NCBI GenBank assembly: GCA_964016885.1 | Contig: OZ024741.1 | Location: 83,452,001-83,516,000 of the forward strand | Length of the DNA stretch: 64,000 nt | Direction of reading: 5' to 3' | DNA from: Eledone cirrhosa | Lineage: Eukaryota | In this document: one piece after another, positions 1 through 64,000 of the stretch | Layout of the letters: every line of letters starts with the position of its first letter | How positions within the stretch are numbered: the first letter of the stretch is position 1 | The notes under the pieces: generated by a model | Database searches by the model: none | What the model saw: only the letters and a program-made list of their open reading frames with translations | What the model was told of the DNA's origin: nothing | Made by a program: the position numbers and the translations under genes

Positions 1-2932
1 CATTTGAAACGCTCAATGTTTTGTTATATGTTTCAGCTGTCACATTGCTATCATATAACACACATCTAAAACCACGCAATCAAGATACAAACAGAAAGCC
101 TGAACCAGCGTGGATGCGAAATTTAAAAACCAAAATTTTGTCCCTGAGACGAAGTATCTCACACATCGCAGTCGTTATGAAATGCAACATAGAGAGAAAC
201 TTCACACGACACCAGGAAGACCTAAATAAAAAGTTAGAGAGACGATTTGGAGATACCAAATTTAAAACTTTGAACTCCAAATTACACCAGTTGAAACAAC
301 AACTCACAGCTACAACAGAAAGACTAAAATATAAGTCAACAGCCCATAAACGACAAGTGCTAAATAGATTGTTTGCCAGAGATCCTAAATCAGTTTATCG
401 CAGCTTCGGTGGCAAAAGCTCAATCCCTGTAAACGACACCCCTTCAAAAGAACAGGTTGAGAACTACTGGAGATCTGTATGGGAAACGGATGACGGATTC
501 AACAGACAAGCTAATTGGCTAAAACAACTGGAACAGGACTACTGCCAACATGTCCAGACAAAACAATATGACATAGATGGGTCAATACTGGAAACAGCTC
601 TACAGAAAATGTCGAATAGGAAATCGCCAGGCCCAGACCTCATTACAGGATACTGGTTGAAGAATTTCACTTTCTATCGGCAAGATCTCATACGGCTGTT
701 TACAGAAACCATTAAGGGCACACAAGAACTGCCCAGATGGTTATCAACTGCCACTACTCTCCTCATTCCCAAAAATAGCCAAACCACCCTTGCTAAAAAT
801 TACCGCCCAATTGCCTGCCAAAACATCATGTATAAATTATATACTGGGTGCCTTAACCTGTTCTTACAAGATCACTGTGCTACCAACAACATCATAACAC
901 CTGAGCAAGCTGGTGGAAAGAGGGAGGTGTGGGGTTGCATAGATCACCTACTAACTAACAAAATGATTCAGGAAAAAACAACAAAGAATCGCAGAAACAT
1001 GACTGTCGTGTGGCTGGACTATCAAAAAGCATTTGATAGTGTACCTCATGGGTGGATTATTAAGGCTTTACAGTTAGCTAAAGTCCCACAACCATTAGTA
1101 GCTGCTGTTGAACGCCTGACCAAGAACTGGTACACCAATTTGATCCTTAGAGGTGAGAAGGAGCAGGTTAAGACTGATAGGATACATTACCAGAAGGGCA
1201 TCTTTCAGGGTGATAGCTTGTCAGTACTACTCTTCGTTCTCTCACTGAATCCACTATCTTACCTACTCAGGAAACAAGGTGGACAAAGAAGTGGGCCCAG
1301 AAGTATCTCCCATCTTTTCTTTGTTGATGACCTGAAGTTGTATGGGCCAAATATCAATGACATCAAGAAACAATTGGACCTCATTACACAATTTTCAACC
1401 GACATCAAAATGAAATTTGGTGAGTCCAAGTGTGCATATTTGACAGTAAAACGTGGAAGAGCTGTGCCCTCCTCTAGAAATCTAGATATGAACGGCCTGA
1501 CAATACAACCTCTGCAGTCAGGTGACAACTACAGATATCTTGGACAGGATGAGAATGTCAGATATGATGGACCCATAAATAAGGAGAGAACCAGAACTGA
1601 ATACCTCAGAAGAGTAAAAAAAATATGGTCATCAGAACTGTCAGCATACAACAAATACATTGCCCACAAAACCTATGCTGTGCCAATTCTAACGCCAACA
1701 TTTGGCCTACTGAACTGGTCATTGCAAGAACTAAGTGAGATGGATGTTAGAACTCGTAAACTTCTCAGTGTTACTGGGAACTTTAACATCAATGGTGATG
1801 TGGATAGGCTATACTTCTCACGCAAGGAAGGTGGCCGGGGTCTAAAATCAATATTAACAACATATGAAACCCGGATAGTAACACTGAAGCAACACCTTCA
1901 ACATAGGAAAAAGGTTGGCGACCATCTTGCTCAGGTTTATGAGCATGAAAAAAGAAATATCATTAGAATAGCGACTGATCTGGAGGAGAGATATGGAATA
2001 AAGCCTGATATAAATCTCTCACCCAGAGAAATCGGAAGATCCTATTCAATGTTCAAACAAGAAAAGAAAATTGACCAATTTACAGAGAAAGTTGTGCATG
2101 GATACTTGAGGCGTAAAACACAGACCATAGAGGGGATAAACCACTCAAAAAGCCTGGCATGGAGTTCCGACAAGTTTATGACATCACACCTTGAGGGATA
2201 TCTCTATGCAATACAGGAACAAGAACTCCCTACCAAATATCTGCTGCACAAAAGAGGAGGGCCAGCAGCTGACAATAAATGTAGGCTATGTAAAACAAAG
2301 ATCGAGGATGTAAGCCACATTGTTGCCAGCTGCGAAAGAATGTCATCTCGCTACTACCTCCCCATGAGACACGATGGGATAGCTAGAACTATCTGGAACG
2401 CACTTAGGAAAACAAAATTAACAACAAACGAGGAAGAATATATTGAGACAGATGGCACTAAGGAATACTGGTGGAACCTGAAAATAAAAACTGCCACCAA
2501 ATTAAAGCACAACCGGCCTGATATTGTAGTTTGGGACCACACATTGAAAACGTGTTCTGTTGTGGAGATCAGCTGCCCACTTGATGTAAACGTTGTCAGA
2601 AAAATACAGGAGAAGGAGGACATCTACGGACCATTGATGAGGAGCTTACAAATCCAGTATCCAAGATAACCTTTAGCTTCATACCCATCATTATTGGTGC
2701 TACGGGTTATATACCAACCCGCTTGGACCAAAGTATGACCGAACTTGGATTTGCGGACAAAAAGCGCAGCTCCCTAATTCATAGTCTACAAATGGCTGCG
2801 ATAGCTGGCACCTTCAAAATATGCAAAACATTCTTGCGATTCAAGGGATGACAATTTCTTTTCTTTTACAACCTTGCCACCAGGAAGGTGGCCGGTCAAA
2901 AAAAGATACTCGAAATTAAGAGAAAGAGAAAA
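1..2932 (+). mobile_element. R4/Dong-like non-LTR retrotransposon (RT + RLE endonuclease), copy A; 5' part lies outside the window
   Basis: ORF 21-2669 has RT motifs (KSPGPD, YRPIAC, WLDYQKAFDSVPH, GIFQGDSLS, FVDDL), GGRGL, a CCHC knuckle CRLCKTKIEDVSHIVASC and RLE motif RPDIVVWD..VVEISCP. The 3' UTR ends ...AGAGAAAGAGAAAA followed by TACATACATACA. Confidence 0.9.
21..2851 (+). CDS. Near-intact RT-RLE polyprotein of copy A (N-terminus outside window; 1-bp frameshift near 2668)
   Basis: 882 uninterrupted codons with catalytic FVDD. The stop at 2669 comes from a 1-bp loss (CCAAGATAACC vs CCAAGATACACC in copy B). The shifted frame continues TFSFIPIIIGATG...KICKTFLRFKG to TGA at 2849-2851. Confidence 0.8.
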
Positions 2933-2949
2933 TATACATACATACATTA

Positions 2950-5900
2950 CATTACATTTATAAAGAAATATACAAGTAACGTTTTCGATTCAGAAACAAA
3001 AACATAAGTGTTTGAACTGTGAATATGTTGTGAATAAGATGTAGAACACCTATTTATGTGAATGATACATAAACTTTAGCATATAAATACAGCGTTGTTA
3101 TATTATATTACATTCATAAAGGAATATACTAAGTAACGGTTCTTTTTGTTCTCGATTCAAGCGATTCAAGAACAACGTTTAAAACACAGTTGTAGAATTA
3201 AAAACTAACTGAAAATAAATATTACCCAAGCTGTGAATAACTTTAAATTTGATTCTGACAGAAATTTGTCGAAATTTTAAGAAGATCATCGAATATTTTG
3301 AAAAATAAATACGAAATATTAGTGAATAGACGAACTCATCATGGCAAAAAGTACAAGTCTCCTTCGATCAAATCGCAACTACAACCGTTGTATACAATGG
3401 AGCTACGAGCTTAACAAAGTATTATATGAAGCATACAAACAATCTGAATCCCAAAAGTTCGGTTTTATGCAAAGGCTAAAAACTTTATGGAACTCCAAAC
3501 ACCCAGAATTAGACTTTTCTCCAAAGCATTTAAATGAACAGGCAAAACGTATCATTAGATGTAAATTGATACATCTAACGGAATTGAGTGATACTACAAA
3601 TACAGCCCTTGTAGACAACCACCCCACCTCCACTGACAGACAAAGAGAATGGCCAGCTAAATCTAACAGTGAACAGCTCGCCAACAATTTTGCTGAAATC
3701 TATCCCACTTCCACTGAAGAACAGCGAGAAAGGTCAGCTAACTCTAGTAGTAATTGTCACCACATCAACAACGAGGCTGAAATTCATGACTCTACTGAAC
3801 AAACAGAGCACCAAAAACTTGTGGGCACCCTACAAGTGATATGGAACGATATGTTTCAAGAGATACACAGCCTTAATGTGAGTGACAGACCATACAACAC
3901 TAGAGTCAGTAAAGAACCCACTAAATTGGAATTGGAAGCGGTGAACGAAATAGCTGGCAATTATCTGAAGGCTATACGATCTAAAGGTGTAGAAACGACA
4001 TTTGAAACGCTCAATGTTTTGTTATATGTTTCAGCTGTCACATTGCTATCATATAACACACATCTAAAACCACGCAATCAAGATACAAACAGAAAGCCTG
4101 AACCAGCGTGGATGCGAAATTTAAAAACCAAAATTTTGTCCCTGAGACGAAGTATCTCACACATCGCAGTCGTTATGAAATGCAACATAGAGAGAAACTT
4201 CACACGACACCAGGAAGACCTAAATAAAAAGTTAGAGAGACGATTTGGAGATACCAAATTTAAAACTTTGAACTCCAAATTACACCAGTTGAAACAACAA
4301 CTCACAGCTACAACAGAAAGACTAAAATATAAGTCAACAGCCCATAAACGACAAGTGCTAAATAGATTGTTTGCCAGAGATCCTAAATCAGTTTATCGCA
4401 GCTTCGGTGGCAAAAGCTCAATCCCTGTAAACGACACCCCTTCAAAAGAACAGGTTGAGAACTACTGGAGATCTGTATGGGAAACGGATGACGGATTCAA
4501 CAGACAAGCTAATTGGCTAAAACAACTGGAACAGGACTACTGCCAACATGTCCAGACAAAACAATATGACATAGATGGGTCAATACTGGAAACAGCTCTA
4601 CAGAAAATGTCGAATAGGAAATCGCCAGGCCCAGACCTCATTACAGGATACTGGTTGAAGAATTTCACTTTCTATCGGCAAGATCTCATACGGCTGTTTA
4701 CAGAAACCATTAAGGGCACACAAGAACTGCCCAGATGGTTATCAACTGCCACTACTCTCCTCATTCCCAAAAATAGCCAAACCACCCTTGCTAAAAATTA
4801 CCGCCCAATTGCCTGCCAAAACATCATGTATAAATTATATACTGGGTGCCTTAACCTGTTCTTACAAGATCACTGTGCTACCAACAACATCATAACACCT
4901 GAGCAAGCTGGTGGAAAGAGGGAGATGTGGGGTTGCATAGATCACATACTAACCAACAAAATGATTCAGGAAACAACAACAATGAATCGCAGAAACATGA
5001 CTGTGGTGTGGCTGGACTATCAAAAAGCATTTGATAGTGTACCTCATGGGTGGATTATTAAGGCTTTACAGTTAGCTAAAGTCCCACAACCATTGGTAGC
5101 TGCTGTTGAACGCCTGACCAAGAACTGGTACACCAATTTGATCCTTAGAGTTGAGAAGGAGCAAGTTAAGACTGATAATATACATTACCAGAAGGGCATC
5201 TTTCAGGGTGATAGCTTGTCAGTGCTACTCTTCGTTCTCTCACTGAATCCACTATCTTACCTACTCAGGAAACAAGGTGGACAAAGAAGTGGGCCCAGAA
5301 GTATCTCCCATCTTTTCTTTGTTGATAACCTGAAGTTGTATGGGCCAAATCTCAATGACACCAAGAAACAATTGGACCTCATTACACAATTTTCAACCGA
5401 CATCAAAATGAAATTTGGTGAGTTCAAGTGTGCATATTTGGCAGTAAAACGTGGAAGAGCTGTGCCCTCCTCTAGAAATCTAGAGATGAACGGCCTGACA
5501 ATACAACCTCTGCATTCAGGTGACAACTACAGATATCTTGGACAGGATGAGAATGTCAGATATGATGGACCCATAAATAAGGAGAGAACCAGAACTGAAT
5601 ACCTCAGAAGAGTAAAGAAAATATGGTCATCAGAACTGTCAGCATACAACAAATACTTGCCCACAATACTTATGCTGTGCCAATTCTAACGCCAACATTT
5701 GGCCTGCTGAACTGGTAATTGCAAGAACTACGTGAGATGGATGTTAGAACTCGAAAACATCTCAGTGTTACTGGGAACTTTAACATCAATGGTGATGTGG
5801 ATAAGCTATACTTCTCACGCAAGGAAGGTGGCCGGGGTCTAAAATCAATATTAACAACATATGAGACCCGGATAGTAACACTGAAGCAATACCTTCAACA

Positions 5901-6923
5901 GAGAAAAAAGGTTGGCAACCAACTTGCCCAGGTTTAAGAGCATGAAAAAAAAATATCATTAGAATAGCGACTGATCTGGAGGAGAGATATGGAATAAAGC
6001 CTGATATAAATCTCTTACCCAGAGAAATCGGAAGATCCTATTCACTGTTCAAACAAGATAAAAGAATTGACCAATTTACAGAAAAAGTTGTGCATGGATA
6101 CTTGAGGCGTAAAACACAGACCATAGAGGGGATAAACCACTCAAAAAGCCTGGCATGGAGTTCCGACAATTTTATGACATCAGACCTTGAGGGATATCTC
6201 TATGCAATACAATTACAAGAACTCCCTACTAAATATCTGCTGCACAAAAGACGCGGGACAGCAGCTGACAATAAATGTAGGCTATGTGAAACAAAGATCG
6301 AAGATGTAGGCCACATTGTTGCCAGCTGCGAAAGAATGTCATCTCGCTAATACCTCCCCATGAGACACGATGGGATAGCTAGAACCATCTGGAATGCACT
6401 TAGGAAAACAAAATTAACAAACGAGGAAGAATATATTGAGACAGATGGCACTAAGGAATACTGGTGGGACCTGAAAATAAAAACTGCCACCAAATTAAAG
6501 CACAACCGGCCTGATATTGTTGTTTGGGACCACACATTAAAAACGTGTTCTGTTCTGGAGATCAGCTGCCCACTTGATGTAAACGTTGTCAGAAAAATAC
6601 AGGAGAAGGGGGACATCTACGGACCATTGATGAGGAGTTTACAAATCCATATCCAAGATACACCTTTAGCTTCATACCCATCATTATTGGTCTAAGCGGG
6701 TTATATACCAACCCGCTTAGACCAAAGTATGACTGAACTTGGATTTGCGGACAAAAAGCGCAGCTCCCTAATTCATAGTCTACAAATGGCTGCGATAGCT
6801 GGCACCTTCAAAATTTGCAAAACATTCTTGCGATTCAAGGGATAACAATTTCTTTTCTTTTACAACCTTGCCACCAGGAAGGTGGCCGGTCAAAAAAATA
6901 TACTCGAAATTAAGAGAAAGAGA
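2950..6923 (+). mobile_element. R4/Dong-like LINE copy B, full length, inactivated; head-to-tail with copy A (period 3998 bp)
   Basis: Position 1 corresponds to 3999. 5' UTR ~2950-3340, ATG at 3341, same 3' UTR as copy A, followed by (TACA)4. Confidence 0.9.
3341..6845 (+). pseudogene. Disrupted RT-RLE ORF of copy B
   Basis: Fragments 3341-5689, 5719-5937, 6090-6350 and 6360-6695 are collinear with copy A. FVDD is mutated to FVDN, with several stops and frameshifts. Confidence 0.9.
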
Positions 6924-7232
6924 TACATACATACATACAAAGCAGCAGCTAATCCCAGAATGGTGTTCTAAAGAGTTTCGTGTGTGCTAAATTTTGTGGA
7001 TGAAACAATCTGAGCTATTGAGCCATACGAAACATTTTTGAATAAATCATACTCCTCCATATGTAATGTGGCATTTACAGTGCAGATGGGCTAACATGTC
7101 ACAGCAAACATGTCACGCCAATTATCACTGCTTATTTTATAACATATTACATATACCTTCCTGGTTTGATCCGCCATCTTATATGACATCAGTGACAACA
7201 ACGTCAATAACATTAGTTGAATTCCCCCATAC

Positions 7233-7265
<33 letters not shown>

Positions 7266-7285
7266 TGGGGGAGATATCGACCTAT

Positions 7286-7348
<63 letters not shown>

Positions 7349-7611
7349 GCAAAAAATGAAACGAAATTTCATTTCCCACTCTTAGTACGGCTGTTACTTA
7401 AATATAAGTATGTATATGTACATACTAATATGTATACAGACGTACAGTAGTATATATATATATATATATACATGCACACATATATATATATGTACGTATG
7501 GATTCACCGAACATTTATTATAATGCTCGGTGTGTTTGTAAACAAACATCCCGTATTAAGCCGCAGTGTCTAGGAACCATCGTTGCTCGTTTGTTCAACA
7601 CTGACAAAGGA

Positions 7612-7654
7612 ACGCTGTACTAGTTTCAAGCTTATTAGTTATCGTCAGCAACGT
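7612..7654 (-). ncRNA. Minimal type I hammerhead ribozyme motif (inverted unit)
   Basis: Minus strand reads acgttg CTGACGA taactaataagctt GAAA CTAG TA cagcgt. Stem I pairs; one mismatch in stem II. Confidence 0.7.
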
Positions 7655-7778
7655 ATACCTTCCTGCCAGATGATTTAACGCCTGAAAGTATATACTTTCC
7701 TTATGAATATTAACGACTGAGTATATGCATAAGGAAAGTATATACTTTCATACGTTCAATCATCTGGCAGGAAGGTAT

Positions 7779-7821
7779 ACGTTGCTGACGATAGCTAATA
7801 AGCTTGAAACTAGTACAACGT
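7779..7821 (+). ncRNA. Minimal type I hammerhead ribozyme motif
   Basis: acgttg CTGACGA t agct aata agct t GAAA CTAG TA caacgt: 6-bp stem I, intact core, 4-bp stem II, palindromic CUAG stem III. Predicted cleavage after GUA at 7815. Confidence 0.85.
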
Positions 7822-8123
7822 TCCTTTGTCAGTGTTGAACAAACGAGCAACGATGGTTGCTAGACACTACGACTTAATACGGGATGTTTGTTTACAAACA
7901 CACGAGCATTATAATAAATGTACGGTGAATGTATATGTACATATATATATGTGTGCATGTATGTATTTATATATACATACTACTGTACGTCCGTATACAT
8001 ATATGTATGTATGTATACATACTTATATTTAAGTAACAGCCGTACTAAGAGTGTGAAATGAAATTTCGTTTCATTTTTTCCGTTTATCGTTTTCGGTGTA
8101 CCCGGCCGATTAAACCACTCGAT

Positions 8124-8131
8124 ATGCAAAT
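8124..8131 (+). promoter_or_regulatory. Octamer motif ATGCAAAT in the hammerhead repeat
   Basis: Exact match ~80 nt upstream of the CTGACGA core. Also present at 37931-37938, 37755-37762 (minus), 19186-19193 and 19515-19522. Function is inferred. Confidence 0.45.
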
Positions 8132-8205
8132 TGTGCTACTCAGCCGTTAATATGAATAAGGAAAGTATATACTTTCAGACGTTCAATCATCTGGCAGGAA
8201 GGTAT

Positions 8206-8248
8206 ACGTTGCTGACGATAGCTAATAATCTGGAAACTAGTACAGCGT
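8206..8248 (+). ncRNA. Minimal type I hammerhead motif, second direct unit
   Basis: acgttg CTGACGA tagctaataatctg GAAA CTAG TA cagcgt. Core intact, stem II partly mutated. Predicted cleavage at 8242, 427 nt after the previous site. Confidence 0.7.
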
Positions 8249-8464
8249 TCCTTTGTCAGTGTTGAATAAACGAGCAACGATGGTTGCTAGACAATACGGC
8301 TTAATACGGGATGTTTGTTTACAAACACCCGAGCATTATAATATATGTTCGGTGAATCCATACGTACATATATATATGTGGTCATGTATGTATATATATA
8401 TACATGCTACTGTACGTCCGTATACATATATGTATGTACGTATACATACTTATCTATATATATA

Positions 8465-9095
8465 TATGGGGGAGATATCGACCGTTTCCCGGTCTCTTTT
8501 CATTCATATGTATCACACTCGCAACAACGCAGCACGCAATTTTTTCATTCACATATAATTTTTTCCCCTCGCTGTGGTTCGTATTTTTTCTATCACCTTA
8601 CTGCTATCCTCTTTCTCTGCCCCTTCTCTCTCCTTGTACCTCTTGCTTTCATTCACCCTCCTCTGCTGGTCACACATTCTCTCTAGCCTCTTACTCACAC
8701 TTTCACTGACTTACTCTGTGCTACTCCCCCTCTCTTAATTCCTCCCGTCTGACCTGTGTGAAATCCTTTTCTCTCTCACTTTTCGCGTGGTTCGGATGCG
8801 TGTGCCTCTCATCTTCGATTGATTTGTTCGGATTTAAGTCAACAAGATTCATTGACTTGTCTCTCTTTTCCTCTCGTTACGTTGCATTACTACCATGTTG
8901 TTGTTTTCTTTCCCCTTCGAATTCGCTCTCTCCTGATAACTTATTTTAGTTATCGCTCTTACTGATTGTGAGGTATCTGGTTTTTTAATGCGAAGAAATA
9001 CAAATGATAATCAGCAGACCACTGATGCGGGACAGTCCCGTTCCTCGGTCTATTTTTATTCATATATATATTATTATATGGGGAAGATATCTACC

Positions 9096-9098
<3 letters not shown>
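8465..9098 (+). repeat. ~550-600-bp pyrimidine-rich non-coding element with short terminal redundancy (related to 47441-48312 and 55767-56388)
   Basis: CCGTTTCCCGGTCTCTTTTCATTCAT (~8482) recurs as CCGTTCCTCGGTCTATTTTTATTCAT (~9038). Shares GAGGTATCTG..TTTTAATGCG..GAAATAC.AATGAT...CACTGA with 56267-56322. Confidence 0.55.
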
Positions 9099-9150
<52 letters not shown>

Positions 9151-9339
9151 GAGGGGTTTGTCGATAGTTAACGTAAGGTAATGCCACTTTTTAAAAAGGC
9201 CACTCAATACGTTAGCAGAGAATAAGTATCTTCGTTTTATATAGAAATCAATTCTATTGGATTTAAATTGTTTCATACATGTGAAAATCATCAGGAAAAG
9301 CATGTTGAATTCGTACGAATGAAATCATTTGTATACGAA

Positions 9340-9429
<90 letters not shown>

Positions 9430-9672
9430 TGTTTACATGCCAACCATCTCAGTAGAATGAGGGTCTCAATCTACTGACATAGCTTTAAAGATTAGGTTTG
9501 TTTGAAGAATTTCAAACAAATCGAATATTATTATTAATATTCGAAAAAACTCAGGTTACATTATTGTATTCAGCCATGTAGAGAGAAAATTATATATATA
9601 TATATATGTGTGTGGGTGTGTGTATATATATATATATATATATATGAGTTTGTGTGTGTGTGTGTATATATA

Positions 9673-9747
<75 letters not shown>

Positions 9748-11100
9748 CATATTATAGGTTTGTGTCAAGAGAAATTGTAATGGTGCATTTGAATAGTAAT
9801 TGCAATACTCAAATTGAAGATACTAATGAATATGACACCGACAAATCTGTACAAAATAGTATATACATTAACCATTAACCTCTGACAGCTGACGATCTGG
9901 AAATAACCTTAAGCTGTAAGTAGCTAATTACCTTATATCTTAAACACGCCATGACATAAGAACAGTGCTACTTTATCTAAACTGTGTTTTCGAAATTTAT
10001 CATTGTAAGGGTGATTGATTGGCAGGTTCGTTTATAAAGTTGGACAAAACGACTTAAATCCATCTTGGCAGGATTAAATATACCAGTCAAATACTGGAAG
10101 GGATGTAATCGATAATCCCTTCACATACATTCCTGGTCTTGTAACACAATTCGAAATCATCATTTAACTCAATTGTGTGTGATTAGAGGGTGATCTGGCT
10201 ACCATTGCTCGCTGGTAAACGAACACATACATTTGTTCATTGTTGCTTTTGTATGATAGTATTGTTTCAGTGTCTGAGTATGTAAAGAACTTGGTATAAT
10301 TCTGCAAAACATATCAAGGATGGGCTGGATGAAATTACAAGCAGATTTCTACGAGAACATTTCCTGTTCGGCAGACAAATATGTGATGGAAGTCTATTCA
10401 TGATAATATAAAATGAAGCTAAGACATCAAACATGTATGAAGAAATAAAAGCAAGAATGGCATGATATATTACAATGAAGAAGCTTGAATGGACACGTAC
10501 TCCATGGAAGTGAAAGATCAAAAGACATATTGTTCTTTTAAAAGTGAATCAGAAAATGAAATTAATAGTATTGACGAAGACATAAATTTTGGTAATTGGG
10601 AGGAATCATAATGTATGTTGTTAGGTTTCATGCGTCAAGCTGTATAGTAACAACCTTCTCATATTCAAATTTGTGTTTTAATTTTGAAACACTACGGATG
10701 TTAGTGGTAATATATTTTATTCCAGAATGCCCTCCTTAAGTTATTACATGATTCAGCTGCAAACTGTATGCATGTTTTGTGTATATTAATAATGTGGTAG
10801 GAAAATACACTTAGATCAGCTTTCTGTTTAATGGTCCTTCTACCGTATAGAGAAGTAAATGTTGCATAAGATGACTAGAGGTACGACACCTTCAACAATA
10901 TATTTACTTAACATGTAGAAATAACCCTAGTATTTCTCGTTTATCATTATCAGGTTAAGTAAACATAAATTTCTGTTGAAGTATCTGCCAGTATTACATG
11001 TAATTCAAAATTTTCTCGGGGGAAGGGGGCTATGTGTGTGTATGTATGATTATGGAGCTGTTTAACTCTATAGGAGGCTGGTTTCATCTACAAATAGAGA

Positions 11101-11232
11101 GAAGAAGAAGAAGAATAGTCATATGAAAGAAGAAAAAAAACGAAGAAAAGGAAGAAACATGAGGAGAAGAAGAAGAAGAAGAAGAAGAAGAAGAAGAAGA
11201 AGAAGAAGAAGAAGAAGAAGAAGAAGAAGAAA
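11101..11232. repeat. (GAA)n microsatellite
   Basis: Long GAA run with an interrupted 5' part. Confidence 0.95.
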
Positions 11233-12789
11233 TGCCTAGTTGTCTTCAGCGGGATTTGCATTCAGCACGCAGAAACCGCCATTTTCCTACTAAGATCAAT
11301 AATAATAGAAGTAAATCTGAAATTAACATTCGTGCTACTGTGCTACCGTGTTTCTCTCAACTGAGTTACTAATCTTCCCTTTCATTATCGAACATTGCAT
11401 AAATAAAATCACAATATTTATAAAATGTCTTGAGATTACAAATACGACACTTGTATAGCTGATCCAGATATTCGTGTGAAGTTTCCAATGTAATCGAATA
11501 TACCTGTTTCTAATCTCACATATCACTAGTCTTTATTTAAATAGTAAGGAAGGCTGCTCAATGTAAATAAGGTCCAGAAGAAGTCAGCATTCAATCAGAA
11601 GTTATTGATGTTTGCAATGCCTTTCTAATCACTACGGAAAAGTTGAAGTTGACCAATAACTCTAGAATCAAAGGAGTTTTCTCAGCGATAACATCTCCTT
11701 GCTCAATTTAATGTATTCCCTCTACTTCAACTCTACTAAAAAGCTATCCTGAATTTCCCCTCATTCCCACTCAGATAGTGCCTGCGCTGGGCTACAATTA
11801 TGAGCGAATCAAACACTTTACAATTTAATAAATAATTCAGTCACCATATTTATAAAATTGAACAAATATTTTATATAGCTTAAATTTAACATATCAAAAG
11901 TGTGATACTATATAATGATATTCTAGTCTCTTTCCTTCTATTCATTGTTTATGAAAAGTACATAGTGTAAGTCTGAGTAAGGAAAATGAATGAGGCAAAA
12001 TAATCAGGTTTGGAAAGACGGTAAATCTTATGTCAGTTTCATCAGATCTAAACTGAGTTTAATGTATAAGCGATTGTGGCAGCAGTATGTATGAGATTTT
12101 AAGAACTTGGCTTCGCACTCGGGTTCATTTCCACTGCCTGATATGATAGACAAGTGTATTTACGATAAGTTTGGATTGATTCAAGATTTGTGATTGAAAG
12201 TGGAAAGACCGAAATTGAGTTGAAGTCCGTAAGATGAATTGTACCTCTAATTTAAATATCCAGCTTTTTCGTTATAGTCTCAAACTGAAGAGCATAGGGC
12301 GTACATTACTGGTACACGTATCTGTGGAATACTTAACCCCGTATAGCTTAATTCACGTGTTTACTTGATGGAAAAATTAAATGTGCATCAGTTTATTATA
12401 TCGAATGCCTGAATTTTCACGTTGCATTTTTTTTTTTAATCGTATGTTTTTCTCTCAAGTATATATACGGGTACGGACACTGACATATTCAAACATATAT
12501 ATGAGAGGCTTCTTCATTGCTGTCCGTGTAAGCAATTGTAATATGAGTTATTGGGTAAACTGAGGCTAGAATAGAGTATATTCGCTAAGTTGTTAAAACC
12601 CGAAAACATGTGCTTTGGATCGAACTTATTTAACTCAGTGCCTTACAATTATCCCTGTTGACATATACATACATACATGCATACATACATACCTTCCTAC
12701 CTGCATACGTACATGCATACATACATACATACATACATACATACATACATACATACATACATACATACATACATACATACATACATACA

Positions 12790-13532
12790 TACTATCTACC
12801 TATGAGGCATGATCTAGTGGCCAAAGCACTGTACAAATCAATCTGTAGAAAAGATAGCCCCGACAATAAACACATTAAACGCTCAGCAATGTGGAAGACA
12901 TACACATACATAATATGAAAGAGTACTGGTGGAATGTTCCAGTCAAAACTCCAATAAAATCCAGGCGTAACAGACCAGATATAATAATATGGGGCAGGGA
13001 AAAGAAGGCATGAAAGGTAGTGAAGCTTAGCTGACCAGCAGATAGCAATATAATATTAAAGATCAGTGAAAAGGAGAATATCTATGCAGAACTAGTACGA
13101 AATCTGCAGATACTCCACCTTCAGATTTATACCTGTGATTATTGGGGCACTGGGCTATGTTAGTAACTGCCATAGTAAAAATCGTGAGAAGCTAGGCTTC
13201 ACAGAAACAGAATGAACACGACTAGGAAGGATATTATAAGTATAATCCATTAAAGGACCAATACAAATATGTAAAACATTCCAAAAATGTTGCATCTAAT
13301 AACTGCGTATATACATGTACAGATACAAAGCATATGCCCATGCACGCATATAACTCAAAAGATACACATCCACACATCCAATAACATACATACCTGCAAA
13401 CACATGCATACCTAGCTACCTAGTTGATGTTGTTTAAAATCCAATGAGAGAGTCGTGTATTTCGTCTCAGTTAGAAACCGACACTCTCTCTCTCTATTGG
13501 TAAACATTTATATAATTATAAAAACAAAGGAA
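12790..13532 (+). mobile_element. 5'-truncated R4/Dong-like LINE (second subfamily) inserted in (CATA)n
   Basis: Starts right after (CATA)n 12663-12790 with YYLPMRHDLVAKALYK, then KEYWWNVPVK and NRPDI motifs. The 3' UTR matches 17220-17427, and (CATA)n resumes at 13533. Confidence 0.85.
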
Positions 13533-13564
13533 CATACATACATACACATATGCATACATACATA

Positions 13565-16500
13565 ATTAACGGGACCAGTTGCACATATTGGCGTGGGATA
13601 TTATTCATTAAATTTTAGATGGATGCTATCTCCGACAGTAATGCCACAAAACCAGCTGTGTTGAATAACTAGTTATTCTTCTAAATATACCCACTGATAA
13701 CACCTTTCATTCCAATTTGTAGAGATATCCGACTAAATACTAAATTCATTTTACAAGGATTTGCTACTAGCATCATGGCTGAACACAACATCAACATTAA
13801 CATCAGTGGAGTGCCGAAGAAAACCAATGATGAGAAAGGTAAACGCATTTTCTTTAGTTGTAGCAACAGAAGGAACCGGAATTATGAATCGTATTTCTCT
13901 TGGAGCAACGAAATTAATAAGTGTTATAAAATGGCCAACAAAATTCCTCCGTCGGCGTTATGAAAAGAATGAAGCTATACTAAGACGAAATACACCCAGA
14001 TCTAAATCACTTTACAGTCAAACAATTACGCCGACAAGCAACATTCGTTGAATGTAAAAATAACATTAACATCATTATTGTAATTCCCCCAGATGGAACA
14101 TGCAATCAACAACACGTGCTACAGGCCGCCATACTACTAGACTTTCTAGCAGCCTGACTGAACATCAACAAACAACAGCAATGGACGAACTATGCCGGTA
14201 AGAAATTTGACACCACGTGTATCAACTGATTCTACCTCGACTATTGTTTTAAAAAATGTTAATAATAATATGTCTGTCATTAGCTTTGAGATCGAAGAGT
14301 ATAAACAATTGAAATCTACCCTCAGCGAAACTTTCGAAAGGGGAATTAATTCATGTGTAAATATTTCTCTCGCGAAACATTATAAAACAATAATACTAAA
14401 CAAAACGAAACCAAATAATGAAATCTTGCGGGATATTGATGAAATTGGGGGTGAATATTTACGACAAATTAAAACAGCTACATTTTGTCAAGTCAGCTAC
14501 TCTTTATATGCCCGGTCAACTACAGTGAACATTTATTTGGTGATAACAGAGATGTTTACAAAAACTAAACACCACCAAAAATACCATCATATATTACTAT
14601 AATAGAAAACGAAGATTGCTGACCTACGGAAAATTATAGGATACGTTACAATGCAAGAACAAACAAAAAAATAACTACACTCATCACCGATACCACAGAT
14701 TGAAAAGTAAAAGAGAAACGATGTTTGAAGAGAACTCATCAATATAAGCTGATCACCTTCAAACAAGAATTGAGACCTGTCAGCTAGAAGTGTTGATAGC
14801 AGAAGAGGGTGGCTAAAGGAAAAATAATTAATAAAAGATTCAGACGAAACCAAAGATCAGTCTATAGAGATATAAAGGACAACGTGATAAATGTCAATGA
14901 ACCCCCCTCACAGAATGACAGATTACTTCTAGAGAAAAATATGGGGTGAAATGAAGAAGTTCAATCAAGATGCAGTGTAGCTAAAAGGAATCCAAAAGAG
15001 TTATCGCTCCTACATTAAACAAAAACATACAGAATAAATGATACCACCCTTGAGACTGTGATACAAAAACGCCAAGAAAATACCAGAAAGAGACTTGATT
15101 GTTGGCTACTGGTACGAAAAAGAAAGACATTCTATCGGATGTATCTTATCAACCTCTACCAGCATGCTCTCAAGGGGGATGCACATATAGCAGGGTGGTT
15201 GACATTAACACAAACAATATTGGTCACCAAGAACGAAGAGACCCTCTTCGCAAAATAATTATTACCGTCACATTACACGCCAGAATGTAATGTATAAATT
15301 GTATAAGGCCTGCCTGAACCTTTTTCTCCAGGATAACTAAGGGCAATAACATCATCACAGATGAGAAAGCAGCTGGAAAGAAAGGTGTTTGTGTGTGTGC
15401 TGAATTAACAAAACTACGATGTCAGAGGTGAGTCGAATTAGGAACAGAAGAGCATTTCATTCTGTTCCCCATTCTTGGAGATGATAGAAGTCCTCCGACT
15501 TGCTAAAGTCCTAGAACCTATCTTTTTCTTGGGCTACTGTCTTAAAGTTAAGAACAGAGAAGGAATACTCTATTTTCACTGATAAAATGAAATATCAACG
15601 GGGCATATTTCAAGGAGACAGTCTCTCTCTGCCACTATATATTATGCCATTACACCCTTTGTCCTTACTGCTCAAGAAATATGAAGGATACATCATTGGG
15701 TCACGCAAGGACAGAAATACGAACCTAACCCATACTTTCTTTGTGGTTTACCTGAAACTAGATGCTAAAAACATAAATAGGATGAAGAAAATTCTTGACC
15801 TGATTACGACTTCATCAAAGGATATTGGAATGAGGATTGGTGAGGATAAATGTCTATATATGATTGTAAAGCAGGGAAAAACTACAACCCATTCTAGCAA
15901 CATCAATGGCCTAACTGTTTCACCAATATCAGACGAGGATTGCTGCCGAAACTTAGGGATAAATGAAAATATATCCCATGATGATATCTGTAACAATGAA
16001 CGCGTAAACAGGAAATATTACACCCGATTAAGAAAAATAAGTTCATCTGAAATCTCTGCGCATTATAAAACAGTGGTTCACAATGTGTTTGTTGTGCCTG
16101 TCCTAATATCAACACTTGGATAATTCGATCAGGCGTTACATGGAATCTGTCAAATGATGTCAAAACCCGAAAACTCCTAAGCAACACTGGGAACTTCCAC
16201 ATCAACACTGACATTGACCGCCTATACTTGAAACGTATGCAGGGAAGCAGATGTCTAGCCTCAGTTCACATAACATTTAAGTGACGCACCATATCCATTC
16301 GAGACAGATAAGATTATGAGAGTTAGGAAGGAACTCCTTGAAAGATACTCTCTGGGTGATAATCAAAAACACACCCAGGGAAATAGCCCAGCAATACCGC
16401 TGTGACATCATGGATTAAAAGTTGCATGCTTATCAGCAAAATCTCATGCATAGATATGTTGCCAGGAGGCTCCAGTGTTGTAGTAGAATCGATAAGGAAA

Positions 16501-17427
16501 GTAGTCTATCTTGAACAAAAAACCGCTATTTCGTCTCTCAGTTTGAAGAATATGCTTTTGCAATCCAAGAACAGGAAATCAACGCAAAATACCTGATTTA
16601 CAAAAGAGACAGTGAAGCAGGTAAAACACCTAGATGTGACAACAAATGCAGACTCTGTAACATTAACATCTAAGATGTCACCCATGTCATAAAGAGCTCT
16701 CCAAAGATGTCATCATGGTACTATCTACACCTGAGACATGATGTAGTGGCCAAAACAATATACAATGCAATCCGAAGAAACGTAGACCCGTTAATAAACA
16801 AATTAAATGTTACAGCAATGTGGAAGACATACACATGCATAATATGAAAGAGTACTGGTGGAATGTCCCGGTCAAAGCCCCATTAGAATTCAAGCATAAC
16901 AGACCAGATATAGTGATATGCGACAGGGAAAAGAAGGTATCCAGAGTAACTGAAGTTATCTGCCCAACAGATGCCAATAAAATATTAAAGGCTAGCAAAA
17001 AGGAGAATATCTATGCAGAGCTAATGAGAAATCTACAGACACACTACCATGTCAATACCTTCAGATTTATATCTGTGATTATTGGGACACTAGGATATGT
17101 TAGTAACTGCCTCAGTCCAAATCTTGAGAACATGGGCTTCGCAGATACAGAAAGAACATGACTAATTTGGAATTTACAAGTACAGTAAAAATATGTAAAC
17201 CATTCCAAAGCATTCTGCATCTAATAACTGCATAAACACATGTACATATATAAAGCATATGCAAATGCACACATATAACATTCATACCTGCACACACATG
17301 CATGCATGCAGACATGCAGACATATCTATCTATTTGATATTGTTTAAATTCCAATGAGAATATTGTGTCTATGTTAGAAACCAACACGCTCTATTGGTAA
17401 AATTATAAAATTATAAAACCAGAAAAA
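13565..17427 (+). mobile_element. Full-length, heavily decayed R4/Dong-like LINE (second subfamily), in tandem with the preceding fragment
   Basis: N-terminal RRNRNYESYFSWSNEINK resembles copy B RSNRNYNRCIQWSYELNK. Also YQRGIFQGDSLS (15587-), a CRLC knuckle (~16647) and FKHNRPDIVICD..EVICP (16820-17161). CATA tracts at both ends. Confidence 0.85.
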
Positions 17428-17472
17428 CATACATGTATACATATACAGAAGAAAGTATGAACATTATATATA

Positions 17473-18328
17473 CGAGGTGTCAGAAAAGTCCCAGCAATGA
17501 GGTCACAAAAGATTTATTTCAAACCCAAACTTCACACTAAGAGTTTTCTCCTTCAAAGTAACCCCCTGGTGTATGTAACTGTAATCTTAGCTCTCTGCAG
17601 CAATCAAACTTTTTTCTTCATAATTTTATATACATGTCCTCTGTTTCAGGTCGTCACGCAATCAACAAACTTGAAAACTCCGTCAGAAGCACTGGGATTG
17701 CTGCAGGAAGTGTATGGAGATGAGACGATGTTACGCTCACGTGTTTTTGAGTGGTGCAAGAGGTTTAAAGAAGGACGCGAGAACGTGGAAGATGACCCCT
17801 GGAGCGGAAGGCCCTCAACAACCAGGACTGAGGTCAACGTTGAGCGTGTCAGGCAGATGGTGCGTAGCGACAGTCGTCTGACTTGGCATGAATCAGGACA
17901 GCGTCTGGAAGATTCTCACTGAAGATTTGGACATGCGGAAAATCTGCGCGAAGATGGTGTCAAAACTGCTGAACGATGACCAGAAGGGTCGACGCATGCA
18001 AGTGTGCCAGGAGATCCTCGAGCGTCTTGAAACCGAACCAGACTTGCTAGGGACGGTCTTCACCGGTGATGAGTCATGGATCTTCGAGTACGACGCGAAG
18101 TGGACCCGTTTTGAAGACGTGGACGACATCAAAAAGGCCGTGACGACTGAATTGCGGAGGATCCTGGAAGAATCCTTCCAGGAGTGCATGCAAGCGTGGC
18201 AAAAAAGGATGGAAAAGTGCATTAGACTGCAGGGGGATTACTTTGAAGGAGAAAACTCTTAGTGTGAAATTTGGGTTTGAAATAAATCTTTTGTGACATC
18301 AGTCCTGGAACTTTTCTGACCCACCTCG
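17473..18328 (+). mobile_element. Internally deleted mariner-family DNA transposon with ~96-bp inverted ends and TA target duplication
   Basis: TA|CGAGGTGTCAGAAAAG...CTTTTCTGACCCACCTCG|TA. Transposase remnants: VFEWCKRFKEGRENVEDDPWSGRPST (HTH), TGDESWIFEYD, and C-terminal CIRLQGDYFE. The central catalytic region is missing. Confidence 0.9.
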
Positions 18329-19100
18329 TATTGCAATGATAAAAGACTTTCCTATTCCTTATAAATCTATAAGATTAGGAAAGCATTTGATACAGCATAA
18401 CCGTGAAAGTAGGGCATTAAATATAAACATTTCTGAATGACAAAATCACGTGTCACACAAAGAAATATATTCACTGTCAGATATATCAAAGAAATTCTAA
18501 ATGTATCCAAGGAAGAAAATTGACCTCACTATGATACGAAATGCAGATATTTACTCACGGGTCCCAGAAAATAATGGAGGTAAAAATAAGCGGGAGGAGA
18601 GAAGAGGAGAAAATCGGTAATTTTTTCCACATTGTCTCCCTTTAATTTTTTTAGAAACCAGAATTATTCGCTTAGTATACATTTTGAGACCCCAATCTAT
18701 CCTATTTATTTAATAACGTATGGGATTTCTTGCAATGTTCTTTTTTATCATAAGAAATTTAATTATCGCAAAAATGCTACCACGTAAAATACAATTTCGT
18801 CGGATGGGGTGGAAAAAGAACGGGTGAGGGGTAGAAAATAATCTGAAAAATTAATAAGTGCAAGGTGGGTTGACGATTATTCAAGACCCAAGAGTACGTT
18901 GCATGCTGAGCGAGGAAAAACTTGAGGTTGAGATTCAAACCCACATTACTGAAAGTAGAACAGATTATAAACATTCGATTGTTATGAAGATGAAAGCCTA
19001 TATAATCATTTGAAGATTAAAAATAAAAGTACGATCAGATATTAGGTTATGAAAGAGAACTAATATTAATCGATATTTCATGTTGTTTATTTTTGTCTAT

Positions 19101-19557
19101 AAATTCGCATACATGTATGTATACATCTATGCTAAAGCTAAATTTTTATACTACTCTTAAATTGAGCCAACTTATAGAGCTTCATATGCAAATAAGGCTA
19201 ATCTGCCCACCTACAGAGGCGAAAAAACTATATATTTTCGCCTTTTTCAAGTTCCAGCAGTGAGTAGGGGAAGCACTGTCCTGATTAGAGACAGTTGCTT
19301 AAAATGCGCATAGACATTTGTCCGCTGCTGCTTCTGCTGGAATCCGCTAGTCGGCACCTTTCGATATTCATAGCTGGGCTTTTAAAATGTTTATTTATAA
19401 AAACATAAGGTATATTTTTAGATATACGAAATTCACATACATTTAATGTATACAACTATGCCGTAGCTAAATTGTAATCATACTTTTAAGTTGAGCCAAC
19501 TTATAAAATTTCATATGCAAATGAGGCTATTCAGCCAATATACACAGGCAAAATAAC

Positions 19558-19563
<6 letters not shown>
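19101..19563 (+). repeat. ~329-bp unit with ~135-bp terminal direct repeat, octamer and decayed hammerhead
   Basis: 19101-19234 resembles 19429-19563, each with CATATGCAAAT.AGGCTA. Between them: tgtc CTGATTA gagacagttgctt AAAA TGCGCA TA gaca (19277-19316). Confidence 0.7.
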
Positions 19564-19590
<27 letters not shown>

Positions 19591-20232
19591 ATGTCAAATT
19601 TAGAACTGCATTACATCAACATAATACGAATTATTGGATGTGATACCCATACACCATATGATGTGTAAGAGATTCTTTCCATGAGAATGAAAACATGCGA
19701 TAATAAAGGGAAATAATATTAATAACATTAGGCTCTGTACATTCTAGTTACGTATAATAATAGAAGATAAATACTAAAACGATAGCCAAGGCGTCAACAA
19801 TACATTACCGGGACAGTCACGGTTGCTGTTACTACAGTTCATGCAGCAGCTGCGAGTTAGATGTGCTCTCTACTGGGATTATGTTATTAATTAAAACCGG
19901 CATATCCTTCTAGCTCCATGTGAAATAGTGTTTCTCTTGATATTTTAGACTAACAGCAAGGAGATGCACTATACCACTAACTGAATTGCTCAACCAATTT
20001 GTACACGTATTTCAAAAATTAGGAAAGTAATATTGTTATTTTATTTTAATACATCGAATTTACTACTGCAGAGCAGCAACACTGTCCAAATTATTACACG
20101 TAATGATGTGAGAGATAAAAATTTGGTCGAATGTGGACGCATACGACAATTAAAGCAAATAACATTAGGTTATGTACATGATACCAACAACATCCACAAA
20201 AAAATGAGGGAAAATAGCTATATATATCTGAA

Positions 20233-20274
<42 letters not shown>

Positions 20275-21388
20275 ATAATAATAAATTTCAAGACTAAAAT
20301 CCAAAGAGGGTTCGATAAGGATAAATATAAATCAGATATTTAAGAACCGTAGATTTTATTTACTTTGAAACCGAGAATCATTCGATTTCCTAAATAGAAT
20401 TTTATACTACGACTTCATTTATACTATGAACGTGGTTTTGTCTTTGCGTTTTCTCCGCACCATTTAATGACGTATAATCTTCGTGTTTTTTTTTTCGTTC
20501 TTTGCCAGGGAACGTTTCCACGAACCAAAATATCGTCTTCCTGTGTTATTTCAATTGCAACGGTTTTTGAAATATATACTTCTACGTTCACAGATTGACT
20601 TTTTTAGTTTCAGAAGATCCCGTTAAGGGTGAAAGCAGCGATTCTTTGCTTAATCTTTAATCTGTTATTTTAATAAATAAATAAATAAATATATATATAT
20701 ATACTAAAGAAAATTAACAAAGATAAAACAAGACAACGAATGGATTTTTAAGGGGAAACCCCCGAGTGAAACGGCGACTCATATATATATACATGTCTGT
20801 GTGTGTTTGTATGTGTGTGTGAGAATTTAACACCATATAACTACCAAGAAAAATGCCAGCAAAATGTGGTAAAAGATGTTTCTTTTATATACTAAACTTT
20901 TCGCTTGAGTTTGTATATACATTCATAGATTCATATAAATATATATATATATACTTACATACATGTATATATATGTGTGTGTTTCTGTTTCTGTTTGTGT
21001 GTAGGGGAGAGAGAGGGAGTGTGTGAGGTGTGTGTTCGTGTTTTATACATGTACAGACTTTATAAAATAGAAATAAAAAGTTAAAAAGTTAGTAGTAAAA
21101 TATACGTTTAAACTTCCAATTCAAATTCACAATAATTTTATTTTTATTTCTATCTATTGTAAGTCTGCAAAATGATTTCTTCATTGTCATATTTATTTAG
21201 TTTTTTCCTCGTGGGGCGTGTCTTTTCAAATTATTTCTCTTTACTAGATATGGAAAATCGTTCAGAAATAATCTTCAATATCTTTCATATCTCTATTTAT
21301 TTATTTCCTTTATATAACAACTGATTTTGTAAATGTTATTCGATTTATGTACAGTAATATATATGTATAAACATGTATGCACTCACAT

Positions 21389-21538
<150 letters not shown>

Positions 21539-21980
21539 ATAGTATGATAGATAGATAGAGAAAGAGAGCGATTGAGAGCGATGGCTAGGCAGAGAGATAC
21601 ATTTACACACATACATAAACATTAGTACATATGCAAAGTAAAAACGCCCACAAACACACATGCGCACGAAATCTCAGCTTCTCTTGGCTTTCCGGTCTGA
21701 ACTAGAACGACAAAAGATTCACTTTTTTAAAAAAAACACTGTATATGAAATACGTCATATGAGTGGCGAAAAACATGTAGGAAACGTTTGTGAAGCGACA
21801 AAAACACAGGAAATGTCTGCAGTGTACGTTTTCATTCGTTCTTCTGCTTTTCAGGGAACATTATGTCAAATCCAGAAGCGAAGAACGTTTACGAGTATAT
21901 ATATATATATATATTTTATTTTCCATTTCAATTCTGGAATTAGTTGAGACGGCAAGAGCTCAGCCGTCGATCGTCGACAC

Positions 21981-22074
<94 letters not shown>

Positions 22075-22122
22075 CTGTGTGTGTTTGCGGGTGTGTGTTT
22101 GCGGGTGTGGGTGTTATATATG

Positions 22123-22184
<62 letters not shown>

Positions 22185-22325
22185 CTTCATATACTCGGTT
22201 TTCTCAGTATATAGTGACTACTATGATCAGGAAAAGGTACCACATGTATGAATAGGATGGAGAAAGTCATATTAATTATACACAACTCCATCTTAATCCT
22301 TTCGATTGGTTTGATTAATTATTAA

Positions 22326-22416
22326 TAATTGTTTCTACTTTGGGCACAAGGCCACCAATTATCCAGTACATTACTGGTACTGTATTTTATCGACTCCGTA
22401 AGGGTGAAAGGCAAAG
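22326..22416 (-). mobile_element. Partial SINE (same family as 28178-28370)
   Basis: ATAATTGTTTCTACTTTGGGCACAAGGCC...TACTGGTAC..TATTTTATCGAC...GAAAGGCAAAG. Confidence 0.75.
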
Positions 22417-22945
22417 AACGTTTATTTTTCTGACTACACCCACCAGATATTATTACATTTGAATTATAATTGATTATCTATATACTTAAGACTGAAAGGG
22501 GTAGTAGAACATTTATTATAAATATTTTACAAATGTACTTTCAAGATGTACTTTTGCATTCTTAAATTTATATTTGATCCTTGCACAAGATTTTATAGAA
22601 TTATGTAAATGTATTATTGTATTATATGCCTCGCATTATGCTTAACTTCCTTGTAGCAGCATTTTTGTCTATACCAGCATGTTTTTAAGTTTTTTATTGC
22701 TTGTAGCTGCTCTTATTTATATTTATATGATCATGTTTTTCATATGTTTCTTGCTTTCTTCTCTTATATCAATGTTAATATTTATTATCTATTCTTTCTT
22801 CCCACATTGTGTATCCCCAGAATGTTCTTTGACAGGTTTATCTGTGTTTTAACCTATGATTTATGCTCCGATGAAAACGGTCTTGTGCTTTGATGAAACG
22901 ATTGTTAATAATTAAATGTTCTTAAATACACTTTGGTTGTTATTT

Positions 22946-23031
<86 letters not shown>

Positions 23032-23034
23032 CAA

Positions 23035-23195
23035 GAAGGTGTGGTAAGATACAAGGTGGACCATAGCGCACCAGAGTACTCGATATTTAGGGTAGTAGAA
23101 AGGAGTCAGGTGCCCGACGGCTGAGCTCCGGCCGTCTCAAGAGCTAGATCCATTGAAACGGCCAGAGCTCAGCTGTCGGGATTCTGACTCTTTTC
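23035..23195. repeat. Fold-back repeat (family also at 27501-27720, 34505-34600, ~21945-21970)
   Basis: GAGTCAGGTGCCCGACGGCTGAGCTCCGGCCGTCTCAA ... TTGAAACGGCCAGAGCTCAGCTGTCGGGATTCTGACTC forms an inverted pair between (TA)n tracts. Confidence 0.8.
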
Positions 23196-24158
23196 ATATA
23201 TATATGCATGTGTGTGTTCTACCCAAATCCATTTAAGTAGAAATCAGATATGAAGGCAAGTGATTTGGTATATGTTGGGTAAATAAAGAATATCATTTTG
23301 CACCAATATTTCGAACAATGAGCTTCTCGAGTAGATGGACATGTTTTCTGATTTAAAAAAAATACATATTGATGGCTTGAATCACGTAAGATGATATTAC
23401 TGCGGTTTAAGTTCATAACTAACTCGTTGATGTAGCACGGTCTTTAAAATTGCAAGCATATCAGATAATGGTAATCGAACTCATAATAAAACAGCCTGGA
23501 CTCAGCTGTAACATATGTTAACTTTGATCTGCTTTAACATATATAATACAAACTAATCACTTCGATTTTAACAAGAGAAATAAACATATTTCCTTACAAT
23601 CAACACTGGGTCTTTTATTCAGTGCACATTCTTCAGAGCTAAGTGCACTTAAATAGCCAAGCCTATTGGACAAACATATATGGCTGTACATGTTTGTGTG
23701 TATGTGTATGCAAGTATATATACGTATATATACATATATATATATTTGTGCGTGTGTGTGTGTGTGTGTGTTGGTGTATATGCATATAAGCTCGCGCGGA
23801 TAGAAATTGTACTCCATTAATGTGACATAATTGTGTTTCATAGTTCTAAGTCACGTTTTTTACTCATAAAATTTCTAATTATAAGATATATGTGATTCAA
23901 GAATCAATTAGATTCGAAATCTCGAAACTTCGAATTGCTTCTAAGTTATTTGCAATAGTTATCTAATTTATTTATAACGATTTTCCAGAATTAAATCAAT
24001 TTAATGCGGAACAAATGTGCTGAAGGCGTTTATGCCATTTTCACCATTATTTACGGCAAAGTTCCCCCAATTAACATTGGATGAACTACTAATAACTCTC
24101 CATTAAGGAGTGAATTTAGTGTCACGTGAATATCAGTTGTTACTTTGAAACTAATACC

Positions 24159-24408
24159 TGATGAAAAGATGAAAGGATAAAAGGATTTTTGCATATCTTA
24201 TTATTTCTCTCTTGATTTCTTAGTTCGTCTGTATTTCACACTTTCCCCAGCCCCCTTCTCTCGCACGGTTTCATATATATATATATATATATATATAAAA
24301 CCGTGCGAGAGAAGGGGGCTAGGGAAAGTGTGAAATACATATGAACTAAGAAATGAAGAGAGAAATAATAAGATATGCAAATCCTTTTATCCGTTCATCT
24401 TTTCATCA
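24159..24408. repeat. Long palindrome with ~113-bp arms centred on a (TA)n tract
   Basis: TGATGAAAAGATGAAAGGATAAAAGGATT...CTCGCACGGTTT (TA)n AAACCGTGCGAG...AATCCTTTTATCCGTTCATCTTTTCATCA, with few mismatches. Confidence 0.95.
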
Positions 24409-24422
24409 CATATACATACACG

Positions 24423-24517
<95 letters not shown>

Positions 24518-24519
24518 GA

Positions 24520-26284
24520 AGTGAGTAATATCGGGGCTACTGTGGAAACTTTATTTGCATATTACAATTGTTTCTATATCGATCGGATCAGCGTACAAAC
24601 ATAATGACCCGAAACTTCTTAAATGTATCCTCAGATATGCGAGTTTTTCGTGCCACCTTTAACTGTAGTTACACTCACCACCCCTGCAACAAGACCCTCT
24701 CCTCATATCACCCATTCTGTGCCCAACATGCCAAACGCAACTCCACTCCTCCTATCCTACCACAGCCACCTTCCAGCACACACCATGTCACTATAACCGT
24801 CAGCGTCCTCGCTCCGGACCTGAGCGTTGCCTCTTCAGTAGAAATCTGTGCTTTCTAACCCTCACAATATACATCGCTGAGTTGTGCACTCGCACATATA
24901 TCAAGAGGTTCATTCACCTCACAAAACTACAGGCGCGCTTTTACGCACCGCACCCGCAAGGAATGACCCGGACAGCTTTCTGGAACTGGGATGATGACTA
25001 TCACAATGGACATCGACTCCTGTACAGTTCAGAACCCTGGATACATTCGTAGAGGCCTGTTACAGTGCAATGAACTGATTCGACTTCCGTAGATGCCAAC
25101 GTGGGACGAACATTTCTTGTGCTGAACTCGCTGCCCACTACTCATTCCGAACCCAGGATGACATATTTATCAAACCGGTGGACAAGGAAGTGCCGTGGTC
25201 GTGTTGCACACCAGCCTCTCCTAACCCCCTATTCTACTAATCTTACCCTCCGAATCCACCGTCAAATACCAGCAACAACTTTCCTTCATCATTCTCCAAC
25301 TCGTCACTTCCTCATCCTACCCTCCACCGCCACCAACTTCATCTTCCACACACCGCACATAACCGCATATTTCGATTCCACCTTTGCACCTCCCATGGCA
25401 TGCCGTCCCTCCAACAACTCTGAAACCAACCAGGTTCTCTCCTTTTTTATAGATTTGTCTTCTCCTTTTTATACTCTACATCAAATTCTTCTATACTATC
25501 ATTTCCCCACACCCAAGGCTCCATGCCTTCCAACACTCCCATGATCACTTCCCCTCTCCTAACCCTCCACCACTTGCCTTCCCTAGCTGGTCCTTGTCGT
25601 CTATTACTTTTCACTCTCGGGTGATTTTTACCAATAGGTAATCGGTGTTACAATGGACAAAAGAATGGGTCTCAACTTCGCTAACGTATTCGTCGGCTAC
25701 GCTGAGGCCCAAATCTTTGTCCAATAGACAGGTTCCACACCGGAGCTATACTGTTGGCGCATAGACGAGTGTGTCGGCGTTACCTCACTCAGTCCAGAAC
25801 ATCTCAATTTCTTCCTTTCCTTCTTCTGCTTTTTCCACCACGCCCCTAACTTCTCCACCACTTCCATCATTTTCCTCGACATCACTTTTTCAATCGACCC
25901 CTCCCATCGTTCACCCACCACCTCCGCCCTTTTCAAGCCTACCGACACCCATTTCTACCTCGTTTCATTCCACGTGTCCTACCCACACCGAACATTCCAT
26001 CTCCTACTGTCGATTCCTTCGCCTCCTCTGCCTGTGCAATCGATCCCACGACTTTCAGGCCGAAGCTAAATATATAGTTTGATTGTTCACTCGGCGAGAG
26101 TACCCACAAATCCTGGTTCAGGCCACCCTGACCAGAACCGACGAGGTCTATCGCACTACTGCTCTCATACCATGCCTCCCCACCAACCAGTTAATTTTTC
26201 CCTATACACTCCTCCAACTTTCCTCTCCAGTGTACGAACCTTCGTCTCTTCTGCAAACTCCAATCGGATTCCTCCACCACTGCC

Positions 26285-26285
<1 letters not shown>
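24520..26285 (+). pseudogene. Decayed Penelope-like element (PLE) reverse transcriptase
   Basis: Frame-shifted motifs: KPVD(KG)SAVVV (~25171), GVTMDKRMGLNFANVFVGYAE (~25645; cf. GxAMGxxMGPxYANLF), RIDECVG, FLDITF, FKPTDTHFYL and HSISYCRFLRLLCLC (cf. SIPYSQFLRxRRIC). Outer boundaries are approximate. Confidence 0.8.
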
Positions 26286-26351
<66 letters not shown>

Positions 26352-26354
<3 letters not shown>

Positions 26355-26407
26355 TTCTTTATTAGCCACAAGGGCGCAACAAGAAAGGGGACAATACAAA
26401 GACATGA
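26352..26407 (-). mobile_element. ~55-bp 3'-terminal stub of the Tx1-like LINE embedded in (GATA)n
   Basis: GATTTCTTTATTAGCCACAAGGGCGCAACAAGAAAGGGGACAATACAAAGACATG matches the termini at ~58413 and ~63136. GATA repeats on both sides. Confidence 0.85.
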
Positions 26408-27277
26408 GATAGATAGATAGTTGTTCAATCCCACTGTGTGTCATATAACTTAGACGTGCCACCATCAATAGTATGTGAGGGGAATTCGCTTCACTAAAGT
26501 TGGCTGGATGCACATCGGGTGACCTACGCCTGTATTGCAAATAACTTTGTTACAAAATATATCTCGCTGAATTCTACAGAGAATTATGTCATTGTTTCAG
26601 GTCTCAAGTAAAATGATCATTGATGTAAACGTTGATTGAATAACTGGAAAACTTATTATCGAAACCGGCGGAGAGCCATTCGTTTTCTTTCCATCCAAGA
26701 CTCTTACCCATAATTCCACAACAACAATAACCCACAGAGATTGCAGGTCATTAAAACAAGGCCCAAAAAGCCAGTGTACAGAATTTGAAGGGAGATAAAA
26801 ATACGCAAGAGGAGACCAGCGAAGAATAGGGAATCCGGCAGATATCAAGCAAGGCAAACCTAACATAGCCAAGAGTTGCTAAGACCAGACAAGCCAGCGA
26901 AGACAAGACAAGGCCAGGCGGCGAGACAAGCAGAGGCTACACAATAGAAGACAACGCCAGTTAAGTCCAGCTAATACCAGTCAAGACTACTCAAGACAAA
27001 ACAAAATAAGAACAGCCAACACCAGCCAAGATCAGGGAAACCAGTTACCACCAGTCTAGACAGGTTTGAAGATATGAAAGGACATATCTGTAATATAATA
27101 ATTATTACCAAAAGGTAGATAAATGAAGTATAGCTTGATCTATTTTTAACTTTTTACAATCAACTATATTACTACTAAGATTGATAACAGCTATGTTTAA
27201 TTATAATTGATAATGGATTCACACTTTCTCTGTCTTTTACTTTTTCTCTTTCCCTCTCTCTCGCTCTCTTCATATAT

Positions 27278-27453
<176 letters not shown>

Positions 27454-27500
27454 TGTATGCATGTATGTATGTATATTATGTATACATATATATAACAAAG

Positions 27501-27720
27501 AGGGTGTGGTAATATACCAGGTGGAACATATACCACCTGAGTACACGATACTGAGGGTAGTAGAGTGGGTAATAGGGAAAGAGTCAGGACTCCGACGGCA
27601 GAGCCGTCGAAACGGCTTGAGCTCTACCGTCGGGGTTAAACATTTTCCTATTACCCACTGTATTACCCTAAGTATTGAGTACTCTGGTGCATTATGGTCC
27701 ATCTTGTTCCTTACCTCATG
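27501..27720. repeat. Fold-back repeat, ~100-bp arms (family of 23035-23195)
   Basis: ...GAGTACACGATACTGAGGGTAGTAGAGTGGGTAATAGGGAAA... pairs with ...TTTCCCTATTACCCACTGTATTACCCTAAGTATTGAGTACTC...; (TA)n on both sides. Confidence 0.85.
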
Positions 27721-27724
27721 AAAC

Positions 27725-27775
<51 letters not shown>

Positions 27776-27899
27776 TAACAGATTAAAGTTTAATAAATAT
27801 TTGCTCTACGGTTCTTATATATTTGATATATATTTATCCTTATCGAGCCCTCTTTGGATTTAATCTTCAAATTTATTATTTGTCATATACGACGGAATG

Positions 27900-28134
27900 C
27901 TTCTCTATATTATTCTTCGGAAAATATATTTACTCCATTCCAGAAACTAATTAGTTGGAAGTGATATTTTAGTAAGTAAGTTAATTTTATAATTTTCTTA
28001 TTTTACGTCTCTTATATTATTGTCTGCAACCCCATGCATTGAACCACACTGTTATTAAGACAAAACCTATATATTTGCTAGCATTGATATGCATCTGTAT
28101 GTATATATATGTTACTAGATATGAATTCTTTATT

Positions 28135-28140
<6 letters not shown>
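27900..28140 (+). repeat. Diverged copy of the 38694-38935 repeat (3' half of hammerhead plus downstream)
   Basis: CAGAAACTAATTAGTTGGA..GTAAGTAAG..ATAATTTTCTTATTTTACGT..GCATTGAACCAC..TAAGACAAAACCTATATATTTGCT is shared with 38745-38935. Confidence 0.8.
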
Positions 28141-28174
<34 letters not shown>

Positions 28175-28177
28175 CAA

Positions 28178-28370
28178 ATAATTGTTTCTACTTTTGGCAC
28201 AAGGCCAGCAATTACCCAGTGCATTACTGGTACTTTATTTTATCGACCCCGTAAGGATGAAAGACAAAGTTAACCTAGACGGGATTTGAACTCAGAATGG
28301 CAAGGGCCGTAACTCTATACATCAAAGCATGGCATCCAACCCTCTACCGATACTGCTAATTCACCGCCCT
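28178..28370 (-). mobile_element. tRNA-derived SINE with Nin-like central domain
   Basis: Minus strand: A-box-like TAGCAGTATCGG, B-box GAGTTCAAATCCC, CTTTCATCCTTACGGGGTCGATAAAAT, AT-rich tail. At least six copies in the window. Confidence 0.8.
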
Positions 28371-31300
28371 TATAATATAACAAATAATGTCTGTGTATCT
28401 GTTTCCCTAAAACTCGAGAAGTACCCAACCGTTTTTTTTTCAAACTTTACACATGTAATACGTATGGTCCTGTGGGTGTGTTGAGCAAAAACATTTTTCA
28501 AATTATTTAGTCCTACGGATCAAATTAGTGAAGTGGCCAATATCTGCACATAATGAGGGAGTGAGAGAGGAGAGAAAGAAACGGAGAGGCGAAGTGACGA
28601 AGTGGCTCTCTACTCCTCCTCCTCCATCTCCCCATTTGTCACAGCGTTTTTCGATAGAGGGGAGAAATGTGAGTGAGTTATAAAGAGAAAGAATGAGAGT
28701 GAAAGAAACAGACAGACTAAAAGAGTGGGATAGCGGGACAGAGAGAGAGGGAGAGAGAGCGACAGACGCTGTGTTTGATACATGACAGTGGAAGAGGGGA
28801 GGAAAGCTATAACTAATTAACATGTGTGCGTGCGTGTGTATGTGTGTGTTTGTGCAGCGTTCCACTAAGAGTTAAATCGATTAACAGTTGTATGTGTGTG
28901 TACGTGCACACGTCCTTGCGTTAGTTTGCGTGCGTTTGTGCGTTTGCGTGTGTGAGTGCGTGTGTGTACGTGCATGTGGCGTTTCACTCCGCCATTTTTT
29001 CAGTGACAACATATTCACTAACTTACATTCATTCCAACCGCTGCTCTTACTGTTACCCCTCTCCCTATCCATATCCCGGTTAAGACGACACTCATGGTTT
29101 AGCAATTACATAGTCAACCGTTCGGAAATCACATGCATTGGTTTTTAATTCACTGACGAGTTTACTCCTTACTCTACCAGTCAGTTTCAGTGTACTGCTT
29201 CCAGTTTTTAGGTCATGCCTCGAAGGAAGAGATACCCTATTGGCCGAAAATCTGCGAAAGCAGCAACAACAAGAACAGGTCGGGCAAACGAATCGTCAGT
29301 GGAATCTGTTATTCGACGGACGCAAGATGCTAAACGTGCTGCCACCAGAAGAGCACTTGAAACAGACAACCAACGAACCATTCGCCGAACACTAATGCCG
29401 AAACAACTTCTGTTGCACGAGCTGCCGAGACGGAAGACAGCGTAAAAGACGTCGGAGTACGGATGCTGCGAATACTGCTGCTGCGTGAGCTACACAGTCC
29501 TCTCAAGAACGAGACATTCGACTACAATGTAATGCTCAATGAAGGGCCTTTGGGCAGGGTATTTCAAGGCCATGTTGCTTGCGATGGTCCTTAAAAGCAT
29601 TCGAGTACAACTCTAACTTTGATTACAGTAGCCATCCAGACATGCGAATTGAGAGTATGCCAAAGACGTGCTCTTTCTGCAACGCAAAAAAGTGGCCCGG
29701 AGAAACACTTGGCTTGTTTTGCGCAAATAGAAAAGTAAAATTACGTCCCCTGGAGCATCCACCACAACTGTTGAAGCTCCTATATTCAGGCAGTACTGCG
29801 GAGTCACGGCATTTCCTGACTTACACCCGGAGGTATAACTGTGCTTTCCAAATGACATCTTTCGGGGCGAACATTGTCAAGGAAGGCGGATTTATGCCAA
29901 CATTTAAGGTGCAAGGTCAGGTGTACCATAGAATCGGATCCCTCCAACCTGCCGCCAATCAAGACCCTCAATTTCTTCAGCTGTACTTTGTTGGGAATGT
30001 CAAAGAGCAGGCAGACATGAGGAACTTCATTTCACCTGGTACCAAAGTCGAGCTTATAAGGAAACTGCAAGACATTCAGCACACAAGAGACAGCTGTCAT
30101 TAGCTTCAAGTATGCCTTGGAAGGAGATACCACAGTCAATTTTAATATGGTAATTGATACCTCGAAAATGCCATCTGGGGAGCATCCGGGTCGGTATAAT
30201 TATCCTGCATGCAATGAAATCGCTGTACTTATGCATGGGGAGTCAGCATGATCGACGAGACATTGTCCTCAATCGTCGAGATAGCACTCTTCAACGAATC
30301 AGCGGAACACATAGGTCTTACGATGCGCTCCTGTATCCACTTCTCTGTGTAAATGGTGAGGACGGCTATCAGTACGGAATTCACCAGCATAATCCAGTAA
30401 ACCCTCAACACTCCGTCTAAAAACCAGTTATAGGCATGGATTTCTACTCCTACCGCTTTATGGTTCACCACGATTCCTTCAATCACCTGCACCAGTCAAG
30501 AGACCTGCTTCGGCAATTTGCCGTTGATATGTGCGCAAAAATGGAATCGGAGAGACTGTGTTTCATACAGTCACACGAAAGGCATCTACGGTCCGAGAGC
30601 TACATTCATCTCCGAGATGCCATCAACAATGACGCAGCTCCCAGCAGCGTAGGAAAAGTCTGCATTCTCCCTTCCACCTTCACCGGAAGTCTGCGCTACA
30701 TGCACGAGAGAACGCAGGATGCTATGACCTACGTACAGCATTACGACAGGCCCGATCTGTTCATCACATTCACTTGCAATCCAAAGTGGAAGGAGATCGG
30801 AGCAGAACTGTTCCAAGGGCAACAGGCCAAAGACAGGCATGACCTCCTGGCCCGAGTCTTTCGGCTGAAGCTTATCAATCTTATGGAGCTCATCAAGAGA
30901 GGGCAAGTCTTTGGCCCAGTAAGGTGCGACATGTACGCCGTAGAGTGGCAGAAGAGGGGCCTCCCGCACGCCCACATCCTCATTTGGCTGTCAACAAAAA
31001 TATCTTCATATGACATTGACAGCATCATCTCCGCAGAGTTTCCCGCTCCGTCTATAGACAAAGACCTCTATGACATAGTGAAGACAAACATGGTCCATGT
31101 GGGCGGGGTTTCAATTTAAGCTCACCCTGCTTGAATAACAATGTCTGCAGCAAAAGATTTCCCCGAAGGTTCCTCCAAGAAACCCAGACTTACGTTGACG
31201 GATACCCACTGTACAGGCGACGCCAACCCGGAGAAGGTGGTTTTACAGCAACAGTTGGACAGCACGAGATCGACAACAGATGGATAGTGCCATACTGCCC

Positions 31301-34300
31301 ATTTCTTTCCAAGACCTTCGGTGCTCACATCAATGTCGAGTTCTGTAATTCCGTCAAGTCAATCAAGTACATATGTAAATATGTGAATAAGTGTTCAGAC
31401 GCTGCTATGTTCGGTCTTCAACAGAACAACATCTGTGATGAGGTCACGCAATACCAAGTTGGCCGTTACATCAGCAGCCCCGAGGTTTTCTGGCGTATTT
31501 TCGGCTTCCCTATACACCAAAGGCACCCTGTAATTCAACAGCTCGTAGTCCACTTGGATATCGGTTAAAGGGTATACTTCACTGACGTTAATGCTGCTCA
31601 AATGGTGGAGGAACCACGGGAAACCACCCTCACTGCATTATTCAAACTTTGTCAGGCCGATTCATTTTCTCAAACCCTGCTGTATCCTCAGGTGTCGTCC
31701 TATTACATATGGAATATACAACAATGTGTTCGCAGAAAGGTAGGTCAGCCTGTTAATGGACATCCTGGCATAACGTTTGGCAGTTGCCTAGGGAGAGTTT
31801 ACACAGTGCACCCGAACTAGCATGAGTGGTTCTACCTCCGTCTTCTTCTACATGAGATAAGAGGACCCCAGTCTTTTTATGACCTTAGAACTGCCGACGG
31901 TTCCATGTGCAGCACTTACAGGGAAGCTTGCTTCAAGCGCGGCCTGCTAGAAGACGGTGCGCAGTGGGATGCCACTTTTTTCGAAACTGTTGCATCTCAA
32001 TCGCCTATGCACCTACGAGCTCTATTTGCAGTACTGCTGCAAATTTGTGAACTGAGTAATCCTATCTCTTTGTGGCTCAAGTATACAGATGACTTATCCG
32101 AGGACTACAAACGTCAGGCGCCAGTGCAATACCATGAGATGGAACGTACCAGCGACGATGTCTTCAATCTATCGTTGATTGAGATAGAGGATAGAGTTGC
32201 ATCACTCGTCAGAAATTATTTGCCCTCATATGGTATGCCCCAAACAATCCGTACAGGGTCAAACATACTCCCTACAGCACTTCTCCAAGAAACGTCCTAC
32301 AACGTCGATGCTCTTACCAAGTACGTCCTTGAAACTGAACCACAACTTCCTCCGGACCAACGTCGTGCTTACACCATTGTTGCCGACCATGTGCGCCACA
32401 GAAAAGGAGGTATGTTCTTTCTGGATGCTCCTGCAGGGACGGGCAAACATTTTTAACGAGACTCCTCCTTGCAAAAGTCAGGATGCACAAGGATATTGCG
32501 GTTGCTGTTGCCTCTTCTGGAATTGCTGCCACTTTGTTGCCCGGTGGCAGGACCGCACACTCCAGTTTTAAATTGCCTCTCAATTTAACAACGTCAGAAA
32601 CGCCTACTTGTAGCATCAGCAAGACCTCCGACCAGGACCAAGTCCTAAAACGATGCCAGCTTATTGTGTGGGATGAGTGCACCATGACCCATTAGGGAGC
32701 TCTGGACGCATTAAATAGAGTTCTAAAGGACATCAGAGGCTACCAGGCTCCCATGGGAGGTGTTAGGCTTCTGCTTTCGTGTGACTTCAGACAGAATCTT
32801 CATGTCATTCCCAAAGGCACAAGAGCAGATGAGGTCCAAGCATGCCTAAAGCCTCTCCTCTGTGGCGCCATGTCAGGACACTGATTCTTACAACCAACAT
32901 GAGAGCTCAATTACACGGCGACCAAACGTCCGCGGAATTTGCTCAGGACATTTTGAAACTTGGCGACGGCAAAATACCTCTGGACGCTGCAGGAGAGCTG
33001 GAAGTGTGGCCATTTTCGATCTCAGTTAATTCTGCGGGGGAGCTGAAAGACAAAGCGTTTCCAGATTTGAGAGACAATTACCAGAACCACGTATGGTTGT
33101 GTGAAAGAGCAGTGCTAGCTCCAAAAAACGTCACTGTTAACAAAAACCAACGACCAACTACTGCACTCTATTCCTGGTTTTCTTCACACTTACAAATCTG
33201 TTGACACGATGCCAGATCCCAATGGAGTGGTGAACTTTCCGCCGGAGTTCCTCAATTCTTTGGAGCCCCCAGGACTACCGCTTCACATGGTTCTCCTTAA
33301 AGTTGGCACCCTGTGAATGCTGCTGCAGAATTTGGAACCACCAAGGCTGTGCAACGGGATACGGCTGGCTGTAAAAAAAATGATGGCACATGTAATCGAG
33401 GCAAAATTATTTCTGGATGCGGAAAAGGTGATCTTGTCTTCATTCCGAGAATTCCTCTCATTCCCTCGGGAGCAGAAATTCCGTTCACCTTCCAAAAACT
33501 CCAATTTCCGCTTCGTGTTAGTTTTGCTATGTCCATCAACAAGTCCCAGGGCCAGACTCTTTCTGTGGCCGGACATCTTCTGGAAGAACCGTGTTTCTCC
33601 CACGGACAATTGTACGTTGGGTGCTCTAGTGTGGGCAGCAGAGAAAGTCTTTTCGCATTTGAACGCCGAGGAAAATCAAGAAACATCGTTTACAACGAGG
33701 TGTTGTATATGCAACAGCGAGGAGATAGGTCGGTAATCATCATTTCTTTAGCCAGCCTGATGAACTTTTAAACAGTCTCTTAACTAAAACGTATATTTCC
33801 CTCGGTTTAAGGTGATCGTCTTCAGAGAGGAATCCAGCTTGGCAATCGGCGTGGCAATTTAAGGCGACTGAACGAATCGTGAACGGATACAGAATCATTC
33901 TAATGGCTGTCAATGAACGCAATTGAAGTCCTTTTTGTGGCCGTTGGAGAACGCAGTCAAAGTCCCTTCAAGGGCTGCAAGTGAACTATCAAACGGCCCT
34001 TTTTAGAGCCGAAATTGTTGATGGTGACCCCTCATTTTTATGGCTGTCAGTGAACGCACACACAAACCTATTTAAGGGGCCCTACTTGAAATTGTTTAAC
34101 GGCTAACGCAATGGTAAATTCAAATCGTCAAGCATCCGCTAAAACAGTGTTATAAGCGCTACAGTGGACAGAGAGGTACGTTATCGCTCTTCTTAAAAAG
34201 CCCGGTTTACCTTTACTTATTTTTCCTAACAACATGTTTTCCTTTGGTTAAAGGTGAACACACACACAACCCTTTCTTAGCCTACTCCCCCCTCTGCCAT

Positions 34301-34490
34301 GAAATTGGAAATTTATTTTGCTCACAACAATTATTTTTTTTTATTAACTCAGAATTGATTTCATCGTGTGTCCCAATTGAAGAATAAATTGAATTTAGAA
34401 TAACACATTTCTATACAACATATTTTGCTCTTTTATTCTAATATGTAAGCAACAATTTCATTCTCGGACAATGCCGGGTGCCTATGCTAG
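28369..34490 (+). mobile_element. Helitron (~6.1 kb), decayed formerly autonomous element
   Basis: RepHel pseudogene inside. The 3' end CGGACAATGCCGGGTGCCTATGCTAG|T has a subterminal hairpin and CTAG terminus. The 5' end near CTTATAATATAAC is approximate. Confidence 0.85.
29215..33771 (+). pseudogene. Helitron Rep/PIF1-like helicase (RepHel), multiple stops and frameshifts
   Basis: Zn finger CSFCNAKKW; HUH Rep motifs PDLFITFTCNPKW, VEWQKRGLPHAHILIW, KYICKYVNK; helicase motifs FFLDAPAGTGK, WDECTM, QFPLRVSFAMSINKSQGQTL, FSHGQLYV. Confidence 0.95.
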
Positions 34491-34504
34491 TATATATATA
34501 TAGA

Positions 34505-34598
34505 GAGAAAAGAGTCAGGACCCCGACGGCTGAGCTACGGCCGTTTCGACAGCTAGATCCGAACTGTTCGGATCTACGTGTCGAAACGGCCGGAGCTT

Positions 34599-34600
<2 letters not shown>
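34505..34600. repeat. Fold-back repeat (family of 23035) containing hammerhead 3'-half GAAA-CGGCCG-TA
   Basis: AGCTACGGCCGTTTCGACAGCTAGATCCGAAC T GTTCGGATCTACGTGTCGAAACGGCCGGAGCT. Confidence 0.8.
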
Positions 34601-34638
<38 letters not shown>

Positions 34639-34642
34639 GGGT

Positions 34643-34840
34643 GATGTGAGTATCCCGGATTCAATCTGGTGGTAACCACAGTAAGTAAGGTACTCAATGC
34701 AGAGCAGTGTATGAATATTTGATATAAAAACGACTTCTACAGGACCAGAACTGTTTCATTCGAAGGAAATCGCCAGGAAAGCCCTAATGATTTCCTCCGA
34801 ATAAAACTGTTCGGGTCCTGTAGAAGCCATTTCTATTTTT

Positions 34841-34924
<84 letters not shown>

Positions 34925-35038
34925 GTATATATATAAAAAATATATATACATATATATAGAGATAAATATTTATACTCTGCTGTGTATTGAGTACCTTACT
35001 TACTGTGGTCACCCTCGATTGAACCCGGGATAAACATC
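34643..35038. repeat. Fold-back element with two back-to-back decayed hammerheads; right arm interrupted by (TA)n
   Basis: CCCGGATTCAATC..ACCACAGTAAGTAAGGTACTCAAT pairs with ATTGAGTACCTTACTTACTGTGGT..GATTGAACCCGGG. The centre (34732-34828) matches the 43125-43177 ribozyme on both strands. Confidence 0.85.
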
Positions 35039-35065
35039 TCTCTCTCTTTCTCTCTCTCTCCCTCC

Positions 35066-35131
<66 letters not shown>

Positions 35132-35628
35132 CACCACACTTTAAACACAAATCGTTTAACGAATTTCTTGTTGTATAGAATCTATGATAGAACAAAAAGG
35201 CGAATATTTGGTGATAATAAGAATGATCGTGTTAGCGGTAAAGATTACAGTGGTAATAGTAAGAACGGCAATATCAAGTATAGATATATATATATATATG
35301 TACACAAGTGAGAAGAGCTCGTTAGTGTAAATTCAAGAGATGAGAATCCATTATGGCTGGATCTTTGCCCATTTTATGATAATAATTCACAGCCTTCAAT
35401 TCTCATCAGGAGTAAATGATGGCAAGTTTCGACTTGCAAGTAAGTGAAAACGGTATACGTGTACACATAAACTATTCACCTCCACACTTCCTTAGATAGA
35501 CAAAAGCAGACACATTCACACACACAAGCATAATCTTTCACACAGATACGTTTATATACATACACACTCACATGCATTCACATATTATATATGTGCATGA
35601 TATCAACAATCTATCTATCTATGCATCC

Positions 35629-35677
<49 letters not shown>

Positions 35678-36619
35678 AAAGATTTATTTAAAATTGTTGG
35701 GTTACAACGAGTATATATATATATATTTATATATATATACACGAGTATATGTATATGATTGCATGGGTCTTTATCAATGACCGAGTGAGTACTTTGTAGT
35801 TAAATGTCTGCTTCATTATATAAATCACTTTTATAAAGTGTTGTTCGAAGGGAAATGTTTCTATTTTGCAGTTTAAAAGGTGTTAAACATAAATCGAAAA
35901 AGGTGTTAAACATAAATCACTTCCCATCTAACGAGGGATCCTTACTCTTCTCTCTTATCCTGTTAGAAATATTAGTAATCTGTACTGCTGATTTTCTCTC
36001 AGAACTACGTTACAGGTACTTGTCTCTTTGGAATGCTCAGCCACGTATACCTCAATTTTACGAGCAGGCTGTTCCGTGGTTCGAACAACTAGAACGCTTT
36101 CTATCGAAATCGATGGAAATTCACTATATTCCATTCCTTTCATGTATATGATGTGTTCGGCCACTTCTACATAAACTTTAAGAGCAGGGTCGTCTGATCA
36201 TCGAACATCCGGCACACTCATGTATATGGAATGCCTCTTATAAGGTAATTTCACGAATAACCTTTTCCTTCGCTCGAGCAACAGGAAAACGTATGGTCGA
36301 ATCATTACGTATATAACTGTTGAATGCTCAGCCAATCGTCGCTAATTTCAGGAGCAAATTATTCCGTTAATAGAAAAACCTGTACAATTGCCCCCGAAAT
36401 CCACAGTAAACCAGTCCTTTCTATCAATGTATGTCTGAGAATTTTTTCTCGTTTAAGGATGACAAAATAATATATAATAGTGTGATGTACAGACTTCCTG
36501 AGCAAAAATCCTTCGACGAACAAACGTACTGATACGTGAAAGTAGTAAGCACCTACAGTCATATATATGCATTAGGATTAGTGCCTTAATTTCGTTTTCT
36601 ATTCGGGTCATTTATTGGT

Positions 36620-36965
36620 TTATTTTTGCTGCTGTTGTTGCAGTTATTGTTGCTGTTGCTAGCAAAAACGGTTTTGTTGTTGCTGTTCTTGTTTTTGTTA
36701 TTTTGTACTGGTGGTGGTTGTGGCGATGTTGATGTAGTTGTTGCTGTCATTTGGATGATACTCTTCTGGATATTGATGCGGTTTTTATTGTTATAGTTGG
36801 TAGTGGTGTTGCTGAGTTGCTGAATGTTGTGTTGTTACTGTCTTTGTTGTCGCTAAAGGTTGAGATGGCGTTGGTGTTATTGCTGTCGCTGTTATAGTTC
36901 ATGATGATCTTAGCGTTGTTGTTGTTGATGGTAGTGTTTATATCTTGAAGTGCCACTTCCTGCAA
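36620..36965. repeat. Degenerate (GTT/GCT)n trinucleotide low-complexity tract
   Basis: Repeated gttgtt/gctgtt units. Confidence 0.8.
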
Positions 36966-37283
36966 CTATATATAATTGCCAGATATAATAGGTCTAACTA
37001 GCTTGTTATGTTCCTTATCTCAATAGAAAAACAATAATAACAACAAGAAACCTAATATAAATAAAAATAATACATTACAACTTCCTGACATTTCAGCTGT
37101 TACATTGTTTAAAAAATAATATAAGATGCAAATTATATACATATACTCACATGCACACACAATACACACACACACACACACACAAACACACGAACACACA
37201 CACACGCGCACACACACGCACACACGCGCACGCACGCACACACACACACACACACACATGTATATATATATGTATATATATAT

Positions 37284-37369
<86 letters not shown>

Positions 37370-37637
37370 GGAAAAAATTAAACGAAATTTCATTTCTCAC
37401 TCACTCTTAGTACAGCTGTTACTTAAATATAGGTATGTGTACGTACATACATAAATGTATACAGACATACAGTAGTATGTATATATATACATCCATGCAC
37501 ACATATATATATATGTACGTATGGATTTACCGAACATTTATTATAATGCTCGGTTTGTTTGTAAACAAACATCCCGAATTAAGCCGTACAGTGTTTAGCA
37601 ACCATCGTTGCTCTTTTTGTTCAACACTGACAAAGGA

Positions 37638-37680
37638 ATGATGTACTAGTTTCAAACTTATTTGCTATCGTCAGCACCGT
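37638..37680 (-). ncRNA. Minimal type I hammerhead motif
   Basis: Minus strand reads acggtg CTGACGA tagcaaataagttt GAAA CTAG TA catcat. Confidence 0.65.
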
Positions 37681-38012
37681 ATACCTTCCTGCCAGATGAT
37701 TGAACGTCTGAAAGTATATACTTTCGTGATGCATATTAACGGCTGAGCAGCCTAATTTGCATGTATGTATATATATATATATACTACTGATGTCTGTATA
37801 CATATATGTATGTACGTACACATACTTATATTTAAGTAACAGCCGTACTAAGAGTGAGTGAGAAATGAAATTTCGTTTCATTTTTTCCATTTATCGTTTT
37901 CCGTGCGTCCGGCCGATTAACTCACTCGATATGCAAATTAGGCTGCTCAGCCGTTAATATGCATAAGTAAAGTATATACTTTCAGACGTTCAATCATCTG
38001 GCAGGAGGGTAT

Positions 38013-38055
38013 ACGGTGCTGACGATAGCTAATAAGCTTGAAACTAGTACATCGT
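38013..38055 (+). ncRNA. Minimal type I hammerhead motif
   Basis: acggtg CTGACGA t agct aata agct t GAAA CTAG TA catcgt. Stem I keeps pairing despite changes on both strands relative to the 7779 copy (U-A to G-U). Confidence 0.85.
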
Positions 38056-38262
38056 TCCTTTGTCAGTGTTGAACAAAAAGGGCAACGATGATTGCTAAAC
38101 ACTGTTCGGCTTAATTCGGAATGTTCGTTTACAAACAAACGGAGCATTATAATAAATGTTCGGTAAATCCATGCGTACATATATATATATATATGTGTGT
38201 GCATGTATGTATATACATATACTACTGTATGTATGTATACATATATGTATGTACGTACACAC

Positions 38263-38302
<40 letters not shown>

Positions 38303-38421
38303 GAAGGCGTGTGGCTGAGTGGTTAGAGAATTGGATTCACAATTGTGAGGCTGTGAGTTCGATTCCTGGACCGGGCGATGCGTTATGTCCTTGAGCAAGA
38401 CACTTTATTTCACGTTGCTCC
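38303..38421 (+). mobile_element. tRNA-derived SINE with CORE-like domain (truncated)
   Basis: A box TGGCTGAGTGG, B box GAGTTCGATTCC, then TGTCCTTGAGCAAGACACTT. Confidence 0.75.
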
Positions 38422-38534
38422 TTCTACCTGGAGTTGCGACCGATAGATAGTATTAGCAACTGGAAAGAGCGAGGAAACATTGTTTCCTCGGTCCGATTTG
38501 ACGAAAGTTGATCGATTAAAAAAAAAAAAAAAAT

Positions 38535-38930
38535 ATATACGAAAAACGGAAAATAAGAAAATTATAGTAATTAGCTTACTTACTCAAATTTCAGTGTCCT
38601 GGAATTTAGTCCCCCTTTGCTCTTTTCCATCCACTGAATTTTTTGGATAAGTTCCCTGAGTCCACGCATCGCCAGGTATCTTAGCTGAGAATGACTTCCT
38701 GATGACGAAAAGGTTTCTCCATGAGCTCCATGTATATTCCCTTTCAGAAACTAATTAGTTGGAGTGAAATTTAAGTAAGTAAGCTAATTACTATAATTTT
38801 CTTATTTTACGTTTTTCATATAATTGTTCTGCATCCCCTTGCATTGAACCACAAAGTTACTAAGACAAAACCTATATATTTGCTTGCATGGGTATACATC
38901 TGAATATATATGTTGGTAGATATACTAATT

Positions 38931-38935
<5 letters not shown>
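38535..38935 (+). repeat. Hammerhead-bearing repeat with an upstream inverted arm
   Basis: 38535-38596 is the reverse complement of 38763-38822. A second copy lies at 27900-28140. Ends in (TA)n. Confidence 0.75.
38694..38765 (+). ncRNA. Type I hammerhead motif with extended stem II
   Basis: acttc CTGATGA c gaaaagg...ccctttc a GAAA CTAATTAG TT ggagt. 5-bp stem I (one G-U), palindromic stem III, GUU triplet. Confidence 0.65.
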
Positions 38936-38981
<46 letters not shown>

Positions 38982-40649
38982 AATGCATATATGTATATAT
39001 ACGGGCCAGTTCACTATTTAAAAATAGAAATTACAATACAAATTCATTCTACTGAACAAGCAATCTATTATAATCGAGAATTGGATTAAATTAAATATGT
39101 TGTATATAATGGCGTATTTTTTATAAGAAATATAATTTTATCAGCCCAACCTGTATATTTGTTTTACTTCTAAATATAGAAAAAGATAATAGAAAAGAGA
39201 GCGTTTCTAAGAGATATATAATTAAACGAGCAGGATAGCGTAATAACGAAAAAATTTCCCATTTGACGTTCTATTACAGATGCTATCAGACTAACACATC
39301 TCACGGCTGAAGTATCTCTGCATTTCTGGTGAGAATTAATCAATCTTGTTATTCTGAGTTTCATTACTACTCGTTATTCTTGCAGCTAAAGGCAGTGTTT
39401 CGAAGCACAGTATATAGAGTAAATATTACGAGTGTAGGTTTCTGTTCCGACATGTTAATGTGCGAATATTTGTGTGAAAGGTCCACAACTGTCAGATGCT
39501 GGCAGTATATAACTAGGCTATGCAGAATATAAAGGTCCATAAGAAAATCATTTTCTTCGACTGTTGATTAATTTATCGACTCCAGATGGAAGAAATATGC
39601 ATTTGACCTAAGCAGAATATGAATTAAAAACACAGAAAGCCGGGATAATTATCGGAAGTTATTTCTTTATTTTTTCAGAGGCTTTAACTACACTGCTTTT
39701 GTTAGCTACTGTTGTCGATGTGAAAAAAATCATATATTTTGAAACGACCGTATTTTTAATCAGGACAATGCATTTTATCTGATGCTGCTAAAGTACCCAT
39801 CAAATCGCACACATCTACCGTTATGTATTGGTACAATCTTAAGCGTGCATATCGGCTACGTCTACCACTGTCGATTTAATCTCAGAATGCCAACAATCGG
39901 TACTAATTGAGCAAGGTATCACATATGATATCCACGGTATGTGAACACAGAACGCGTAGTATCAGAAAATTTACTGCACCTTCTTCGGCATAAGCGTTAA
40001 AGTTTTTGCCAAATCCTCGTTGCTTCAGTCTGTTCGGTAGAGGTGATCGAGTTAATCGATTGAGTTAATTCCGAGATTCGAGATCCTGTTTCTAAGTGTA
40101 AAATTAATAATTAAAATAGAGGCATATAGAGATTTGTTGTTTTATGTTGGTTTTCTTATAAACATAACTCGATATTCTATTGCATTAATCAAACAATGGA
40201 GGTTATAACGATTTTTTAAAGAAATGTTTTATTGGTGTTTTACAATCTTGTGAATATTTTATTCTTTCTTCAATGAAATAACATTTTCTATAGCCATTAA
40301 CTTGTTGATACATAAAACACAATAATCATATTCAACTAAGAAATACGAGAAGAACAAATATATATTAAAATTGTAGGGGGTTGGTGGGAACCTTTCTAGG
40401 TTTCATACTATTTTGTCTGATATAAACCCTAGAAATAATACTAAGAAAAATAAATGAATTCCTATGCATATATGTATCTGTTTATTTGTAAAATCATATA
40501 CATGAGTGTATATATATATATATACATTGACACACACACGCGCACAGAGTGAGAGATAACATGCATGCTTGCGGATAAACACTGTTACATTTTATATGCT
40601 TTTTTAATTATATGCCCATTTCTATCTGCATGTGTAGGTGATGAATGGT

Positions 40650-40717
<68 letters not shown>

Positions 40718-40869
40718 TGTCCATATATGTATGTATAAGGGCATGAATAATGTGAAAAGGTAAATTGGGGTTAGGATTGCATTCGTACAAATCGAAACAT
40801 ATGCATTTGCCTCACTCTCTCTCTCTCTATCTCTATCTCTATCTCTATATATCTCTATCTCTATCTCTA

Positions 40870-40916
<47 letters not shown>

Positions 40917-41626
40917 CTCTGGGCTTAAAATATGGAGGACAGAGTCAGAGTAATACATATATAGATGGAAAGAGGAGAACCCTGTGAGAGCGGGTGGTTC
41001 AATTAGAATGAGAGAGAGAGAGAGCGAGCTAATGAGTGAGAATGAGGGAGGTAAAAAGAAAAATCGATGTTAATTTTAATAAAAACACCAACAATAATAA
41101 TAATACTAATAATAAACGAAAAAGCTATTTGCAAGACAAAATAATGATATGAAATAAAATAATATAATTAAGGAAAACTGAAACAATATGTGTTCTGCTA
41201 TAATAGAAATATGACTTTGGCGTTTTTTGAGATATTCTCTCTCTATGTATAGCAGACATTAACATGAATTATAATTGCAAATGACAGACTCAAACAGCAG
41301 TCATTTATTATGAAAATCGATAAGAAATGTGAAAAAATATTAAATAACCGGAGCCAAGAACATTTGCGGTAATAATAAGATTGTTTTGTCCTGCTATTAA
41401 AATGTCATCGTGTAATAATGTCTTTCAGCAATAAACATGATACTGTGATATAAACTAATGATGTCGCTCGCAAACGACTACAACTTTGTAGTATGTATCA
41501 AGCATTTCTCTAGGGTTGTTGGAGTCCATACTGTCGCAAAGAAATACAGACAGATTATCTACACCATATTCTCTTACTTCTACGATCCAATCTCACATCA
41601 GCACGGGGCTGATACATGCTTTATCA

Positions 41627-42393
<767 letters not shown>

Positions 42394-43008
42394 CCCAATT
42401 TTCTGCTCCCGAGTGCACCGAAATCATAGCTTATGGGGGAACAGCACAATATTATTTTTTCTGCAGCCCTTTAACACACCTAGATTAAACGCATCACCTT
42501 TTTTCCGCGTCGCCACACCTATCACATTTCCACTCACGCACCCACGAACAACCCCAACTAATATGACCGGAACACTTTCAACTAACACCATTAACATCAC
42601 TAACTCAACCCACATCTGCTACCTACGCGCAGCAGTGTGTGTGGACTTGCGTGAGTGTACTCATGTTTGCGTTTTTGAGCGGGCGTGTGCCTGCACGTAC
42701 GCATGCCGTCACACATCTCGGCCTAACACACATTCTGTTATGCAGGCGGCGCCTGAAGGCCCATGTCGCGTCCGTGGGTACTTGCATGCTGTTGCGCATG
42801 CTCGCAAGTGTGAACCTCCACCTATTACTAACTTGGCACAGGCGCGTGCTCAAGCTCGGATAGACTACCCTATAACTACACACTAATCCTCTCCCCCTAC
42901 ATTAACATAGCCAGAACACTCACATATTCCACAACTACATCATTAATATCAGTAACTCACCCCCTCACTTCCACCTTTGCACCTCTGCATACGTGTATGT
43001 GTACACAT

Positions 43009-43304
<296 letters not shown>

Positions 43305-44576
43305 TGTGTGTGTGTGTGTAATCACATGTGTGATCTTATCCACGACCTCGCATGTTAAGGGCACTATCACCACCAGACAGCATATACACATCACCAAATC
43401 CACCGATGCCACCATCACCGCCGGTGCCACCACTTTCCTTGTACGACTTCGATCCGCCACACCGACTTTCTCCCTCACGCACCACATATCCCCCTCCATA
43501 TCAATCCACTAAGCTCCCTCTAACCGCTGTATATAACCCCACCTCCCAATTCTTCCTTAAAACACTGCCACCGCTATCTCCCACCCACCCTCACATACAC
43601 CTACCCACGCACCCACTAACACTCCTTGCACCACCATTTCAACCACAACCACCAACAGACACGGATTACCTCATTCACACCGACACTCCTTCCACCACTG
43701 TCTCCTTTTCTGACCGTTGAATATAACAGCCACACGCCAATTATTCCTTCCTAAGAATTCTACCACGACCATCTCACATATACTCTCTCCCTGTAACTAT
43801 TTACACTTTCTCTATCCCATTTCTCTACAGCTTCGCCTTTCTACAAGGATACACCTATCACATTCAACTCGGACTCCGTAACTTTGAACTCCTTGATTTT
43901 ACCCTCCTCAGAGTATATGCACATGTACACATCCAACAACCACATATCTCTTCCAGATACACATACCAGCATGCACACGTTCACACATATGTATGAATAC
44001 ACATCTCCCCCAACAACGCAAAACCCACGCACACGCAAATCTACCGTAATGTGCACGCCACCAACTCACAGGCACCCACTGCATGTCGGCCTCCCTCACG
44101 TCGCCTCCCACCAGAAAGCCAGAACCCTCTCCTCCTAATTCTTATTTTAATTTTTAAATTCCTTCCTAACTGTCTTTCAACTACCATTTTGTTTGTTTTT
44201 TTGGGTGGGGGGGGTTGCATTATTCATTCTTTAACGTTTTTTTTTCTTTCCTATTTTCGTTTTGTGTTATTTCTGATGAAGGCTGGAACTCAATATAAAC
44301 GAAAACATATAATCTCGACGCTTATGTACACGGCTGATTAACCGTGGTTACGTCGGCTCGACCGGAAAATAGAATTAAGTGTATGTGAGGACTGTCTTGA
44401 TAACGACCAGAGTCAGAAACAATGTTTGTCATCAACAGTTACCCACCCTTGCTTCTGCTGGAATCTGCTAGATGGCGCAACGCCATCAGTTTCCAAAATT
44501 CATTGCTTAAGACATTCAGGATGTTTATTCAAAAACATACCGTATATCGTTCGTTAGATATCAAAAATACCCATAC

Positions 44577-44636
<60 letters not shown>

Positions 44637-44638
44637 TG

Positions 44639-44908
44639 AAAGAGTGAAGAATAACATAGTCAACAGTACAAAAAGGGTTTTATTTACAGTATTAACAATT
44701 GTTTCATTGATCAGGTGAGTCTAAAGGTCGCTAATCACTCGAAGTTGTTGCTAGTCACTCGAAGTTGTGTCACTCAACCTTAAATACAGTGTATGCCTAA
44801 TCAAATCATCGGAATAACAACTTTTAGACATCCTAATGAATGAAACAATTGTTAATACTGTAAATAAAACCCTTTTTGTACTGTTGACCATGTTATTCTT
44901 CACTCTTT
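44639..44908. repeat. Fold-back element with ~70-bp near-perfect outer arms containing GAAACAATTGTT
   Basis: AAAGAGTGAAGAATAACATAGTCAACAGTACAAAAAGGGTTTTATTTACAGTATTAACAATTGTTTCATT has its reverse complement at 44839-44908. Related to 47310-47370. Confidence 0.9.
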
Positions 44909-45156
44909 TACTATTATTATTCCGAGATTAACCAGCATAGGAATTCCTGTGAACTCGCCACCTAACTAAGGAAACCTCTTGTTGAGTCAAACAACGTCGT
45001 AAGCTAAAACTATCCACAATACAGAGTACTCACAAACTTTAACTGGATTACCTATAACGATAATTTGTTATCCCATATATATATATTAAAGCATATTACT
45101 TTTAATATTATAAATACACACACACACACACATATATATATATGTATATATATATA

Positions 45157-45221
<65 letters not shown>

Positions 45222-46448
45222 CAGGCTGCGGACGGTATTTGAGGACAGATTTATGGTTTAATAAAACGCTTATATAACAGAAAAAAACTATATTCTTATA
45301 GAAATAACATAAACATAAAGCTAAATTATCAATTTAAAAATTCCATTCAATAAAACCACCATAAGCATCAATAACTACCTCTACGTGGGGTTGAAATCGT
45401 TTACAAGCTCGGATTAAGTGGTCCTTGTTCATATCAGACAGACTCGAACTATTGCGGCTTTCAAAGATTCTTTGGTGCTATGGGGGTGTTCATTAACAGT
45501 GTTCACAACGATGCGCCATACATAGTAGTCCAGTGGATTGAGATCTGGAGAATTAGGAGACTAAATCTTGGGGGTGATGTGATCATGCAAATTGTCGGCC
45601 ATCCATTCTTGTGTCATTTGTGCATTGTGTGATGGTGCAGAATTATGTTGCATACACTGTTGAGTCAAGAGTTAACAACTTTATCCAGAACCTCAATATA
45701 CGCAGCAGCATTCACCCTAAGGCCTTGTGGAAAAAAAAGTGAGGAGGATCACATGTCCTTCATTGATAACAACACCCCAAACCATGACACTTGCAGGAAA
45801 TTTTCTGTGCATTACTCTTGGAACCTCAGAAGTGTCTGCACATAGCCACCTGTCATTTCTTCTGTTAGTTTTCTGGTCAAAGTTTTTCTCATCTGAGAAA
45901 AGCCAAATCACACCATCTTCTGATGGATTTTTAAGTTTGTTCAAAAGTCTTTTGGATCTGATTAAACAGTTTTCTTTTGTTTTTTCTGACATGAATTGAC
46001 CTCTCTTCATCACGTAAAATTTGTATGTGATGTCTTCATGCACAACATTTCTAATTGTTTTTTCTGACTCACCAACATTTTTTGCAATTGACCTCATTGA
46101 TTTTCTTGGATTGTCATCAATAGTTTGCTCAACTTCCTGAATAATTTCAGGTGTCCTGATGGAATCAGAGCATTTGGAATGTTTTTTACGTTTTGATACA
46201 GGTAATACGCTTCCATCTTCTTTCTCTAACGAATCTTGTGGACAAAAGATCTTGCAACTTTCAGAAAATGAGAAATTTCTAAATCACCATGCTTAGACTT
46301 CAAAGCCACAATCACACCATACCTTTTCATTTCATTAGTAAGCATAGTTATTTTCATTGTTATTTTCTGAAATAGAAGTTCAATAAAAATTAGTCAAATA
46401 AAATAATGACTAAAAACGCATGTGTCCTCAAATACCGTCCGCACCCTG
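45222..46448 (-). mobile_element. Tc1/mariner-superfamily transposon (DD37D/maT-like), decayed transposase
   Basis: 26-bp TIRs CAGG(C/G)TGCGGACGGTATTTGAGGACA. Minus-strand motifs WLFSDEKNF, NRRNDRW, KFPASVMVWGVV, SAPSH, SPDLNPLDY. Subfamily assignment is tentative. Confidence 0.85.
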
Positions 46449-47220
46449 CATATATATATATATAGAATAACAATAAATTGTTAAAGGTAATCCGATAAGA
46501 GTCTGCGAAAACAACGTCTCATGGACAGTTTAAGCGCACGGTAATGTGTGACTCAACAAGATGTTTACTTTGGTGACAATTGTTTTTAAATTCCTATGTA
46601 AATATATCTTGGAGTAAAAAAAAAGTTAAGAATAACATTTATTATCTTATATATATATACATCTTTCACCATGTGTCTTTATATTTCTACACTTAAACAT
46701 ATCCTATCTCGATCATTTTATCTTATAATATAATACATCTCAAACTAGCTATTTTAAATAGTAATGTATACTCGTCCGTGTGTTTATTTTCTTTGTCTCT
46801 CTATTCTTCATATCCGTATATTAATTTTCCCTTCTATATTGTCTCTTCTCTCTTCTTACACTCCCCCATATTCTTGATTAATTTCTATCCTCTCTACGCC
46901 CTCATCCCTCTCAATCTTCCTCTATCTCTTTCACATCTTCCTTACTGTTCCTTCCTCTTCGCCTATGATATATTCCCCACGTTCTCTCCTTCTCTACACA
47001 TATCTTTGTTATTATCAATATCATATGTATTTTAATACGATAGGTTGATTTCGTAAAATTGCCGGTTATTCTTTTAACTATATCTTAGCTCCTTCTCTCT
47101 GTCTTTCGCTCTCATTTCCATCTGCTTCCTTCCTTTATTTATTTATCATTAATATTAGTATTGGAGTAGTAGTTTTAATTTTAAATTTTACCGTTACGCA
47201 TATATTTTATATTTCTTAAT

Positions 47221-47326
47221 GGTTTCTGAGGAAATGGTTGAATTTAAATGTATTGTAAGTTGAATTATACTTCTCCAGTATTTAGCAATTTATAGACAAT
47301 TCTACCATGGAAACAATTGTAAGACT
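47221..47326 (+). ncRNA. Type I hammerhead motif with long stem II
   Basis: ggttt CTGAGGA a atggttgaatt...aattctaccat g GAAA CAATTG TA agact. Stem I pairs (2 G-U), stem II 10/11 bp, palindromic stem III. Confidence 0.65.
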
Positions 47327-47371
47327 ATAAATAAATTCCCTTGTTTGTTTTGTCAACCATGTTATTCTTAA

Positions 47372-47440
<69 letters not shown>

Positions 47441-47443
<3 letters not shown>

Positions 47444-48312
47444 AATAAACAAGGGCTGTGTAGTTATAAAAAGAGGAAAGCAAGAACGGCAGAACATTTT
47501 CCTTCATCAGTTGTTTGCTGGGGGTGTTGAACATTTCAACGCATTAAAGACAATATGTCTCACCCCAGGGCGTCAATAAATCAAGGAAGCCATTGGGGAA
47601 AAAGGGAGAAAGAAAAAAATAGTAACAGGGAAGAAAAAGTAAAAAAGCATCGGAAAAAAACCGGAAACACCAAACAGAAGAGGGAAACTCGAAGCACATG
47701 TGTGTAAGCAACTGGAAGAGAGAGAGAAATATTAAAGTCAATTACTGAACATAAGTTTGAGATTGGTGTGAATAAGAAAAAAAACGTCTGACCTCCGCAA
47801 GACTTAGTGAGAAAGAGACAGCTAGAGGAGCCGGCGAGAGAAACAGTGAGGTGGCTAGCAGGGAGAGGGAGAGTGAAAGAGGGAGGGCGAAGGGGTGAAG
47901 AAGAAAGAGGGGGAAGAGCTGATAGCATCAAAATAGATAGGGAGAAAGAGAGGATAGGTCACAGTGAAACTTGATAAAAATTTAAGAATAAACAGGGGCT
48001 GTATAGTTACTGGATAAGGTGTACTTATAAAAAGAGGTAAGCAATAACGGGAGAAAATTTTCCTTCATCAGTTGTCTGCTGGGGGTCTTGTACATTTCAA
48101 CACATTAAAGACAACATGTCTCACCCCAGGGCGTCAATAACTCAAGGAAGATATTGGGGGAAAAAGGGAAAGAGAGAGAAAGAAATAGTAACAGAAGGGA
48201 AGAGGGAAGAAAAAGGAAAAAATCAGCGAAAAAAAACGGGAAGCAACAAACCGAAGAGGGAAACACGAAGCACATGTGTGTGAGAGCAACTGGAAGAGAG
48301 AGAGAGAGAGAA
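47441..48312 (-). repeat. Partial tandem of a ~550-bp non-coding unit (~1.5 copies)
   Basis: 47441-47728 resembles 47984-48312 (AAGAATAAACA..TTTCCTTCATCAGTTG..CATTAAAGACAA.ATGTCTCACCCCAGGGCGTCAATAA). Strand inferred from similarity to 55767-56388. Confidence 0.85.
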
Positions 48313-48953
48313 AAAATGGGAGAAAAAAGAAATTGGGTGTACATCTCTGCGGATCTCCTCTTTCTTCGTGTGTCTTCTACAAATACATTCTTTGTATTCT
48401 TATTTATTTCCAACCGTTGGTCTCTGTCAATCCATCTTTATTCATTCTATATCTACTCATATTTTTTACTTTCTGATCTTCTATACCTCTCTTTATCTCT
48501 TTGTGTTTCTCTTTATCGCTCTCTGTCCATCTCTGTTTCTATCTCTGCATTGTTTTTTCCTTAACATCTCTCATAATTATTTCTCCTTCATTTATTCTTT
48601 GGTTTAATATTTCTTATAATTATTTTCCTTTGTTATGTGTCTGCACTTTGTCTATTTGTTTTGTTATTTATACATTTTATTGTTTTCTATTTAGATATAA
48701 TCTTTTTCTTCACATTTAGTTTCCGTTTGTAATTTTCTTAAAATATTTTATTTTCACTAATTTCTATATTTCTTGCATTACTTTACCTTCCAGTATTCCT
48801 CAGAATATTATTTTGTCTGCACTATATGTGCAGTTCATGCACTATGTATTATAATTAAAAATAAAAATAGAATATAACACAAATTTAATACCACTATATT
48901 TGTATTTAAAAGGCTGATGATGTAAAATACTGATATTATACAGAAGGACTTTG

Positions 48954-49056
48954 CCGAGGTTAACATTGCCTTTCATTCTTACGGGCTCGATAAAATAAAG
49001 TACCAGTAATGCACTGGTTTATTGCTGGCCTTGTGCCAAAAAGTAGAAACAATTAT
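48954..49056 (+). mobile_element. Partial Nin-like SINE
   Basis: GCCTTTCATTCTTACGGGCTCGATAAAATAAAGTACCAG...GGCCTTGTGCCAAAAAGTAGAAACAATTAT. Confidence 0.75.
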
Positions 49057-49549
49057 ACAGAAGGACTTATCGCACGTTTATCTTGACTGGGGAAAGACAT
49101 TAACTAAAGTAAATCCGGTATATAAGGCAATGTATATATGCCGCTGGCTGAATCTTAATAAAAGATAAGAGCTACTGATATAGAAGAATATAAACAATAA
49201 CTATGAATCTGAAGGCGTCAAACAGTTGTGGCAATAGAGTGCTCCTGTATAAACCAAACGTTTGACGGCTTCATTGACTTAACCCGTTTCATAGTAATCC
49301 GAAACAATTCTGTATTTATGAAACAAAACAATGCCTTCTAAAGGATTCTTAATTAATTTAAAATCCCCCTACAAAATTTATATAAAATCTAAATGTAAAA
49401 TTGACATATTAGTAATGAAATAATTAATAATCTTCGTAAATTCCTCGATTTTTAAAAAAGTAATTGCAAACAAGCAGGCACAGATACCTGGCCAGATTTT
49501 GTTGCGGGGAGGGTTTCTTCGATTAAACCATTACTTTATGATTTCCAAC

Positions 49550-52305
49550 ATTGTATGATCGAATTATCAAAAGCCATCACCCTTGGCCGAATACAATGTC
49601 AGCCACAGACTTCTCTCTCTCTCTCTTTCCACAGATCCTACACAGTGAGCTAGCCTCCTCCATGTCAATATGGTGTTTCACCCACTTCGTTCTGAGGGCT
49701 TGTTGTTGTGCAGCCATTAACATTCCTTTTGTAGCTTTTTTTATGGTGTCCTCTTTTTAACCAGTTCCATGTCTGTGGATCTCTGAATTCCGTTTTCTTA
49801 AAGGAGGTGCTATGAAGGGATTTTTCATGAAGGTTGTTCTTCCTCCGTGTTGTTATTTCCTTCTTGGAAATCCCCTGGTCTAGTGTCTTCTCCTTCAGTA
49901 CAAATTTGAGCATTGGCTCCCTACTGTCAGACACATATTTGTGCAGACTGTTTTCTCCATCTGAACACAGTCCTCTGTGCTGATAAGACCTCTTCCACCT
50001 TCATATCTCTTTAAGTAGAGTCTATCAACATCACTCCTCTTGTGGAATATGCTGTACGTAGTCATTAGCTTCCTAGTCTTCCTATCCATTTCTTTTTGTT
50101 CAGTAACATTCCATTTTAGAATTCCCACATTGTACCTAATAATAGACACAGCTCGGGTATGTACTGCACTTATGACATTCCTACTATTTAGATGTGATTT
50201 TAGTATGTTCCTTAATCTCCTTATGAATTCAGATCTTATCAAATCCTTCTTTTTTCTGTTCTTGATACCATCTGCCTCAAGAACACCCAAATATTTGTAT
50301 CCCTCTTCAGTGTCAATTTCCTTTATCATCTCACCTGTTAGTACATGGATTCCGTTGCTTCTGTTCAATTTATCCCTCCTCATCACTAGGACTACACACT
50401 TATTAACACCAAATTCCATACATATATCATTGCTGAACAGTGTTAACAAGTACATCCATCTCCTTCTCACTTTTCCCAAAGAGTTTAAGATCGTCCATGA
50501 AGAAGAGGTGGTTGATGGTAAGCTCTCCTTTTCCTGTTTATATCCTGCTCTCACTTTTCGTAATATGAGTGACAAGTGTATGAGGGTAAAGACAAACAAC
50601 AAAAGGGACAAACTATCTCCCTGGAAGATACCTCTCTTCATCTTCCCGCCTACCAAGGATTCTTCACCTGATGTTAGCTCTCTTTCCCAGGACTTCATTC
50701 TTTTACTTAATAGCTGTTTGATGTTGTCAGCCATCTTGAAGATCTCTAGGCTTTTAGTTATCCAAGAATGAGGTACCATGTCGAATGCCTTTTTGTAATC
50801 TATCCATCCTATGCCAAGACCAGTATGTCTACTCTTGCAGATCCTTATTACCATCTTATCAATAAGTAACTAGTCTTTTGTACCACGTGATTTCTTTCGG
50901 CATCCTTTCTGTTTGTCCGGTAATACGTTGTTTATGTGGAGGTGATGGTAGATTTCCTCAGACACAATGCTTGTTAACAGTTTCCACATTACGGACAGAC
51001 ATGTGATAGGCCTATAGTTGGTAAACTCATTATCCTCGATTCGGTCTTTCATTACCAGAACTGTGTTACCTTTTGTCAACCATTCTGGTACTTCACCCGT
51101 GATCAAGCAGTCATTGAACATGGCTGTCAGTTTTGGGTAGAGGGATGTTATATTTTTTATCCAATATCCCTGCACACCATCTGGGCTTGGTGATATCCAG
51201 TTGGTTAGTTTTTTGGCTTGCTTTTTAAGAGTTTCAGCTTTGATATTCAAATCAGGTTGTTGGTGTGCTTGTTCACTAAGCGCCTATTTAATTGTCTCAA
51301 TCCACACTGTCTGACTATTCGACATCGTGCTCCCATATCCTCTTCAGAATGCCTTAGTCTGTTCAATTTCAGGGATCACGTCATTACCTCTTTCTTTCTT
51401 TTAAAGCTGTTCAAATAACATCTACTGGTTGTTGTCAAACATGCAGTTCTGTCTATACTGACTGACTCTGTTCTCATACCGCCTAATCTTTGCGCTTTTT
51501 GCTATTAAGCGTTGCTTCAGCTCCTCTATGATATCATTTAGCTCTTTTCCCTTAGTTTTGTATTTTTCCACCAAGGCTCTGGTCTTTCTCGTATGTTGTT
51601 TCCTCTCGTTTTTATACCAAGTAATTTTTTCACCACATTTGCGGTTACTTTGAGGATATTGTTGTATTAGTGAAGGTTCCTCGTTCAAGGTATGGAATAG
51701 TCCGTCAGTATTAGTTTCCTCAATGGCCGTATCTTTGTTCCAAATGTTATATATTTCAGCATTCAGATCATTGTGTGTTTCGGTTGCTTCCTCAGGTGTC
51801 TCAACTTCTTCACCTTCATTTTCCACTTGCTCATTTGCCTGATATACCCCACTCTCCAGTTCCAACTCAATCTCTCTGCTCAGGTCCTCCAGCTCCAACT
51901 CGCTTATCCATCCATTAGTTCGTATTACACGAGCCTGACCGGCCAATTTTTGTTCACCTAATTCAGATAGACCAATCTCGTTTCAGATGTTATGCATCCG
52001 TTTCCTATAGTCTTTTTCCATGGGGTTACTCTTCAGGCAGGTAACATTTCATGACAGTTCTATTCAATTCTTTCATCCAGTTGGTTCTTGTCCCATTCCT
52101 TCTTCTTCCTCCAACACCAGCAGTATTTGGATGACATCCAGGTCCCTGCTGCTGGGCCAGGGAGTACTTGTTGTATAAGAGTCTTTCGCATGACGTTCCA
52201 GTCTCCTTTTCAGCGTTATTCGAACTGTTTAGGTTCGACATTTAAACACGCATATCGAGTATTAGTGACCACTACCAGTGTTTTTAGCGTGACAACATCA
52301 CGTTA
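49550..52305 (-). mobile_element. Decayed R4/Dong-like LINE (third subfamily), 3' part missing
   Basis: Minus-strand ORFs: RTNWMKELNRTVMKCY, KIRRYENRVSQYRQN, SPSPDGVQGYWIK, NYRPITCL, WIDYKKAFDMVPHSWI, RGIFQGDSLS, GGRGL, and a CRICG knuckle near 49640. Confidence 0.85.
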
Positions 52306-52415
52306 AAAAAACGAAAAAATTAAGTTTCGGGTCAATTTATGTGTCATTTATCTATCATTACTTTTTGTGCTGTTCTTGATATTTTCCTAATCTGAATCCT
52401 GTTTATAAGTCATTT

Positions 52416-52597
52416 TGGCAGTATCGGTAGCGAGTCGGACGCCATGCTTTGCAGCAAAGAGTTATGACCCTTTATGGCCTGAGTTCAAATCCCGCCGTGG
52501 TTAACTTTGCCTTTCGTCCTTACGGAATCGATAAAATAAAGTACGAGTAATACACTGGGATAATTGCTGGCCTTGTGCCAAAAGTAGAAACAATTAT
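52416..52597 (+). mobile_element. tRNA-derived Nin-like SINE
   Basis: TGGCAGTATCGG (A box), GAGTTCAAATCCC (B box), GCCTTTCGTCCTTACGGAATCGATAAAAT, tail GTAGAAACAATTATTAT. Confidence 0.8.
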
Positions 52598-53006
52598 TAT
52601 ATTATCTCAAACTCCCTTACGGTTGAGTTAACCCGAAAATGTAATAACTGCTTTCTCTAGCAAACACTATGATTACTTTCCGTCCACCTTACTACCCGCC
52701 TGTGACCTCTGTATCATGCATTAATTTCTCCTTTTGAGATATTTTTCACTTGCTACAAGGGAATCAGTCCTCTTTCTTTACCGATGCATCTCGTGTTAAT
52801 TCCTCCCTCCGCCTATAGAGATTTTCTCACTAGCTACAAACGCGTCTGGTAAACGTTCCTTACCTGGGGTGTTCCGTGAGAAGCTGGTTTGCCTCTTAAT
52901 AATTTTACATCTCTATAATGTACAATTGTTGCATACGGACCAGCGAAACTGTACAGTCGGGATTTTAAAGAAAAAAAATATATATATCAGTGTCTATTAT
53001 TTCCTC

Positions 53007-53090
53007 TTCAATTCCCGCCGAAGTTAACTTTGCCTTTCATCCTTACGGGGTCGATAAAATAAAGTACCAGTAATACACTGGAATAATTGC
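53007..53090 (+). mobile_element. Partial Nin-like SINE, 3' end cut by the following repeat
   Basis: TTCAATTCCCGCCGAAGTTAACTTTGCCTTTCATCCTTACGGGGTCGATAAAAT...AATTGC then abrupt change of sequence. Confidence 0.75.
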
Positions 53091-53890
53091 TCTAAATTCT
53101 GTTGGATAAATCTATATCCTGATTCATTTTGAATTGAGTCTGAATTATTTTTCCCATATCTTATGTTAACTATTTTCCCGTTTTGACGCTATAGTCGCAT
53201 ATATGTTATGGAATACTGTTAGCTTCTCGCTACAACAATTTCTATACTTTTCATGTATATATATACTCGGATTTATTTCTTAGAGTGCTTAAATTAATTG
53301 TGACTAATCACGGTATTTTGGGGGGGGGGGAAAAAAACCGCGATGATATTGCTTTTTGCTGAACTCCTTTTGTAGAGTTTTCTTTCGGAATGTTTTTGAC
53401 TCTTGTTTCATGTAAACAAACATTTGTCTCATTCTGACGTCACCAGCCCTGTTTTTACACATGTGCGTTTATTTTAATAACCACGCATGATGTTAAACTA
53501 GCCTGCTTTTAAATTCCCTTTTTGGCATATTACCAGTGAGACCTTGGTTACCATGTTGAGCTCTGCTGAGGAACGAAATCCAACCGTGACCATCTCCACT
53601 GAAAGTTTTCGTGAAATAGTATTTTCAAGACTATACAGAGCATTTGAAGTTGTCCCAAATTGAAGGTTGAGTACTTTAGACTTTGTTTTATCATGAGTTA
53701 AGGCTCTATTGATTTTTCCCTGGATTTCTCTAAATTCTGTTGGATAAATCTATATCCTGATTCCTTTTGAATTGAGTCTGAATTATTTTTCCCATATCTT
53801 ATGTTAACTATTTTCCTATTTTGACGCTATAGTCGCATATATGTTATTCAATACTGTTAGCTTCTCGCTACAACAATTTCTATACTTTTC

Positions 53891-53892
<2 letters not shown>
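53090..53892 (+). mobile_element. 638-bp unit with 165-bp terminal direct repeats and internal hammerhead (retrozyme/pLTR-like non-autonomous element)
   Basis: 53090-53254 resembles 53728-53892 with few mismatches. No ORF. Ends in (TA)n. Confidence 0.75.
53560..53641 (+). ncRNA. Complete canonical type I hammerhead ribozyme
   Basis: gctctg CTGAGGA acgaaa..28 nt..tttcgt GAA atagt attttcaag actat A cagagc. Perfect 6-bp stem I, 6-bp stem II and 5-bp stem III. Predicted cleavage after AUA at 53635. Confidence 0.9.
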
Positions 53893-53942
<50 letters not shown>

Positions 53943-54852
53943 CGTCTGCAATCCCCTGATTATCCAATTACAGACAATATATTTCAAATATATTTTCACT
54001 AAAGTAAAAATCTTCGCTCCTTTTAACTGCAGCCTAGATTTCCTCTCCTCACCACCCTTACAATAAATCCTTACTGATACACCTTGATACATTATAAATC
54101 TATCAACCGTGATTAAAGAATTCCTATACACGGAGACTAAGAAAAAATTCAAGAACAGAAATATCAATCTTCTCAATAGCTCTTCTTTTCTGTAGATTTT
54201 ATTTTTTTTACCACTTCAAACCATCTCTTGTTTTGTTTCTCAATTATGCTGGGTATTATATCACTTTCTCAGTCTGTCATGGATTTCAATATCTACACGG
54301 GTGTTTAAAGTGTGTAAATAAGAGGATAAACAAAAAAAAAATAACAGCCACACTTTACTTACCACCAACTATCCATTACAACTTTTAACAAAGTTCTGTA
54401 ATTTTTCAAATTGCTAATGCATACGTTCCAGTAATCTCCTGACATTTATCATATTTCAACAAAGAATATAATTAAATAAAAGCATTTTCTACCCAGATTA
54501 AGTGGAATATATCTTGTGTAATAGTTATCTACAATTAATTACACATCTATTTCATGTTTTTTCTCCACTTACGCATCTTAATGAGCCACTTGCGGCATAT
54601 ATTATATAGTATGTATAACATAATAGATTTCCGAATTAACTAACGTAGTTATGAGATTTTCAACTATTTCATAAATGTATGTATGTATGTATGTATGTAT
54701 GTATGTATGTATGTATGTATGTATGTATGTATGTATGTATGTATGAATGTACGTATGTATATATGTAAGTATATATGTATGTGAGTATGTATGTATGCAT
54801 GTATCTATGTAAGTTTGTATGCATCTATCTATGTAAGTATGTAAGTATATAT

Positions 54853-55040
54853 GTCGTCACATGGTACTAAGGGCAAAGCACTATGTGTCGATAATTGTCA
54901 CAAGTGTAGTGTTTGTGCCAGAGTTTTCAAGTCGCTGGCTGGACTAAAAAGTCAAACACGTTCAGCGCATCGGTAGGGGTTCTCCTACATGGATATAAAG
55001 TAGTGGCCATCCTCGAAAACGAGTTGGCAGCCACCACCAT
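54853..55040 (+). repeat. Copy of 42168-42352 inside a (TATG)n tract
   Basis: Direct sequence similarity; the ORF shadows are near-identical. Confidence 0.8.
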
Positions 55041-55476
55041 GTATATATGTATGTATGTATATATGTATGTATGTATGTATATATGTATGTCTGTATATAT
55101 GTATGCATGTATGTATAAATATATGTATGTAAATATTTGAGTGTATGTATATATTTGAGTATGTATGTATATATTTGGGTGTATGTATATATTTGAGTGT
55201 GTGTATATGTATATATATATATATATACACATATATACATATATATACATACAGACATACACTCAAATATATACATACATATATGTATACATGCATGCAT
55301 ATATACATATATACTTACATACTTACATAGATACATGCATACATACTTACATACATACATACATACTTAAATACATGAATTATATAAATATATATATACA
55401 TATACATATATATATATATATATACATATAGTATACATATATATATACATCTAGTATACATATATATATACACACG

Positions 55477-55565
<89 letters not shown>

Positions 55566-55656
55566 CATACATACATATATATATATATATATTTATACAT
55601 ATATGTTTATATGTATTTATAAATTTATATATATATGTATATATATATATATACAC

Positions 55657-55706
<50 letters not shown>

Positions 55707-55716
55707 GTATATACAC

Positions 55717-56496
<780 letters not shown>

Positions 56497-56907
56497 GAAA
56501 TAATATAATATGTTACTTCTTTCACATCACATATGTGCACAATCAGTAAGCAATGATCCCACTGATTCTAAACTTAAATGTATGTGCATATATGTATATA
56601 TATGTGTATATACATAAATACATATATATGTATGTATACATATATATGTATATATGTATACATACATAAATACACATATATATATAAATATATATATACA
56701 TATATATATATATAATGCTTATACATACGCATATATTTGTGGTTGTACGGGCATCATTAAGCTACATTCATTAGGCATAGCACTCACTTATTCTAAATTT
56801 TCTTTATGCGTGCATGCGTTTATAGACCCACACCACACATATACCCACACACACATATACACACACATACGCACACACACGCACGCACGCACAGATACAC
56901 ACACACG

Positions 56908-56950
<43 letters not shown>

Positions 56951-57676
56951 CGTTAGATTGATGGATAGATATAGATATTTTGCGTATACATTAATTTCTA
57001 AACTAACATCGTTACGATACACCTCTACGTTTCAATACATATATCAGTATGGATTTCCCTGACATTTTACGCCTTTGTAACCGAATAATATAACCTCGCT
57101 TAATTAGACATACAACCTTGAATACCAGCATGTGAACAGCATTTTAAACCCTATGCAATTTTCTTGAAATAAAAAAAAGTAAGTATTTTCATTTTTAACA
57201 CAAATTATGAGCCATTTAACCATAGATATTTAAAACCTATTACTTCCTTTCGCTTATCGTTTATCTTCGCCTTATTTCAATATCTCTCATGGCATTCACT
57301 CTCTCCTCTCTCTTACATCTAAATACTCAAATGTTATCCTCACCTCCTCATCTCCTTCTTTCATAACATATTAGTTTCAAATTGTAAGGTGATAATCATA
57401 CTTTCTAATGCTATAAGTGGTGGGTGAAGTTTGAGAATGTTCTTGTTCACGTCTGATTAACCCCATCGTATTCATTCCTTATTTCTAATGAAAGAAAAGT
57501 TTGAAAATGGTCAAGACTATATAGTCATTAGTAATATAATAAATTTGTCACATTTCAAAGGAAACACTTATTATCGTAGAAACAAGGGCAGATTAGTAGG
57601 AAAGTGTTAAAAAACCATTCGGGCTGTTAGTATGTATTTATAATAATTTTAATCCTAAAACCAAAGCCTTGGTATA

Positions 57677-57812
57677 ATAATTGTTTCTATTTTAGGCACA
57701 AGACCAGCAATTACTCAGTACATTACTGGTACTTTATTTTATCGAACCCGTAAGGATGAAATGCAAAGTTAACCTCGGCGGGATTTGAAGTCAGATCATA
57801 AAGGGACGTAAC
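57677..57812 (-). mobile_element. Nin-like SINE, 5'-truncated
   Basis: Same family as 28178-28370. Confidence 0.8.
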
Positions 57813-58381
57813 AATGATTCATTGAAAACTGCTCCCTGCCGCGGCATTGCTTGCAGACAATACCAATTATCTCAGTACTTGTTCAATCATAATCGCTGTT
57901 ATATATATTTCGTCGATAACCATTATGCAACAGCTATGGCCTCAGCAGACAGCGAGAATTTGAACAGAACAAAAAAACAAGCGAAAAATGTTACGATGGA
58001 ACAAAGATTCCTTCTGTTATTTATTATATGCTCCATGCTGAAATTTGGCATTGTTTTCTCAAGGCATCGGTAGCATATAACTTGTAGGAACTTCGTGCAC
58101 ATATGTTCACTAATTGACACTGACGTTTTTTGGTTATTTATTCCTTAACAAGGTGTCTTATAGACAGGTATGCCATTCAATAGCTACATAGATATAGGTA
58201 GACAGATTTGTTTGATTAAATCCTGGATCTATATAAATACTTTGTCTTCGTCGGGTACAATGAGTCTACAGGAAATTTTATATGATTGGCGATTGGAGAG
58301 ATAAGTAGACAGTGACATGGAAACATACCGTGGATATACGTACATGTAGAGAAATAAACAGGTATATGGACAGTTAAGTAA

Positions 58382-58415
<34 letters not shown>

Positions 58416-58627
58416 TTCCTTATTTGCCACAAGGGCGCACAAGAAAAGGGGACAATACAAAGACATGCCGGGGATGTTACATACAGTCGTGTAAAAATAT
58501 AAAAACAAACAATTACAACAATCGAAATCACCAATGGGTTGTTTAATACCCCGTCGATAGAACAACCCTCAACTCCAGGAGCGTGTTGTGCAAGTGCTCC
58601 TTTCTTCCGTTTGCTCTCCTCTTCAAC

Positions 58628-60900
58628 CTACAGGCTTATAAGCAGAGACGGCCCAATCACTCAGGCCATTTTCGCTTCATTCACCCACCTTTCAGTAAAT
58701 TTACTGGGGTGCAGTGCCTCGCTCTCCACTCTGATTCTCCTTCTAAAGTGATACTTAAAGAAGGGAATCAATTGTTGTCCGGAGAGAAAGGCATCTGTCC
58801 TCAGTCCTCTGAATCTCGTCCACCATATAACCTCTTTTACCATAACCACCGCTTTGCGCAATCCCGATTCTAGAGGGATGCCCTGCACCAGCTCCAATTT
58901 CCACAGTAGTGGCTCTAGAGTCAATACATACAGAATGGAGGAGAGAGGGCACCCCTGTCGAATGGAACACGTGATTGCGAACGGCTCTGACAGGTAGCCG
59001 TTCACCTTGACCCTCGAGCAGATGCTGGTGTGCATCGCCTCGATCAAGCCTCTGAGCACGGGACCGAAACCGGCCGCCTTGAGAACCGCTTCCAAGTATC
59101 GATGGTCAACCCTATCGAATGCCTTAGACTGATCCAAATTGATCAGAGCCCCACCGAATCCGGGTTTACTACTAACCCTCTCTATGATGTATCGCATGAG
59201 GTGGAGGTTGTCGTGTATGAACCTGGTCGGGATTGTGCACGTTTGCGCTTTCCCTACCAGGTTCTCGACGACAAGCGCCAACCTCGTCGCTTGCACCTTG
59301 GTCAAAATCTTTAACTCTGTGTTGAGCAGAGTTATGGGCCTGAAGTTGTTAATTTCGTCCCCCTTGTTCTCGTCTTTCCTGATCAGCGTTACTACGCCCT
59401 ATCCTGCAGAACTGCGAATTCTCCCGTTCTGCTGCCAATTGCAGTAGACGGCTTCGAGGACGCCAGAGAACAAGTCCGGCATGCCTATGTAAAAGTCATA
59501 GGGTAGACCATCTAGACCGGGTGACTTGCGTTTCCCGCAGCGGCCCAGAGCGTCCCGTATCTCTGTGCCCGTGATCGGTCTTTCGCAGAACTCGGCGTCC
59601 GTGTTCAACAGATGCGGCAGGCCGTCGCGGTATTAACTAAAGTCCATTGCCCCGTTCGGCTCACCGTCGTTCTACTCAAACAGTCGCGCAAAGTGCTGCT
59701 GAAAGGCCGCGCACATTTGCTTGGGGTCAAGTAGCACGCGTCTGTTTTGGTCTTTCAAAGACCGAATCGTGGACTTGTTGCCACTTTTTGCCTCCGCCAC
59801 TCGGGCCCAGCTGACAGCTTTCGCGCCTTCGTTTCCGAGAGCACGTGTTTTGCTTCTGACCACGCAGCCTTCGTGTTTCGCATCGAAGAACTGGTCCAGT
59901 GCAGTTCTCGACGCTAACACTCTAGCCGCGTTGCCACTTCTAAGTGCCTCCTCTACCTTGGCTACTAGTTCTCTTTCTATTCTGTTTTTCTCTAAGGCTA
60001 ACTCTCTGCTATACCCTATCGATTCTATTCTAATTGCTTTCTTGAGAGAGTACCACCATCTATTGTTGACGATGGCTCCCGTTAACTGTTGCTTGACTAG
60101 TCTACTTATCCGTTCACTGTAAGCTTTACGTGCCGTCAACAACACGTTCAGCTTCCAGTATCCGGGTCCCTGTCTATGTGTTCTATCACGGTTGACTAAG
60201 CAGACGACTAATTTGTGATCTGAATAGGCAACCATGTGCATTCGTGGACAGCTTTACATCTCCTTGTCCCTTTCTCTAATGAAGAACCTATCTAGATACG
60301 ATCTAGATGTCCCGCTGCGGTTTGCCCACGTCCACTGTGGTGCTGTCAGGAAATCCAGTCGATACCTATCGGCCAGTTGGAATTGGCCGATTAAAGTTTT
60401 GAGGCTGTTGCACCCCGCTCTACTGGGACATGCTCCCACATAGTCCCATCGTGCATCTAGGATACCATTCCAGTCCCCCACTAAAAGTAACGAGCGAGAC
60501 GTTCCCAGAAAATACTCTAGACGCTTAAAGAAGTCTGGCCGTGATTGCGATTGTCCGGTCGGGGCATAAACGGCCACCAGTCTGAAGGCTCCACCTCCAA
60601 TACTGTTCACGTCTAGGACTGCCAGTCTACCCTCCGGGTCCAAGTGTACTTGCTGTACTTCGATGTCCAGGTTCTTCCGAAACATGGCAGCCACTCCACT
60701 CCCACCTCCTGGCTGACAGAGAGATGCGTAGATCCCCAAGTCGTCGAAGATGGGAGTTAGTTGGTGCCTGTTGTGGATCCTGGACTCGTGATGGCTATCA
60801 CATCCATACCTTGTGACCTCAGGTCGTTTAAAAGTTGGCCCTGTTTCCAGGGCATCCCTAGGCCACGCACATTCACGCTTCCAACTCGTAAACTAGCCAT
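58628..60900 (-). pseudogene. ORF2: AP endonuclease + truncated RT
   Basis: Starts MASLRVGSVNVRGL; VYAP, GDWN, YLDRF, YSDHK, GYWKLN, KSPGLDGLP, DQSKAFDRVDH, RQGCPLS. Jumps from QGIPLESG to the C-terminal KEVIWWTR, so the YADD region is deleted. Confidence 0.9.
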
Positions 60901-60941
60901 GTTGGTGAAGAAGAGTTGGAGAAAAAGGACGAAAGGTGCAC

Positions 60942-62830
60942 TTACCTTTTCGTTTCCTGGAGATCGGGTTGTTCAATCTCCATTTGGGTGGTGGATGGGG
61001 TGTTGGGTGGGGTGGGTAAACATTTTAACAGGACGCGGTTGGTGGGTTTCTGGCAGGGGTTGCCCACGTCCTGTGAAAATTTATTTTTTAGGTCATTATA
61101 GGTTTCCATAGAAACCCTTATAAGTTTAAGGTGTGGAGACGATTCTGCCTTGACGAACGTTTTGCCCTCCGTCTCCACCTTGGGGTTTTGGGAGATGACC
61201 TCCATCAAATTCTTGTTGTTTGTGTTGATGTATGCGTATTTTTGTTTGTGTTTTCGTTGTGTTGTTTTGGTTTGTTTTTCGTCCGGGAGTTTTCTTTTTA
61301 TGGTGGGTGCTTGTGTTTGGGGTGGTGTTGGTATTGGTTTTGCTGATAGGGGGATGTTTGACTGTGGTGTTGTTTGTGTCTGTGGTTGTGTGTTGGTGTT
61401 GGTGATTGGAGTTTTGGGGGTTTTGTGGTGTCTCTTTTTTTGTTTTTTAGATTTCCGCTTCTTCACTTAAAGAAGGAGAAGCAGCTTCATCCATCAATGA
61501 ATAATCATCGTCAGGTGTGCGGGGTAGGGGTATGTTGTGTGGTAGTGGTGTTTCGTGTGTGTGTTTGTGGTTGATGGAATGGGATGGAGTGGGCTTGTGT
61601 TCTTCAGGGGTGTTGTCTCTGTTTTTTCTGTTGTTGGTTGAGTCTGTTTGTTTTGGTGTGGTTCCTTGTTTCGTCTGTCGTTGTACTTGTGGTGGTGGTG
61701 GTTGTTTTGGGGTTGGTGGTTGTTTTGATATTGGTGTTGGTAATAGTGTTTTTTTAATGATGTTGTTGTTGTGTGTTTGTGGACAAGAGACTTTTAGGTG
61801 TGCTATGCTACCGCAGCGAAAGCAATGAAATGTTCGTCCTTCTACCGAAATGTTTATTTTGTTGTTATCATCGATGACGACTCTTTCGGGTATTTTGGAG
61901 ATTCTCTCCGGTTTCATTTGCAACAGAATCTACAAATCAGTACCCGCCCACATTTGTCGAATAGATTTTCGTATCGAGAGAATTATATCAGTTTCTGGTT
62001 CTACGAAGCCAGCCAAGATCCACCAGATGTTAATGTTTGGGGGTGTTTTTTTTTTATTTTTTGTGTCCATTTTCCCATGTGTGTAGGGAAAAAGGTGTAT
62101 GCTTTTGACACCATTGGTGTCACAGAATGTTTTTGGGCGAGTGCCTCGCTTTTAAACAGTACGGAAACACTTCCGTACTGTTTTCCTCGCTGGAGAAAAT
62201 CGTTATTTGCTATAATTTCCTTGAAAGTAGCTTCTATATCTGCTTGGCTAACAAATGTCTGCTTTCTTGTGGAATGTGACACAGTCCTAAAGGTGACTGA
62301 TCTGTGAATTGTGTCTTGCTTTATTTCAAGGGGTCAGTCAATTCTAAACCCACCTCTTTCTTCGAAAGTTACAAATGTTCTCCCTTGCTGGAGCATATCT
62401 CTTGCGTTGGAGATATCAAGATTTATAAAATCTTGTTTTTTGTCACTGTTTCAGCGAAGGACATTTTCTTTGTTTGTGTGGTGTTGCTGTTATTGTTGTT
62501 GTTATCGTTGTTAGCCTCGGTGTTGGAAATCTCAGTTCCATGACGAGGTGAAACATTATTTGTAGATGTATCTGTGAAGTTGCTGATGTCTTTTTCATGT
62601 GTATGTATGTTAATGGGTTTAATTCCTGTGTTTTTCTGTGTGTTATTGTTATTTTTCTCCGCTTCGACGGTAGAAATTTTAAAATCTTCAAGTGGTAATA
62701 TTTTTTCCTCTTTGTTGACAGTCGTATCTATGGCGACGTCCATAGTAGCAGAAGCAGATATAACGTTAATATCTGCCTCTTTCTCTCTCTTTTCTCTATT
62801 GACGTTCTCCAGCGTTCTTGTGTTGTTCAA
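60942..62830 (-). pseudogene. ORF1 (gag-like, CCHC zinc knuckle), frameshifted
   Basis: Fragments 62423-62830, 62001-62282, 61447-61923 (CFRCGSIAHLKVSC) and 60942-61466, rich in P/T/K/N. Confidence 0.8.
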
Positions 62831-63052
62831 GTTATTTAGTTTGTAACATTTTGTATTTTAAAACAATTTTTAAAATAAAATGTTCGCCCCTAAAGGGGCG
62901 AAAAATGGGATTACCACCCAGCTGACAATTCAGCTTGGGGGTTAATCTACAAAATAACATATTTTTTCAAATAATTTGTTCTGTTTTTCGTATATAAATT
63001 AACAAAAAATTTTACCGGCGATGTTTCACGCGTCAGACAGAAAGAGAGATAT

Positions 63053-63137
<85 letters not shown>

Positions 63138-63138
<1 letters not shown>

Positions 63139-64000
63139 TTCTTTATTAGCCACAGGGGCACAAAAGAAGGGGACAAATACAAAGGGGGAAGTTTACATAC
63201 AATAAAAACGTGTAAAATGTTATCACAGATGGAATTTAAAAGTTAGTCGATTTTCCCCAATAGAGGGAGACAGTTTATATGGGTAACACATACCCCCGAA
63301 AAAAAATGTGCAACCCTCATCTCCAGGAGTACGAAGAGCTTGTACTCCTTTCCTCTCCTCCTCCTTTTCCTCAACCTACAGGCTGATATAGAGAGAAGGC
63401 CGATTCACTCGGGCCATTCTCGCCACTTTCACCCACCTTTCATAAAACTTGCTGGGGTACAGCACCTCTCTCTCCATCCTGATTCTTCTTCCAAAGTGGT
63501 ATTTGAAAAAAAGAATCAGTTGTTGGCCGAAGAGAAAGGTGTCTGACCTCAGCCCTTTCAACCTTGTCCACCATACAACCTCTTTCGCCATAGCTATCAC
63601 ACAAAGGAAAACCGCCTCTCCTTCGTTTTTGAAGGAGAGTGGCGGTTTGATCATGACAATGGACTCGGTGGTCAACTGGATTGGTCCCACCCGCGACAAT
63701 AGTCGTTCTACATAGCCCCACAGGTCAGTGACGCCCGGGCAGTGTATGAATGCGTGCGCAACGGTTTCTTCGTCTCGCACGCACCTCGGACAGATCTTTT
63801 TTGCAGGGTCCCTGCCCGGGCGCCCATGTCTGTAGAGCTTGTCTCGAACTGGTAGAGCTCCTCGGTAGCACTGCCAGGCCAGGGACTTTTGGAAGTTGTC
63901 CATCGGTCCCGGGCGGAAGGTCCTACCGAACAGACTGGCCAGTTCATCTTCCTCTACGCCTAGAGTTTCACCGAGCGCGTCGTCGCACTTGCTGCGGACC
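63138..64000 (-). mobile_element. 3' end of a second, related Tx1-like LINE in tandem
   Basis: ORF 63376-63903 has ALPVRDKL..CPRC..ETVAHAFIHC (C-terminal Zn motif) and KEVVWWTR. The 3' terminus GTGGCTAATAAAGAAA runs into (TCTA)n. Confidence 0.9.

What the first reader, a model, noticed from the sequence alone, without database searches (positions are those of the whole stretch)
8121..8248. Octamer (ATGCAAAT) at conserved distance upstream of the hammerhead in two otherwise dissimilar families
Seen: TATGCAAAT followed by a T/G-AGGCT..TCAGCC-like block occurs at 8123, 37930, 37755 (minus), 19185 and 19514. It lies ~80 nt (427-bp family) and ~88 nt (329-bp family) upstream of the ribozyme core, although the families share little else. 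Established: newt satellite 2, a ~330-bp hammerhead repeat, is transcribed from an internal snRNA-type promoter that includes an octamer. Inference: these units carry their own promoter, so each tandem copy is a self-transcribing, self-processing module.
Basis: partly seen in the sequence, partly recalled or inferred. Interest (0 to 1): 0.75.

Follow-up and report, generated by a model that had tools for sequence, protein, structure and literature searches.

The report
Ribozyme repeats with host U6-type promoter
The octamer in these abundant hammerhead-ribozyme repeats is the same word that sits about 77 bases upstream of this animal's own U6-type small-RNA genes, so the repeats likely carry a borrowed promoter inside an RNA that is predicted to cut itself into circles and is likely pasted into the genome by Penelope-type enzymes.

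Summary
Both families are non-coding hammerhead repeats (428 and 338 bp) with Penelope-type insertion marks. The shared block has 23,581 exact genome matches (reversed control 0). The word TATGCAAAT(T/G)AG, or a one-letter variant, lies at -76 to -79 in 7 of 8 host Pol III-type promoters that I judged genuine (three U6, U6atac, MRP, two tRNA-Sec; RNase P lacks it), and at that place in 0 of 25 U1/U2/U4 upstreams. It is among the most conserved 8-mers within three families and recurs in at least five. The constant spacing is to a TATA-like box (33-35 nt), not to the ribozyme (80-97 nt). Against: that gap is 4-5 nt shorter than in host genes (38-40; one family has 39); the TCAGCC block does not match the U1/U2 element; T-runs would stop Pol III; nothing was assayed. 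Not every copy is a complete module: many are truncated or have broken cores. Verdict: a variant of animal non-LTR retrozymes with a likely captured U6-type promoter; newt satellite 2 is the precedent. The scan noted this before on other DNA of this genome (four notes), read after my own test.

The parts
7343..8453 (.). Family A insertion in (TA)n: inverted 5'-truncated copy (7723 to 7343, minus), direct truncated copy (7723-8039), full unit (8040-8453)
   Evidence: self-BLAST; sequence; architecture
8123..8135 (+). U6-type word: octamer ATGCAAAT (8124-8131) with flanks
   Evidence: host match
8132..8145 (+). GGCT-N4-AGCC-type block (TGTGCT variant here); variable between subfamilies; not a match to the U1/U2 TCAGT word
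8166..8171 (+). TATA-like box at the centre of a palindrome, 34 nt after the octamer
8196..8201 (+). Predicted transcription start (TATA+30, or octamer+77); inferred from host gene geometry, not observed
8191..8260 (+). Type I hammerhead: core 8212-8218, GAAA 8233-8236, palindromic helix III, predicted cut after 8242; helix II weakened in this copy
8074..8087 (+). T6 run (8074-8079) and the distal preferred 3' end of the family (8087), 36 nt before the octamer
7785..7815 (+). Hammerhead core of the truncated direct copy; no octamer upstream
7618..7648 (-). Hammerhead core of the inverted copy; no octamer upstream
37364..38282 (.). Second family A insertion: inverted copy starting at its octamer (37755-37762, minus; core 37674) plus direct copy (octamer 37931, core 38019)
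19101..19564 (+). Family B partial tandem: octamers 19186 and 19515, TATA-like box 19229-19234, broken hammerhead core at 19281; second copy ends in (TA)n

Best explanation
These are non-coding hammerhead repeats with Penelope-type insertion marks, and their octamer block is a copy of the upstream word of the host's U6-type genes that likely works, with the TATA-like box 33-35 nt downstream, as a promoter starting RNA about 11-22 nt before the ribozyme core. Steps: (1, shown) the word sits at -76 to -79 in host U6, U6atac, MRP and tRNA-Sec genes and at a fixed place in five or more repeat families. (2, inferred) snRNA-type factors bind it; Pol III is slightly favoured over Pol II. (3, inferred) transcripts that read through the T-run into the next unit contain two hammerheads, which cut as a dimer and give a unit-length RNA that includes the promoter, probably circularised as in other animal retrozymes. 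(4, pattern shown, enzyme inferred) a Neptune-type Penelope protein nicks (TA)n, starts reverse transcription at one of two fixed internal sites and copies more than one unit, so a normally gene-external promoter is carried into the new insertion in front of a ribozyme.
For: Host match: word at -76, -77, -78 (three U6 promoters), -77 (U6atac), -77 (MRP, 14 nt identical to family B), -79, -79 (tRNA-Sec); background 13 hits in 800 kb of evenly spaced genome samples. A matrix from five host promoters scores the families 16.1-20.5, host leave-one-out 12.1-19.0. Octamer window ranks 2 of 178 (A, 61 copies), 2 of 178 (B, 33), 1 of 178 (C, 32) for conservation and has no common variant while adjacent sites do; no variant at 10% or more in 8116-8132 among 11,248 contigs laid (that run may be the window's own source). 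Octamer-to-TATA gap 34, 35, 35, 33 in families A-D while the spacer diverges; family F has the exact host gap of 39 and a hammerhead. Family C carries three octamer modules. Penelope marks: two 3' ends (A: 35 and 35 of 104; C: 16 and 12 of 98; D: 12 of 29), inversions, (TA)n flanks. RT plus GIY-YIG elements are abundant (150 scored matches).
Against: No assay of transcription, start site, cutting or circles. Gap in A-D is 4-5 nt shorter than the host's 38-40. RNase P lacks the word. I picked the 8 'genuine' promoters after seeing them: 14 dispersed U6 and 7 of 8 U6atac loci lack the word at that place and were set aside as retrocopies by inference. T6/T5 runs lie just before the promoter, and family F has T6 right after its hammerhead, which would stop Pol III. 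T4-free bodies are not significant per family (P 0.11-0.21). Host U1/U2 also have a TATA-like box at -30, so the box does not pick the polymerase. In family D (99% identical copies) the conservation test is uninformative (rank 73 of 178). Copies were chosen by BLAST likeness and the octamer has no CpG, both of which raise apparent conservation. F's word and gap were imposed by the search pattern. No autonomous partner sharing sequence with A or B was identified.
Confidence: 0.68

Rival explanations
1. Same promoter, but Pol II (newt satellite 2 type): the shortened gap and a TCAG block at U1/U2 spacing route the element to Pol II, which passes T-runs and makes multimers directly. This rival concerns the polymerase only.
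For: TCAG lies 26-27 nt before the TATA-like box in A, B, C, as in host U1/U2; family C has the full U1/U2 word there (score 10.0); many segments exceed one unit (64 of 121 in A, a selected set) and 5' ends show no pile-up at the predicted start or cut site; newt repeats are reported as Pol II (passages); the compact human H1 promoter drives both polymerases (passages).
Against: A and B have TCAGCC, scoring -0.9 and -1.2 on the Pol II matrix, and the youngest family D has no such block; the word all families keep is found only in Pol III-type host genes.
Confidence: 0.4
2. The block is an RNA signal read by the Penelope reverse transcriptase, fixing its start site 36 nt upstream; the likeness to a promoter is incidental.
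For: The distal 3' end is 36 nt before the octamer in both A and B and 33 nt in D; an anole Penelope needs RNA about 55-60 nt 3' of its start sites (PMC11167929, parts 1-2 read); GGCT/AGCC and the TATA palindrome can fold as hairpins.
Against: In C the end is 65 nt from the first and 131 nt from the last octamer; the autonomous element L121 has no octamer after its two ends; only 3 of 18 hammerhead clusters in the 800-kb sample have an octamer at that place; an RNA role does not explain the word in U6, MRP and tRNA-Sec upstream DNA, which is not transcribed.
Confidence: 0.12
3. An inherited relic: the families descend from one ancestor that once captured the word, and it no longer functions.
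For: A-B and A-D spacers are more alike than shuffles (0.61 and 0.63, p about 0.01), so common descent is likely; the gap differs from the host's.
Against: The word is kept at 85-92% between families whose other regions are mostly near shuffle level (anchored on the word), was triplicated in C, and is intact in the recently active family D.
Confidence: 0.12

Closest known systems
Animal non-LTR retrozymes (Cervera and de la Pena 2020, PMC7229834, passages; Li et al. bioRxiv 10.64898/2026.07.22.740005, parts 1-3 of 5)
   Same: Non-coding repeats of a few hundred bp with a type I hammerhead, tandem or dispersed, proposed Penelope mobilisation.
   Different: No promoter is described in what I read ('octamer' 0, 'Pol II/III' 0 in the main text of PMC7229834; supplements not seen). 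Here a host U6-type word is fixed in the unit.
Newt satellite 2 (Coats, Zhang, Epstein 1994; not held, seen only as cited in PMC2220036 and PMC6765202)
   Same: About 330-bp hammerhead repeat with an internal snRNA-type promoter; that it includes an octamer is recalled, not read.
   Different: Reported as Pol II; here the word matches Pol III-type host genes and a TATA-like box is present.
Penelope-like elements, Neptune type (PMC11167929 parts 1-2; PMC8557442 and PMC4209133 passages)
   Same: Two internal start sites giving a tail, 5' truncation, inversions, microsatellite targets, palindromic helix III.
   Different: No ORF. The autonomous elements examined here have CCAAT plus TATA words before their ribozyme and no such octamer.
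Type 3 Pol III promoters, including the compact human H1 promoter (PMC6004067, PMC7949045, passages)
   Same: Upstream element plus TATA; H1 has its octamer at -97 to -90 and drives both polymerases.
   Different: Those promoters are gene-external and lost on retrotransposition; here the word is inside the mobile unit, and the gap is 4-5 nt shorter than in host genes in four of five families measured.
Schistosoma hammerhead SINE-like repeats (as reviewed in PMC6765202, passages)
   Same: Pol III promoter plus hammerhead; tandem copies needed to keep the promoter.
   Different: Their promoter is recalled as the internal A/B-box type, not the U6 type.

Membership tests
Animal non-LTR retrozyme | Type I hammerhead in each unit | tested here: met
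   Core words, helices I-III in consensus units; Rfam below threshold; the window's B copy is broken
Animal non-LTR retrozyme | Short (150-450 bp) non-coding tandem or partial-tandem units | tested here: met
   428, 338, 438 bp; D is 466; no ORF of 120 aa over the A and B insertions except simple-repeat frames
Animal non-LTR retrozyme | Self-cleavage and circular RNA | not testable with these tools
   Needs bench work or raw RNA reads
Penelope-mobilised element | Two fixed 3' ends (tail), 5' truncation, inversion, microsatellite target | tested here: met
Penelope-mobilised element | Identified autonomous partner with related terminal repeat | tested here: inconclusive
   50 GIY-YIG loci read: similar T-rich TTTAT ends by eye, no partner pinned down; 150 of 10,596 candidates were scored
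Host U6-type (type 3) promoter | Host proximal word | tested here: met
Host U6-type (type 3) promoter | TATA box at host spacing (38-40 nt) | tested here: not met
   33-35 nt in A-D; met only in family F, 39 nt
Host U6-type (type 3) promoter | T-run terminator and T4-free body | tested here: inconclusive
   First T4+ at +306, +222, +221, +274; P 0.11-0.21; F has T6 just after its hammerhead
Host U6-type (type 3) promoter | SNAPc/TBP/Pol III occupancy and dependence | not testable with these tools
   Needs ChIP or reporter
Host U1/U2-type (Pol II snRNA) promoter | TCAGT word at about -57 | tested here: not met
   A -0.9, B -1.2, D -13.4; met only in family C, 10.0

The most novel reading that the evidence does not exclude
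A group of animal retroelements has turned a gene-external U6-type Pol III promoter into cargo: by cutting read-through RNA into promoter-containing circles they keep a promoter that ordinary U6 retrocopies always lose, and five or more families with tens of thousands of copies run on it. The same comparison defines an unusual compact U6 promoter in this lineage, with the octamer word at -77.
Probability: 0.4. Interest if true: 0.72.

Novelty: new variant of a known kind. Interest (0 to 1): 0.52.

Why it matters
How animal retrozymes are transcribed is not settled in the papers I read. A named host promoter word in a fixed place makes it testable with a two-base mutation. If it works, over 20,000 dispersed copies are potential binding sites for small-RNA transcription factors, and the element shows how a gene-external promoter can survive retrotransposition. 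The host U6 promoter layout is also useful for building guide-RNA vectors in this animal group.

Tried and rejected
Expression: no RNA holder listed, which says nothing either way; the one run laid (X1, kind unknown, contigs) was used only to tabulate variants. Rfam scan: no hit. The 36-nt terminus-to-octamer match in A and B first looked decisive for an RT signal; family C (65/131 nt) and L121 weakened it. TCAG as a U1/U2 element in A and B looked good by spacing but failed the matrix. T-run depletion as proof of Pol III: not significant. 5'-end pile-ups at the start or cut site: none; the peaks at 220-260 in A coincide with the AT-repeat edge and are probably an alignment effect. Folding 38000-38075 gave z = -0.63, no support beyond the visible helices. 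The primary newt papers could not be read. Paper searches (listings only) showed no description of a U6-type promoter in retrozymes or of this host promoter layout; the library lacks most subscription papers and I saw no supplements, so absence from print is not established. A sequence look-up in earlier findings was blank.

Full report
Observation. The octamer alone is only marginally enriched in the window (11 against 5.9; 5 of 100 shuffles reach it). The block TATGCAAATNNGGCTNNNNAGCC has 23,581 exact matches in the 3.0-Gb genome and its reversal none. The window's copies are imperfect: the 19515 copy has no ribozyme, the 19186 copy has a broken core, and two of three hammerheads at 7343-8453 have lost the octamer by 5' truncation. 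No call names the host species.

What the repeats are. Thirty loci per family (the 30 best of 40 scored candidates) show partial tandems, frequent inverted truncated copies and (TA)n or (CA)n flanks. The 3' ends cluster at two sites: A at -37 and -93 from the octamer (35 and 35 of 104 ends), C at -169 and -132 (16 and 12 of 98), D at -34 (12 of 29) and near -105; B is noisier (-73 in 6 of 35). This is the tail pattern that internal initiation by a Penelope reverse transcriptase leaves (PMC11167929, parts 1-2), and partial tandems, inversions and microsatellite bias are described for these elements (PMC8557442, passages). The hammerheads are type I with a palindromic helix III, a form reported to cut as dimers (PMC4209133, passages). 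RT plus GIY-YIG elements are plentiful; I call them Neptune-type from the cysteine linker by eye, without a tree. So A and B fit animal non-LTR retrozymes. No specific partner was identified.

More families. Reading those loci turned up family C (438 bp, three 33-bp octamer modules), family D (466 bp, 99% identical copies, arrays of about 19 units) and, from a pattern search, family F plus further types. Across A-D the octamer-to-TATA-like gap is 34, 35, 35 and 33 nt, while box-to-core is 46, 52, 50 and 59. The fixed distance is therefore to the box, not to the ribozyme. In 800 kb sampled at even steps, 3 of 18 hammerhead clusters carry an octamer at this place, so it is not a general feature of such repeats.

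Conservation test. With pattern-selected loci left out, the octamer ranks 2 of 178 eight-base windows in A (exact in 55 of 61 copies), 2 of 178 in B (25 of 33) and 1 of 178 in C (30 of 32); D is too young to tell (rank 73). It has no variant at 15% or more, while the following block does. Among 11,248 contigs of run X1, no variant at 10% or more falls in 8116-8132 (possibly the window's own source, so not independent). Caveats: copies were chosen by BLAST likeness and the word has no CpG. Between families the word is 85-92% identical (anchored, so partly by construction) and other regions 31-63%, mostly near shuffle level.

Host promoter test. This is the main result. TATGCAAAT(T/G)AG or a one-letter variant starts at -76 and -77 in two single U6 genes, -77/-78 in a U6 array, -77 in the best U6atac, -77 in RNase MRP and -79 in both tRNA-Sec genes, each with a TATA word 38-40 nt on. 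MRP and family B share 14 letters. RNase P lacks it and has the U1/U2-type TCAGT word. It is absent at that place from 13 U1, 7 U2 and 5 U4 distinct upstreams (four U4 copies have a one-mismatch octamer at -109). Dropped rows: 14 dispersed U6 loci and 7 of 8 U6atac loci lack the word there and were judged retrocopies by inference; two array copies have it displaced to -270; 16 U6 array matches and a third, weaker tRNA-Sec locus were not examined. Background is 13 hits in 800 kb. A matrix from five host promoters scores A-D at 16.2, 20.5, 16.9 and 16.1, within the host range. That this extended word resembles a POU2F binding consensus is recalled, from no call; whether it binds a POU factor or is part of the SNAPc site is open.

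What does not fit. The gap in A-D is 4-5 nt shorter than the host's; only F has 39, and the pattern imposed a range of 38-40. The TCAGCC block of A and B lies at U1/U2 spacing but scores -0.9 and -1.2 on the Pol II matrix; only C matches. Host U1/U2 also have a TATA-like word at -30, unlike the human rule that TATA selects Pol III (PMC6004067, passages); in insects the upstream element itself helps choose (PMC1761439, abstract). Bodies of A, B and C have no T4 until the 3' end, but each P is about 0.2, and F has T6 right after its ribozyme. Insertions include the promoter and often exceed one unit, with no 5'-end pile-up at the predicted start, so the copied RNA must have passed the T-runs. 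The polymerase is therefore open: Pol III slightly favoured, Pol II close.

Mechanism. Shown: the word, its position in host genes, its conservation, the insertion pattern. Inferred: promoter activity from about 8196-8201, read-through, dimer cleavage after 8242, circles, copying by a Penelope protein from two internal sites. The rival that the block is an RNA signal for the reverse transcriptase rested on a 36-nt terminus distance shared by A and B; C (65 and 131 nt) and the octamer-free autonomous element L121 argue against it.

Known and new. Newt satellite 2 already pairs a hammerhead repeat with an snRNA-type promoter (citing passages only). The variant here is the U6-type word, in five or more families, checked against the host's own genes. 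Four unreviewed notes of this scan reach the same reading on other DNA of this genome, and one on another genome; I read them, and they are not independent evidence.

Noticed in passing
L241, L242, L261-L270, L290-L302, L322: Host U1, U2, two U6 and RNase P genes share a distal word TTACCTCCCTT at about -260 to -290; it was not found near U6atac, MRP or tRNA-Sec, nor by eye in the repeat consensus units.
   Followed up: partly
L261-L270, L290-L302, L322-L331: Host U1, U2 and U4 genes have a TCAGT-type word near -57 and mostly a TATA-like word at -30; RNase P has the same TCAGT word about 6 nt further from its TATA.
   Followed up: partly
L118, L211, L226, L255: Another hammerhead family has the octamer in reverse orientation 122-137 nt before its core in several subfamilies, which would suit a DNA-binding site.
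   Followed up: partly
L285 near 1390-1500: A U6atac copy is fused to an inverted piece of family C, a possible template-switch chimera.
   Followed up: no
L373-L397; G000:C1:375634781-375643976: Family D copies are 97-100% identical, with an array of about 19 units: recently active and the best test substrate.
   Followed up: partly
L407, L410, L416, L419, L425: Further repeat types with the U6-type word, some with a hammerhead-like core 93-97 nt on; not characterised.
   Followed up: no
L121, L126, L128, L129, L137: Autonomous RT plus GIY-YIG elements with CCAAT and TATA words, a non-canonical hammerhead-like core and two 3' ends just before the ORF start.
   Followed up: partly
window 9294 (-), 43170 (-): Hammerhead cores of a different family without the octamer.
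   Followed up: no
window 1-6939, 15515-17161, 49895-51982, 58661-62857: Non-LTR retrotransposon ORF remains, including a 2.9-kb direct duplication (1-2946 and 3999-6939, 97%); named by eye only.
   Followed up: no
window 29543-33771; 17461-18262; 45717-46283: Fragments that look like a Helitron Rep-helicase and two mariner-type transposases, by eye.
   Followed up: no
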